A stretch of DNA of 64,000 nt from Thecamonas trahens ATCC 50062 (taxonomy: Eukaryota; Protista; Apusomonadida). Of the stretch, positions 1 to 64,000 are shown one piece after another. Where the stretch lies: the NCBI RefSeq assembly GCF_000142905.1, contig NW_013657672.1:266244-330243 (forward strand), written 5' to 3'. Within the stretch, counting starts at the first letter, position 1. The number at the start of each line of letters is the position of its first letter. The notes under the pieces are model-generated. The model saw only the letters and a program-made list of their open reading frames with translations. It did not search any database and was not told the origin of the DNA. The position numbers and the translations under genes are program-made.

Positions 1-1
1 C

Positions 2-2515
2 GAGGAGGATGCGATGTCGCTAACTGCGATCGGCGGGCACACCCACGCGTACGACATGCCGCAGCGGGCCCAGATGAGGTTCAACATCTCGGAGCTCTTT
101 GCTCCGCCGCTGGAAGCCGCGGGCGGCAACGGCACGAGTGGCAACAGCAACGGACACGGGAGCAACGGGCATAGTGGCCATGGGGCTACTAACGGGCACG
201 CCAATGGGATCGCCAACGGACGCGGAAGCGGACGCGGAAGCGGAAGCGGGAGCGGAAGCGGAAGCGGAAGCGGAAGCTCTGGCATCAGCTTCAGCTCGGG
301 CGAGTCGGTGGTGTACAAGGGTGTGTTTAATGGCTCACGCTTTGTAGACGTCAAGCACGAGGCAGTAGGCGAGTTTTACTCGCACGCGGCGTATGTGCTT
401 GTCTCAGCTGGCGACGACAGGCGGAGTGCGACGGCGTACTTTTGGGAAGGCGCACACGCACCAAAGAAGGCCTGGCTCGCGTTTCAGTTTGGGACTGCGG
501 CGTATGTGGAGCGGCTGCTTGACCTCGGCTTTGGCGTCCACACGCGACCGACTCGCGTGACACAGCAGCACGAGCCGCCGGCGCTTCTCTCTGCGCTCGG
601 CTCTGCCGTAGTGGTCTACAACTCGACTCGCGAGGCTTGGCCAGACGAGATCAACGGCCTGGCGAATCGCGACGAGCTTGCACCCGAGGACGACGAGTAC
701 TACTCGGACGACGAGGATGGCGATGGCGGCATCGGAGCTGATGGCGACGGCAGCGGCAACGACGACGACGACGACGACGACGATGAGTACGTGTACGAGG
801 AGGTGGACGACGACGACGATGATGATGACGACGACGACGACGACGATGATGACGACGACGATGAGGTCTTTGTTCAGGTTGCGCGGCGGCGGGCAAAGGC
901 TGCCGGCAAGGATCCCGAGGAAGCCGAGGAAAAGGCACGCGAGCTGCTTGCAGCGCGGCGGGCAGCGGCCGACAACGAGGACGATGACGGTGACGAGGAG
1001 AGCGATGACGAGGACGACGAGGAGATGGACTCTGACCTCGAGGGCGCGTCATCGTCGGGCTCGACTGTGGAAGGCAGCGAGCTCGGTGTGATGGAGACAT
1101 CGTTTGCAGCGGCGACGGCCGGAGTGTGGCGGCGGTCGATGGCTGTCGAGGCCGAGGCGCCGGTCAAGAAGCGGCGGCGACGGCGGCGGCGAATCAAGCA
1201 GAAGGTTGCGGTGGAGCTGTCAACGGTCGTGGATGCTACGCGTAAGGCCAGCGAGGCCCAGCGATGGACAACACCGCGGCTGTTCCAAGTCCAAGTCGTG
1301 CCGACAGCCTCGGGTGCGGCGGTGCGGGTGCTGCAAGTTGAGGCGCGGACCTCTGTGCTCCGCGCAGCGCCATCCGCCACGTTTGTGCTCCGCGCCCGGA
1401 ACCGAGTTCTTGTCCGCGGCGAGCTTGCGAATGCGTCACTGCTGGAGGCAGCAGTAGGCATGGTCGATGTGTGCGGGACGGCAAGCGTGAAGCATGTGAC
1501 CGGCGCAGTTCCGAGTGCGATGGCGGAGCATTTGACGGTCGACGACGCCGCCGCCAGCGCTTCCAAGGTCGACAACAGCAGCAGGGACGTCGGAAGCGGT
1601 GGAAACCAAGGGAGCGGGCGGCTGTTTGCGGCCGAGCTCGCGGCTAACGTGTTTTCGCTCACCGAGGTTATCGACTACTCGCAGGGCGATCTCGAGGACC
1701 GTGCCGTGGCGCTTGTGGACTCGGGAGCCGGCCCGGTGTATGTGTGGACTGGGAGCCGCGCGGCAGAGAAAAAGGTGCGACTGGCGCGGGCGGCAGCTGA
1801 GGCGTTTGCCGAAGCAACCGGCCGATGTGGGCGAGTTGTGTCGGTGGCGCAGGGCGATGAGCCTGTCGAGTTCCAGGCGCTCTTCCTGGGGTGGGACGCG
1901 TCGCTGTTTGAGTCCCAGTTTGTGGATCCGTACGCGGAGCGGTGGGAGGCAGTGGTTGCGAGCTGGCGCGAGGCCGCGCGGGCAACAGCACGGCGACGGG
2001 CCAAGGAGCGAGCCGAGGCCCGCAAGCGTGCTGCAGCTGCACGAGCCAGCGAAGAGGCCGCGCGGCGGTCATCGCTCGAGGCCGAGGCGTCGGCAAAGTC
2101 TGCGCACAAATCGCTGCTCTCGGCAACAATGACCGAAATGGCAGCCGAGAGCAGCCGGAGGCGGTCGTCGGCAGCCGAGGCCAAGGTCGATGCCGAGCGC
2201 GCGACGCGGATGGCCAAGCTCAAAGCACGACGCGAGGCCGCAGCGGCGGCAGCGGCGGCTGAAGAGGCGGCGTACCAGCGTGAGCGCGACGAAGCGCGCC
2301 GCATCGCCCGCGAGCGAGCTGCCGAGCTCGAGCGGGCGCGCGAGCTCAAGAAGCAGGAGATTCGCGCCAAGCGTGAGGCCCGGCGTGCCCAGATGGCTGC
2401 CGCCGAAGAGGCTGAGCTCTCTGCTGCTGTCGCTGACACGCAGCGGATCGAGGCCGACAGAGCGAGGCGCCGGGCTGAACTCCGTGAGGCCCGGCGGGCC
2501 GAGCGGGCCATTTAG
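2..2515 (+). CDS. Gelsolin/villin-family protein, 5'-partial, with acidic insert and charged helical tail
   Basis: Gelsolin-repeat motifs GEFYSHAAYVLV...AYFWEG...RVTQQHEPPALL and QGDLEDRAVALVDSG..VYVWTGS...VAQGDEPVEFQALFLGWD. The frame is open from base 2, so the start may lie upstream of the window. Confidence 0.8.
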   Translation, partial: EEDAMSLTAIGGHTHAYDMPQRAQMRFNISELFAPPLEAAGGNGTSGNSNGHGSNGHSGHGATNGHANGIANGRGSGRGSGSGSGSGSGSGSSGISFSSGESVVYKGVFNGSRFVDVKHEAVGEFYSHAAYVLVSAGDDRRSATAYFWEGAHAPKKAWLAFQFGTAAYVERLLDLGFGVHTRPTRVTQQHEPPALLSALGSAVVVYNSTREAWPDEINGLANRDELAPEDDEYYSDDEDGDGGIGADGDGSGNDDDDDDDDEYVYEEVDDDDDDDDDDDDDDDDDDDEVFVQVARRRAKAAGKDPEEAEEKARELLAARRAAADNEDDDGDEESDDEDDEEMDSDLEGASSSGSTVEGSELGVMETSFAAATAGVWRRSMAVEAEAPVKKRRRRRRRIKQKVAVELSTVVDATRKASEAQRWTTPRLFQVQVVPTASGAAVRVLQVEARTSVLRAAPSATFVLRARNRVLVRGELANASLLEAAVGMVDVCGTASVKHVTGAVPSAMAEHLTVDDAAASASKVDNSSRDVGSGGNQGSGRLFAAELAANVFSLTEVIDYSQGDLEDRAVALVDSGAGPVYVWTGSRAAEKKVRLARAAAEAFAEATGRCGRVVSVAQGDEPVEFQALFLGWDASLFESQFVDPYAERWEAVVASWREAARATARRRAKERAEARKRAAAARASEEAARRSSLEAEASAKSAHKSLLSATMTEMAAESSRRRSSAAEAKVDAERATRMAKLKARREAAAAAAAAEEAAYQRERDEARRIARERAAELERARELKKQEIRAKREARRAQMAAAEEAELSAAVADTQRIEADRARRRAELREARRAERAI
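760..862 (+). repeat. (GAC/GAT)n trinucleotide repeat encoding poly-Asp
   Basis: Directly visible. A (GGAAGC)n Gly-Ser repeat also lies at about 223-277. Confidence 0.95.
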
Positions 2516-2608
2516 GGCGTTAGCAGCGTGCTATTATGGTTCTGGATGGCGATAAAGTGAGGAAAAAGTTCAGCTTGTGCGGGAGGAGGGGTGTCGACAG
2601 GAAGGGGG

Positions 2609-2649
2609 GCTCGGGCTGGAGCAAACAAGCTCGGGCTGGAGCAAACAAG
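2609..2649. repeat. Perfect 20-bp tandem duplication GCTCGGGCTGGAGCAAACAA x2
   Basis: Directly visible in intergenic DNA. Confidence 0.9.
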
Positions 2650-3189
2650 ATGAGCGTCAGAACCAGAAACCCCAAACTTTTTCGGGTGCTGAATACAGTT
2701 TGACCTCTCAGCTATAAACTTATATATATTTATTCTTGCTAAAATATCATTATATGTAATGGTCACTAATTTTTTTATTTTGTGATGAATATACATTGTG
2801 TAGTATATAAATGTATTAAATTGATGGTTTTGGTTCTGTTTCTTGGCTTTTTATTGCCTAAATCGACTCCGACTCCGCTCCTCTCCACCACACGAATAGC
2901 CCTGCTCAGCCTGCGCCTTGCCAAGCCGGGCGCCCGCAAGCACCATAGGGCACTTCCAAGTCGCTACAAAGCATGAACCCAAGTAACTGACACTATGGTT
3001 TGTCCATCCATGTGTTTCAGGTCACCGATGCCAGCTGGGACGGCGAATAACTGTGGCCGCGGCAGACAGCGGGAAGAAACCCGCGACGTTCCACCACCGG
3101 TTCTTCCACCTGCCACCAAACACACACCTCCCACAGCATAGTGGCATGCCGTCCAGAGCCACTCCTCTCCCGACCAACACGGCATCCGC

Positions 3190-4977
3190 ATGGCAGACAA
3201 CGTGGCGTACACGGTTGAGTACGCCCGTACCGGACGAGCTGGATGCAAGCTGCGGACCAAGAGCCGCAAATGCCCTGTGGGCAAGATCGACAAGGGCGTC
3301 CTCCGCATCGGCCGTGTCAAGCCCTCGTTCATGAGCGATGACGACGATGCAGTCTTCACCGAATGGTTCCACGTCCCGTGCTGGTTTGACGTCCAGTCAC
3401 GCATGCGCGCCACGTCGCGTAAAGTCGAGTCGACCGACGACCTCGACGGCTTCGAGGCGCTCACCGACGCCGACAAGGCTCTCATTGGCCAGTACATCGA
3501 CAAGCGGCGGTCGATCGACAACGACATGGCTGCGCTCGCCTCGGCACGCCCACCTCCCCAGCCGGCAGCTGCAGCCAAACGCCCGCTGGCTGAGCCAGTC
3601 GCTGCTCCGCCGGCCAAGCGCCAGCGGCCGCTGGCTGACGCCGGCGACCTCGCCGCCGCGGCGCTCGCGGCCGGCAAGCGCATCTGCCGCTACGGGGCCA
3701 GCTGCTACCGGGAAAACCCGGACCATCTCCGTGACTACTGGCATCCACCAGGCTCGCGGGCTGATGGCCTCACGCCGCAGCCGCAGCCTGCAGTCCCGGT
3801 TGTCCACGCGCTGCCGCCGCCGCTGCCCGCATCCGTTCCGGGCTCTGGCATCGACATGGCCGCGGCCGCAGGCATCGAGGCCTCCATCGCAGCCAAGACT
3901 TCAGCGTTTACCGGCACAGCCTCGGCGCCGCTCATCGAACTCAAGCTCCACGGCAACTACAACGCCGACATCACCGACCTGCTGGAGGAGCTGGGCAAGA
4001 TCGAGAAGAACAAGGGCAACGTCAACAAGCACAAGGCGTACATGCAAGCTGCTACCTCGCTGCAAATGCTCCCGCGACGAGTCACCTCAGGCGCCGACGC
4101 CAAGAGTCTCGACGGCGTCGGCACTAAGATCGCCGCCAAGATTGACGAGATCCTCGCCACTGGCAAGCTCGGCTCGCTCGAGCGCGCCAAGGCCGACAAG
4201 CAGCTAGTGGCTCTCAGCGAGGTGTGCAAGGTCGACGGCATTGGACCGGTCCTTGCCCGCAAGCTTGTCTACGAGCGAGGCGTGATGTCGCTTAGTGACC
4301 TCGCGCCACACGTGGACTCGTTTACCACCTACCAGCGCGCTGGCCTCAAGTACTTTGACGAGTTCCGCCAGCGCATCCCGCGCCTTGAAGTTGAGGAGCT
4401 TGAGCGCATTGCTTTTTCTGTCCTCCCGTCCATCGACATCCGCCTCCGCGCCACCGTGTGCGGCTCGTACCGCCGCGGCGCAGCCACCTGTGGCGACATC
4501 GACGTCCTCCTTACTCACCCAGACTGGACCTCGTCCCGCAAGGGCCAGCCGCCGTTCCTCGCCGCCTGGGTGGCACAGCTCAAGGCCATTGGCTTTCTCA
4601 CCGACGAACTCGGCCTTGGCTCGCACAAGTACACCGGCGTCTGCATCCTGCCCGAGTCTTCGCCGCTCGCGCCGCCGCGCCTCCACCGCCGCATCGACAT
4701 CCTCTGGGTTCCCTACGACCACTTTTACTTTGGTCTTCTCTACTTTACTGGCTCGGGCTTTTTCAACATCCAGATGCGCCGCATTGCTCTCGACCTTGGC
4801 TACACCCTCAACGAGCACGGTATGATGCCCATCGACAAAGAGACCGGTGCTGTAATCGGCGACTCGGTCAAAGTCAACTCGGAGGAAGACATCTTCCGCC
4901 TCCTCAACATGGCATACAAATCGCCGCCGGAGCGCGACCTCGCCTCGCACTGGAAGCCGACTATGCCAGGCTCGTAG
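3190..4977 (+). CDS. POLB: DNA polymerase beta (family X) with N-terminal zf-PARP and PBZ zinc fingers
   Basis: zf-PARP: VEYARTGRAGCK...C...WFHVPC. PBZ: CRYGASCYRENPDHLRDYWHP. Lyase HhH: LDGVGTKIAAKIDEILATGKL. Catalytic motifs GSYRRG..TCGDIDVLL, RRIDI and YFTGS..FN. Confidence 0.93.
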   Translation: MADNVAYTVEYARTGRAGCKLRTKSRKCPVGKIDKGVLRIGRVKPSFMSDDDDAVFTEWFHVPCWFDVQSRMRATSRKVESTDDLDGFEALTDADKALIGQYIDKRRSIDNDMAALASARPPPQPAAAAKRPLAEPVAAPPAKRQRPLADAGDLAAAALAAGKRICRYGASCYRENPDHLRDYWHPPGSRADGLTPQPQPAVPVVHALPPPLPASVPGSGIDMAAAAGIEASIAAKTSAFTGTASAPLIELKLHGNYNADITDLLEELGKIEKNKGNVNKHKAYMQAATSLQMLPRRVTSGADAKSLDGVGTKIAAKIDEILATGKLGSLERAKADKQLVALSEVCKVDGIGPVLARKLVYERGVMSLSDLAPHVDSFTTYQRAGLKYFDEFRQRIPRLEVEELERIAFSVLPSIDIRLRATVCGSYRRGAATCGDIDVLLTHPDWTSSRKGQPPFLAAWVAQLKAIGFLTDELGLGSHKYTGVCILPESSPLAPPRLHRRIDILWVPYDHFYFGLLYFTGSGFFNIQMRRIALDLGYTLNEHGMMPIDKETGAVIGDSVKVNSEEDIFRLLNMAYKSPPERDLASHWKPTMPGS

Positions 4978-6384
4978 TCGTAATCCGCATCCCGCCCTCG
5001 CCACTGCAGACTGTGGCCAAAACACGCACGCTGCCAGCCGCCGCTGCTCCCACCGCTGCCGCAGCAACAGCCCCCCGCACACCGCATCTGCGCTTCCGCA
5101 GCTGGCTCCAGCAGCTTCATCCTCGGTCAGCAGCTGCGTCACAACGCCGGTCATCAGGCTCGCTACCACCAGCTCAGCCCCGACAGCCAGACTCCGCATC
5201 GTGCCATGGGCCGAAAACGCCTCTTGCAGCGACGAGCTAGCTGCAAGCAACTCGGCATGGCTTGTCACACCACTTGCGGCCACTTGCAGTCCTTCATCAC
5301 CCGCCGCTGCTCTTGCGCACAAATAAGCCTCCCACTGCGGATGGTCCTTGCTGTTGCCGCTTTTGTCACCGGCGTCCGGCCAGACTGCGCTCGCTGCCAC
5401 TGCCCCGTCGGCGTTGCTGCCAGGCAGGGCGATGAGCACCTGCGGCCGACAGGTTCCGCTGGCATAAATGCCTTCTGTAAGCGTAGCAAGTGCTCTCCCG
5501 CCCGCCAGCACCACTGAAAACGCAGACAGGTTGTCGAGTACGTCCGCCTCGTCGTCGACCCAGATCGCTACCCCACCAATGCGAAGCACGGCGAGGACAG
5601 CCTCAACTGTGGCCAGCAACGGCTGACCGACGACACAAACCCTCTCGCCCTTGACCACCCCGGCCGACTCCATCAGATTGAGTCCGAGACGAGATGTGAC
5701 GCTTTCAAGCTCGCCCCAGGTAGCCGACTCGCCGTTCGCCACCAAGGCCACCTCTGCCGGCCGTGCTGCCGCGTACCGCGGCAACATCAGCCGCACAGCA
5801 TTTGATTCGCACGGATCGGGCATGGGCACGACGGCCGATGGAAACGAGATGCTGCGGCCAAGATTCGCTCCAAAGAACAGCGCGTCATCGCGACCATTCT
5901 CGCAGTACGGCTCGATGGGCCGGAACCCGAGCTTGGTGGTGTACATCTGGACCGCCGACGCGAGGCACGGCAGTGTGTCAAGCTTGATGATGGTGTGCCC
6001 GGCCTGCGCCGCCGCGGCCATAATGGTGTGGCAGAGCCTGACTCCGAGCCCGGCCTTCCGCGCGCTCGGCACTACATAGAGGCGCTTCATCTCGGCCACG
6101 CCGGGCAGGAGCGTCTTGTATGCGACAATGCCCACCGGTGGATCGGCAGGCGAGTCGCCTGCCGTGGCCACCACAAGCAGCCCGCCGTTCTCCGGTGCGT
6201 ACTTGCCCGGCAGCGCATTAACCTCGGCCGTGAACGTCTGGAACGTCGCCGTCCGCAGGTCCAGGCCCGACACCTCGAACAGCTCGGCGGCGTACTCGTG
6301 GCAGAGCCACTGCGCCCCGCTGATCAGCGTTGACTCGCTCGTCGCCACGCAGTGCAGCGTGTACCCACCCGCAGCCTCGGTCAT
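4961..6384 (-). CDS. GNAT N-acetyltransferase fused to a degenerate AMP-binding (ANL) domain; probable frameshift at about 5071
   Basis: ATG at 6384. GNAT motifs LPGKYAP..G.LLV, AEMKRLYVVPSARKAGLG and KLDTL....A..MY..LGF. These are followed by an ANL-like N-terminus (RPAEVALV..GESATWGEL...GVVKGERV...AVLRIGGV). One extra G in the G6 run gives a natural stop at 4961 instead of read-through antisense to POLB. Confidence 0.75.
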
Positions 6385-6473
6385 TGCCTCAGCCTCGCGG
6401 TGCGAGTCAAGCGTGCCGCCGCCACGGCCGCAAGCAGCGCTCCCGCACACCTCGCTCTCTCTCCTCCGCCGCC

Positions 6474-7729
6474 ATGGCTGCCGCACCCACACCCGCACCC
6501 ACCATCCTCCCTGCCGTAGCCGCTGCTGCGCCGCACATGATTGCTCTCCGCCGTGACCTCCATGCCCACCCCGAGCTGGCCTTTGAAGAGACGGCCACCG
6601 CCGCACGGGTGGTTGACGAGCTTGCGGCCCACCCGGCGGTCTCCATCGAGTCCGGCGTGGCCGGCACCGGCGTCGTTGCCCGCATCACGCTCGGCTCCGG
6701 CGCCGGGTGCCACATTGCCTTGCGCGCAGACATGGACGCGCTTCCGGTGCGTGAGGCCTCGGACGCCCCGTACGCCTCGCAGATCGATGGCGTCTCGCAC
6801 GCCTGCGGCCACGACGGCCACGTCGCCATCCTCGTCACCGTCGCCTCCATCCTCGCCGCCGCCGCAGACGGCTCTGTCCCAGAGCTGGCCGGCTTGGACG
6901 GCACTGTCACCTGCATCTTCCAGCCCGCCGAAGAGGCCGGCGGTGGCGCCAGCTGCATGATTGAGGCCGAAGCCGCTGGCACCGTCACCCATGGCCTCAT
7001 TGCGGACGTCGACTCCATCTACGGCCTGCATTTGTGGAACTACCAGGCTCTTGGCACCGTCGGCGTTGCTTCCGGACCGGTTATGGCCAACTCGGACAAG
7101 TTTGATATTGCTGTTGTCGGCTCGGGCGGCCACGGCGCAACTCCGCATTCGGCCGTCGACGCCGTCGTCGTCGCCGGCTCTCTCATCACCGCTCTCCAGA
7201 CTGTTGTTGCCCGCAGCGTCGACCCACTAGCTTCGGCAGTCCTCTCGCTCGGTTTTGTTCGCGGTGGTTATGCTCACAATGTCATCGCCGACCGCGTCGA
7301 GCTCGGTGGCACCGTCCGCGCCCTCGATGACTCTGTCCGCGACACTGTTGCTGCGCGTATCCGCTCGGTCTGCAACGGCGTTGCGTCGACTTTCGGTGCC
7401 ACCATCGACTGCACCTACACTCACGGCTATCCGGCCACTGTCAACGCGCCGGAGCCGACTAAGCTTGTTGCTGCCGCCGCCAAAGACGTGGTCGGCTCAG
7501 CCGGCGTCACCGATCCGTACCGTACCCTCTGCGGCGAGGACTTTGCTTACTTTACCCGTGCCAAGCCGTCTTGCTCTTTTTTGTCGGCTCGGCGCCGGCC
7601 GCTGCTGGCCCGCCGGGCTCGCTCCCGCATCACAAGCCGTCGTTTGATTTTGACGAGGACGCCCTCGCCATCGGCGCCTCGGTCTTCCTCCGCATCGTGG
7701 CCCGCGCCCTCGCTTCTCCTCACTCCTGA
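6474..7729 (+). CDS. M20D family amidohydrolase (N-acyl-amino acid deacylase / IAA-amino acid hydrolase-like); frameshift at about 7575
   Basis: RRDLHAHPELAFEE, ALRADMDALP, HACGHDGH, FQPAEE and GEDF motifs. The conserved tail PHHKPSFDFDEDALAIG lies in another frame after a T run and ends at TGA 7727-7729. Confidence 0.9.
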
Positions 7730-8916
7730 CTGTACGACCGGTGTCGCGACCGCGACCGCGATCGCGACCGCGACCGCGACGCTCCCGGCGACTGCATTGG
7801 CGATCGTGCCGGGGACCCCTCCGCCGCTGTCGGGGATGCAGACTTCCCCGCCGGTCCCGCCTCGGCTGCCGGTTCGTCCGCGACAACCTCACTTGTTCTC
7901 TCGCCCTCGGTCGACGCCAGCAGCTCAGCCACAATCTCGGTGTGGCACTCGACGTCGCCCGCAGGGTGGTCGGGCTCGACCGGACCGATCACTCGCTCCA
8001 TAGCAGCCGCCAGTCCCTCAGCTGTCTTAAGCTCGACACGGCCCTTCCCATCGCGGATGACGACATAGCCGATGTCCGTCGACGCAAGCCCAGTCTTGGC
8101 CAGCACAAGCTCCTTGAGTGCCTTCCACGAATACCCGTCAGGAAGCCCGCCCGTGACATGGAGTACATACGGAAGCGGCGGGCCTGCAGACTTGGGCCGC
8201 CGCTGCTTCTTCTTGCGCTCCTTCTTCTTCTTCTTCCCCGCACTCTCCATCTGCGTGTGGGACGGCGGCGGCGATCGGCCACGTCCTCCTCGCGAGAACT
8301 GGTCGCGCTCGCGCGCTCCGTACGAAGTCAGCCGCCCGACAACGCCCCGCCCACTGTTGCGTCCACTGCGCCCACCACGATCACGCCCCCGGTCGTCGTA
8401 GCCACCACGGTCACGCCTGCGGTCGTCATACCCTCCACGGTCACGGTTCCGGTCGTCGTACCCTCCACGGTCGCGGTTCCGGTCGTCGTATCCACGTCCA
8501 CGGTCGCGGTTCCGGTCGTCGTATCCACGTCCACGGTCCCAATCCCGCCCACGATCACGGTCGCCGTAGCCGCTGTCCCGTGGCGAGACCTCGCGTGACC
8601 GTGACCGGCGCCGGTCTCCGTCGTCTCCCAACGAGCCGCGGCTCCTCCGCTGGCGATCGTCGCGCCCTCGGTCGCCGCCACGGTCGCTGCTGCGGTCGGC
8701 GGTCACCTCAACCGCAAGACGCGAGCCCCAGACGCTTGCGTTATCCAGCGACGCCATGGCATCGTGCGCATCCCGCTCGCGGTCCATTGACACAAAGGCA
8801 AAGCCCGCTGACGGTTTGACATACAGGTCCGTCACCCGTCCATACCGCTGGAACTCGCGCCGCACGTCGGCCTCGGACACGTTGTTGGTGATGTTGCGAA
8901 CGTAGAGGCGGACCAT
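7720..8916 (-). CDS. SR-family splicing factor (RRM, RD/RG repeats, pseudo-RRM, RS tail)
   Basis: RLYVRNI...GFAFVSM RRM. The second domain has SWKALKE, resembling the SWQDLKD pseudo-RRM motif. C-terminal RSRSRSRS. Confidence 0.85.
   Translation of the reverse strand: MVRLYVRNITNNVSEADVRREFQRYGRVTDLYVKPSAGFAFVSMDRERDAHDAMASLDNASVWGSRLAVEVTADRSSDRGGDRGRDDRQRRSRGSLGDDGDRRRSRSREVSPRDSGYGDRDRGRDWDRGRGYDDRNRDRGRGYDDRNRDRGGYDDRNRDRGGYDDRRRDRGGYDDRGRDRGGRSGRNSGRGVVGRLTSYGARERDQFSRGGRGRSPPPSHTQMESAGKKKKKERKKKQRRPKSAGPPLPYVLHVTGGLPDGYSWKALKELVLAKTGLASTDIGYVVIRDGKGRVELKTAEGLAAAMERVIGPVEPDHPAGDVECHTEIVAELLASTEGERTSEVVADEPAAEAGPAGKSASPTAAEGSPARSPMQSPGASRSRSRSRSRSRHRSYSQE
8385..8560 (-). repeat. 30-33 bp coding tandem repeat (RDRG[RG]GYDDR) about x5
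   Basis: Repeated ccggtcgtcgta.cc...cacggtc.cgg units. Confidence 0.85.
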
Positions 8917-9353
8917 ACTGCCCCCTCTCGTCCGTGGCAGCCCCACAGGCATGTGAGTCCCACCCCATGGGCAGACTCTCTGTATCCCGCCGTACCCCTC
9001 CACCCCGCGTACACTATCGGGCTCTCTTCCCGTCTACCCCCCCTCACCCCTACCTCACCCCTGCCTCCCCTCCCTACTTTCCCCCTACCTCCCCTCCCTC
9101 CCCTCCCTACTCCCTAACCCCATACCCACACCCTTAATTCGCCCAACCCCCCCCCACACACACCCTAACTCCCTTCTCCTTCTCGTCTTTCCATCCAGAC
9201 ACATACCTGTGTTACAACTGAGAGGGGTGCCCGACTACGTTGCTGTTGATCACCGTTTTCCTCTTCCCTCACCTCAACCGTCTTCGCTTCACCTTCACAC
9301 CTCTTCCCCACTCGCCGTGCACCTCTCTAACCCTCCTCCCCCCTCCTCCCGGC

Positions 9354-12300
9354 ATGGGCTTAAGGTGTAAGGTTGCCTTAAAGACGGTGGCATCAGCTGT
9401 ACTCATTGCTACCCTCGCTGCCTATCTCACCATGGTTGGCCTGTTCCTTGAGGACGGTCACGCCCCGGCCTCGCGCGCCTTGGAGCCAGACATGGAGCCT
9501 GTCGGGTTCTTCTCACCACCTCCGCCCAATTCAGGCATTGCTGGGCACATCTTCGGCCCGAGCTCAGATGGCCTTGTCATTGCTGTTGTTGCGGACATGT
9601 CGGATGGCACAAACGTGCCTACGGTAGAGTTCCGCGCCCCAAATCCCACGTCCGGCGCCCTGTCGTCGTCGGGAGGCGCTGCGGTTCGTGTTGGCTTCAG
9701 ACCGTTGACACCGCTAGCATCGGGGAGTGCTGTGCCGGCGGGCTTTGATCTCCGCGCCGCAGGCTATCTCGACATTGCGCGTACGGTATTTTTGGCAGGT
9801 GTGGATGAGAGTGCTGTCAATCTGGACGATCTTGTTGTCGTCATCGAGTGTCCGCTGGCGACGGCTGCCGCTCCACTGCCCGAGCCACCGACCTCATGCA
9901 CGCTCCGCCGCATTGGCACTAGCGGCGCGTTCCGCTTTGCAAACTCAGCTTCTCCCACGAACGGTGCTATCACGGAGCTGGCTGTTGTCCCTGTTGCCGG
10001 TACATCTGTGGCCAACTCAGGCTTCTTTGTCGTTGGGCTGTTGAACCAAACCGAGCTCGCCATCGCGTCATGTCCGCTCTCTTCAGGCATTTGCTTTCAG
10101 GTTGCAAGTACCATTGTGGGGCCTGTCTCGCCGCTCATCGCCCATGTTGAGCTTGCGCCGTCGAGCATGGGCGTTTTCCTTCGCTCAACGCAGACTCCGT
10201 TCTCCACCACACTGTATCCCTGTGGACTTTCGTCATGCTCCTCATCCGTTAATGTTGGGACGTTCACTTCAGACCAAGTTGCGACCCTGGGAGTTGCTGC
10301 CTGGGTCTCATCTTCCTCGAGCGACTCGATTGTTGTCTTGGTTGACGAGTATGTTCGAGTCTGCATCGGAAGTAATGACTGCAGCTTGTCCGACTCGCTG
10401 CTGTCGTTCGCGCCATCTTCCAAGTCTTCTATCGTGGCGGTAGCGGCTACTCGTGGCGATGTGGGTCCTTGGCTTCCAGGCCTATCAGAAGTCAACTTTT
10501 TTGTGGCTGTCAGCTACTCCTCGCCGGGCAAGCCGCCGTCTCTCTCGTTTTTCTCGGTCTCGTCTGCTTCCCGCTTCCGCCTTGTCCGTCTTGCAATCGC
10601 ATCGCCGACTATGTCATGCCGGGTTGCCGGCCATTGCCTCTCGCTTGGCTATGACCAGGCAAGCGGTCTGCTTCTTGCAGGCTACCCGGAAGTCAGCGGC
10701 GCTTTTGGCATCTCGGGCATCAAGACCTTCAAGTGGCGCCCAAAGGTTGACGTCAATCCGGTCTCGGTCTCGTCTCAGGACCTCGTCATTGCTGTTCAGC
10801 CCAATATGCGCGGTTTTCCCTCGCTCTCGTTTCAGCTTGCCCCTTACACAGCCCTCACCGGGCCGATCACAGTCTCTGACGTACCGTTTACGACTGTACT
10901 CCGTAGCTCGCTCGCCCACGGCGTGTCTGTCGACATTGTCTTGTCCTACCCAGGCTTTTTGCCCGGCGATACTGTCACGCTCGCCTGGCGACTCTCCTCT
11001 GCCATGGCGTCGTTTGAGTCATCATCGTTGGGCTACGAGACTATGACGGTGACGACTCCCGCAACGCCGTACGAGGTTGTCGGCGTGACGGCAAGAACTA
11101 TCCAAGCTGAGTCGATTGATCTGGATTGGACACCTCCCTTTTCACCGGTCAACGATCCAATCACTTCGTACGATGTCATCGCAAAGTCTGCCATTCGTTC
11201 CGGCTCCAACGAGCCGTCGCCGCCGCTCGGCGTCTTGGCGTCGGTGACCGCTCCAGTAGTCTTTCCACTCAGCGTTGCTGTCGAGCCGTCAGTCACCTAC
11301 AGACTCGTGGTTGTTGCATACAACATGGCTGGTGGCTCGCCGACGGGCGGGGAGTTGAGTATCACCACTCCGTGCTCAACGACTGCTCTGCCGAGTGCGC
11401 CGACCATCGGGACGTTTGCCCTCGAGCTCGACATCAGCAGTCTTGCGCTTCGTCTCACGTGGGCCGAGCCGCGCGATGGAGGCTGTGCTCTCGACGTTTA
11501 TCGCATTCTGCTCCACACGCCTAGCGCAAGTCCATTCCCAAGCCCCACTGCTGTGGCGACGGTCTCGGCCAGTGCTGCGCGCACCTTTCTGATTGGAGTT
11601 GACGCGGATCCGCTTGGCGGGAGCGGGACGGTGGCCCTGCTGCCGTCAACTACCTATGCAGTCTCGCTTGAAGCTGTGAACGTTGTAGGAAGTGTCTCGA
11701 CGCTCTCGGGAACTCAAAGTGTAACGACCCCGGCTGTGCCGCTTCCGCCGGCGTCATTTACCGCCACTCCGAGCTCGCCGCAGGAGGTTGGGCTGTCATG
11801 GACTCCGCCAACCGGCTCGGTTAGCGGTGATGTATTCTTGTACACAGTCAAGATTGCCGTCTCGCCTGGTCCGGCAACAGACATCATCTACCAGGGCAGT
11901 GACACCAGCTTTGTCGCCACCGGGCTCACCTCCCAGGTCACCTACGTCTTTGCACTCACCGCAGCCAACGGAATCGGCGCTTCATCGCCGGCCTCGACCG
12001 TGGCTACAACACCCTCGGGCTGTTTTCCCGTCTGCGTTGCCGGCCAAGGCGTGTGCACCTCTACGGCGCCATTCTCCTGCACCTGTAATGCTGGCTTTGC
12101 TGGCACCGACTGCTCAATTGCCTGTACATGCGTCAATGGCGTGTGCGCCGACGGCTCGTCCGGCGATGGAAAGTGTGCTGTAGGCACATGCAGTGCTGGT
12201 TTTGAGGGCGACAACTGCGACACGCCCATTCCGCTGGTCGTTGCCTCATGTACAGGCTGTACGCTCGGGATGGCTGCGGTGGCGTCGCAAGCTATCACGC

Positions 12301-14552
12301 TCTCAGGCACCGGCTTTGATGCTCAGGTTGTGGCGTACCTCAACGACACCCTAGTTCCTACCAGCTATGCTGCTGCAAGCACCCGAGCTGTGGTATTCGA
12401 TCCGCTCATCGCTGCTACAGGCTCACTGATGATGACGTTGCCGGCGGCAACGTCAGCGTCGCTAGGCGCGGCATCCGCCTACGCCAATCTTACTTTGGTC
12501 CATAGCTCGTCTGGCGCAGTTTTGGCATCGCGATCGATTGTGTACTATACCACCTCGTCGTGCACCAGTGAGGGCCAGGTCGACGTCGGCGGTCAGTGCG
12601 TATCGTGTCCCGGAGGCGGAACGTGTCCAGGCGGCTTTCGGATTTGGCCGGCCGAGGGCTACTGGCTCGAGAGCGAGACTGCTGGCCCGGACGCGCTAGT
12701 GACTTGTGAGAACGAGGCGGCGTGCCCCGGCGCTCTCGGAACGAGAACCGGCTATCCAGTCCAGTCGCAGGCGTCCGGTGCGCGAGTTACCGCCGTCTGC
12801 GCCTCGGCCGACGGTTACACCGGTCGCGAGTGCAAGGACTGCCTTGACGGCTTTTACCGCGATCAGCAACAATGCCGGTCGTGCGGGCTCTCGGATGCTG
12901 ACAAGGCTGAGTTCTACCTCCTTCTCATTGTCGTCGTCGTTTTTATGACGCTCATTTCGGCGTCTGTTGCGCTTCTCCCGGACAAGTGGCTCGATCGGTC
13001 CGTAACGGCATTGCTCGGCCTCCAGCAAATCGTCTTTGTCGGGCGTCTCTCGTCGAACGTCATCTCGGGCTCGACCGGTGAGCGCATCGCCAACTTTTCC
13101 GCGGCCTCTCGTTCCTGCTCTTTGACATTGAGTTTGCCAAGCCGACGTGCACCATCGGGAAGATCCCATTTTGGGGCATCTTTGCGGGCACTGTGGTCGT
13201 CCTCATTGGTGCACTTTCGACATTCACTGCTGCCTCGTACATCTTTGCTACCCTTCAGAAGCGAAAGAACCCGAATCTGAGCAAGAGCAAGATGATGTGG
13301 ATTCGCGCCATGCACTCGTGGCTCCTCCTCGGCGCCATTGCTTACCTTCAGTTCAATGTCCGCCTCACACAAGCGCTGTACTGCAAGAAGGAGACTTCGT
13401 CCGACGGCGTCACCTACCGGCTCGACATCGAACCCGACACGGTGTGTTGGACCGGCTCGCACCTATGGGTCACCATCTTTGCCGCCGTCTTTGTGCTCGG
13501 CTACTCGCTCGGCTTTCCCATCTCCATGTTTGTTCTAGTTGCTCGGGCCCACGCCCGCGGTCTTACCCAGTTTGACCGCCACGTCTATGGCTACCTCATC
13601 CGTGGCGTCAAGGACAAGTACTTTTGGTTCCGGTTCATCACCTTTATCATTAACCTCTCGCTTGCCGTCCAGACCACCCTCTTTCCGACGTCGGCGCTCA
13701 AGCTCTTTACCTCGCTCGTCTCGTTCCTCCTCAACATGTTTGTGGTCGGCCTTCTTTGGCCGTTCCGCGATTGGTGGGCAAACTACATCCCCATCGGTGT
13801 CGGTGTCGCCACCTCAGTCCAGATCCTCATTCTTCGTGACAAGCTCTCGACCTCGCTGCAGATTGCCACGCTGGTCCTTATTGCCGTTGTTTACGTGGTG
13901 GTCATCGGGGCACGGACGCGTATCCTCATCCGTCACGGCCGTAAGCATCCGAAGGCCATGAAGGTCCATTTGCTTCGGGCTTTTGCTGCTGTTGCTGCGC
14001 CTGCTGCTGGGCCAAGCGCTGTGTCTACCGTGCCAAGGAGGCCAAGACCGAGCAAATTGTCGACGAGCTTGAAGAGGACGATCTCGACGAGCTGGCCCTC
14101 GCTGACGAGGTTGGACTTGACGACCGGACAGAGCGCGAAGCCAACTTTTTGACAAGGACTTTGTCGAGCGCCCGGTCGTCCCGACCAAGGTCTTGCGCAA
14201 GAAAAAGGTGGCCATCCGCGCCGAGCTCGACGATGCTCAGCTCCGCGACCGTTGGATCCCACCCTCCTCCGACTCGGTTGTCGAGCTCACTTCGGGAGGT
14301 GAGAGTGAGGCGTCGTCACTCGTCGACTCGGCGTCGTCCTCGACTCATGCTGTCGATGCGTTGGCTTCGATGGCCTCGGACATGTCTGACCTTGTCGACG
14401 TGCTGGACGATGTGTATGAGACTCGGCTGCAGACCTCGCGCGCCCGGATCGCTCATCTCCGCCAACAGCTGGCCGACATCCGGGCGGCAAAGGCTCGCCA
14501 ACGGCCACGTCGCGAGCGGCCGCTCCTCTACTCGGACTCATATACTGAGTAG
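9354..14552 (+). CDS. Large receptor-like membrane protein: FN3 repeats, EGF-like, Cys-rich linker, multi-TM domain; three frameshifts (about 13093, 13981, 14146)
   Basis: N-terminal hydrophobic anchor, FN3 motifs (LDWTPP...Y...AYNMAGGS; LSWTPP...GL...Y.F...AANGIGAS), EGF CTCNAGFAGTDC and CPGGFRIWPAEGYW...GYTGRECKDCLDGFY. ORFs 9240-13280, 13193-14152 and 14193-14552 join by adding one T in each of three T runs. Confidence 0.8.
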
Positions 14553-14572
14553 TCCAGCAACCTTGCTCAGCT

Positions 14573-16057
14573 TTACTTGGCTTGGTACTGGAAGGCAAGA
14601 AGGCCTGCAGCCGAGATGGAGTCGCCGAGCCCGACCGTCCGCACCGGTGCCTTGCAAACCAGCACCGGTGCGAGTGCGCACTGAGTCTGCGGGTCCAGGG
14701 TAAAGGTTTCCACGCCGCCATCATTGCCAGTGGTGTAGAGGACATCAAAGTGGATAGCAGGGTTGAAGCTGCTGACTGGCTGCGGAGCAAGGCCGCAGGC
14801 CCGAAAGCCGACCGCCAGCGCGCCCGCTGCAGCAGGACCGGCCGGCTCTCCCCAGCTGCTGCCGCGGGTGCACACGACGTGATAGGCGAGCGAGTGAAAA
14901 TGCAGCCTTGTCACAGTGCTTGCGCTACTATCCAAGTGCTGAAACAGGGATGCCAGGGCGCTTTCTACGCCCGCGCGGCTGGGGACGTTGTGCGAGGTGG
15001 CATCGGCAGCAAACAGCGGCTTGGTTCCGTCGAGGCCAAGCGCGGCCACCAGGCCCTCGAGCTCTTGCTCGTTAAATCCGATCGAGTCCACCGCACCGGC
15101 AGTAAGCTCGACGAGCTGCGCCATGTAGGCGCTGTTAGCCATTGACGCCAGCTCGAGGTGGACGCTCGGGCGATACTTGAGCCCTCCTACCGCGGCGGCG
15201 AGCTCGGCCACGACTGCGCTCACCCGCGGCGTCGAGGCCTCCACCGCAAGCGCGTCGAGCAGATGGAAGCCCGATAGGACAACTGTGTCTGGCGCAAAGT
15301 CACCTAGCGCGACATGGAAAGTCTTGGCTCCACGCAGCTCGCCGTTGACCTTGTCGCAGTGCAAGATGAACCGGTTGGCCCGCGGCGGGACGACGCCGGC
15401 CACCTCCACGCCGGCCTTGTACTCAATGATGAGATGGACCTCGTCGGCGGCCTCGGGTGCACCGGCGGCGAGCTCGACCGAGCCCGGTAGGAGCGCGGCC
15501 AGACCCGGTCCGACCGGCCCGCCGAGCAGGATCCTTGCCTCGGGAGCAAAGCCAGCAGCCGCCACCGCCATCAGTGCCGCGTTACCGCCGACGTGCTCCA
15601 CAGACGCATCAGCGGCTGCAGCGTGAGCCACCAGCGCCGCATACAACTCATCGTCCACCACCATCCGCTCGGCAGCCCGCCCGTCGGCGGCAAACAGCCG
15701 GAAGCAGCATAGAACGTCGGCCGGCGTAGCGAGCACCTCGCACGCCGCCTCGCCGCCAAAGCCGTCGCAGGCCGCAGGCTCACCAGCCGGCCCGCCGGGA
15801 CCAAACACACGTCCGGCATCTACCACCAGATCAAGATTGGAGTTGTACGCCAGCGCAATGCCGCGTCCGCGCCCGTTGCCTGCGCTCGTGCCCGCCGCTG
15901 CCTCTAGCGCCGCCGCCAGCGCCGCCGCCTCGGCTCCTTCTGCTTCCCGCACCGCCAGCCGGGCGTTGAGCCACAGGTAAGGGAGGCAGACGGCGAGGGC
16001 TACAACCGTCACCGCCACCCAGCTTTGGGAGTTGCCTTTGCCGCTGCCGCTACCCAT
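14573..16057 (-). CDS. ADPGK: ADP-dependent glucokinase with N-terminal signal anchor
   Basis: AYNSNLD, VGGNAALMA, VHLIIEY, PRANRFI, HLELAS, DSIGFNEQEL, RLHFHSLAYH and PVLVC..PVRTVGLGDSISA motifs. Confidence 0.93.
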   Translation of the reverse strand: MGSGSGKGNSQSWVAVTVVALAVCLPYLWLNARLAVREAEGAEAAALAAALEAAAGTSAGNGRGRGIALAYNSNLDLVVDAGRVFGPGGPAGEPAACDGFGGEAACEVLATPADVLCCFRLFAADGRAAERMVVDDELYAALVAHAAAADASVEHVGGNAALMAVAAAGFAPEARILLGGPVGPGLAALLPGSVELAAGAPEAADEVHLIIEYKAGVEVAGVVPPRANRFILHCDKVNGELRGAKTFHVALGDFAPDTVVLSGFHLLDALAVEASTPRVSAVVAELAAAVGGLKYRPSVHLELASMANSAYMAQLVELTAGAVDSIGFNEQELEGLVAALGLDGTKPLFAADATSHNVPSRAGVESALASLFQHLDSSASTVTRLHFHSLAYHVVCTRGSSWGEPAGPAAAGALAVGFRACGLAPQPVSSFNPAIHFDVLYTTGNDGGVETFTLDPQTQCALAPVLVCKAPVRTVGLGDSISAAGLLAFQYQAK

Positions 16058-16229
16058 GCCTCTTCCGTTGCCGTCTCCGATGTGATAGCCTCTGCACCGC
16101 CACAGTAGAGTGTGTCGAGTCCAACGAGTCTGCGGGGCCGCGCCCAGAGGCTTTGCTTCCGAGCCCTTCCACCCATCGCTCGTAGCGCAAGTATGAGCCG
16201 CGCGACCATAGCGGGCCGATCTGGGCCGC

Positions 16230-16545
16230 AAGCGCCACCCTGAGCCCACCCAACCACCGCCGCCGTGTCACCGGCTTGCCCTTCATCGACAAGGACTGCG
16301 TACGGCGACGCCTGAACTGCCTTGGCAGTCATGCCTCGCGCCGATTGCGGCGCAAGCTCATGGCCAAGCACTGCGCTCACCAACGCTTCCAGCACGTTCG
16401 CTTGCTCCTTGGCCGCATCCAGCATCACCTCGGCGCCGATGGGAAAGTCGCGCTCCAACTTGTGCGGATGGAGGATGACGTCGACTTCATCCATGATCAG
16501 CACTCCGCTGCGCCACAGCTCCACTATCCGGCGTGCGCCCAAGCT
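16230..16545 (-). pseudogene. Fragment resembling a DUF3638-type domain
   Basis: GVLIMDEVDVILHPHKLERDFPIG resembles the recalled DUF3638 consensus DEVDLILHPLKSELNFPIG. There is no ATG start, and the piece is far shorter than the very large intact proteins of that family. Confidence 0.5.
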
Positions 16546-17078
16546 AGGCCGCCGCAGTCTGCGCCATCGTCAAGAGCGTCACTGGATCGACGTCAACCTA
16601 ATGCTCTCCGCTGTCTGCGATCAGATCCCTACAGATGGTGCTCCACAGTGAGGTTGGCGCAGACGATCACACTTGTTACCTCTCGAGTTTGTCGTGGCTG
16701 GCAACGAATCCATCCATGATTCCTGCACGCGGAGCGGCCACGGACCGTTGTCCCCAACAGGACCCCTTCCTAATGGAAGACTTCTGCAGCTGCGTGGCTG
16801 CCCATTCACCCATGCAACCACCCTCCTTTCCTCAATCGCAATTCGTCACTATAGCCATGACGGTGCCACCATCGATCGGGGAACGCCACGATGGCCGTCA
16901 ACCTCACCATCATCTCACCATCGCCGTCGCCATCGCCGCCGGTCACAGCAATTGCGATCATGAACACGATCACGATCACCTGCGTGTCACTGGCAGTCGC
17001 AACAGCGGCGCCTCCCATGCACACGTCCAGCCCAGCTTGTCGGCGACCACCCCACCCCCACCCCCTCACCGAATCCTC

Positions 17079-19760
17079 ATGGCACTATCGCAGACGGATG
17101 CCGAGAGACGGAGCAGGGTTGTGGCGGCCAACTCGCTGCGGTATGCGCTGACGCTGCGGCTGACGGCGGGAGCGCCCGAGTTCCGCGGCGAGGTCTGCCT
17201 GGCCTTCCGGCTGGCCGGCAAGGCTGATGCCCACAGCCTGTTCTTGGACTGGGCGCCCGGCATGACTGCCGTCCGGGTTGTGCTCAACGACAGCGAGCTG
17301 GACCTGGAGGCCGGCGAGGTCCAGGTCGAGCCAGCGGCTCACAGGCTTACGTTGGCCGACACTGTGCTGGCGAGGCTCGAGCCGGAGTCACACCTGCGGC
17401 TGACCATTAGCTACACTGCGCGCTATGACCACGATGGCGACGGCTTTCATCAGTACTTTGACCCGGCCGATGGCGCAGAGTACCTTTACACCAACTTTGA
17501 GCCGTGGGCCGCACATCGCCTCTTCCCCTGCTTTGACCAGCCGGACATCAAGGCGTACTACACGGTAGCGGTTGAGGCGCCTGCCGCATGGACCGTTGTC
17601 TCGTCTGGCCCGCGGGTGTCGGTCACCGAGCCCGACGCCGGTCTTTGCTGGTCGTACTTTGATCTTGAGGGCCCGTTCTCCACCTACCTCTTCGCCGTTG
17701 TCGCCGGGCCGCTGGTCCACTTTGAGCGCGAGACCGAGGTGCGGTACGCAACATCGCTGGCGCCGGGCGCGCCCGAGGCTACCAAGGCCATCACCATGGG
17801 CCTCTATTGTCGGGCGTCGATGGCGCAGTTTTGCGATGTCGACGAGCTGTTTGATATTACCGCAGCCGGCCTTCAGTTCTACGCCTCGTACTTTTGCCGC
17901 GCCTACCCGTTCACCAAGTATGATCAGTTGTTTGTGCCCGAGTTCAACGCCGGCGCCATGGAAAACGTTGGCGCGGTGACGTTCTGTGAGGATGATTTGT
18001 TTCGTGAATCGCCGACCGAGTACCAGCGCATGTTCCGCATCGATACAGTGCTGCACGAAATGGCCCACGCGTACTTTGGCAACCTCTGCACGCCGACCTG
18101 GTGGGACGATCTCTGGCTCAACGAGTCATTTGCCTCGCTGATGGCCGCCAAGGCCGGTGCCGCTGCCACACGGTTTGGCGACAAACTTTGGGAGGTGTTT
18201 AATGTGGAGATGAAGGCCTGGGGCCTGGAGGCTGACCAGCGGCCGACCGCGCATCCGGTCGTCCCGGCGCCCGGCGCCGTCGTTGACACCGACCACGCCT
18301 TTCTTCTCTTTGACGCTGTCTCGTACGGCAAGGGCGCATCGGTGCTCAAGCAACTCATCGCTACCATTAGCGACGACGCCTTCCGTGCAGCTATGGTCGC
18401 CTACTTTGACACCCACGCCTACGCCAATACCACCCTCGCCGACTTTGAGAGCGTCATGCCGCTGCCCGACGGCGACTGGAGTGACCGCTGGCTCCGGGCT
18501 GTCGGCGTCAACACCATCCGCCTGGAGCTAGTGCCTGGCGAGGGCGACGCCGCGGGCAGCATTGCCCGCGCTGCTGTTGTTCAGTCGAGCCCGGGACCAG
18601 ACGTCCCGCTCCGCCCGCACGTCATTGTGCTCCGCACCTACATCGACGGCGTAGTCGCCGAATTGCCGGTTGTTGTCGGCCCGTGCGAGACGACGCCGAT
18701 CGACGCGCTGGCCGGCGCGCCCATGCCTCACTTTGCTCTCCTTGACGCTACCGACGCCACCTTTGCCAAGGTCCGGCTCCCCGACATTTCGCTCGCCAAC
18801 GTCACCGGTCTGCTCGGCACGCTGAGCGGAAGCAACGCCACGCTGCAGCGCCAGCTCGTGTGGGCCTCGCTCTACGACAGCGTTCGCGATGCACTCATGA
18901 CTGGGCAGGCCTTTCTCACTGCTGCGCTCGACGCGGTAGTCGACGAGCCATCGCCCGAGCTGCTCGGCATCCTGCTCGGGGCCATGACCTCGACGCTCTG
19001 CAACTACGTGCCGAACCGAGCCATGCGAACCATGTACGCCTACACCGTTGCTTCGCTCAGCTTTTCGCAGGCCTGTGCTGCACGTGACGATCAGCGGCGT
19101 CTACTCTGGTCGCGCACCGGCATCGCCGCTCTCGAGTCAGAATCGGCGCTCGCGCTGTTCATGCCGTTTGTCGAGGCGCCGGACGATGCTCCGTTTGAGC
19201 TCGACCCGCACGAGAAGCTCAAGCTTGTTGTCGCTGCACAAGCGTTGATTGGTGCAGCTGAGCCCGATCGGGTCGAGGCTCTTGCAGCTGTCGTCGTTGA
19301 CGCCGACAAATCCGATCGTGGCCGCCAGTACCGTCTCCGGCTCCGGGCTGCTCTCGGCGACCCTGCCCGCAAGGACGAGGTCTGGGCCGAAATCTGCTCC
19401 CCGCCCGATGGCCGCTCGCTCCACGACACTGTCGCGCTCATGGAGGGCTTGCTCTGGTCGTTCCAGCTTGCCAACGACCTCCCGCAGGACTACGTTGCCC
19501 GCTTCCTTGCTGTCGTCCCATCAATCATGGACGCCCATGAGAGCAACGAGTACGCCGAGTACTTTATTTCGCGCATGTACCCGGGCTCTATGCTCTACGG
19601 CGATGCCCTGGATGACCTCGTCTCCGGCACTCAGGCCCTCCTCGTCTCGCTTGATGCCAATCATCCGCGCTATGCCGTCTACTCCCGCCTCCTCACCGAG
19701 GAGCTCGACGATGCTCAACGCGTTGTCCGCGCCCGTTCTGCCGCCAGCGCTGACTCTTAA
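17079..19760 (+). CDS. pepN: Aminopeptidase N (M1 zinc metallopeptidase)
   Basis: YLYTNFEP..A.R.FPCFDQPDIKA, GAMEN, HEMAH-x18-E (LWLNES) and SYGKGASVLKQL motifs. Confidence 0.95.
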   Translation: MALSQTDAERRSRVVAANSLRYALTLRLTAGAPEFRGEVCLAFRLAGKADAHSLFLDWAPGMTAVRVVLNDSELDLEAGEVQVEPAAHRLTLADTVLARLEPESHLRLTISYTARYDHDGDGFHQYFDPADGAEYLYTNFEPWAAHRLFPCFDQPDIKAYYTVAVEAPAAWTVVSSGPRVSVTEPDAGLCWSYFDLEGPFSTYLFAVVAGPLVHFERETEVRYATSLAPGAPEATKAITMGLYCRASMAQFCDVDELFDITAAGLQFYASYFCRAYPFTKYDQLFVPEFNAGAMENVGAVTFCEDDLFRESPTEYQRMFRIDTVLHEMAHAYFGNLCTPTWWDDLWLNESFASLMAAKAGAAATRFGDKLWEVFNVEMKAWGLEADQRPTAHPVVPAPGAVVDTDHAFLLFDAVSYGKGASVLKQLIATISDDAFRAAMVAYFDTHAYANTTLADFESVMPLPDGDWSDRWLRAVGVNTIRLELVPGEGDAAGSIARAAVVQSSPGPDVPLRPHVIVLRTYIDGVVAELPVVVGPCETTPIDALAGAPMPHFALLDATDATFAKVRLPDISLANVTGLLGTLSGSNATLQRQLVWASLYDSVRDALMTGQAFLTAALDAVVDEPSPELLGILLGAMTSTLCNYVPNRAMRTMYAYTVASLSFSQACAARDDQRRLLWSRTGIAALESESALALFMPFVEAPDDAPFELDPHEKLKLVVAAQALIGAAEPDRVEALAAVVVDADKSDRGRQYRLRLRAALGDPARKDEVWAEICSPPDGRSLHDTVALMEGLLWSFQLANDLPQDYVARFLAVVPSIMDAHESNEYAEYFISRMYPGSMLYGDALDDLVSGTQALLVSLDANHPRYAVYSRLLTEELDDAQRVVRARSAASADS

Positions 19761-19960
19761 CTGTCTCATGAACTCTTGCTCGCCCTGCGGACACACTGCC
19801 TGCTTGAATCGCCGTGCCCCGTTTGCTCAGTACCGAGACGCCACCACCGTCAACCCCCCCACCCCCCCTCGGCCACGTGCACCCACCACCACCCCTCCCC
19901 TCCCCCCCCCCCTCCCCCCCCCTCCCCCTCCCTTGCGGGAGCTCGTGCCACATCGCCACC

Positions 19961-21364
19961 ATGCCTGTCCTCGAGTCCATGGTGCAGTTCTTCACACTGC
20001 CCGAGTACTCGCGTGAGTACGAGTACTCGGAAGACTACCTCAAGGCTGGCTACGTGTTCTCGATCGTGCTCGACGTCATGTTCTACATTTTCTACTCGGC
20101 CACTGAGTCGCGTTGTACCATGCCCAATCGGTACCTGCTGGTTGATCCGCTGCTGGTTGCCGAGCCCGAGCTCTGCGCCAACACCACGGCAGCAGCGGCG
20201 GCGGCCGTCTCGCAGATCTCACTCCTCGACAACCTCGACATCGACTACGTCAACCTGATGTGTGGCCAGGAGATCAAGACCCGGTTTGCCTCGTACCATG
20301 TTTCCACACTCGTCTACCTTGTCATCACCGTGACTCTTCTCCGCACTACCTATCTGCTCATGGGCCGCATGCACAAGATCGTCCACCGCATCACCAAGGC
20401 CGACGACGCCCTCCCGGCTCAGCTGATGCAGTCGTACTCAGAGTCGATGGCCGTCATTGCTGACCGGTTCATCAAGGCCAAGTTCATTGGACTTGGCGTC
20501 GTCCTGCTCATGGTAATCTTTGAGGCCGTCTTTGTCTTTGATGAGGCATACAACGCCCGCGACTGGCTCGACGCCTACCGCTGCGTCGACACCAAGGCGT
20601 GGATGGAGGCGCTTGCCTTTCACCCGATCACCTTCCGGTGCGCCACTACACTCTCATTTTACAACACCTTTTTCCGCATTTGCTCGGCCGGCGTCCGCCT
20701 CGTCGTCATGCTCTGCATTGGCTACTCTATCCGAGATCTGTCAGCCTACAAGCGTGGCAAAGTGTGGATCGACATTGAGCTCGAGAAAGCGGCCCAGCCG
20801 GACAACGACTCGCTCAAGGGCACCATTCGCTCCGCTCTGGGCGAGCTGACCAAGGCTCCTGCGAGCTCGGCCTGCTCGCCAAGCACGAGCACCCCGATTC
20901 CTGCGCTCTGCGTCGGGAGCCCGAGCTCCAACGACGATCTGCCCATGACTCCTTTGTCTGGCGGCCTCGACTCTCGTTTTGCTGCAGTTGTAGACGAGAC
21001 TCTCGACAGCCGCCACCGCCGCAAGCTCTTCCGCGACAGCCTGGTACAGGCCTTCAAAGCCCTTGCCATGCACCTCACTCACGGCGATGCACTCCCGCAC
21101 GAGATCACCGTCGCCGAGTACATCCGCGGCGGCATGTCACGTGTCGGCGAAGGGCCCGAGTCGTTTGCCGAGCCAGCCTTCAACTCTGCGCTCGAGGCTG
21201 GCCTCACCGCCCTGGAGAACGGCTTTGAGCAGATCCGGACCCGCCGACGTCGTCGTCGCGAGTCGTCTGCCAACGACGCCGAGCCCCGCCTCTCCTCCTC
21301 GTCGTTCTCGTCGTTTTCTGACGGGCGCGAGCCCGGCAACGCCGCTACCTACTTTGTCGAGTAG
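19961..21364 (+). CDS. Four-TM protein resembling the pannexin/innexin/LRRC8 pore domain
   Basis: Four hydrophobic segments with paired extracellular Cys: SRCTMP and DYVNLMC in loop 1, YRCVD and FRCATTL in loop 2. Kozak-like gccaccATG at 19961. Confidence 0.7.
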   Translation: MPVLESMVQFFTLPEYSREYEYSEDYLKAGYVFSIVLDVMFYIFYSATESRCTMPNRYLLVDPLLVAEPELCANTTAAAAAAVSQISLLDNLDIDYVNLMCGQEIKTRFASYHVSTLVYLVITVTLLRTTYLLMGRMHKIVHRITKADDALPAQLMQSYSESMAVIADRFIKAKFIGLGVVLLMVIFEAVFVFDEAYNARDWLDAYRCVDTKAWMEALAFHPITFRCATTLSFYNTFFRICSAGVRLVVMLCIGYSIRDLSAYKRGKVWIDIELEKAAQPDNDSLKGTIRSALGELTKAPASSACSPSTSTPIPALCVGSPSSNDDLPMTPLSGGLDSRFAAVVDETLDSRHRRKLFRDSLVQAFKALAMHLTHGDALPHEITVAEYIRGGMSRVGEGPESFAEPAFNSALEAGLTALENGFEQIRTRRRRRRESSANDAEPRLSSSSFSSFSDGREPGNAATYFVE

Positions 21365-21387
21365 ACCGTAAGCCTGTGGGCCGTTGT

Positions 21388-24300
21388 TCACCGTGGTTGC
21401 CCATGAAGGTACGCGACTGACCGCGAGCCCCTGACATTTCTGCGCTTTGAGTCTGACTGCTGCGAGCCCAGGAGCTGACCGGTTGAGCGCTCAGGCCGAG
21501 CTTGCATGCCCAAGCGTCGGTTTCGGCGTGTCTGCCTGCGCTTGCGCTGGTTGCGGAGATCGCGGCCCGCCGCAAACGCGTCTGAGCTCTGCTCGCTTTC
21601 ATCAAGCGAGCGCTCGTTGGCGAGGTCCAACGATGAGAGCGAGTGGCCGGCTAACCTAAAGTTGGTTGTCGGAGACTTGACCAGCTGGTTGCGCGTTGGC
21701 AAAGGCGTATTGCTGTCCTTGGCATCTCCCAAGGCCGACACCGAGCTCGTAGAGCTCGAGCTGTCCGTGCTGCACGAGTCGCTTGTAAACAGACTGATCG
21801 GCGAGTCGAGTGCCACGCCAGGCGTCGCTGGCTCGACAGCCGTCTGGCGCGTCCGCGACCGATACAAGGTGCGCACAATGAGGACCGCAGCGATGATGGC
21901 GAGGACAAGAGCCTGGAAGCCAGCACCAACGCCAAAGAGCGTCACATTCTCGCGATACAGAAAGTACAGGATCTGCGCGGAAGATGCCATGCCCGATGCG
22001 AGTGCGAGGCCGGTGTGTAGCCGCTCGAGGAACGGATCCAGGACTCCGACCAAGAGCAGCGAGACGCCAAAGTTGAAACAGGCGGCAAAGACGCGCGCGC
22101 TCGGCGATGCCACAAAAACGGTCTCGAGCACAAACGTGAGCGTCGTGGCCAATGTCAGTGTCCGGAACCACAGGTACTTGGGTTTGAGGCCGCGGATGAT
22201 GTAGCCGTAGGCTTCGATGGCGGCGTCGATGGGCATGCCTGCGAGCACACGCTTTCGGGTTCGCAGTGCCACAAGAAGCGCCGCAACCGGAAAGCCAAGC
22301 GAGAACAAGAGAGCAGTGGCAAAGATACCCGGCGCAAACCTGGAATGACTGCCTTCAAAGCACCGCAGCCGCAGCTCGATCGCAAGCCGCAGGCTGCCGT
22401 CACCGGCCCGTACGCAGTTGAGGGCCTGAAACGTCCGCAACGAGACTTGCAGAAAGACGAGCGAAGCGAGAATGATGAGTGCGTGCATGGTGCGGGCACG
22501 GATGACAGTGCCAAAGTCAAAGGCGCGCGCAGCCGCGGTGGCCTTGCCACGCGCAGCTCGCGCAGCCAACACGGTACGCAGCCAGACTGTGACAAGAAAG
22601 GCAAAGGCAGCGACAAGTGTGAGGCCAAGGGTGCCCAGCCAGAGCGAGAGAAAGGCGACGCGCGGGATAGAGCAGCCCGGGCGGACAACTTCGATCTCAA
22701 AGTTGACCAGCGCAACAAAGCGCATGATGCGCGCGAGTGTCTGCACGCTTGACGACGATGACGTCGCCAGCCGCTGCATCCCAAGCTTTCCCACCACCAC
22801 CAGCGTCTGCAGCGTAACAATGGCCGAGACGACCGTCACAAGGTGGCGGACCGAGAGGAGGAGGAGCGCGAGCAGGATGACGCCAAACATGACCGAGGCC
22901 ACAATGACGATGGCGGCAAGCTCGGCCTTTGCAGCTGCATCTGAGCCGCACGTTCGGCACACGCCATCCTGCATGTAGTACCCGTCGGCGCAGACCGAGC
23001 AATACTCATCGGTGTAGCCGAGCGCGCACTGGTCGGTCTTGCGCGAGCCATCGATGTTGACTAAAGCCGGATACACGCTCACCTCGCCCAGAGCGCCGGG
23101 GCACGCGGCCTCGACAAAACACCGCGACGGCGGCTCCCGTTCTGACGCCGCCCAGTATCCGGTCCGAGGCCAGAACCGCTCGCCGCCAGGACAGTGCGCG
23201 CCTTCAAACTCGGAGCACGGCTTGCATTCGAGCGAGCGCCACACAAAGCCCGGCGCGATGCATCCGTGCGAGACGTAGTCGAGGAGGCCTGGCAGCCGAG
23301 TCGTCACGTCGCCACTGCCGTCGCTGTTGGCAAGCGAGCGGACAACGCTGATGACGTGCGGGCCGGTGGCGTTGGATGCCGGCGTGGTAAACACGAGCGA
23401 GGCGGGCGAGATGAAACTTGCCGAAACAGCAACTGGAGCGCGGAGCTCGCTTGTCGAAGTCGCCACGTCAACGACAACCTCAAAGCTGTCAAAGCCAGCA
23501 AAAAACTCGGCATCGGCATAAGTGAGCGTCATGCGGACACCACCGGCTTGTGACGACGTTGACGGGATGAGTGACCAGGTGGCAGGCATAAGAGCGGCGG
23601 CGGCAAGAGGTGGTGGCGGCGGCGGAGGCGGGGATGGTGGTGGCGGAGGCGGGGATGGTGGCGGTGGTGGTGCTGGCGGCGGCGGCGATGGTGATGGCGG
23701 CGGTGGTGGTGACATTGGTGGTGGCGGTGGCGGAAAGACACACGGGCTATCGACGTCGCCCTGTGGTGCAGAGTGAAACCAGACCACGACGTTGGTAGCG
23801 CTGTTCGAGCTGGAGTAGCCAACAACATCTAGCAGGGCATCGCCGTTGATATCAGCCAGCTCGACCACGTTGGCAGTCGTGTCGGCTGTAGAAAGCGTGG
23901 TGACCAGCGAGTAGCCTGTTGCGCCGGTCGACTCGAAGTACATGATGCCATTTGTGGGCGCGGCGGAGATAGAGACAAAGATGTCAGGGCGGTTGTCATG
24001 GTTGACGTCGCCAGTCCGCCCGACAAAGTGTTTGTGACCCGCGTTGTAAAGCAAAGTTGCGGACCACGACGTCATGGTGCGCGCCGAGCCCGGACCCGGG
24101 TTGTACAGCACGTTGACCGCGTTGTAACCAAACTGCAAGATATCAATGTGGCCGTCGAGATCGAGATCATCAGCCCACACGCCGTAACCAGGAAACACCG
24201 CGTTTGTGAACGAGAGTTGGCCAGTCCACAACGTGCCGGCGCCCCGTTGTTGAAGAATACCACGACTTTGCTGTTGTACGAGCCGACGAGCAGGTCGAAC

Positions 24301-25037
24301 TTGCCGTCGCTGTCGACGTCTCCAGCGGCGAGCGAGCGTGGCGATGTGACCGAGCCTACAACGTGGGCTGTGTCAAACGAACGGGCGCCGGTGTAGACAT
24401 AGACCCGAATAGTGCCGGACGAGTACGAGCCTGAGACCGTGATGACATCGTCGAGCCCGTCACCAGACACATCAGCTACGACAACAGCCTGTGGATTATT
24501 GCCCGGAGTATCGACCGTCACAGTGTCAAGCACCGTGTAGTCGGCTCCGGGCACAGAGCCGCCGAGCGTAGACCACTCGCCGGGCGAGAAGATGACCGTG
24601 ACCGCCTTGTCTGCACCCGAGGTGATGGTCGCGACGTCGATGTGGCCGTCACCATCGCAGTCTCCGGTGTCGAGCCCCTGCGCAAAGTGCGAGTAGCCGG
24701 CGTCCCACTCGGCGAGCGCCACCTTGGGTCCAAACGCTGTGGATCCAGGCGGCGAGGGTGTCGACGGAATGATCGCGAGCGACGGATACGACGAAACCGG
24801 GACAGACGGGTGTGACATGACCACGGCGTCCGCAGTATGGACGTTGTCGGTGATGTTGACAAACCGGAGGCTAGTGAGTGCAGATGGGCAACCCGAGTAG
24901 AGCAGGCTGCTGGCGGCAAACGGCGATGCCGCTTCCACCTCAACCACTACCACCGTCACCACCATAACCAGCCACACGGCAAGAGAGCTTGCCGTCATTA
25001 CCCTTCTCCGCAGATATGCGGAGCCAGGGCTCGGCAT
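21388..25037 (-). CDS. Receptor-like membrane protein: FG-GAP/VCBS repeats, poly-Pro stalk, IPT-like domain, Cys-rich linker, multi-TM domain; frameshift at about 24243
   Basis: Signal-like N-terminus and DxDGDGxxD motifs (GDCDGDGHID, ADVSGDGLDD, GDVDSDGKFD, ADINGDALLD). CPGGERFWPRTGYW...GYTDEYCSVCADGYY. ORFs 24072-25193 and 21388-24231 join by adding one G. Confidence 0.82.
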
Positions 25038-25268
25038 AGGATATTGGATAGTGAGGGAGAGCGAGGGAGAGAAACGTCCAGACGCGACAGAGGTAAAGAG
25101 GGGGTGTGGGGTGTGGGTGGGTGGGTGTGGGGGGTATGTGTGTGTGTAGGAAGGGGGGGGCAGGACAGGAGATAGATGGGCTCCTATGGACACGGCAAGG
25201 TCGCTCGTTGCAAGTCAGCTTGCTGATTTCGTGCGTGCCGCAAACCAAGTGAGGATGGCTGTCGAGGC

Positions 25269-25277
25269 AAAAAAAAA
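25269..25277 (-). terminator. RNA polymerase III oligo-T terminator
   Basis: T run immediately 3' of the tRNA. Confidence 0.85.
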
Positions 25278-25348
25278 GCCCGCAGCGAGGATCGAACTCG
25301 CGATCTCCCCATTACAAGTGGGATGCCTTACCGCTTGGCCATACAGGC
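25277..25348 (-). tRNA. tRNA-Thr (anticodon UGU)
   Basis: Minus strand GCCTGTA-TGGCCAAGCGGTAAGGCA-TCCCA CT TGT AA TGGGG-AGATC-GCGAG TTCGATC CTCGC-TGCGGGC folds as a cloverleaf with A and B boxes and no encoded CCA. Confidence 0.96.
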
Positions 25349-25402
25349 TCGGAACAGAGGCTAGTTTTCCACATTCGCTTTTGATCCATCTTTTGCTTTG
25401 CC

Positions 25403-26233
25403 TCACCGGAGTCCGGACACCCCCCATCTGGTCGGCGAGTCGAGCACAGGCTCGATGTTGGTCCGCTTGACGGCAAACGGTGACCGAAGAGCCGGGGAGC
25501 TTCGCAGCGTCTTGCTCTGACTTACGTGATGCTGGATCTGCTCTCGTGCTGGTGTCGTCGTGGTTTTGCGGCGGGTACGGCGCGGGCTGGGCTCGGCAGG
25601 CGTAGGCCGGTGGACCGGCGACGGGAGTGGCGGCGCGGGCGGGGGCGGGAGCGGCACTTCGGCGCGTGCTCCGTCAGCGCCAAGCCGGCCGGCAGCATCG
25701 CGGAAACCTTCGATAGCACACATGGCCTCAAGCGCCCGGGAGGCGTCGGTCCGCACCGCGGGCGTCCGCATCGGCGCCCGCGGCCCAAAGCACGCGCTTG
25801 CCACGCCGAGCTCACTGCTTCCGAGAGCCTCAATCCAGTCCGGCAGCAGGCCGCGGAGCAGGCCCTCTTCGATCACGCATTCTAGAGCGCCACCGCTTGA
25901 ATCGTCATCGTCGCCGACGACCGACGACGCCGCGTAGACCGCATCGGCAAGAGCAGTCCACGCTGCCGGGACGGCGTACCGCGACCGTGCGGTGCGGGCT
26001 TTATGGTCGACCGCAGTCGCAGCCTTGCGGAGCATCATCCACACTGAAAGCCGTGCGCCGTCAACCAGCAACCTCACCACCATCTCACGCGCCGCAAACG
26101 CCATCGCACCCAGCACTGCCCGCAGTCTCCGCGACGACGAACATGCGCATCCACTCGGCACCCCCCGGACCGGCGCTGCGCCCACCGCCTCTACCAGCTG
26201 CTGCAGGACCACCAATCGTTCGACGTGTTCCAT
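25403..26233 (-). CDS. Hypothetical protein (helical N-terminal part, Pro/Arg-rich tail)
   Basis: 276-aa ATG-initiated ORF filling the space between the tRNA and the kinase. No motif recognised. Confidence 0.5.
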   Translation of the reverse strand: MEHVERLVVLQQLVEAVGAAPVRGVPSGCACSSSRRLRAVLGAMAFAAREMVVRLLVDGARLSVWMMLRKAATAVDHKARTARSRYAVPAAWTALADAVYAASSVVGDDDDSSGGALECVIEEGLLRGLLPDWIEALGSSELGVASACFGPRAPMRTPAVRTDASRALEAMCAIEGFRDAAGRLGADGARAEVPLPPPPAPPLPSPVHRPTPAEPSPRRTRRKTTTTPAREQIQHHVSQSKTLRSSPALRSPFAVKRTNIEPVLDSPTRWGVSGLR

Positions 26234-26429
26234 AGCTCCAAAGCCAAGCCAGCAACGGTGATAGGGATGACTGTGGAGGAGTCAGAGTCGCAGCTACCCA
26301 CACTATCGCGCCTTCCGATGAGGTGCAAGTTGAGATGTGTGTTTGCCACACTTTGCGCGCCATTCAAGTTTTCCGCAGCCGCGCGCCTGAACCCACCGCT
26401 CTCGTCCCTCCCCCTCCTTCCCGGCCGCC

Positions 26430-27563
26430 ATGCCGCGAAAGACAAAGAGCCGGCTGAAGATCACCAACTTGCTCGGCGCAGGTGCGTTTGGCGACGTGTA
26501 TGCGGCGCAGCTGGGCAACGACGAGGTGGCGGCCAAGGCGGTGAGCGCGGGAAGCGAGAATGGGGCGCGGCCCGAGACAGAGGCCAAGATGCTGGCGCGG
26601 GCGGGGACGCATCCCAACGTGGTTAGCTATCTCGGTACCATGCGTGATGGAGGGACTCGCCGCAGGTGGCTCGTGCTGGAGCTGTGCGCCCATGGCTCGG
26701 TAGCCGCCCTGCTGGCTGCCCGCGGGTCTGGCCTGCCTGAGGCCGCTGTCGCCCACGTGACCGCCTCGGTTGTTGCCGCTCTCGCCCATCTTCACTCACC
26801 GCAGATAGGCATTGCCCATCGTGATGTCAAGGCAGCCAACTTGCTTGTCGATGCCAAAGGCAACATCAAGCTCGCCGACTTTGGCGAGGCCGTCGAGCTG
26901 GACGCGTCGCTGCCTCCCGGCGCAGAGTTGGCCGCCGGTTCGCCGCACTGGATGGCGCCCGAGCTGATGGCCGCCGAGGGCGCCGACGTGGACCTGGCCA
27001 AGGCTGATGTGTGGGCGCTGGGCATCACTGTCATCGAGCTCGTGCAAGGTGAGCCGCCGCTCGCCCGCGAGCACCCGATGCGGGTCCTTCGCAAGATTGC
27101 GAGTCGCACGCCGCCCCGGTTAGCCCGCTCCGCCTTTCCGAAGCGGATGCGGACCTTTGTGGCCAAGGCGCTCGCCCACGATCCGGCGGCGCGGCCTGCA
27201 GTGGCCAAGCTCTCATCACACTCGTTTGTGCGGTCAAAGTCGCGCCGGCACCTCGGCCGCGAGCTACTTCTTGACGCACTGGCATCGGCAGCCCACAACG
27301 CATCGACTGCAACCGGACACGACTCGTGGCTCCTCCACGCCTCCGACTCTGATCACTCGACCGCTCTGGCCGCGTCGCTCGTCCACTCGGGCATCTCGTT
27401 TCTCACTGGGACACCGTCGCCGACGCCGGCGTATCGGCCGCGGCCGGCGCGTGGCCCGTTGCACAGCGTCTCGAGTTCGAGCTCGGCCGCATCCGCCTCG
27501 AGCTCGGAGACCGAGTCTGCGCTCTCGATGTCGACCATTTCGCCAGCGTCGTCGTCGTGGTGA
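26430..27563 (+). CDS. STE20-like Ser/Thr protein kinase
   Basis: GAGAFG, VAAK, HRDVKAANLL, DFG, GSPHWMAPE and DVWALGITVIELVQGEPP...HPMRVL motifs. Confidence 0.92.
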   Translation: MPRKTKSRLKITNLLGAGAFGDVYAAQLGNDEVAAKAVSAGSENGARPETEAKMLARAGTHPNVVSYLGTMRDGGTRRRWLVLELCAHGSVAALLAARGSGLPEAAVAHVTASVVAALAHLHSPQIGIAHRDVKAANLLVDAKGNIKLADFGEAVELDASLPPGAELAAGSPHWMAPELMAAEGADVDLAKADVWALGITVIELVQGEPPLAREHPMRVLRKIASRTPPRLARSAFPKRMRTFVAKALAHDPAARPAVAKLSSHSFVRSKSRRHLGRELLLDALASAAHNASTATGHDSWLLHASDSDHSTALAASLVHSGISFLTGTPSPTPAYRPRPARGPLHSVSSSSSAASASSSETESALSMSTISPASSSW

Positions 27564-27619
27564 CCTTGCCAAGCCTCGTCTTGCCTTTCGACCCACAGTC
27601 GTTTCTGGCCCAACGTTGT

Positions 27620-29575
27620 TTACATGTTCATGGGGCGATGGATGCCAAGGCGGGCCAGGTACGAGGCGCGGATAGGCTTGCGCATCGGCACAATGCGGAC
27701 AGTGTCGTGCTCTGGATCCGGGACGCGGATGGTGCGCGAGCGCGGCGAGACAACAAGCGACGTCGGGTCGACCTTGGACGCGGCGGCGGCGGCGGCGATC
27801 TCGTTCTGCTCGTTAAGCACGTCGCGTTCCGCGGCGGACATGTTGAGGCGACCCTCGGTGAGCTTCCGGTCGAGACCGATGAGGATAAATGTGAGGAAGA
27901 GCGACATGACCTCGCAGCCGATAAAAATCATGAGCGGCAGGGTGTACTGCTTCTTCGAGCCTGCGTACTTGTCCTGCAGCTGGCCAATGAGAAGAGGGAA
28001 GAACGCGAGCGCGCAGTTCTGGGTCGCCGTCATGATCCCGTACGCCGTGCCCTGCATAAAGTCGGGCACAACCAGCGAGAGGATGGGCCAGAGTGAAGCC
28101 GCACCCATCGAGTACGACACACCCAGCCAGATCATGAGCGGAATCGGCGAGATCTCGACAACCTCGAGCGCGTTGAGGAGGAACATGATGTGGACGCCGA
28201 TCATCATTATCGACGCAAGAATGATCCAGAACAGCGCACGCCCGACCTTGTCCACCAGCCGGCCAAACGTCGGTGACGCCACAATCGACACAAAGTTGGG
28301 GATGGAAAGGAAGAGCGTCGCCGTCGTCGACGAGTACTTGTGCCCGGTCTCCTGCATGATCTTTGAGCCGACTGTGTAAAACGTGAGCACACCAACGTAG
28401 AAGAAAGCGCAAATGATAAAGATAAACCAAGCAGGCAGCGGAATGGCCTTGATGTGCGCCCACGAAATGGTCTCGCCATCGTCCTCGCTCTCCTCCTCGA
28501 CCACCTTGCTCCCGCTCAGCAGCGCCGTCGCCGGCGACGGCTCGCCAGCCTGGATCCGCCCACCCTCGCCAGCTTCAGCGCGAGGCGCCTCCGTGCCGGC
28601 AGTCGCAGCCTTGGCCGCCGCTGCATCGCGCCGCAAAATCCGCTCGCGCCCGAACCAGTCGAGCCCTGCGAGCGACGACGCAAACGCAAACGAGAGCAGG
28701 CACATGCCACACCCAAACCACACCGCAAGCGGCACAGACGAGTCGGCAAGCGTCGGCGTCACCGCAAAGTTGACCGACGATCCAATCCGTGCAAACGCAA
28801 CCACCGACGCAAACGCCAGCGCAAGCTGCGGGCCCTGGAACCAGATCACCGTAATGGTGTTCTGCGCCACCGTCAGCGACTCGCCGCCGAGGCCAAACAC
28901 AAACCGGCCCATCACACACACCCAGTACGTCTTGGCCATAATGCCCACGCAGAAAATAGTCTCACCCACAAGCACGAGTCCGCAGAACACCACAATGCCC
29001 AACCGGATGCCGAGCACGCGATCGATGAGGTAGCCCGAGAAGAACGGGAGCACCGTGTTTGGCAGCGAGTACACAGAGTACAGCATCAAGTTGTCCGCAT
29101 CCGTGTACGACGGGCCAAACCACTCTGTCAGCTGCTTCTGGATAGCGCCCGGCGTGTCGAACACCCAGTACGACCTGTCCTCCACACAATGCCGCGCCGA
29201 GTCACCACCACGCACTTCCACGTCAGTCGCAGGCGTTACCCTCGCCCATCCACGCCGTGGCGCCGTCCTCGACGCGCTGGGCCCCTCCTCCCCCCCTCCC
29301 CTCCCCCCCCACCCACCCACCACCACCCACCACCAACACAACATCACGTACCCAAAGGTCAGAAACATGATGCACAGGAGGACCAGGCTCGGGAAGCACG
29401 GCGGACAGCACCAGACCGGCGGCTGCCACGCCCGGCCGGCCTCTTCCTCGGTGTCGTCGACGACGGGCACAGCCGCAACTGGTGCCTCGCCCGAGTACGG
29501 GCCAGGCCCTTGCCCGCCCGACAGCAGTGGCGTCTTGGCCGTAGCCTCGCCTTGCTCCACACCCAAACTGCTCAT
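27620..29575 (-). CDS. MFSD1: MFSD1-like lysosomal MFS transporter; one intron at 29175-29351
   Basis: Removing the GTACGT...ACAG 177-nt intron restores FLTFGSYWVFDTPGAIQ. Also LYSVYSLPNTVLPFFSGYLIDRVLG, GRFVFGLGGESL and GTAYG..TATQN. Confidence 0.88.
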   Translation of the reverse strand: MSSLGVEQGEATAKTPLLSGGQGPGPYSGEAPVAAVPVVDDTEEEAGRAWQPPVWCCPPCFPSLVLLCIMFLTFGYVMLCWWWVVVGGWGGRGGGEEGPSASRTAPRRGWARVTPATDVEVRGGDSARHCVEDRSYWVFDTPGAIQKQLTEWFGPSYTDADNLMLYSVYSLPNTVLPFFSGYLIDRVLGIRLGIVVFCGLVLVGETIFCVGIMAKTYWVCVMGRFVFGLGGESLTVAQNTITVIWFQGPQLALAFASVVAFARIGSSVNFAVTPTLADSSVPLAVWFGCGMCLLSFAFASSLAGLDWFGRERILRRDAAAAKAATAGTEAPRAEAGEGGRIQAGEPSPATALLSGSKVVEEESEDDGETISWAHIKAIPLPAWFIFIICAFFYVGVLTFYTVGSKIMQETGHKYSSTTATLFLSIPNFVSIVASPTFGRLVDKVGRALFWIILASIMMIGVHIMFLLNALEVVEISPIPLMIWLGVSYSMGAASLWPILSLVVPDFMQGTAYGIMTATQNCALAFFPLLIGQLQDKYAGSKKQYTLPLMIFIGCEVMSLFLTFILIGLDRKLTEGRLNMSAAERDVLNEQNEIAAAAAASKVDPTSLVVSPRSRTIRVPDPEHDTVRIVPMRKPIRASYLARLGIHRPMNM

Positions 29576-30027
29576 TCAAGAACACAAGTGCTTCTCTTCC
29601 TCGACCGCCCGCCCCTCGCCCCTACCATCGTCGCCTCACACACTCTCCGCTCTCGTTCGCTCTTGTGTGACTCGGCCCGTGACCTTGACCTCCACCACCG
29701 CCTCCCACCGCCACACACAGCCATCGTGCCTTCCCCGATTTCTTCCTTGAAGGGCTACAACTGAAACACATCATACCAGCTACCCATATACTACGTTTTC
29801 TCTACGCTCGGGGCCTGATATGGGCTGTGCATCCCGGTCTGCCGTCGTGGCGGATCGGCGGGTCGTGCCCTGGAATGAGGCGGCGGCGAGTCGGCGAGTG
29901 GACGGGCGGGCGGGGCGGGCGGGCGGCCGATCCGCTGCCGCGTCTCTGCCAATACCATGTCGCCCGCCCCGGCTCGTTGCCGGTCAACTGTCAATACTGG
30001 TACCCCTTATCTCTTTCTTCTCTGACC

Positions 30028-30784
30028 ATGAACGCTGTCACGTCTGTGCTCTCCAAGGTGGGCTCGTCTGTCCTCTCGGCCTCGGCCACCCTCAACGCCG
30101 CCGGCAAGGGTATGACCAGCTCGCAGCCGTCCGTCAACGCCCTCGAGTTTGCGGGCAACCAGTTGAAGAACATGCCGCAGCGCTGGCAGGCGGTACGCTA
30201 CCTTCCCTGCATCCCCCTTTCAGAGACCATTCCAACTAGTCCCATGTCGCCACCGCATTAGCCTTTCTCCGCTCCCCTGGCCGTCGCCGTGCTCCTCGCC
30301 TCGTCCGCAAAAGGCCGTGGGATCACCACCAGCGTCCATTTTTGGTCGCTTCCCCGCCTGAGCGCCACACGGCCGGCGCATGCCCCAGCTTGTTCACCGC
30401 TGCTCCGCCATCCTCCTGCACTCACCCAGTCCCCACCCCCCCACCCCCACTTCTTCCTCTGCTGTGCTCATCTTGCTCCCGCCTGGCTGGCCTTCTCTGG
30501 ACTCGCTGTCTGCAGTGCCAGGCCGAGATGGCCGCCAACTCCTCGTCCGGCACCGTCGGTGAGGCCGCCACCAAGGTCGCGTACGGCATCCAGGTCGTCG
30601 GTGCCTTCTTCCTCGGTGAGATCGTGGGTCGTGGCTCGCTGGTACGTTTTAGCAGTTTCTTCTTCTGCTCTCTCACTCTTCCCCCCCCCCCCCCCTCCCA
30701 CCTTCCCCACGCGACGCTGCACCTACTCACCCTCATCACCATCGTTTGTCTGGCGCGATGCAGATCGGCTACAACGTCGAGTAA
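30028..30784 (+). CDS. Mitochondrial ATP synthase subunit g; exons 30028-30192, 30516-30641, 30764-30784
   Basis: Two GTACG...CAG introns. The spliced product is 103 aa ending QVVGAFFLGEIVGRGSLIGYNVE, the conserved subunit g C-terminus (F..GEIIG.r.lIGY.V). Confidence 0.88.
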
Positions 30785-32252
30785 GTGCCTGGACTCGGAT
30801 CCGGATCTGGAATGTCATAAAGAGACCTCTCATCGCCGTGCTGCGACCCGCGCTCGCGAACTTGCACAGCGGGCGGGTGGTGGTGAGCGTGGCGAGTATG
30901 GTGGAGCGAGAGCGGAGACGCTCGCGGAAGGCGGGGCGGCGAGAGATGGACCAGGTCGGTACGGCCCACTGCCGATGCCGCCGTCCGCAGCGCGACGTCG
31001 AGTTCGTACGGCGCCCGCGGGTTGACCAGCCGCCGCGACGGCTGCCATTCGGCTGCGCTGCGCAGCGACGGGGGAGTGAGCCAAAGACTGCCACACGGTG
31101 CGCGGGATCTGACGCACCCGACGGCACCACGCTGAGCGGATCGAGGACCTGCGACGCGGCCGAGCCGGCCTGATACGATAGCGGCGGGAGGTCAAGGTCG
31201 TCAAAGGTGAGCTGCTGCAGCCTTGGCGGAAGTAAGGTAGCATCCCGGTCGTCGTCGTCATCGTCGTTGTCTGCCGGCGGCGACGGGATGCGCACGTCCG
31301 ACCGGGTTGGTGACGACGTGAGCCCCGGGGCAAACCGCGGCTCAACCACAACCTCCTCAGCAAGTGCAGCCTTGGCCGTCGGTGAGAGGCCAAATGCGGT
31401 GTGCTCCAGCTCGCGCAGCGCTTTGCTTGCCCGCGCCGAGAACGCATCGGCGAGGCGCGAGCTACCTGCCAGCGGCAGCGGCTTCAGCTCCGGCTCGCAT
31501 GGCGGGAGCTCAAACTCACCGGCAGTCTTGGCAAAGAGTGGAGCACGGAGGTCCGGTGGTAGGTACAGCAGCGGTTGGTAGATGGCAGAGCGGGCGGAGC
31601 GCGATCGCGCGTCGCGCGACGCGTCCACAACCTGGTTGCTGGCCGCAAGCCTCGCGTCGAGCGCCGCCCGAGACTTGCGGACGTATCGCTGGAACTCCTC
31701 CAGCTCCTTTTCGCTCGACTCCTCCGTCAGCGGAGCGAGTTCGAGCGGCTTGAGCAGCGCCGGATCCAGCGCTGTTGTCGCTGGCAGCGGGCGTGGCGGC
31801 AGGAGCGGCGCCAACAGCTCGTCGTCGGGCCCCGGCGGCGGAGCCCGCAGCGGAGACTCTGGCGCCAGCCAGCCACTTCCCATCTCCCACTTGCAACTGC
31901 CGTCGTCACCGTCTTCCCCCCCGCCTCCGCGTGGTAGTAGCCATTCGTCGTCGTCCGCATGCCCAAGACGGAGCGACCTCGAGTCAGGAGCCCTCTCCTC
32001 TTCCTCCTCCCCTCCTTGCACCGCCCATCCCTCGCCATCATCCTCGCCCACGGCCCACCATTCTTCAGCCATCCCGCCCTCCCAGTCCCGTTCGACGTCA
32101 CACCTCAGGGCGAGTGCGGTGTGGTTATAGAGCCCAAGCCCAAGGTCCGAGCCCGAGGCGCAAGGCGGCGGTTGCGGGCACAGGTCGACCGAGTCGGTCG
32201 AGACGGAGCAGCTGCGCCAGCTGCGCGACGATTTTGGCGCGACGAAGGCCAT
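30769..32252 (-). CDS. Hypothetical low-complexity protein; 3' end uncertain (possible frameshift at about 31070)
   Basis: Long ATG-initiated ORF with a short coiled-coil-like segment. As assembled it stops at 30723 inside the ATP synthase g intron; adding one C gives a stop at 30769. Confidence 0.45.
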
Positions 32253-32713
32253 GAGCGTGTTTTCTAAAGGCTCCCTGCAGCGACTATGTTGCCGAATGCT
32301 ACTGTAGCAAGTTCGAGAGCAAGGAAGGCGAGCATGGGAATGATGCCACCTCGGAGGAGCCTAGGTGTCGTAGATCGAGCCGATGCTATGGGGAAAGAAG
32401 CCAGAGCAACTGAGACAGAGAGACGCGGTCGCACGCAGGTCAGCAGGCAGTCGGCAGAGTGGGGGAGGAAGGGAGTGCCACGTCGGTTGGGGATGGGGGT
32501 GTAGGTGCAGGACACATCTCTTTTCACCATCCCCCCCCTCCCCTCCCCCTCCTCTCACTCTCCCTCCCGCCCGCCCGCCCGCCCTGGTGCATGCACCTGG
32601 CTCTGACTGCTACTGTCTCCCGTCGCTGCTCTCTCTCGCTCAGACGCGGCGCAAACTCGCTCCGTCTGCTTCGCTCGCAGCTCTACTGCCTCCCGATTGG
32701 TGCAGGACTGATT

Positions 32714-34054
32714 ATGGCTTCTGCTGCTGATGCTCGTGGGCTCTCTTCGACGGCAACAGCCAATGGCCGCTACTTGCTCCCGCCTGATCCCGAGGCTGCC
32801 TCGCCGTCACTCCACCCGTCGCCAAACTCCAAAGTGGCTGCATCGTTTTCGATCGGCCAGTTCAACGCGCTCGCCGCCAATCTAGCCACGCCGGACCACT
32901 TTCCTTACGCTACCGCCAAGCATCTGGGCTGGGCTGACCGTTCACGCGTGCTGCGCAATGAGATCTGCTCCATGGTGCCTGGCGACGACGGGGCGGCGCC
33001 GCCCGACGTGCTGTGCGTCGAGGAGGTGGCGCAGCTGCCGTACTTTGCGGCGTTTATGGAGCCAATGGGCTTCAAGTGGATCTCTGCCCGCCGGCCGTCG
33101 GAACACGAGTCGTCATGGTCGGGCCTCGCCAAGGAAGACGGCACCGCCATCTTCTACAACACCGCCCGGTTTTCGCTTGTCCACGCCCAGGCCATCGTCT
33201 TTGATGATGTCCATGACCGGGTCGGCCTCGCTGCCCTGCTCGCCGACACCGTCTCGAGCGACCTGCTGCTGGTGGCCTCCACTCATTTGTACTGGAATGC
33301 AGCCAAGCTCGAGACCCAGCTGGCGGAGCTGGCCGAGTTTGAGGGCCTTGTTGTCGACGTCATGCGCAAGCTCGCTGCTGTGGTCCGCGGCGACGACGCC
33401 CAGAGCTTAGCCGGCGTTGCGCTTCCGGACCACAACCATGTGCTTGCTGCTGCCGATGGCATCAATCTCGGCCGGACGTCGCTGGTCGGCACCGGCGCTT
33501 CGGCAGCGGCGGAGCTGCCGTCTGCGGCGCGCGAGCGGCTGTCCGACGTGGCGTCGGCCGGTGCGCTTGATGACGGCGTGCGGGCGCTTTTCCAGCACGT
33601 TCCGGTGGTAGTGGCCGGCGACTTTAACAACGGGCCTGACTCTGCTGTCTATGCCCGCATGGTTTCCGACTTTCTCGAGCCATGGCTCCCGCTCCCGCTT
33701 GTCTCGGCCTACGCGCAGTACCCAGGCGTCGGCGGCGCCGGCGAGCCGCCGTTCACCACCTATAACTACAAGCGCTCATGGACCATCGACTACATCTTCC
33801 ACACCCCAGCCAGCACGTCGCAAGCCAACGGTCTCGAGCTCGATGGTCTCCTCTCGCTGCCCAACATCGAGGCCGTGACCCGCGACGATGGGCCGCCCGG
33901 CTGGCGCGATGCGCTCTCCTCGCCCGCCACCCTGGCCAAGTATCCTCGGCTCAGCGAGCTTGCGCACACTCCGCGCCTCCTCAATGGCATTCCCAACTCG
34001 CTCTTTGGCTCAGACCACGTCCCGCTCGTCGCTGTCTTCCACAAGCCGCTCTGA
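32714..34054 (+). CDS. EEP-superfamily CCR4/nocturnin/Angel/PDE12-like phosphoesterase
   Basis: QFNALA, DVLCVEEV, ASTHLYW, AGDFN, TIDYIF and GSDHVPL motifs. Confidence 0.9.
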   Translation: MASAADARGLSSTATANGRYLLPPDPEAASPSLHPSPNSKVAASFSIGQFNALAANLATPDHFPYATAKHLGWADRSRVLRNEICSMVPGDDGAAPPDVLCVEEVAQLPYFAAFMEPMGFKWISARRPSEHESSWSGLAKEDGTAIFYNTARFSLVHAQAIVFDDVHDRVGLAALLADTVSSDLLLVASTHLYWNAAKLETQLAELAEFEGLVVDVMRKLAAVVRGDDAQSLAGVALPDHNHVLAAADGINLGRTSLVGTGASAAAELPSAARERLSDVASAGALDDGVRALFQHVPVVVAGDFNNGPDSAVYARMVSDFLEPWLPLPLVSAYAQYPGVGGAGEPPFTTYNYKRSWTIDYIFHTPASTSQANGLELDGLLSLPNIEAVTRDDGPPGWRDALSSPATLAKYPRLSELAHTPRLLNGIPNSLFGSDHVPLVAVFHKPL

Positions 34055-34105
34055 TCCGAGGTAAAAGCCGCCTTCTTGACACTCGCCGCGCGCGCAGCAG
34101 ACGCG

Positions 34106-34420
34106 TCACGACGCGGCGGCGCCCGTGTCGGAGCGGGCGGCAGCCGACGCGGCGCGGAGCCGATCTGCGGCGGCAGCAGCTCTGCGTGACGCAGCATCAG
34201 CAGCCGCAGCAGCGCGTGCAGCAGCGCGAGCCGCGCGCTCCTCGTCCAGCATCCAGAACTCGTCCAGCTGGTTCTTCGCCCAGCTCTGAGCCCGGGTGAA
34301 GACATGGTCCGAGCCGTCGGGCAGCGGACGGTACTCGAGGCCAAACACCATGTAAGTCCCCACAGCAGCGCATGCCGTGTAGCTGAACAGCTTGAGCAGA
34401 TGCGCTTTGCGGCCCTCCAT
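34106..34420 (-). CDS. Small single-TM protein of unknown function
   Basis: 104 aa with one N-terminal hydrophobic segment followed by DHVFTRAQSW and an Ala/Arg helix. Confidence 0.6.
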   Translation of the reverse strand: MEGRKAHLLKLFSYTACAAVGTYMVFGLEYRPLPDGSDHVFTRAQSWAKNQLDEFWMLDEERAARAAARAAAAADAASRRAAAAADRLRAASAAARSDTGAAAS

Positions 34421-34819
34421 TCCTTTGTTTCTTCGGTACCTGCCTGTGGAAGTCGGGTGGACGTCGGGTGCAGCGGCCAGCGGCGGGCGGCTGGCGGGTG
34501 GGGCTGCTAGCTGCTGCGTTGACCTTTCGGTAGACAGTAGTGGTCAGATACTGGGCCACGGTATCGGGGACCTGCCACTGCCACCAGGCTAGGCCATCGC
34601 TGGGCCATGTGCGGTACGTTTAGTGGCTGACGCGGTCATCATCTCGCCGCGAGCTGGCTACGAGCTGGCGACCGGCGAGTCGATGATGGCCAAGCGAGTC
34701 GATGATCGGCACGTCGATGGGCGGCAACTCAATGGGCAGCACGCCAATGGCCGGCACGCCAACGGTAGGGAGCAGAGACATGCTACAAATAGCTGCCGAT
34801 GCAGTATGTACAGCTGCAA

Positions 34820-35512
34820 CTACGGGAGGAACGAAGTGATCATGACAAAGCCCATGAACTCGACAAAGCCGATGACAGGCGTGACAAAGCCCCAGACCGG
34901 CCAGACGGCAATGGTCATGGCCGTGGCACCGATGAGCAGAAAGACAACCGCCACAGGAATGGCCGAGCTCTCAGCCATGTCATCGGTCTTCTTCACTACG
35001 TACGCCAGATAGATTCCAAAGTACGCCCCGATGGCCCCAAAGACAGAGAACGCAACCACGCCCAGCATCAGCCAGTTCCTGTTCTCCTCCCCCTCCCAAT
35101 CACCACCATCGCCACCATCGCCACATCATCATCACGCCGTCCCACGCCATTGCGCCATCCCAGGCCGCATCATCATTGCGCCGTCCCACACCCACGCCCG
35201 TTCCATGTGAGTCCTCCCCCCCGCCCCCTAACCCCCTGCCCCCCCCCCCCCCCCCATGTAGAGCACCTACCACAGGACACGTGGGTCTGTGCGCAGGGTG
35301 TTGACGACGTCAAAGTAGTAGAGGACCGCCATGGCGGCCACAATCCAGGCCAGAGTCTCCACCGAGGCCCGTGCAGACTCGCGCTTGGCCCGGTCGCGCT
35401 CGTACATGGCCACCCGGGCCTCTGTGGCCGGGTCGGCCGCGGTGTACTCGTCTACTGCCGCACGCCTGTTCAGCTCGCTGCCGTCAAACCGTGCACCTGT
35501 TGTTGCTGCCAT
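34820..35512 (-). CDS. TMEM128: TMEM128-like membrane protein; intron at 35079-35270
   Basis: A GTAGGT...ACAG intron joins WIVAAMAVLYYFD..TL to ...AIPV...IAVWPVWGFVTPVIGFVEFMGFVM, which matches the TMEM128 C-terminal pattern. Confidence 0.8.
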
Positions 35513-35661
35513 CGCCAGTCCCTGCAAAGTGGTGCTATCGTGAGGTGTGGCTGGAACTGTGTGGCGCTGACTGGTGTTGTGTCGCTGTCGGCCGCCCGTC
35601 GTCTGGCCGCCGCCCGGGTCAGGCGCTTGGAAGTATCACCGCCTGTATTATGGCTCGGCAC

Positions 35662-38006
35662 TCATCCGACGTAGCTGATGTTGCCCGAGATCGGGGCATG
35701 AACGCCACGGACGGCGTCGTGGAGGTTAGTGGGATCGGTCGAGCCGCGGTACATCGGCGCCTTTTCAAAGGCGGCGGCGCCGCACTTGGTGCATGGGCGA
35801 TTCGGGAAGCGCGAGTTGATGATGGTGACGCGATGGCGGCATTGGCCGCACTTGAACCAGCGCTTGGTAGTGGTGATCCACTTGATGGTGTGGCCTGCCG
35901 CAGCGCAGACCTTGGTCACTGACAGGGTGATCTTGTTGCACTGCGCGCACTTGGCGGCCTTACACTCTTGCTCGAAGATGCCGGCCATCTGCATCACCAT
36001 GTTGTCGCGCTTCTCAAGCTCATCCAGACGGGCATCACGTTCCTTCTTCTTGGCGGCAGCCACATCAGCGGCGTGCGCCGACTTGGCAGAGAGCACCGCC
36101 TGGCCGGCAGTTGACTTGAGGTCGACCCGACGGCCCATGGCGGCGGCCAGTGCTGAGCGCGGCGCGGCGGGTGCGGCGGCCTTGCGGGCGGCGACCTCTG
36201 ACTTGCGCGGCAGCCGTGGCATTGCATTTTCGGGCTCGCGATCGCCGCGCTCGCGCTTGGCCTTGAGGAGCGCGGCTGCGCGGCGGATGCGGTCGGCGTT
36301 GACGGCTTGGGCGGCGTGGCGGGCCTTGGCCTCGTCGCGCTCGCGCGCGCGGCGGACGGCCTCGTCGTGGGCGGCGGCGCGCTGGAGAGCGGCAGCCTTC
36401 TTGGCTGCAAAGTCGGCCGAGGTCGAGATGATGGCTCGCGCGTGCTGGAGGTTGCCGAGGCCCGCCAGCGGGATAGACATGGAGCCCGAGCCGTGGAGGC
36501 CGCGGCCAAGAACCGGCGCCTTGCCGTGGCCGATGATTGCCTCGCAATTCGTGGCGATAGGCTCGCTGCGCATGCCTGGAATACGGGCGTGACCGTTAAT
36601 GTGGACGGCTTTGCCAGACGCACCCGGGCCCGAGCTGTTGCGGGCCTCCTTGCGGGCCGCGGCGATGGCACGGAACTTGGCTCGGTCCTCGTCGGCAAGA
36701 GCAGCAACCTTGGACTCGAGCACCTGGCGCTTGCCGCGGGTCGGCCGACCGGGCGTGGTCTCCTTGGTCATATCGCGCTGGATCTGGCGGAGAAGCGAGC
36801 GCGAGTCGGCCGATGATGGCACCGTCGCCTTGCGGCGGCCGGCCTTGGCGAGCTTGGCACGGAGGGTAGCCACCGGCGATGCCTTGGCGCTTTGCCGCGG
36901 AGCAGCGACCCGGCGATGCTGAAAGGTGCCGACCGAGAGGTTGCGGCGGGCCGAGGCCACGTCGGGCTTGGTCTTGCCACCAAAGCCCGAGTTGAACTCC
37001 ATGCGCGAGGAGCGGACGCGGTTGTACTCCTTCATGACGTGGTACTCGCAGTACTGGGTCTTGGAGCCATTGATGACGTTGGTGCACTTGGCTCCGGCCT
37101 TGGTCAGCGACTTACACACGGCGTAGTCGCGCGACTTGCCCAGCATCAGGACGTTGTCGGTGCCTGTGATGGAGATGGCAAGGCCCTTGCCACGCTCGCG
37201 CGACGGAAGGACCTTTGGATTGAGGAGGGCAAAGACTGAGCCGACAGGCGTGGCGTACAGCGCCTCAAAAGCGCCGCCAAAGACAAAGAGCGAGAGCGAG
37301 ACGCCGGCCAGATCCGAGAGCGTCCAGATGACGTACTTACCGCCGCGGCCCGAAACCTGGACCCGCGACTTGCTCGCCACCACGCCGATCACCACCCACT
37401 CGCCCGGGATGTCGCCGCATACCACGGCGTCCTTGAGCCCGCCCAGCGGGTAGTACTTGCGCTGCGCCATGTGTCGCGCCATGGCCTCTGACGATACGAC
37501 CCGATTACGGAGCCAGAGGCCGGAAAATGCTTCCTTGGAGCCCGATCCAGCCTCCACCACGCCTGCACCACCGCTACTGCTGCCCGATCCGCCTCGTGCT
37601 CCCGTTCGGAGGCCAAAGGTAGCTGCCGGCTTGCGCGCCACCTGCGAGCGGGCGCCCTTGGCTTCTGCGGCAGCGCGAGCGGCATCCTTGGCGAGCTTGT
37701 CCTGCTTGGCCCGCTTGAGCCTCCGTTGACTCTCTGCAAACGATGCTCCGTAGCTTGTAGCTCCTGTGGCCTCGTCTGTGCGCTTGCGCTTGCGTGAGGC
37801 GAGGCCGGCAAAGGCCGCCAGCTTTGACGAAGAATCTACGGCCGGTGGGGCATGGGCATCTGCGAGGCGGTGTGAGGGGTGGAGCCGGGGTCATGGCCTG
37901 GGCCAGGGATGGGGTTGTAGGGAGCCACGCCCGGTGCCGCACTCCCTGTGTCCGAGTCCGAGTCCGAGTCAAGGAGCGCCGAGAGGGTGGCGAGTGCCTC
38001 GGTCAT
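35662..38006 (-). CDS. MCM10: Replication factor MCM10; frameshift at about 37878
   Basis: E.FSGL.LRNR, OB-fold WVVIGVV..KS / KY.IW.LSDL / GSVFALLNP, CCCH finger (C...C...YCEYHV) and a C-terminal zinc domain (KRWFKCGQC...PCTKCG). The frame is open to about 37890 and joins MTEALATL (ATG 38006) by adding one C. Confidence 0.92.
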
Positions 38007-38147
38007 GGCCGGTGAGCTAGGGAGAGGTGCCGATGGCCGGATTTGGTCCTTGCTCGCTGAGCAGCTGCATGTTGGTCGGCGTCCCACTTTATATCCACGG
38101 GATGTACAAACTGGCGCAGTGCGACATCTCGTAACCGTCGAAGGTGT

Positions 38148-41100
38148 TTACAGCGCCTGTTGAGCCTGGGCGACATCAGCCTTCATCAGTTTGATGCGCT
38201 TCATGGTCAGAAGCGCCGAACGCTTATTGCCGGCGGCGCGGAGTTGCTTGGCCAGCGTGATCTCGCTGCTGATCTTGGTGCGGAGCTTGGCAACATAGTC
38301 GGCCGGCGTCAGCTGGCCGGTACTCACCTGGACGCCCAGGATCTGCAGCTGAAACTGCGCGCCCTCGAGTTCGGTGCTCAGTGCGTCTGCATGCGGCAGC
38401 CGCCGGGCTCTCGCGCTTGCCACTTCCTTGCCGAGCTCCTCGATGTACCAGGAGAGAACCTCGGCCGAAACCATGTTCGCAGCACAGTTGTGCTCGTCCA
38501 TGATGGCACTGTCCGGCAGGTCCGATGCTGCAGACGACGTCGGCGGCGGGCGCGAGGCTGGCGCCGGTGACTTTGGCGCTGCCGGCTTGGCCGCCGGAGA
38601 TGAGGACGCCGACGCAGCTTGGCCGCCGCCCCCTAGCGGAGAGGTGCGGCCATACAGCGAGATCCAGTCGACGGCGTACTTACGCCGATCGGCGGTTTTG
38701 GTCTCTGAAAACGGATAACGGACCGAGAGCGAGACCTCGACATGAGCCTTGGTCCGCTTCTTCGAGTTGGGCGGCGAGAATGGGACAGTGAGCGTCGACT
38801 GCGACTTGGAGAGGATGGCTTCCAAAGGAATCTCGGCTCTGCCAAGCTCGACGTCGCTCCGCAGGAAGCGTGAGTGCACGACCACAATGGCGATGCGCTT
38901 GCGCTGTGCCAGCCGCAGCGTTGACCGCTTGCGCGGCAGATCGAAGCGATGCGACCACACCAGGCCCTCGCCAAGATCCGAGAGCGTCGACGTTGTCTTG
39001 ACCTGCGGTTCGTCCGATGGATACGGGAACCGAATTTCAAGGTGCGGCGAGTAGTCGCTCATCGATCGTGAAAGCTTGTCTAGCTCGCGCACACCGGAAA
39101 TGTACACCTCGCACACGTTCTCGTCAAGGAGTGGACAAGCGAACGAGTACAGCAGTTCGGCGTGCTCGAGATCAGTCGGGAGCAGCGGGAGGCCAACCGC
39201 CATGGCGCGCTCCACTAGACCAAGCTCGAGTGTGACATCGTTGTACATCGCTCGGAACTTGGCACCACCGCTCTTGTCACCGGTCGCCTGCGCCATCTCA
39301 AAGAGCGACTCAGTCGCCTCGCGCTGAGCCTCGAGCTTGGCCCGCAGTGTCTCCAGCGCTCGAATCTGTGTCTCTGCCGTCTTGGTCTGCGCCTGGAACG
39401 AGCCATCAAGCGCCAGCGATGTCGGTGCTGGCGGAACAGGAGTGCCGGCCGCCTTGGCTTCTGCAGTGAGCCACCACGGAAGCACCTTGGAGACATGGAG
39501 CAAGAGCTTGGCAAGCTCCATGTCCTGACTCTTCACGGCGATTGCCTGCTTCTTGTACGCTCGCGCCAGCGCGTCAATGTGCGCCGGCGTCACGCTTTCA
39601 GCCACTGGACTCGGTGCCGGCGAAGAATCTTCTGTGACATTTGCCTTGAGCGCACGGATCTGGGCCGAAAGCTCGCGGAAGCGCGAGGTGGCAGCCTGCT
39701 CGGCGGCCGCATCGCCGGCCTCACGCGCAGCCTTGCATGCCGCGACGCATTCGCGCTTGGCAGCCTCAAGTTGGGCAAGGCTAGGAGCAGGCACAGGATC
39801 CGAGGATGCAGCGCCACTTGCCTTGAGCGCACGGATCTGGGCCGAAAGCTCGCGGAAGCGCGAGGTGGCAGCCTGCTCGGCGGCCGCATCGCCGGCCTCA
39901 CGCGCAGCCTTGCATGCCGCGACGCATTCGCGCTTGGCAGCCTCAAGTTGGGCAAGGCTAGGAGCAGGCACAGGATCCGAGGATGCAGCGCCACTTGCCT
40001 TGAGCGCACGGATCTGGGCCGACAGCTCGCGGAAGCGCGAGGTGGCAGCCTGCTCGGCGGCCGCATCGCCGGCCTCACGCGCAGCCTTGCATGCCGCGAC
40101 GCATTCGCGCTTGGCAGCCTCGAGTTGGGGAAGGCTCGGTGCAGCAGACTGGACGTTCGCGTCGCTCTCGGACTCGGCATCGGACGACTCACCGTGGAGT
40201 GCAGCCAACTCACCGAGCAGGGCAGGGTTGTTGAGGTCGGTATCTGAAACATGAACCTCAGGCTCATCGTCGGACGAGTCTGGCTCTGGTGGTGTCTCCG
40301 GTTCGCCAGCCTTGACCTTGCGAATCTGGGCCGTGATCTGACGGTAGCGGTCGGTGGCGGCCTTTTCGGCGGCGGCGTCGCCGGCCTCGCGCGCCGCCTT
40401 GCAGGCCGAAAGGCACTCGCGCTTGGCGGCTTCGAGCTGGGCGAGGCGCGTGGCAGGGGTTGGAGAAGCAGGCGAAGCTGCAGCGGTCGGGAGTAGCGAG
40501 ACGTGGCCGCCAGCCTTGACCTTGCGAATCTGGGCCGTGATCTGACGGTAGCGGTCGGTGGCAGCCTTTTCGGCGGCGGCGTCGCCGGCCTCGCGCGCCG
40601 CCTTGCAGGCCGAAAGGCACTCGCGCTTGGCGGCTTCGAGCTGGGCGAGGCGCGTGGCAGGGGTTGGAGAAGCAGGCGAAGCTGCAGCGGTCGGGAGTAG
40701 CGAGACGTGGCCGCCAGCCTTGACCTTGCGAATCTGGGCCGTGATCTGACGGTAGCGGTCGGTGGCGGCCTTTTCGGCGGCGGCGTCGCCGGCCTCGCGC
40801 GCCGCCTTGCAGGCCGAAAGACACTCGCGCTTGGCGGCCTCAAGCTGCGCGAGGCTTGCATCGCGCTCTGCGTCGCTCGGTGTAGGACGAGCCACGACAT
40901 GTGCGCCTGAGCCTGAGCCAAGTCCCTCGAGTTCCCCCAGCAGTTCCGGGTCGTTGAGGTCTGCGTCGGTGACCTCGACCTCGACCTCGTCGTCACTCTT
41001 GGATGCGGGCGGCGGACTTGGGGACCTGGCGGGTGAATGCGGGGCAATGTCATGGCCGCAGAGCTCGGCCAGCTCGCCGAGGAGGTCCGGATTGTTGAGG

Positions 41101-41867
41101 TCTGCGTCGGTGACCTGGACCTGGACAGCGTCATCGTCGTCATCAGAGGAGATCGACGGACTTGATTGTGCAGGTGGGGCTGGGGTCGCGGGCGCGCTCC
41201 CACCTGTAGGGTCGACCAGTGCAATCGACGTGCGACCCTCGACGTCTGCGATGGCAGCCTTAAGTGTCTTGACCTCGGCGAATGCTGCCCGCGCGCCCAC
41301 GTAGTCGCCGGCAGCCTTGAGGGCGGTGGTCTCCTGGGAGAGCTGCTGGATGCGTGCCTCCATCTCGGGCACCGATCGCGATACCGAAGCTTGTGGCTCA
41401 GCACGCTCTGCGACAGCTTCCAGAGCGGCAAGCTCAGCCAGCAGGCTCTGATCGTTGAGGTCGGCATCGGTGACTTGCATGGAGCGTGCGAGTGACGGGT
41501 CGCCGCCCATGAGTTCGGTGAGGTCCATACCACCGAGGCCAGCACCAGCGTCCAAGCCCATGCCCATGCCCATGCCCATGCTACCACCCGCATGTCCATG
41601 TGCAACACCAGCAGCTCCGCTCCCACCACCGATGACGTTGCCCTCGGCGTCAAAGACCGGGTCAGCAAAGAGCGAGGGGTCGATGGCAAAGTCCTTGAAG
41701 GCGCACATGTGGCGGTGGTAAGTAGGTGGACAAGCGGAGGGGGAGGGACGGGGAAGGGGAGAGGGCAAGAAGAGGTGGAGGGGAGGGGGATGAGCGTACT
41801 GTGTTCCCCCGCTGTGTGTGGAGGCGCTTGTCCGCGGCTCCGTCTTCTTCTTGCGGAACCACGACAT
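38148..41867 (-). CDS. CC2D1A/B / Lethal giant discs-like protein (DM14 repeats plus C2 domain); probable short intron at about 41694-41800
   Basis: Repeated DADLNDPELLGEL motif, DM14-like A..A+.AGD...A helical hairpins, a C2 domain (HSRFLRSDVELGRAEIPL) and the conserved tail QILGVQVSTGQLT..DY...KRIKLMKADV. Confidence 0.82.
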   Translation of the reverse strand: MSWFRKKKTEPRTSASTHSGGTQYAHPPPLHLFLPSPLPRPSPSACPPTYHRHMCAFKDFAIDPSLFADPVFDAEGNVIGGGSGAAGVAHGHAGGSMGMGMGMGLDAGAGLGGMDLTELMGGDPSLARSMQVTDADLNDQSLLAELAALEAVAERAEPQASVSRSVPEMEARIQQLSQETTALKAAGDYVGARAAFAEVKTLKAAIADVEGRTSIALVDPTGGSAPATPAPPAQSSPSISSDDDDDAVQVQVTDADLNNPDLLGELAELCGHDIAPHSPARSPSPPPASKSDDEVEVEVTDADLNDPELLGELEGLGSGSGAHVVARPTPSDAERDASLAQLEAAKRECLSACKAAREAGDAAAEKAATDRYRQITAQIRKVKAGGHVSLLPTAAASPASPTPATRLAQLEAAKRECLSACKAAREAGDAAAEKAATDRYRQITAQIRKVKAGGHVSLLPTAAASPASPTPATRLAQLEAAKRECLSACKAAREAGDAAAEKAATDRYRQITAQIRKVKAGEPETPPEPDSSDDEPEVHVSDTDLNNPALLGELAALHGESSDAESESDANVQSAAPSLPQLEAAKRECVAACKAAREAGDAAAEQAATSRFRELSAQIRALKASGAASSDPVPAPSLAQLEAAKRECVAACKAAREAGDAAAEQAATSRFRELSAQIRALKASGAASSDPVPAPSLAQLEAAKRECVAACKAAREAGDAAAEQAATSRFRELSAQIRALKANVTEDSSPAPSPVAESVTPAHIDALARAYKKQAIAVKSQDMELAKLLLHVSKVLPWWLTAEAKAAGTPVPPAPTSLALDGSFQAQTKTAETQIRALETLRAKLEAQREATESLFEMAQATGDKSGGAKFRAMYNDVTLELGLVERAMAVGLPLLPTDLEHAELLYSFACPLLDENVCEVYISGVRELDKLSRSMSDYSPHLEIRFPYPSDEPQVKTTSTLSDLGEGLVWSHRFDLPRKRSTLRLAQRKRIAIVVVHSRFLRSDVELGRAEIPLEAILSKSQSTLTVPFSPPNSKKRTKAHVEVSLSVRYPFSETKTADRRKYAVDWISLYGRTSPLGGGGQAASASSSPAAKPAAPKSPAPASRPPPTSSAASDLPDSAIMDEHNCAANMVSAEVLSWYIEELGKEVASARARRLPHADALSTELEGAQFQLQILGVQVSTGQLTPADYVAKLRTKISSEITLAKQLRAAGNKRSALLTMKRIKLMKADVAQAQQAL
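39641..40140 (-). repeat. 177-bp (59-aa) near-identical coding tandem repeat, about x3
   Basis: Unit anchors at 39641, 39818 and 39995. Confidence 0.93.
40305..40855 (-). repeat. 204-bp (68-aa) near-identical coding tandem repeat, about x3
   Basis: Unit anchors at 40305, 40509 and 40713. Confidence 0.93.
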
Positions 41868-41973
41868 GGCCGCCCGTCGCGTCGAGTGCGGTGTGACTCC
41901 CTCTTGGTCAGAGCACAACAGCGCGGGGGCGTGCGGCTGCGGCTGCGACGCGAAATGAGTATCATTTTACGGG

Positions 41974-44277
41974 CTACAGAAATGGGTTGATGGGAGAGTC
42001 GCGGAGTGGTTGGCCAGCAGGGTCTGTGACAGGGTCAGCGGGGTCAGAATCAGCGGGATCGGAATCAGCTGGTGATGACGAGCCTCCGACGACGTTTGGG
42101 CCCGCGTTGGCGGCGTTGTCAGCGTCGTCAACGGGGTCTACAGCAGGAGTAGAGGCAGGAGCAGGAGCAGGAGCAGGAGCAGTAGTATCTGTACCAGCGG
42201 TTGTTCCTGTGGCAGTGGAGGAGGCGGCGGCGGGATCGGTGTCCGAATCGGTCGAGCCGGCGGTGCCAAACAAGGCGTTCGGCGAGTCAGCGATAGGATC
42301 CGAAGTGTGGAAGATGTTGATGCCACGGGTGAGGTGGGTCCGGGCCGAGTAGAGGACTCGGGCGCGCTCGAGAGCGTACTTGGAGCGGGGAGTGAAGGAG
42401 ACGGCCTGGAGCTGGACGGCAAGGCCGGCGAGGAGGCCCTGGCGCTCGCGAGCGGCGCGGATGGTGCGCGAGACGGTCTTGACGAGGGCGTCGCGAACGT
42501 CAAAGACCCTGTCGCGGTTGTAGCGGGCAAGAGCGGTGGCTGTAGCATCTGTGGCAGCCTCCAGCTGTGACTCTGCATTCTGCCGGGTGGCCTGGGCGTC
42601 GCGGAGCGCGTCGCGTGCAGCGACAATGGCGTCGTTATCGCCCGACTTTGCAAAGAGCTTGTCGTACTTGGCTTGCTTGGAAGCAACGGCCGAGTCGGCC
42701 TTGCGGAGGGCAGTCGATGCGTGCATACGCGGAGTGAGTGCGTGAGTGACTGAGCGGGTGAGACCTGAGTACTCACCGAGCTCGAGCTCGAAGAACAGCT
42801 GCGAGGCGAGAAGGTGGGTCTCGACGACGGCGGTGAAGTCTGTGCTACGGACAAGGTCGCCGATGTCGGGCACAATGGCCGGCGGAAGCGCGGAAATGCT
42901 GGAGAGTACAGCTGCGGTCTTGTCAAGGGTGAGGATGGTCTTGCGCGAGAGCGAGTCAATCTTGTCGAGGGCGGCGCGGATGGTCTTGATACCTTTGCCA
43001 AAGGCGATAGCAGCATCGAGATCTAATGCAAAGCGGCCGTCGAGGTCCTTGGCCGGCTTGTACTTGACGCGCTTGTGCTTCTCGATGGCCTCCATCGAGG
43101 TAAGGAAGCGGACGAGAATGGGGTTCGCGGCGAGATCCGGATGAGCGGCGAGGCGGCGGAGGTACGACTCGTACGAAGCCTGCAGGAACTGCGAGTTGCC
43201 AAAGGCCAGCGCCTCCTTGGACGGGAGAGCAGGGTGAACGATGTACGGAAAGTCGGCCTTGAGCTCGTCGTGAAGCCACTCAAAGTTGTTGGCGACGCGC
43301 GAGACGGTGAACTCGACCATGCCGTGAGTTCGTGACTGGGCCGGCAGCCTGTCGCGATAGACCGGCAATGAGGTGACAGTAGCAATGGTGAAGATGAGAT
43401 CCTTCTTCTTCTCAACCTGAGTCACACCCGAGACCGAAATGAGGACGGTGGGGTTGGTTTTGGACACAACGTTGGCGCGGCGGAGCTGGGCCGAGACAGT
43501 GGCGGGCCTTTCGGGCAGCGGCTCGGTCTCGGGAATGTCAGCGGCACGGATGCCGACCGACGGCGAGACTGGGACGGAAGCCGATGGCGAGGGTGGCGAT
43601 GCCGAGCGTACCGGCGAGGCCGCTAGATTCCTGAGCGCCGAAATCCAGTTGTTTCGGGCGCCGTCCGAGTCGGCCACAAACAGGAACTCGGTGAGGCTGC
43701 CAGACGACGACGGGTTGGGAGCCCGGATGGCAAAGGCGAGCGAGCCGTCGTCGGCCGACGCTGGCGAGGCATCGAGGGTGGCGCTGGAGAGGTCGAGAAC
43801 GTGAGCAGGCTTCTTGGCCTTGGCATTCTTGTATACAAGCAGCATCTGCGGCGCAGGAGGCGATTCACGGAGCGCGAGCACAAATCGCGAGCTGAACGAT
43901 GACATGAACTTGTGGCCTTTCTTCACACTCAGCTTGCCCCACATAGCGGCTGATGTTAGGACGTTGGTGGCTGGCGTGGAAGCAATGGATTCGATGGTGT
44001 AAGCAGCAGCGACCGCACTATCGGCATCTCCAGCCGGGTCGGCATCTTCAGCCGGGTCGGCATCTCCAGCCGGGTCGGCATCTCCAGTCGGGTCGGCATC
44101 TTCAGCCGGGGCGGCATCTTCAGCCGGGTCAGCATCTCCAGCCGGGTCGGCATCTTCAGCCGGGGCGGCATCTCCAGCCGGGTCGGCATCTCCAGCATTC
44201 CCAGAATTCACAACGTCTTCAACGACTTCATAGCCCTTCGCAGGCACAAGGACCTCGTGACCAGCATCGTCCGCCAT
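41974..44277 (-). CDS. Sorting nexin-like protein: PH, PX and BAR domains with a C-terminal NPF motif
   Basis: PH: GKLSVKKG...FLFVADSDGARNNWISAL. PX: VSR..NNFEWLHDEL...HPALP...YLRRLAAHPDL...FL. Followed by a helical BAR-like region and ending INPFL. Confidence 0.82.
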   Translation of the reverse strand: MADDAGHEVLVPAKGYEVVEDVVNSGNAGDADPAGDAAPAEDADPAGDADPAEDAAPAEDADPTGDADPAGDADPAEDADPAGDADSAVAAAYTIESIASTPATNVLTSAAMWGKLSVKKGHKFMSSFSSRFVLALRESPPAPQMLLVYKNAKAKKPAHVLDLSSATLDASPASADDGSLAFAIRAPNPSSSGSLTEFLFVADSDGARNNWISALRNLAASPVRSASPPSPSASVPVSPSVGIRAADIPETEPLPERPATVSAQLRRANVVSKTNPTVLISVSGVTQVEKKKDLIFTIATVTSLPVYRDRLPAQSRTHGMVEFTVSRVANNFEWLHDELKADFPYIVHPALPSKEALAFGNSQFLQASYESYLRRLAAHPDLAANPILVRFLTSMEAIEKHKRVKYKPAKDLDGRFALDLDAAIAFGKGIKTIRAALDKIDSLSRKTILTLDKTAAVLSSISALPPAIVPDIGDLVRSTDFTAVVETHLLASQLFFELELGEYSGLTRSVTHALTPRMHASTALRKADSAVASKQAKYDKLFAKSGDNDAIVAARDALRDAQATRQNAESQLEAATDATATALARYNRDRVFDVRDALVKTVSRTIRAARERQGLLAGLAVQLQAVSFTPRSKYALERARVLYSARTHLTRGINIFHTSDPIADSPNALFGTAGSTDSDTDPAAASSTATGTTAGTDTTAPAPAPAPASTPAVDPVDDADNAANAGPNVVGGSSSPADSDPADSDPADPVTDPAGQPLRDSPINPFL
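44021..44195 (-). repeat. 18-bp coding minisatellite (ADPAGD/ADPAED), about x10
   Basis: Repeated ggcatct(c/t)cagccggg(t/g)c units. Confidence 0.93.
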
Positions 44278-44576
44278 GACCGACCACAAGACAGGCAAGG
44301 AGCAAGCACACACACACACACACAAACACACAGAGAAAGTGGGTCCTTATACTCCCGCCACCAGTACGTCCACTCTTGCCTTCAGAGTCCAACGAGTCGG
44401 GTGGTTGCTACTCTAGCGGTCTGGCGGGCCTTGTCTCCTCGCAGGCGGTGGCGATCGTGTGGGCGGTAGCGATCACAGGCGGTGGCGATCGCACGGGCGG
44501 TGGCGATCGCGCGGGCGGTGGCGGCCACCACCTTTCCCCTCGCCCACCTCTCCCTCCCCTTCCCTTTGCCACTACC

Positions 44577-45098
44577 ATGACCACCCCGGCTACTCCTACC
44601 TCCACCTCTCCTGTCGACGAGCTGCAAAGCCACCTGGCTACCCTGCACCAGGTCATGGCCACGGCTGTCCACGCTCTGGCCACGCACGCCCCTCCGATGG
44701 CCTTTGACTCGCCGGGCGCCACAACGCTGGAGGATGGGGGGTCCTCTTCTTCTTCTGCTGCTGCTGCTGGTGGTGATGGTGGTCCTGCTCCTGCTGGAAG
44801 TGCTGATCCAGCGGGCCAAGCTGTTTCTCCCGAAGTCCAGCACATCATCACCGATCAGGTGGGAATGCTGACAAAGGCTGTCGAAGGTCTCCGCGCTGCC
44901 ATCGGAGAGCTCGGCCCGCTGGCAATCGACCCGGAAGAGCTGGACGCTTCCATCGAGGCATTGCAGGCAGAAGCTAATGACGCTACCCTCAAACTCATGG
45001 CCGAAGCCGATGCCTTTCGCGCTTGGTCGCACTCGGTCGAGGCTTCGCTTGCCCCAGACGCTCTTGATCTCGGCCCGCACCCGCCCACCGACGCATAG
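44577..45098 (+). CDS. MED21: Mediator subunit MED21 (Srb7)-like
   Basis: VDELQSHL..L...M..AV.AL...APP..F, then a helix ending in I.ELG and IEALQAEANDA..KL, matching the MED21 layout. Confidence 0.7.
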   Translation: MTTPATPTSTSPVDELQSHLATLHQVMATAVHALATHAPPMAFDSPGATTLEDGGSSSSSAAAAGGDGGPAPAGSADPAGQAVSPEVQHIITDQVGMLTKAVEGLRAAIGELGPLAIDPEELDASIEALQAEANDATLKLMAEADAFRAWSHSVEASLAPDALDLGPHPPTDA

Positions 45099-45357
45099 CT
45101 CCGTCCTGCCGTGCCCGCGCTTGCCCGCCGCTCCTGCTCGCCCCACACCCTCTCCCCCAGATTCTGCACTGCAGCAGGTCTCACCCCATCATAACATCCC
45201 TAAGCCGAGCTTGACTCTGATCTGATCCCGCATCCCCCCCCTCCCCCCCCACACACCCGAGTCGCCCTTGTCACCTCAGGCCCAGGCCCAGGCCCAGGCC
45301 CAGGTCCGACCCCACTCCCAGACGCCTCCACCGCACTCCCCGCCCCCATCCCCGACC

Positions 45358-46610
45358 ATGGCCAATGCGGTCCCCAACTCCACCCTCTACGTCAACAACC
45401 TCAACGAGAAGGTCAAACTANNNNNNNNNNNNNNNNNNNNNNNNNNNNNNNNNNNNNNNNNNNNNNNNNNNNNNNNNNNNNNNNNNNNNNNNNNNNNNNN
45501 NNNNNNNNNNNNNNNNNNNNNNNNNNNNNNNNNNNNNNNNNNNNNNNNNNNNNNNNNNNNNNNNNNNNNNNNNNNNNNNNNNNNNNNNNNNNNNNNNNNN
45601 NNNNNNNNNNNNNNNNNNNNNNNNNNNNNNNNNNNNNNNNNNNNNNNNNNNNNNNNNNNNNNNNNNNNNNNNNNNNNNNNNNNNNNNNNNNNNNNNNNNN
45701 NNNNNNNNNNNNNNNNNNNNNNNNNNNNNNNNNNNNNNNNNNNNNNNNNNNNNNNNNNNNNNNNNNNNNNNNNNNNNNNNNNNNNNNNNNNNNNNNNNNN
45801 NNNNNNNNNNNNCTCATTTATCTGCAAACTGCCAGGGTACGTCCCTTCCCCACCCCCACCCCCCCCCCCCTCCTCCCCCGTGCCCCCCCCTCCCTGGCCC
45901 CCCATCCCCCCTCCCCTCCTCCACCCCCCCCCCCTCCTCCTCCCTCTACTACCACTACCACTACCACAGAACTGAAGGAGAGCCTCTACGAAGCATTTGC
46001 GCCATACGGGTCTGTGCTCGAGGTGGCGGCCAAGAAGTCGCTTCGAATGCGTGGGCAGGCCTTTGTCACCTTTGCCACGGTGGTGCAGGCGACTCAGGCC
46101 ATGCAGAAGATGCAGGGATCGGTCTTCTTTGACAAGCCCATGCACATCGCATACGCAAAGGACAAGTCGGACGCTGCCGCAAAGGCAGAAGGCAACCTGG
46201 AGGCTCATCAGGAGGCCCGCAAGAAGCGCAAGGCCGAGGCCGAGGCTGCCGCTGCTGGCCAGATGCCCGAGAGCGAGGAAAACCCGGCGGCAAAGCGCCA
46301 GCACCGCTCCATGGCCGACTCGGAGGCCCCGGCCGCGGCCTCGGAGGCCTCGGCGCCGGTGGCGGGCTCGCTCATGCCGTCGCAGACGCTGCTGCTGCAG
46401 GATCTGCCTCAGGCGTGTGACACGGACATGCTCACCACCCTCTTCTGGCAGTTCCCGGGCTTCAAGACCGTCACCCTCCCGCCTGGTGACCGCCGCGTTG
46501 CCTTCGTCGAGTTTGAGGACGTTGCCCAGGCCTCAGTCGCACACACCTCTATGCAGGGCTTTGACCTGCAGGGCTCCAAGCTTGCTGTTACCTTTGCTCA
46601 CTCGGCCTAG
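45358..46610 (+). CDS. U1A/U2B'' (SNF) snRNP protein; intron spans an N-gap, exon 2 from 45970
   Basis: PNSTLYVNNLNEKVK ... ELKESLY..F..YG.VLEV.A.KSLRMRGQAFV.F, plus a second RRM (LF.QFPGFK.V...VAFVEF). Confidence 0.93.
45421..45812. other. Assembly gap (others at 56593-57251, 59556-59686, 61014-61269)
   Basis: Runs of N, mostly next to poly-C tracts or a repeated coding unit. Confidence 1.
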
Positions 46611-47782
46611 AACAGCTCGAGCCCCCCACCGCTGCTCCCCAGGCCGCCGCCGCCGCCGCTGCTGCTGCTGGCGCTGCTGGCTCCGGCGGCCTCGATGGTT
46701 GCAGCTCCTCCGTCGGCCTCGCTCTCTTGCTCCGGCGGGAGATGAAGCTCGTCGATGCACACCCGCGTCCGCTTGATCTTAAATCCGAGCCGCTTACCCG
46801 TCAACGCCGACGCCGCCGTCGACCGCAGCGCCGGCAGGGAGACCAGGTCGAAGAATCCGTGCATCGGCGGGTCAAACAGCCGCGCCAGCCGCGACCCGCT
46901 GGCAAACGTTGTCAGCCGCACACACAGATCTGCACTCGCTACAACCTGCGCGCTCGCGGAAGGCCCCAGCCGCGCCAGCTCGGCGCTCACCCACACCACT
47001 CCCGAGCCGTACGATCGGACGAGCGCACCCAGGCTAAACACAAACCGCACCTGCTCCGCCACCGACGCCCGCAACCGCGACTTGTCCCCGAGCCCGACCA
47101 CCGCCACGCGCCCGACCACACCATCAGTCTTGCACCGTGCGAGGAAGCTTGCTACAGCCAACCGGCACGCCTCCAAGCCATCGCCGTCGGCACCATCCAG
47201 GTCAAACCCGTCGACTCCAACAGCGGCCACTGCCTCAGCTCCGGCACGAGCTCCGAGATCAAAGCGGTGGACAAAGCCTCCATCACCAGCTCGAGCGCTG
47301 CTTCCAGCTGGCGTGGCCGACGCGGCCGCCTCGCGGGCGTACTGCTTGTACTGCCACGCGATGCGGAGTTCATCATCGCTCACGCCCGGTGGGGCTTTGC
47401 GTGACCGCACCTTGCCGCCTCCCGCACCGTCTGTCCGCGGCTCGTCCGGCAGGGCGGTGTACGAGCCAGGGAGGGCGGCGGCAGCGACAGCGGCGGGTGC
47501 TGGTGAGGCGAGGAAGAGCGGCTGGCGGGCGTCGGCAGCGGGGCCACGCAGCACGCTCTGGGCGGCAAACAACCGCAACAGCGTGCTTGCTGATGTTGCT
47601 CGTGGCGTCACCTCGTCAGCCACCACCATCGAGCCCAGGACGAGACCACCGCCCAGGACGGCGTCCACCTCGTCGGCGCCCGACGAGACCAGCATATGGC
47701 CCGAGAGCACAGACGGTCGGCTCCCGGGCGCGAGCACCTTGGCCCGCTTCGACTTGCGCGCTCGCGGCTTGAATGACGACAT
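46607..47782 (-). CDS. ELP4: Elongator complex subunit 4
   Basis: MSSFK, PG.RPS, SSG...VDAVLGGGL.LGS, LRIAWQY, HRFDL and GFKIKR...IDELHLPPE motifs, ending LELF. Confidence 0.9.
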   Translation of the reverse strand: MSSFKPRARKSKRAKVLAPGSRPSVLSGHMLVSSGADEVDAVLGGGLVLGSMVVADEVTPRATSASTLLRLFAAQSVLRGPAADARQPLFLASPAPAAVAAAALPGSYTALPDEPRTDGAGGGKVRSRKAPPGVSDDELRIAWQYKQYAREAAASATPAGSSARAGDGGFVHRFDLGARAGAEAVAAVGVDGFDLDGADGDGLEACRLAVASFLARCKTDGVVGRVAVVGLGDKSRLRASVAEQVRFVFSLGALVRSYGSGVVWVSAELARLGPSASAQVVASADLCVRLTTFASGSRLARLFDPPMHGFFDLVSLPALRSTAASALTGKRLGFKIKRTRVCIDELHLPPEQESEADGGAATIEAAGASSASSSSGGGGGLGSSGGGLELF

Positions 47783-48005
47783 GTCTACCTGGTGTGCAAG
47801 GGTGTGAAAGTGGTGTGTGTCGTTCTTGCTCCTCCCTACTCGATCCTGCCCGGCCAAGTCGACCACGGTCAGCTCGTCACGGATCGACCAAGGTTCCCCC
47901 CCCACCAGGTTGATCCTGTTCGACCGGCACTCGGCCAAGTCGATCGGCTAGAACCCGGCATACTCAACATGTCTTCAAAGACTTCATTTCAAGTGTTCAT
48001 GATGA

Positions 48006-51000
48006 CTAGCTCGATGAGCTCGACGATCCGGACTGAGAGCTCGATGCCGAGGCGGTTGGTGCTGTGGCAAGGCCCGGTGGCGGCATCGGCGGCGGTGCGA
48101 TAAAGACGTTCGTTCCCGAGTCGGCCTCCCAAGTCGCGGCGGCCTCAGTGATGGCCAGGTCCGAGAGCGCCGGGTCTGAGATGACTGCGGTGTGTGCCTC
48201 AGACGATGAGATAACAGTGGTGGCCGGCGTCGCAGCCACAAAGAACTGGTCGTTGATGGCCATGCGCTCGCCCTCGCCCTCCCCTATCATCGCCATCTCA
48301 GTCCCGAGCACGCCGGTGGCATGCGCGGCCTTCTCGGCCCACTCCTCCTCACGGCGGAGGACCACAAAGTCGTAGGCAACGCCACCGAGAATGGCGAGGA
48401 CATTGATCGAGATCGAGACAATGAGCATGATGTCACGGACAAGCGCGTCCTCGATGGCAACTGCCCAGAGGACCGCTGTGCACGAGGCGAGACAGACAAC
48501 GGCAAGAATGTTGTGCTGCTTGCGCGCGTACGGCTGGAGGAAGGCAAGATGAGCGAGGGCAATGCCGAGGACACCGCGGGTGATGGCGGCGCGCGCCGAG
48601 ACCTGGGCGAAGATGGTGATGGCCATGACGACGCCGAGCTTGCGGATGAGAATGGCAGCCTCGTACCACCACGCATGGTCCATGAACCGCCCGACGAGAA
48701 AGCCAAACTTGAGGACAAAGAGGAACGGATCGAGCGATGAGCGCTTCGAGCGGAGGAGTGCGACGACAAAGACCGGGAGCCCGACGCCGTACGCGGCCAC
48801 AAAGAGGAGTGCGACTGGGAAGATGCTCCAGTAGAACGAGTCATAGCACGCGTTGGTCGGCGCGTCCTCGATGTGGTACATGCCCTCCTTGTCTTCGCGG
48901 CAAGCAAAGAACGAGAGCGCCATCGCGGTCAACGGCAGGTAAAGCAGGACGAGTGCCTGGTAGTAGCCACGAATGCACGCATCCTTGATGGCCGCCGGCG
49001 TGAGAATGTTGGCGTCCTCGGCCTCTTCCAGCGCCGCTTCCCGCCGCTTGGCGATGCGCGGCAGGACCAAGAAGCGAATGAGGAAGCCTACGACAACAAA
49101 GATGAGCGCAAAGATAATTGTTGATGACATGATAAGAAAGTACTTGACAAAGTAGATGCGGTCGGTGTTGGCCAGGCACTCGGGCGAGGTCAGGTCGAGG
49201 TTGAGGTTGATGAACGAGATGCCGTCGAGGAATGCAGTTGCAAACGAGGACCACTGCATGTTGAGCCGGCCGTAAATGGCCGAGATCTGCAAAGAGTTGA
49301 GTCCGATCATGACAGCGGCAAACTTGTACACTGATCGCTGCTGGGTGTTGAACCAGACAAGGAAGCAGACGAGGACAAAGGCGCCGATGAGGAACATGGC
49401 AATGAGCGGGCCAGACTGTCCGCGGCACTTGTGGCATGTCTCGCCGATGACAAAGTAGTCTTGAGCGCAGCGGCCACAGAACCGTCCGGTGTAGCCTTCG
49501 GCGCAGCGGAAAGGCTCGCCGCCTGCACATGCCGACGGGTTGGGGCACTCGAGGAAGACGCCCGGGTCTTCTGTGGGGAACGAGCCCGGGAGTGCCACCG
49601 GAAGCGCCAGGCCTCCGCGGCACGATGCGCCGGCCGGGCACGGCACGCAGCCGGCTTCGACCATGATCGTGGCACTGCGAGCCCAGAATCCGCGCTCGCA
49701 CACACATGCCCCGCCGGTGGTTGCAATTGCCAAGCTCACGTTGCCCGATTCGGACGCAAGGACCGCGGTGTTGGGCGGGCAGAGCGTGCACGAGGTCGAC
49801 CCTTCGACAAGCGCAAACTGTCCGACCGGGCACGGAATGCAAGGCGCAACAGAGGGTCCTTCCGAGTATGTGTTGCCTGGGCAGAGCCCGCACCGCACAA
49901 AGCTGGAGAGCCGCGCGTCATCGGTCCGTCCGCGCCCGGCTGGGCATTGCGACACGTTCACGTTCCACTTGTAGTTGGGCAGATCGAGGGCAAAGCCAGC
50001 CGGCTGCGAGAGCCCGGCCTCGAGCGCGACGCTCACCTGCGAGTTGGCTGAGAGGATATTCGCAGCGCCCTCGACCAGGACGTTGGCAAATGAGATGACG
50101 TCCGAGGTGAGGAAAAGCGCTGCAGTCGTCGAGAGCTGGGCCGCCGACGCACCATCACCGACGATCTTGAGCTCGAGCGACGTCGCCCGGTCGGTGATTG
50201 CCACGCCAAAGACATCGAGGAGAGTGAATTGGACGCCAGTCAAACCCTCGCCCGAAATGAGCTCGGCTACCGGCGCCACGATTCCTGCCGACGGCACAAA
50301 CGCGAGCTCAACGCCTGGTGAACCCTTGGAGCCGCCCAGATCGGTACCAGCCATGGCCACCCACGGCGCGACCGCGTTGGGCGCATCGTCACAGGTGGCG
50401 AGACCCGGCGCGGGCGGGCAGACAAAGAGCGCGTTTCCACGACCGACGGCAGCATTGCCTGTCATAGCAACAGGCGCTGCACCTGACATCGGAAGTTCAC
50501 AAACAAAGGCGAGGCCGCCGTACGCGGCATTGTTGTTCTCAACGCTGGTTGTGCCCGAGAGCTGAAGGCCGAGGCTTGAGACGTCGCGATGTGCACAGGC
50601 GCGGGCCGAGACAGACGTCGACGCCACCAAGGTTGGCAGCGGGAGGTCCGGCAGCGCGTCGGGCGAGGCCTTGGCGGTGGTGGCAAAGGCGCCGCCCCAG
50701 GCGACAGCAGCGTTGTCAGCGACCGAAACGTCGACGACGGCGACGGTAGCGGTCTCGCCGCGGATCCGCAGCCCGCCGCCACCGCGCTCGGCAGAGTTGG
50801 ACATGATCGTGCCTGACGCGAGGCGAGCGTCAACGCTTGCGCCAGACTGGCTAGCGGCAAGAGTCATGGCACCACCGTCGCGCCCGGCTGTGTTGGACTC
50901 GACATTAAAGTCGGTGACCGAGACGTTGATGCTGGCACCGGCCGACGACGCGTCGGCATAAATGGCGCCGCCGTCGAGAACTGCCGAGTTGCGGACAAGT

Positions 51001-54000
51001 GTGACGTTGTTGAACGTCGCAACGACAGCCGAAGCGCCGGCGCCCGACATGTAGATGGCGCCGCCTGAGCCGCGCCGGGCGACGTTGTCGGCAAAAGAGA
51101 CCCGGTTGAGCGAGGCAAACGAGCTCTGCTCGATGACGGCAGCGAGGAAGAGGGCACCGCCATCGTCAGCAGTGTTGCGCGAAAAGTGAACGTCTGTCAG
51201 CTCCACAACAAGCGCGTCGTTGATGGCGAGCGCGCCGCCGAGCGACGACGCAACGTTGCGCTCAAAGGTGACGTTGCTGGCCTGGATGGAGGCGCCGGCG
51301 AGAACGGTGACGGCGCCGCCGGCTGACTGGAGCACCAGCGGCGAGATTGGCGCCGAGTGGAGGCAGTCGGAGAAGACCATGTTGCGGAGGATAAGGGAGG
51401 TACGGGCGCCCGAGGCCGAGAGCGCGGCGCCGCCCGAGGTCGAGGTGGCGACCGCGACGCGGGCGCCGCGGATGTGAATGCCATCAAATACGACGCGGGC
51501 ACCGCCCGAGACCGCAAACAGATAGCGCTCGTCAGGCGAGACCGGAGCGGTGCAGTCGAGGACGACCGAGCCGGGGACGCCGTTGAGCGGGCGGAGCTGG
51601 ACAAACTTGGTCAGCGAGTACGGCTTGTAGCGGAAGCAATTGTGGTAGGTGCCTGGCGGGAGGAGGATGGTGTCCGAGTTGCAGGTGCCGGCGGTGAGGA
51701 GGGCCTGGCCGATGCAGTCGATGGTGTACCCGCACCGCTCGACAGGAACAGTGATGCTGGTGCTGACGTCCATCCGCGACCAGAGCGAGTTCTGCAGATG
51801 GAGCTGCAGCGACGAGGTGAGCAGGTTCGAGGCGACAATGTCAAGGGCACCGTCGACGTTGTAGTCGACGAGGGTGATGCCTCCCGAAACAAACGAGTTG
51901 TCCGGTAGCGGGACGAGCGGCGCAGCCGAAGCAAACGATCCCGAGCCGAGGCCACGGAGCCACTCAATCGAAGACGACGTGGTGAACGAGAGGACGACGT
52001 CGACGTGACCGTCGCGGTTGCAGTCGCCGACGACAGCATCGACCAGGCCCGGTCGAGCCGAGACCAGGTACGAGCTGCCACTGTATGCGGGTGCAGCAGC
52101 GTCGACATTAGCGTGCCAGGCGACGTAGCCTGCGCCGCCGTAGGTGATGAGCATGTCGTCGATGGCATCGCCGTTGAGATCGACAACGTCAAAAGCTGTG
52201 ACTGCAGCCGAGAAGAACGGCGAAGAGCCCGAGGCCGCGAGAGATGCCAGCGGATTGATTCCGTAGGGCGCGACAGGCGAGCCGAGTGCGAGGTAGACCT
52301 CGCCGTTGGCGCGGATGTACGCGACGTCGGTCGCTGAGTCGGCGGCCGGGTTGGCAGAGAGCGGGCGGGCAAAGAGAGTGTCGTTGAAGAGCGGGGCGAG
52401 GATGGTCGGCTGGGTAGCAAACATCAAGTATCCTGGCTGGGCGAGATTGCGGTTGTAGATGATGGCCACAAAGCGGGTGGTGGTGTTCCGTGAGTCGACA
52501 CAGAGCACGTCGTTGAGGGCCGAGTCGGCGTCTGCGCTGCCGTCGAGATCGGTGAGGGTGAGATCGGAGCAAATAAAGGCAAACGACATGTAAGACTCGA
52601 GCGGCGGGAAGGAAAAGGGCTCCACCGAGTTGGGCGCATTCTCAGCCCAGGTCGTGAGGTGGCCAAGGACGCCAGCAGGGACGGCGAGCGAGGCCGCGGC
52701 GTCAACGAGGCCGTCGGCGTTGACGTCGCCTACGGCGATGCCGCGGGAGAGCGAAAAGGCCGGGAGGACGACAATGTCGTCAACACACTTGGTGTTGTCA
52801 GCAAAGCAGATGACAACCGACGGGTCTTCGACTCCGCGGTAGAGGAGGTCCGGCACGCCGGCGGCATCGGTGTCGATGATGAGGCGGATGGCGTTTCCGG
52901 GCGTGAGCGAGCTGAACGACGAGGGCGGGGCAAAGGTCGGGGTAACACCCGGATACTGAGCGGCATCGGGGACCTGAAACACAATGTGCCACGAGTCAAA
53001 GGTGGGGACGGCAAGCGTAAAGGTCGAGACAAGGATGTCGGGGGCCGAGTCGCCGTTAAAGTCGGCAACGATGGTGCGGTACGGCTCAAAGAGGCCGACC
53101 GACGGGTTGGCGTAGACGACCGGCGGCCGGCCGGCGGCGGCACCTTCAAACGACGGCGAGACCGAGAGCGAGGCCGATGAGAGCACGATGTCGAGGTTTC
53201 CGTCGCCATTGACGTCTCCGGCCTCGAACCATTGGCCGACGCCCGAGTCGGCAAGCGGAAAGTCGAGGATGGTCGGCTGCGGGTCAAAGGTGCCTGGCGC
53301 GCCGGGCGTGTTGAGATGCAGCGTCTGGCCGATGCGGCCGAGGGTGCGGGCAAGGACAGCAAAGTCTGGCAGGCCGTCGACGTTGACGTCGAGGGCAATG
53401 ACGCGGATCGGCTCGAGAAGGCCAAATGCAACCGGGCGGGGCGGGAGAAAGGCACCGGGCGTGCCGCTCGTCATAAATGTCATAATCTTGTCAGTGTACG
53501 GCGACGAGGCGACCATGTCGAGGTGGCCGTCAGCATTGAGGTCGGCGACAGCGACGGTGGCGTAAGATGGGTAAAAGTAGTCGAACTGAGGCGCAGGCGT
53601 AATGAGGCCGACAAGCGAGGCTGTCGCCTCCATACTAGTACCGGTGAGGCGGACCCAGTGAACGGTCTCGTTGCCTGCAGTGAACGGAGTGAGGGTGAAG
53701 ACAATGTCATCAATGCCGTCACCGTCAACGTCGCCAAACACCATGTGACGGACAATGCCGTTTTCGACAACGGCAGTCGAGGGGGCAAACGCACCGCCGA
53801 GATTGATGTGCAACTGCACCGACGGCGACGCACCGCCGATGATGAGGTCGTCGAGACCGTCGCCGGTGACGTCGGTTGCCAGGATGGCGAGCGGGAGCGA
53901 GGGCGGGAAGGCGGTGAGGCCGCCATAGGGAATGTAGCCAGCAAGACTAAAGCTAATATTGGCATTGTCAGCAGAGTGGCGGTAGATGATGACTGAGGCG

Positions 54001-54379
54001 TTGAAGTAGTTGACGGTGGCAATATCGGGGTATCCATCATTGTCCGCGTCCAATATCGCCGCGTCGATGCCAAATCCAGCCTGGTTGGTCACTGTGGTTA
54101 GCGGCGACCGCAGTGTAGCGGCAACAGCGTTCTTGGCCTACAATAGCGCAGTGGCAGGAGAAGGGAGGAGGCAAGGATGTGAATGAATGACGAGGGTGAG
54201 AGGGAAGGGAGGGGGGGAGGGATGGATGGAGGAAGGGAGGGGCGTACGGTACGGGTGCAGGCATCAAGGGCGTAGCCGTCCAATGTAGACTGAGGCGGTG
54301 GAGCCAATGCGCCGCAATAAGTGGCGAGCACGAGAACGGCGGCGCCAACGAGAACAGCCGCAACTGTGCGGGTAAGCAT
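48006..54379 (-). CDS. Very large receptor-like protein: FG-GAP repeats, Pmp-like beta-helix (GGA[I/L] repeats), GCC/TNFR-like Cys repeats, multi-TM domain; intron at 54138-54247
   Basis: Exon 1 encodes a signal peptide (MLTRTVAAVLVGAAVLVLA) and splices in frame (GTACGC...TAG) to the 2028-aa ORF. It contains many DxN/DGDGxxD motifs, FxxN.A..GGA repeats and C..GYTGRFCGRCAQDYF, then about 7 or more TM segments. Confidence 0.87.
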
Positions 54380-55239
54380 GGTAGCGCGAAGGGGGGGGGG
54401 AGGGGGGAGGAGGGTGAAGGAGGAGGGCGAGGTGCAAGAGGGGATCCTAGGAGGTAAGGGGATTAAGGGTTGAGGGTGGGAGTGATCTGCTGGAGAGCAA
54501 TGCCTAGGAACGCTGTTGTTATGGTGCTGGTGCTGGGGTTTCTGGGCTATTGCGGGAGTTGGTTGAACAAGGTGAGTGGTGTGCACATGGTGGTACGTTT
54601 GTGCGCGAATTTGGCACTCGGCGTAGGTGCGGAGGTGCGGAGAAGGAATGAAACAAGAACGAATGGGAATTGAACTCGTTTAGGGCATGAAGGGGTGGGG
54701 AGAGTGAAGAACGATGAGTCTTTGTTTTCGCATGGGCTGGGGTGGGTCTCGGAGGGGCTGCGGCTACAACTGGGAGCATTGAGGACGGGGTTGGCGGACG
54801 GCTGCGGTGAAATTTTGCACGTTGACTCGCGTCATCCGCCGTATCCCACGTTGCGGTATGGAGAGCAAAAGGCCAGGGTGCGGAGCAGAGAGGGAGAATG
54901 AGAAAGGGATCAATTCCACAAGGGGGTCGAGTTTGGGGCCTGACCAAGTAGTGATGGCGGCAGGTGGGCGAGATCTGCAGCCACAGGCAGCAACCGCAAA
55001 CGTGCTCGCTGCTGGCTAGTGCCGAGTGATAGCATCTACTTGCCTCGCGATCGGACGATGATGGTGTACAGGCGTGCGAGGGCCGACATGCAGGGCCACG
55101 TACCGACGACAGCCGCCGCTGTCGTTGGCTGAGCCATCGTCACACAGTGGCCGGAATCCGCCTCCCCCCCCCCCCCCCCCCTCCCCTCTCCCCGAGTTGC
55201 CTGGCACTCGACTCGACGGTGGAGCACACAGGAGTTACG

Positions 55240-56307
55240 ATGAGCAGCGGGATGTCATCCCGTGAACGACGAGCTGCCCGTGACGTGGTTGGCTCTCGCA
55301 TGAAGATGTATGAGGTACGTGTTGTGGACATGGTTCGGGAAGTGGGGGGGAGGGGAGGGGAGGCGAGGCGAGGAGGAGGAGGGGCTGGTGGTGGAGGGCG
55401 AGGGAGAGGCAGGCGTTCACTTCGACGACTTCGATGGACGACTGATGGGAATGGAAAGGGAATGGAAGGATAGTCTGCGACCAAGGTGACGCTTGATCCG
55501 ACGCAGCCGTGGATGGTCCGTGCAGATGGTCACAGCTTCTCCAAGTTTACCAAGGGTCTGGTCAAGCCGTTTGACTCGCGGCTGTCAGCGGTGATGGTGG
55601 CGACCATGCTCGACACGGTGGCCAAGTTCAACGCCCTCACAGGATACACACACTCGGACGAGATCACTCTGGTCTTTGGACCGGCCGACGTCGAAGCCGG
55701 GCAGACGCTGGCGTACAACGGAAAGGTATCGAAGATCGTCTCGCTTGTCGCCGCGTACATCTCTGTCCGGTTCAACGCACACATGCTCGCCTACGACTGG
55801 TCCGATCTGAGCGAAACCACCCGAGTCGGGATCCTTGCCTGCGAGGCGCACTTTGATGCCCGCGCCTTCTCGGTTCCACACGCTGCCGAGGCGTGGGCCA
55901 ATCTGTTGTGGCGATCGAACCACGACTGCCGCCGGAACTCGGTCTCGATGCTCGCGCGGGTCTACTACTCGGCCAAGCAGCTGCACGGCATATCAACCCG
56001 CGACGTCCTCGCCATGCTCGAGGATGAGCACGGAGTGGCGTGGGAGGCCCAGCCGCGGTTCTTCACCCGCGGTACCGTGGCCAAGAAGGAGCTATACGAC
56101 ATGGCCGCCATCGATCGCAAGACCGGCGAGGCCGTCGTCGCCAAGCGCTCGCGCTTTGTCGCCCGCGCCTTTCCGCTCAGTGATGACTCGTCTGCCGCCA
56201 TGGCCGATCTTGTCCTCGCCAAGTACTGGCCTGACGACTTTGATCCACAGCGCGCCACCGTTGTCGACGCTGCCTCCATCGCCGCCTCGGGCTTTGTCCC
56301 TGCCTGA
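55240..56307 (+). CDS. Thg1-like protein (TLP; tRNA-His guanylyltransferase family 3'-5' polymerase); intron at 55315-55473
   Basis: RMKMYE | ...VRADGHSFSKFTKG..KPFD, YTHSDEI, NGKVSKIVS, FDAR and WR...DCRRNSVS motifs. Confidence 0.92.
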
Positions 56308-56347
56308 TGGCGTTGCATAGTAAAGGCCAGCACACTTCTCGCACACC

Positions 56348-58241
56348 ATGGGTAGACGTCGTCGCGATGGCGCGCCTGCCGCTGATGCGCCCAACTCGTA
56401 CGCGGCGTTGCTCGCGGCCAAGCGGGCGGCGAGCGAGACGGTGAGCGAGGTGGCGAGCGAGGCGGTCAGCACTGAGGTCGAGGCCGAGGTCGAGGTCGGT
56501 GGCGAGAGCGTCGTCGTGGCCGCAGCTCCGCTTCCGCCTCAGGCCGAGGTGGTGGCGGCGGCGGCAGAGGCCGAGGAAGCTGCCAAGGCGGCNNNNNNNN
56601 NNNNNNNNNNNNNNNNNNNNNNNNNNNNNNNNNNNNNNNNNNNNNNNNNNNNNNNNNNNNNNNNNNNNNNNNNNNNNNNNNNNNNNNNNNNNNNNNNNNN
56701 NNNNNNNNNNNNNNNNNNNNNNNNNNNNNNNNNNNNNNNNNNNNNNNNNNNNNNNNNNNNNNNNNNNNNNNNNNNNNNNNNNNNNNNNNNNNNNNNNNNN
56801 NNNNNNNNNNNNNNNNNNNNNNNNNNNNNNNNNNNNNNNNNNNNNNNNNNNNNNNNNNNNNNNNNNNNNNNNNNNNNNNNNNNNNNNNNNNNNNNNNNNN
56901 NNNNNNNNNNNNNNNNNNNNNNNNNNNNNNNNNNNNNNNNNNNNNNNNNNNNNNNNNNNNNNNNNNNNNNNNNNNNNNNNNNNNNNNNNNNNNNNNNNNN
57001 NNNNNNNNNNNNNNNNNNNNNNNNNNNNNNNNNNNNNNNNNNNNNNNNNNNNNNNNNNNNNNNNNNNNNNNNNNNNNNNNNNNNNNNNNNNNNNNNNNNN
57101 NNNNNNNNNNNNNNNNNNNNNNNNNNNNNNNNNNNNNNNNNNNNNNNNNNNNNNNNNNNNNNNNNNNNNNNNNNNNNNNNNNNNNNNNNNNNNNNNNNNN
57201 NNNNNNNNNNNNNNNNNNNNNNNNNNNNNNNNNNNNNNNNNNNNNNNNNNNCGGGCAGAGGCCGAGGAAGCTGCCAAGGCGGCGGCAGAGGCGCAGCGTT
57301 ACCGCGACCGGGCGGCAGAGCGGCGAGCGCGGGCAGCCGCCGATGAGGAGGCCGCCGAGGTTGACGAGGCCGAGGCTGCCGCCCGCCGTGCTCACGAGGC
57401 TGCGCTAAGAGCGACCGGCGAAGAGCGCCAGCGGCTGATCGAGGCCACCAAGTTCCTCGGCGGCGACGAGGCCCACTCGCACCTGGTTCTCGGACTGGAC
57501 CTGGCCCTCGCCCGCCGCAACCGCGAGCGGCTCGAGGCCGAGGCTGCTGCAGCCGCCGCCGCCGAGCCCACGCCCACAGACAGCACTCTCGTCTCGGCAG
57601 GCGCTGCGCCTCTGCCGCCGCCGCCGGCAGCCTCGCTCTTGACTTGGGTTGCTGATCGGGCAGTGACTGCGCCGCCGCCGTCGCGGCCGCTCTTCCGGGG
57701 TTCGCTCGTCTTTACGGTCGATCCCGACGCCGGCAGCGCGGTCCGTTTGCACAGGCTGGACGCTGCGCCGCCGCCACGGCCAGAGCTGGCCACCGTCCCG
57801 GTCCTTCCGCCGGATGTCCTTGCCCGTTTGGCCGCACTGTCGCTGGCCTCGGGCGCTGACGCGAAGCGCGACAAGATCCTCGCCCGCAAGACCCGCAAGA
57901 CGGCGCGGGCCCGCGAGCTGGACACCTTTACGCCAACCAAGCCGACGCTCACCTTTCACGGAGGACTGGTTGTCTTTACGCCACTGCCGCGCCGCCGACA
58001 GGGCGGTGCGGGCCAGGGCCGGCCGGCTATTGACATGTTTGCCGGCCTCCCAGTCGCCATCGACGAGCCGCCGGCCGAGTTCGAGCCGGAGCGCACCCGT
58101 AAGCGCAAACGCAAGCGGCGGCGGCGGCGGCGGCACGAAGATGGTGCCAACCAAGGCCCAGGCCCAGGCCCAGGCCCAGGCTCGGACTCGGACTCGGGCT
58201 CGGGCGGTGGGAGCAGAAGAGGCAAGCGAGTTAAACAATGA
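56348..58241 (+). CDS. RED/IK-like spliceosomal protein (RED N-terminal domain); spans an N-gap
   Basis: YRDRAAERR and TKFLGGDEAHSHLVLGLDLAL, compared with the RED_N pattern KFLGGD.EHTHLVKGLDFAL. Confidence 0.8.
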
Positions 58242-58876
58242 GGAGGAAGCGGCGGACCTGCGAGGCCGGAACACGGATCGAGATGAAGCACAGGAGCCAG
58301 CAGGCATCATCACCTTCTCCCTGCCTCAGAAAGTGCCACTCGGCGTTGTCTGTCTGAATAGCCACCGTGTTGTTTGCCGTCGTCGGCTCCTTGCCCTCCA
58401 GCAGATACCCATAGAACGTCGAGTCGGCGATCTACATGGAGCGAGGCGTGCGGGTGCGGGAAGAGGGTAGGAGGGGAGGGGAGGGGAATGGGTGAGTGTG
58501 CGGGGTAGGGTGTGTGGAAGGAGAGGGAAGGAGGAGGGGGCGGGGGGCGGGGGGCGGTACGGCATACCTTGTAGCGGACAGTCTGTGTCCCCACCGAGTT
58601 CTCTAGGCAGAAGGAGACCCGGATGACGTCGGTCTTCTTGGTGGGCGACGGCGGGAGGTCCGAGGTGTAGATACAGATCTGGAGGGGATACTGCTCCTGC
58701 GCCATCTTGCGAACACGCACGTCAAAGAAGGCATGCTCTCCGAGGTTGTTGAACTGTGCCTTGCCAGACCAAAGTAAGGCGACGTCGCCATGTCCGTCCC
58801 TCCCTCGCTCAAAGCCACGTGTGCGCCTCTCCCGCTCCTGCCTCGCCTGCAACTGGCTGCCAATGCCAATGTCCAA
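58231..58876 (-). CDS. Hypothetical multi-exon protein; intron at 58432-58567, 5' exons unresolved
   Basis: An AAG|GTATGC...TAG|ATC phase-0 intron joins ...TQTVRYK to IADSTFYGY...RRFLLIV*. The sequence looks globular but no family was recognised. Confidence 0.55.
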
Positions 58877-59742
58877 TTTGCAGAGGCAGCTAGCTGAAAC
58901 GGCTCCTCGTCGCCCTAGCCCTGCGCAGAGCCAGAAAGCACTCGATTCCGCCGCTAAAGATCAGGCAACGGAATCAAGCAGAGGGGTCATGGTAGGAGGA
59001 GGGGTTAGCGTGGTGCGTCAAAGGGTAGATGCGCTAGAGAAGGGAAAAGGGATGGAGAGGCATCGTTTGACCTCAGCATAACTTGGATCATTGATCGGAA
59101 ATAGTTTCAGCAAAGTCGTCGTAGGCTGGCCCATCATCGACATAGCTGCCGTCAGAGGTCGATAGACCGGAATCACGCCCCCCCCCCTCTGTTCCCGCCG
59201 CACCCGTTCCTTGAAGGCCGGGCCACGCCGTTTGGATCCGTCTTCTGATGTTTTCCAGAGGGGATGCCCATGTCCAGGCGTAGAATGAGGCTCGCCAGGA
59301 ACCCCGTTCGACGTTTGGCCGGTCGGTGGACACTCTAGTCTACATCAACCAACCTAAGTTGATTCACACACACCCCACCTCGATCATTACATCAACCTCC
59401 TTCCCTCCCCCCCCCTCCCCCCCCTTCCCCTGTTTATGCTGTCAAATCGCGCCCTCATCGCCCTCGTCATCTCTTGCCTGATCAACCCCGCCTGATCACC
59501 GTCCCACACCTGCTGTCGCTTCCGCACGCCCTCCCCTTCCCCCGCCCCCCCCCCCNNNNNNNNNNNNNNNNNNNNNNNNNNNNNNNNNNNNNNNNNNNNN
59601 NNNNNNNNNNNNNNNNNNNNNNNNNNNNNNNNNNNNNNNNNNNNNNNNNNNNNNNNNNNNNNNNNNNNNNNNNNNNNNNNNNNNNNCCCCCCCCCAACCC
59701 AACCCCTAACCCCCCCACTCAACCCTCTTTCCTCCACAAAAC

Positions 59743-61013
59743 ATGTTCCACACACCTCTGCACTGCCTGCGTGCGGCTACGGCAGTCACACGAACCGCAG
59801 CAGCTGGCCCACGGCGGTGGCTGGCTGGCACAGCAGCAGCAGGCGATCGGCCGGCGCTGATGATTCCGGGACCGATCGAAGTCGACGATGCTGTGCTGGA
59901 GGCTTCGGCCGGGCAGGCCTGGTCGCATGTCCAGCCGCAGATCATTGAGGCGTATGCCGAGGCGCTGGCGCTGTTCAAGGCTGCCACGCTTGGCGAGGCG
60001 GCGGACAACCAGCCGTTCATTGTTTCCGGCTCGGGCACGCTCGCCATGGAGATGGCGGCAGCTAACGTGCTGCAGCCGAGCTCACGAGCGCTGGTGGCCA
60101 GCACCGGGTACTTTGGTGACCGCATGGCTGATATTGCCCGTCGAACAGGCGCGAGTGTCGACGTGCTTGCTGTGGATCGCCCCGGTGAGACAGTCGACCT
60201 CTCGGCGCTCGAAGCCAAGCTGGTCGACGCTGCCGCGGCCGGCGCAGCACCGGATGCAGTTTTTATCACCCACGTTGACACCTCGACCGGGGTGGTTGTT
60301 GACGTCGCCGCCGCCGCCGCCACCGTCCATCGCGTCGTCCCAGACGCGCTGGTGGTGGCCGATGGCGTGTGCGCCGCCGCTGGCGACGAGATGCGCATGG
60401 ACGAGTGGGGCGTCGACATCTACCTCACCGCTTCACAAAAAGCGCTCGGCCTCCCGCCGGGGTTGGCCCTGCTCAATGTCTCGCCGCGGGCGCTCGCCGC
60501 TCATGCTGCCCGCGACGCGCCGGTCACGACTTACTACGGTGACTGGGCTAACTGGCTCCCGATCATGCAGGCCTACGCCGCCCGCTCGCCAGCGTACTTT
60601 GCCACTCCGGCAACCGGGCTCGTCATGGCCCTCCGCACCTCGCTTGACGCCATGGTCAACGCGCCTGGTGGCATGGACGCCCGCTTTGCCGCCCATCGTG
60701 CTGCCTCGGACGCCGTCAAGGATCTAGTGCAGTCGGAGCTCGGCCTCCAGCTCGTCCCTACCTCGCGCGATCACGCCGCCGCCACCATGACCGCTGCCTA
60801 CTACCCATCCGATGCTTCACCGCCGGCGTTCCTCTCCGATATGCTCGACGCAGGCGTCATTGTCGCCGGCGGCCTGCATCCGGCCATCAAGGACTCGTAC
60901 TTTCGCATGGGCCACATGGGCGTCTCGGTCACCGATCCCACCCGCTCCGATCTAACCTCCCTCCACGCTGCCCTCCGCACCGCCACCGGCCACCACTACC
61001 GCCCCCCCCCCCC
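59743..61013 (+). CDS. Alanine-glyoxylate/serine-pyruvate aminotransferase (class V PLP); 3' end lost in gap
   Basis: LMIPGPIE, GSGTLAME, THVDTSTGV, DGVC, TASQKALGLPPGL and YFRMGHMG motifs. Arg/Ala-rich N-terminus resembles a mitochondrial presequence. Confidence 0.92.
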
Positions 61014-61467
61014 NNNNNNNNNNNNNNNNNNNNNNNNNNNNNNNNNNNNNNNNNNNNNNNNNNNNNNNNNNNNNNNNNNNNNNNNNNNNNNNNNNNNNNN
61101 NNNNNNNNNNNNNNNNNNNNNNNNNNNNNNNNNNNNNNNNNNNNNNNNNNNNNNNNNNNNNNNNNNNNNNNNNNNNNNNNNNNNNNNNNNNNNNNNNNNN
61201 NNNNNNNNNNNNNNNNNNNNNNNNNNNNNNNNNNNNNNNNNNNNNNNNNNNNNNNNNNNNNNNNNNNNNCCCCCCCCCCCATCTCCCATCCCGTACACGC
61301 GCATGGCACGTCCTTACATGAGCCACTGGCCAGCGAAAAGGAAACAGGGAAAAAAAAAGGAAGGCCCACAACGCATTGTATGTGTGCACGCGCACCTCCC
61401 CCCTTTCCCCCCTCTCCCCTGCCCCTTGCCACCCGTGTCACCACCTCACCCCCCCCCCTTCTCCGCC

Positions 61468-64000
61468 ATGGCCGACTTTGCTTATGTGGACCTTGTGCTT
61501 GACGACTACAATCCGGGCATGGCCTACTCTGCTTCGCCCTTTGCCATGCCCGATGTGTACCAGCCGCTGGGCTCGGCCGCACTGGCATCGCCTCTTTCGC
61601 CTCGGTCTGCTCTTGACGCGCCTGACTCGACTGCCGCAAGTCACATCGGATTCAACTCGCCTGCTTCTGCCGACTCTGATATTGCTTATGCTCTTCCGCC
61701 CTCGGCTGCTGATGGTCTTGCATCGGTGGCAGCAGTGGCTGCTTACGTCTCGCCGGCTGACGTCCATGATCCGCTCTCGCACGCTCTCGCGCCGACAGCG
61801 GCGGCAGACGGTCCGGACGTGGACGATCCGGCAGCGGGCAAAGCGCTTGTAGCTCGTGATTGGAACGCAGAGTTTCAGGCCATTGTCGAGTGGCAGCCGG
61901 CGACGCTGTCGCAGAGCAAGCTTCGGTTGCAGAAGCTCTGTCGCCTCACCGATGCGTTTCGGGCCGAGGTGCTTGCCGCCGTGGCGACCATTGTCGACGA
62001 GCGGGCTCTTCCTCCCGGCACGCCGCGGACCATCGAGCCCGCAGCAAACGTTGGGGGGTGGCCGGCGGCGAAAAGTACATCCACAACGGCATCTTCTACA
62101 AGTTTGCGCTCGACGTCCACGGCCTGTACGGCGGCGATGACGGCGTGGCCATGAAGGTTGCCTCGCTTGAGATGACCTTTCTGCTTACTTGCATGGCCGA
62201 GGAGGTGCCGGGCATCGCCTTTCCCCTCATGGCAGTCGTCGACTACAAGGGCTTCCGGCTCTCGGCCATGTCGCTTCTGCCCATCTCGGACTCGTCGCTT
62301 GTGTACGGCTCGGACGACGGTGGGCAAAGCGTCCACGACGATGTCGATGCGCTGCACGCCCCACTCAACAACCTCGCCAGCCGTCTTAACCTCGCGCCGC
62401 ATGTTGTCGGTATGTACGCTGCCTCGGCCGCCACCATCCCGTTCCCCGGCGACCTCGAAGTCCACACTGGCGCCGACGGCCGCTACTACCTCATCGACAC
62501 GGCGCGGCTGATGCCGCCGATGCCGCCCAAAGCCTTTCCTGGCGTCCGCGGCTCGTTCCTGTTCAACCTCTTCCGCCCCGAGTTTGTCCGGCACTACTCG
62601 GTCCCGCTCTGCTCCGACGCTTACACCAACTGGATTCGCGCCGATCCCGACGCCGCCTCGTATGGCGCCGCTTGCGATGCAGCCTTTGAACACTTGCTCA
62701 CCACTACCATCCCGAGCTGTCTCGAGCAGCTCAAGAGCGACGTTGGCATTGCCAACGTCACTCCAAGCATTCTCGCCTTTAATCTCGGCGCCAAAGGCAT
62801 CAACATTGCACTTCTCGGCCACGTGCTCTCGGCTCTCGACCTCTCAGTCGCCGATGATTGCGTCCTTGCCAACGCCATTCTCCACGACATGGTCGTCCGG
62901 CTGCTCAAGGCACGACTCCGCCGCGTTTGGCGAACGTGTTCGCCTGCGGCGCTTGCCGAGGCGACGGCCGCCTTTGACGCTGTCGTTTCCGGGGCAAACG
63001 CGGACGCGGCCACCACTCTGTGGACCTCGTTGCTGGCCAGCGACATGGCCGCGCGCTGGCCTGGCGATTGGTCTTCGTGGCCCCAGCTTGCCGCCGGCAC
63101 CGATCTCCGCCGCTCTGCTGCAGACGGCAAGGCCGACGGCCTTGGCGTCGATCCTGACGCTGTCTTGCGCGACGTCAAGGCCGCGGTGGGGCTGCGCGAC
63201 GACGGCGCGTTTGAGCCACAAGCTCGCATGATGTCCTACGCCGCCGTCCTGGAAGCCTCGGACGCCTACGACGAGGCGATCGAAGAGATCCGGATTGGCA
63301 ACGTGGCCGGTGCCGACGCGCCCATGGATAAGGCGTCCAAGATGTTCGCCGAAGCCATCGAGTCCCAGCCCAATGCTCGTGGTATCTACCGCACCTGGTC
63401 GCGCGACCTCTTGCGCCTCGCTTTCGAAGCTATGGTCCTCCATCCGGCCGCGGCGGCCAGCTATACCATCCACGCCTGGTCTCGAGCGGCCAAGGTTCTC
63501 GAGCTCGACGACTTTTGCGCGACTGCAGTTGAAGTTGCTGTCGATTTGGCCAATCTTGGCATGATCAAGGCTTGCCTAGCTGCAGTCATTATCCGCGGCG
63601 GGCAGTCGCTTGAGACTGTGGTGGCCGGCATTGCCAAGGATGCCGGCATCAAGCTCGCAAACGGGACGACCATCACCGCCGAAGCGCTTGTCGAGACTGC
63701 TTTCAACCACTTTGCTCGCGCCCGCGAGCTTGGGCCGACCCTCATGACCGTTAAGACCAGCAAGGCAATCTCCCTCCGCCACCTCGCTGAAGCCAGGATG
63801 GTTGCTACGGGTGACCATGCGGCTCACGTTGCCGACCTTCGGCTGGCAGCTCTCGAGCTGGACATGGTTGTCACCGCCGAGCGCGACACGATGGGCACGG
63901 TCGACGCCCTCGCCCTTGCCGGCTCGCTCCACGCTAGCATTGCATCTTCGCTCCAGATGGGCTCGGCTCTAGCGAGCGAGGTCTTGAGCCATGCTCAACG
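61468..64000 (+). CDS. Clu (clustered mitochondria) domain protein, 3'-partial; frameshift at about 62055
   Basis: RDWNAEFQ. After adding one G the frame reads GGVAGGEKYIHNGIFYKFA, PLMAVVDYKGFRL.A.SLLPI, LVYGSDDGG, LNLAPH, DGRYYLIDTARLMPP and FRPEFV, and stays open to the window end. Confidence 0.88.

What the first reader, a model, noticed from the sequence alone, without database searches (positions are those of the whole stretch)
19961..21364. Candidate pannexin/innexin/LRRC8-type large-pore channel in an apparently unicellular, non-animal genome
Seen: 4 TM segments, a short N-terminus (MPVLESMVQFF), loop 1 with 'SRCTMP' and 'LDIDYVNLMCGQEIKTRFASY', TM3 preceded by 'DRFIKAKF', and loop 2 with 'YRCVD' and 'TFRCATTLSFYNTF'. 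Known: LRRC8/pannexin/innexin subunits have 4 TMs and two conserved Cys per extracellular loop. As I recall them, the LRRC8A motifs are MICLP, YNYVDAVCYE...FAKY, VDCTVD and YRCAHPLA, which line up in the same order. Inference: an LRR-less, possibly pre-metazoan member of the large-pore family with its own cytoplasmic tail, perhaps an ATP-release or volume-regulated channel. This bears on the origin of gap-junction and VRAC proteins.
Basis: partly seen in the sequence, partly recalled or inferred. Interest (0 to 1): 0.88.

Follow-up and report, generated by a model that had tools for sequence, protein, structure and literature searches.

The report
Pannexin-like four-helix membrane protein in Thecamonas
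A real, intron-less gene of the marine protist Thecamonas trahens encodes a four-pass membrane protein with the loop cysteines and layout of animal pannexin/innexin/LRRC8 channels; kinship is suggested by protein-language-model and predicted-fold searches but not by any sequence-profile test, so a pre-animal origin of these channels is plausible and not yet shown.

Summary
Window 19961-21364 (+) is an intact 467-aa ORF, letter for letter a public protein record, and every quoted motif is present. The genome is Thecamonas trahens ATCC 50062, an apusomonad and not an animal.

The protein belongs to a tiny family: three paralogs in this genome and two environmental relatives. All share:
- four hydrophobic segments
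- a conserved short N-terminus
- two conserved Cys in each outer loop, and none in the inner loops
- an N-glycosylation sequon in loop 1
- positive charge on the inner side

For a link to pannexin/innexin/LRRC8:
- ESM Atlas features put the window protein (0.92) and a 20%-identical paralog (0.88) next to Innexin/Pannexin_like clusters.
- The Atlas model's nearest folds are LRRC8 and pannexin.

Against it:
- There is no Pfam or PDB hit by HMMER, whether whole protein, pieces or profile.
- Foldseek gives nothing significant.
- The loops are not modelled.

Verdict: probably (about 0.5) an LRR-less, pre-metazoan relative of large-pore channels. Membership is unproven. The scan flagged a similar candidate on another piece of this genome (s1-744732).

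The parts
19961..21364 (+). Complete intron-less CDS (467 aa plus TAG stop) of the pannexin-like 4-TM protein
   Evidence: ORF list. ATG context and stop codon. Identical to public protein P0005. 47%-identical homologue P0002 at E 1.5e-94.
19860..19960 (+). 5' flank: a C/T-rich low-complexity tract followed by the Kozak-like GCCACC before the ATG. The upstream M1 aminopeptidase gene ends at 19760.
   Evidence: Sequence read. The tract attracts unrelated metatranscriptome contigs.
19964..20044 (+). Short cytoplasmic N-terminus (aa 2-28), with a predicted helix at aa 2-11 and family-invariant P14, Y22 and E24
   Evidence: AF2 secondary structure H2-11. Invariant columns.
20045..20104 (+). TM1 (aa 29-48), with a conserved acidic residue in mid-helix (D38; E in the paralogs)
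   Evidence: Hydropathy. Alignment. AF2 helix 25-47 at pLDDT 73-87.
20105..20296 (+). Outer loop 1 (aa 49-112): conserved C52 and C101, extra C72, N74-T-T sequon, and the D-Y-V-N-x-x-C-x-Q-E-I-K helix leading into TM2
   Evidence: Cys and sequon positions. Conservation. Low-confidence region of the model.
20297..20368 (+). TM2 (aa 113-136)
   Evidence: Hydropathy. AF2 helix 94-146 at pLDDT 78-86.
20369..20476 (+). Inner loop (aa 137-172): Cys-free and K/R-rich, ending in the invariant R-F-x-x-x-K (F170, K174) before TM3. Paralog L003 carries a roughly 100-aa insertion here.
20477..20542 (+). TM3 (aa 173-194)
   Evidence: Strongest hydrophobic segment, 2.74. AF2 helix 153-207 at pLDDT 80-89.
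20543..20662 (+). Outer loop 2 (aa 195-234), with conserved C208 and C227 spaced 19-20 residues apart in all four full-length members
20663..20731 (+). TM4 (aa 235-257), followed by the conserved basic Y-K-R-x-x-x-W
   Evidence: AF2 helix 222-266.
20732..21361 (+). Cytoplasmic tail (aa 258-467): a basic juxtamembrane helix, a Ser/Pro-rich linker (about aa 297-339), a helical region (about aa 340-440) conserved with P0002, a poly-Arg/Ser stretch and a terminal Y-F-V-E
   Evidence: Alignment. Single-sequence AF2 secondary structure. No Pfam domain and no LRR.

Best explanation
The gene encodes a subunit of a plasma-membrane channel built like animal pannexin/LRRC8/innexin large-pore channels. 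It is most likely a very distant, LRR-less relative of them kept in the apusomonad Thecamonas trahens, which has three paralogs.

Shown:
- It is a conserved 4-TM protein with a short conserved N-terminus.
- Two loops carry all the conserved Cys (2 + 2) and a conserved glycosylation sequon.
- The remaining loops are Cys-free and basic.

Inferred:
- Both termini face the cytoplasm.
- The two outer loops are tied together by two disulfides (C52-C227 and C101-C208, by analogy with Panx1 C66-C267 and C84-C248) into a small extracellular cap.
- Six to eight subunits form a ring. TM1, the N-terminal helix and the loop-1 helix line a wide pore that passes ions and small organic solutes such as osmolytes and nucleotides.
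- The long cytoplasmic tail regulates gating.
- In a wall-less marine and estuarine flagellate, the likeliest uses are volume regulation and solute or nucleotide release.
For: Gene and family:
- The ORF is intact and identical to a public record.
- Homologues were found at E 1.5e-94 and 2.4e-11.
- There are three paralogs in the genome. hhalign between the two subfamilies gives probability 98.2%, E 4.7e-14.

Topology:
- Every member has four hydrophobic segments.
- Cys occurs only in loops 1 and 2.
- Loop 1 carries a sequon in all five members.
- K/R are enriched in the inner loop and after TM4.
- The loop-2 Cys spacing of 19-20 equals the C248-C267 spacing of Panx1 quoted in PMC7108861.

Link to large-pore channels:
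- ESM Atlas features score 0.92 with 197/256 shared. The reported top hits carry Innexin or Innexin plus Pannexin_like (29 of the 30 hits share the Innexin set), and the ten best share one family or clan.
- The 20%-identical paralog returns the same three clusters at 0.88 with 183-185 shared.
- The Atlas model's nearest folds are LRRC8 (TM 0.42-0.44 by a 467-aa query, 250-263 aligned) and pannexin (TM 0.53 by the target).
Against: - No sequence-level signal exists. Pfam gives nothing at E <= 10 for any family member.
- PF12534 and PF00876 do not ring in the genome.
- PDB chains of LRRC8, PANX and INX are not hit by the whole protein, three pieces or two profiles.
- Foldseek finds nothing at E <= 0.001 in PDB or BFVD.
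- The extracellular loops, the most diagnostic part, have pLDDT below 50.
- The ESM feature and structure searches count as one source, and shuffled proteins reach 0.9 in 4-10% of cases. The paralog's recognition value is low.
- The innexin YYQWV motif is absent.
- Oligomerisation is untested (one search gave no verdict).
- There is no functional or clear expression evidence.
Confidence: 0.5

Rival explanations
1. It is a lineage-restricted 4-TM, Cys-loop glycoprotein that only resembles large-pore channels by convergence. It would work as a membrane organiser, adhesion or receptor-type protein, in the manner of tetraspanins, claudins, MS4A or sarcospan, and not as a pore.
For: - No profile or Foldseek match to any channel family was found.
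- The family is tiny and seen only in Thecamonas-like organisms.
Against: - The language-model neighbours are reported as Innexin/Pannexin_like for two divergent paralogs.
- The Atlas fold neighbours are LRRC8 and pannexin, with one connexin-like row.
- LRRC8 and PANX give alignments about 30-70 residues longer than the small 4-TM scaffolds.
- The N-terminus is conserved across paralogs that are 20% identical.
- The claudin W/GLW motif, the tetraspanin CCG motif and the connexin 3+3 Cys spacing are absent from the sequence.
Confidence: 0.33
2. It is a pore-forming 4-TM channel, but of independent origin or closer to another large-pore lineage (connexin-like or CALHM-like), so it says nothing about the ancestry of pannexins, innexins or LRRC8.
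For: - Large-pore families are known to share topology with little or no sequence similarity (PMC7108861; PMC10400985).
Against: - The Cys pattern is 2 + 2, not the connexin 3 + 3.
- No connexin or CALHM Pfam hit appears at E <= 10.
- Feature neighbours are Innexin/Pannexin_like, not Connexin.
- Connexin alignments are shorter, at 154-192 aa.
Confidence: 0.12
3. It is not a functional gene: a chance ORF in GC-rich DNA, or contaminating animal DNA.
For: GC-rich genomes give many long spurious ORFs, and several overlap this locus in other frames.
Against: - Homologues at 47% and 28% identity, and two paralogs, keep the same motifs.
- The gene lies inside a 609-kb contig of a compact, 63% GC protist genome, between ordinary genes.
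- DNA runs of the same organism hold it without differences.
Confidence: 0.02

Closest known systems
Pannexins (PANX1-3; Pfam Innexin PF00876)
   Same: - Four TM segments, with a cytoplasmic N-terminus and a long regulatory C-terminal tail.
- Two Cys in each outer loop. The loop-2 spacing of 19 equals Panx1 C248-C267.
- A helix in loop 1 that carries the second Cys.
- No LRR domain, and a similar size (about 430 aa against 467).
   Different: - No HMMER-detectable similarity.
- Loop 1 is much longer (64 aa, with C52 and C101 49 residues apart) and carries a third Cys.
- The host is not an animal.
- The heptameric assembly and C-tail plug are untested.
LRRC8A-E / VRAC (Pfam Pannexin_like PF12534)
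   Same: - A short conserved N-terminus and a long loop 1 with a glycosylation sequon.
   Different: - No leucine-rich-repeat domain and no PF12534 hit.
- LRRC8A has three disulfides in its cap (PMC6395065), whereas only two Cys pairs are conserved here.
- By my recollection of Abascal and Zardoya 2012 (cited but not read here), LRRC8 is restricted to chordates.
Innexins (invertebrate gap-junction proteins, INX-6)
   Same: Four TM segments and 2 + 2 loop Cys. Clusters that carry the Innexin Pfam family are the top ESM feature neighbours.
   Different: - The YYQWV signature is absent (motif quoted in PMC10400985).
- INX-6 is not among the top 50 VIA rows.
- A free-living flagellate gives no reason to expect cell-cell junctions.
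Unnexins (Unx1 of Trypanosoma cruzi and other kinetoplastids)
   Same: A protist 4-TM protein proposed, and for Unx1 shown, to form a large-pore channel permeable to dyes and Ca2+ (PMC10400985).
   Different: - Unx1 has no extracellular Cys and is reported to share no relevant sequence homology with innexins or pannexins.
- The exhaustive phmmer search found only three relatives of the Thecamonas protein.
- The supergroup differs (Discoba against Obazoa).

Membership tests
Pannexin/innexin/LRRC8 superfamily (Pfam PF00876 Innexin, PF12534 Pannexin_like) | Match to the family HMM at or above the curated cut-off | tested here: not met
   hmmscan at E <= 10 gives no such hit for the protein or for any of six family members. 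PF12534 and PF00876 searched against the whole genome give nothing at E <= 10.
Pannexin/innexin/LRRC8 superfamily | Detectable sequence similarity to solved members (LRRC8A, PANX1-3, INX-6) | tested here: not met
   phmmer of the whole protein, phmmer of three motif-bearing pieces, and hmmsearch with profiles A1 and A3 against all PDB chain sequences list no large-pore channel at E <= 10.
Pannexin/innexin/LRRC8 superfamily | Four TM helices with the N- and C-termini in the cytoplasm | tested here: met
   - Every member has four hydrophobic segments.
- K/R are enriched in the inner loop and after TM4.
- The N-x-S/T sequon and all conserved Cys lie in the other two loops.
- AF2 gives four long helices at pLDDT 73-89.
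This is at prediction level only.
Pannexin/innexin/LRRC8 superfamily | Two conserved Cys in each extracellular loop | tested here: met
   C52 and C101 are invariant in all members. C208 and C227 are invariant in all four full-length members. The inner loops are Cys-free, and L003 has only these four Cys.
Pannexin/innexin/LRRC8 superfamily | Loops 1 and 2 joined by disulfides into a beta-strand/helix cap (Panx1 C66-C267 and C84-C248, PMC7108861) | tested here: inconclusive
   Loop residues 53-91 and 206-221 have pLDDT below 50 in the AF2 model, and no coordinates were available to measure Cys-Cys distances.
Pannexin/innexin/LRRC8 superfamily | Protomer fold superposes on solved members clearly above background | tested here: inconclusive
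   - Foldseek gives nothing at E <= 0.001.
- The ESM Atlas model's nearest neighbours are LRRC8 and pannexin, at TM 0.42-0.53.
Pannexin/innexin/LRRC8 superfamily | Assembly into a ring of 6-8 subunits around a wide pore | not testable with these tools
   A trimer job returned 'no answer' (score 0.01). Full rings exceed the size limit.
LRRC8 proper | C-terminal leucine-rich-repeat domain | tested here: not met
   No LRR family appears at E <= 10. The tail is a Ser/Pro linker plus helices.
Innexin proper | YYQWV signature, quoted in PMC10400985 | tested here: not met
   The motif is absent from the translation and from the family alignment.
Connexin | Three conserved Cys in each extracellular loop | tested here: not met
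   Only 2 + 2 Cys are conserved. The third loop-1 Cys (C72) is confined to one subfamily.
Unnexin (kinetoplastid) | Sequence similarity to T. cruzi Unx1, with no extracellular Cys | tested here: not met
   The exhaustive phmmer search over 1.84 billion representatives returned only three relatives. This family has loop Cys, whereas Unx1 is reported to have none.

The most novel reading that the evidence does not exclude
The pannexin/innexin/LRRC8 channel superfamily predates animals. Thecamonas trahens, from the sister lineage of Opisthokonta, keeps three LRR-less paralogs of an ancestral Cys-loop large-pore channel that fungi and the sampled unicellular holozoans lost. Large-pore solute and ATP release channels would then have been a unicellular invention, later co-opted for gap junctions and VRAC.
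Probability: 0.45. Interest if true: 0.85.

Novelty: new variant of a known kind. Interest (0 to 1): 0.66.

Why it matters
Reviews and database surveys state that innexins/pannexins and connexins have no homologues outside Metazoa (PMC9750855; PMC6391747). The only protist large-pore proteins described, the kinetoplastid unnexins, lack the loop cysteines and any relevant sequence similarity (PMC10400985).

This would be a family in an apusomonad that keeps the 2 + 2 Cys signature, the topology and a predicted LRRC8/pannexin-like protomer. It would move the origin of this channel architecture below the animal root. It would also give a simple, intron-less, LRR-less subunit for structural and electrophysiological work, and make the question 'what were these channels for before multicellularity?' testable. 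If the resemblance is convergent, it is still a clean example of the same solution evolving again.

Tried and rejected
Searches for more relatives:
- Word-index homologue searches with the protein, with A1 and with the TM-only A3 found only the paralog AMSG_09137 and a fragment of the protein itself.
- Two metagenome-contig scans found no relative. The first attempt failed for lack of a conserved stretch.

Structure and complex jobs:
- Single-sequence AlphaFold gave pLDDT 43, which is unusable.
- Foldseek against PDB and BFVD gave no significant match.
- The 'atlas' fold library was not available.
- Complex prediction with three copies of aa 1-290 returned no answer (score 0.01). It counts neither for nor against binding.

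The profile-profile test:
- A profile-profile test against LRRC8, pannexin or innexin could not be run, because no tool supplies reference sequences. A PDB chain id is not accepted by protein comparison.
- I tried to fetch viral innexins by scanning viral contigs for a YYQWVxFxL pattern. The next gave 17 hits, all in short, evidently random ORFs.

Expression:
- Laid reads show identical 154- and 161-nt contigs at 21249-21444 in two marine metatranscriptomes. They overlap the expected 3' end of the convergent neighbour and could be DNA carry-over, so expression is not shown.
- The many hits at 19892-19932 are a C-rich low-complexity artefact.

Rejected readings:
- Unnexin: it lacks the loop Cys, and no similarity was found.
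- Animal contamination: the gene lies on a 609-kb contig of a compact 63% GC genome, and a paralog is named as Thecamonas.

Full report
**1. The observation**

- The frame is open from 19814 to 21364 on the + strand.
- The first ATG, at 19961, sits in GCCACCATGC, 200 bp after the stop of the upstream gene and just after a C/T-rich tract. The stop is TAG at 21362-21364.
- The 467-aa translation is identical to a protein held by NCBI, UniRef and EukProt, on a 609-kb contig (P0005).
- A hydropathy scan gives four hydrophobic segments, at about aa 29-48, 113-136, 173-194 and 235-257.
- One correction: loop 1 holds three Cys (52, 72, 101), of which two are conserved. Loop 2 holds C208 and C227.

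**2. Whose genome**

- The window is 59-68% GC, apart from two low-GC islands, and is densely packed with long intron-less ORFs.
- The genome is 28.7 Mb in 131 contigs.
- A paralog on contig C45 is the public protein 'AMSG_09137 [Thecamonas trahens ATCC 50062]', identical except for a 40-aa stretch that the public model removes as an intron.
- The host is therefore the marine apusomonad Thecamonas trahens, a unicellular lineage generally placed as sister to Opisthokonta (my own knowledge).
- Sequencing runs that hold the stretch are from one organism plus marine and estuary metagenomes.

**3. The family**

- An exhaustive phmmer search over 1.84 billion representatives found only three proteins:
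  - a fragment of the same protein (97% identical);
  - P0002, a 605-aa environmental protein (47% identical, E 1.5e-94);
  - P0003, a 241-aa truncated call (28% identical, E 2.4e-11).
- Searching the genome itself found two more copies: L002 (644 aa) and L003 (565 aa from its likely ATG). A family profile finds exactly these three and no others.
- hhalign between the window subfamily and the L002/L003 pair gives probability 98.2%, E 4.7e-14, over 222 columns. The three are true paralogs despite about 20% identity.
- Word-index searches and two metagenome scans added nothing.

**4. What is conserved**

- A short N-terminus, M-x-x-x-L-x-x-x-V-x-x-F-x-x-P, followed by Y22-x-E24.
- An acidic residue in mid-TM1.
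- A Cys directly after TM1 (C52).
- An N-x-S/T sequon in loop 1 of all five sequences.
- A [DE]-[YF]-[VL]-[NQ]-x-x-C-x-x-[EQ]-[IFL]-[KH] element that carries C101 and runs into TM2.
- A Cys-free inner loop ending in R-F-x-x-x-K before TM3.
- Two loop-2 Cys spaced 19-20 residues apart.
- TM4, followed by the basic Y-x-R-x-x-x-W.
- Cys is absent from the N-terminus, the inner loop and the juxtamembrane tail in every member. L003 has only the four conserved Cys in 565 residues.
- K/R density is highest in the inner loop and after TM4.

Together these argue for N- and C-termini inside and two disulfide-bonded, glycosylated loops outside. This is inference from sequence rules, not experiment.

**5. 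Tests of kinship with large-pore channels: negative results**

- Pfam shows nothing relevant at E <= 10 for the protein or for any of six relatives.
- The Pannexin_like and Innexin HMMs find nothing in the whole genome.
- phmmer and hmmsearch against PDB chain sequences found no large-pore channel. Those chains include LRRC8A and PANX1, as searches show.
It could not be checked directly, because no tool supplied an LRRC8 sequence.
- An attempt to obtain viral innexins by pattern scan gave only random hits.

**6. Tests of kinship: positive or neutral results**

ESM Atlas features:
- The window protein scores 0.92, with 197 of 256 features shared, against clusters that carry Innexin/Pannexin_like. 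The ten best hits are all in one family or clan.
- The tool's own calibration says 9 in 10 true family members share at least 170 features, against 1-2 in 10 chance hits.
- It also says shuffled proteins reach 0.9 in 4-10% of cases.
- Paralog L002, 20% identical, returns the same three clusters at 0.88 with 183-185 shared, though with a low recognition value.

ESM Atlas fold neighbours:
- The Atlas's own model of the protein has LRRC8 clusters as nearest folds: TM 0.42-0.44 normalised by the whole 467 aa, with 250-263 residues aligned.
- A pannexin cluster follows, at TM 0.53 by the target.

My AlphaFold model:
- The model covers aa 1-290 and used the five-sequence alignment. It reached pLDDT 67 and pTM 0.58, with TM helices at 73-89 but both outer loops below 50.
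- Foldseek found nothing significant in PDB or BFVD.
- The exhaustive VIA search put these in the top ranks, among the longest of the top-ranked alignments:
- A trimer complex job gave no verdict.

**7. Reading**

- The architecture is that of the pannexin/LRRC8/innexin group, as described for Panx1 and LRRC8A (PMC7108861; PMC6395065):
  - 4 TM segments;
  - a conserved short N-terminus;
  - 2 + 2 loop Cys, with pannexin-like spacing in loop 2;
  - a Cys-bearing helix entering TM2;
  - a glycosylated outer loop;
  - a long regulatory tail.
- Known members of this group are themselves only about 15% identical to each other. Failure of HMMER is therefore expected for a pre-metazoan relative and does not exclude homology. 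Equally, nothing here proves it.
- I put about 0.5 on a true, distant large-pore channel relative that forms an oligomeric pore.
- I put about 0.33 on a convergent non-channel 4-TM glycoprotein.
- I put about 0.12 on a channel of another or independent lineage.
- It is not an LRRC8 (no LRR), not an innexin sensu stricto (no YYQWV), not a connexin (no 3 + 3 Cys) and not an unnexin (those lack loop Cys).

**8. Novelty**

- The literature held here says innexins/pannexins and connexins have not been found outside animals.
- No paper joins Thecamonas with pannexin, and the one joining it with innexin is about muscle evolution.
- The paralog's public name is 'uncharacterized protein'.
- The same scan flagged a similar candidate on another piece of this genome (s1-744732). 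It is probably one of the paralogs. It is not independent evidence.

**9. Expression**

- DNA-type runs of the organism hold the gene without differences.
- Two marine metatranscriptomes hold identical 154-161-nt contigs across the stop codon, at 21249-21444. These overlap the 3' end of the convergent neighbour and may be DNA, so transcription is not shown.

Noticed in passing
window 21388-24231 (-): A 947-aa ORF convergent with the channel-like gene; the two stop codons are 24 bp apart. It has FG-GAP_3 repeats (Pfam, E 1.4e-11), a long Pro/Ser tract, a Cys-rich region and several hydrophobic segments. This is an integrin-alpha-like repeat on a multi-pass membrane protein.
   Followed up: partly
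L004:2004-2396 (+) (ENA metagenome contig holding the 47%-identical homologue): 107 bp downstream of the homologue lies a 130-aa ORF with a Tae4 domain (type VI secretion amidase effector 4; E 3.6e-21), on a 59% GC, apparently eukaryotic contig. This query found no counterpart in the Thecamonas genome.
   Followed up: partly
window 21350-21361; L002 C-terminus; P0002 internal: A Y-F-V-[DE] motif recurs at or near the C-terminus of the window protein, of paralog L002 and of P0002. It may be a short linear motif for sorting or phosphotyrosine binding.
   Followed up: no
L002 (G000:C45), aa 596-635 of the ORF: The public model AMSG_09137 removes a 40-aa His/Ser-rich, in-frame stretch as an intron, although the ORF reads through it without a stop. 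Either reading is possible.
   Followed up: partly
window 9240-13280 (+) and 14573-16249 (-): A 1346-aa ORF with fibronectin type III and stabilin-type EGF domains, and an ADP-dependent glucokinase/phosphofructokinase family gene.
   Followed up: partly
window 44001-46000 and 56001-58000: Two low-GC islands (0.52 and 0.47, against about 0.63 elsewhere). The second has long ORFs open in several frames on both strands. An 18-bp tandem array lies at 44021-44196. No Rfam family was found there.
   Followed up: partly
window 19860-19935: A C-rich low-complexity tract just upstream of the ATG matches thousands of unrelated metatranscriptome contigs. It inflates k-mer based 'RNA holder' counts for this locus.
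   Followed up: yes
P0003 (Logan contig, 241 aa): The environmental homologue is truncated. It carries an in-frame insert before the second loop-1 Cys that looks like a retained intron, and a separate 517-aa gene call follows 60 bp later. That organism probably has introns in this gene.
   Followed up: no
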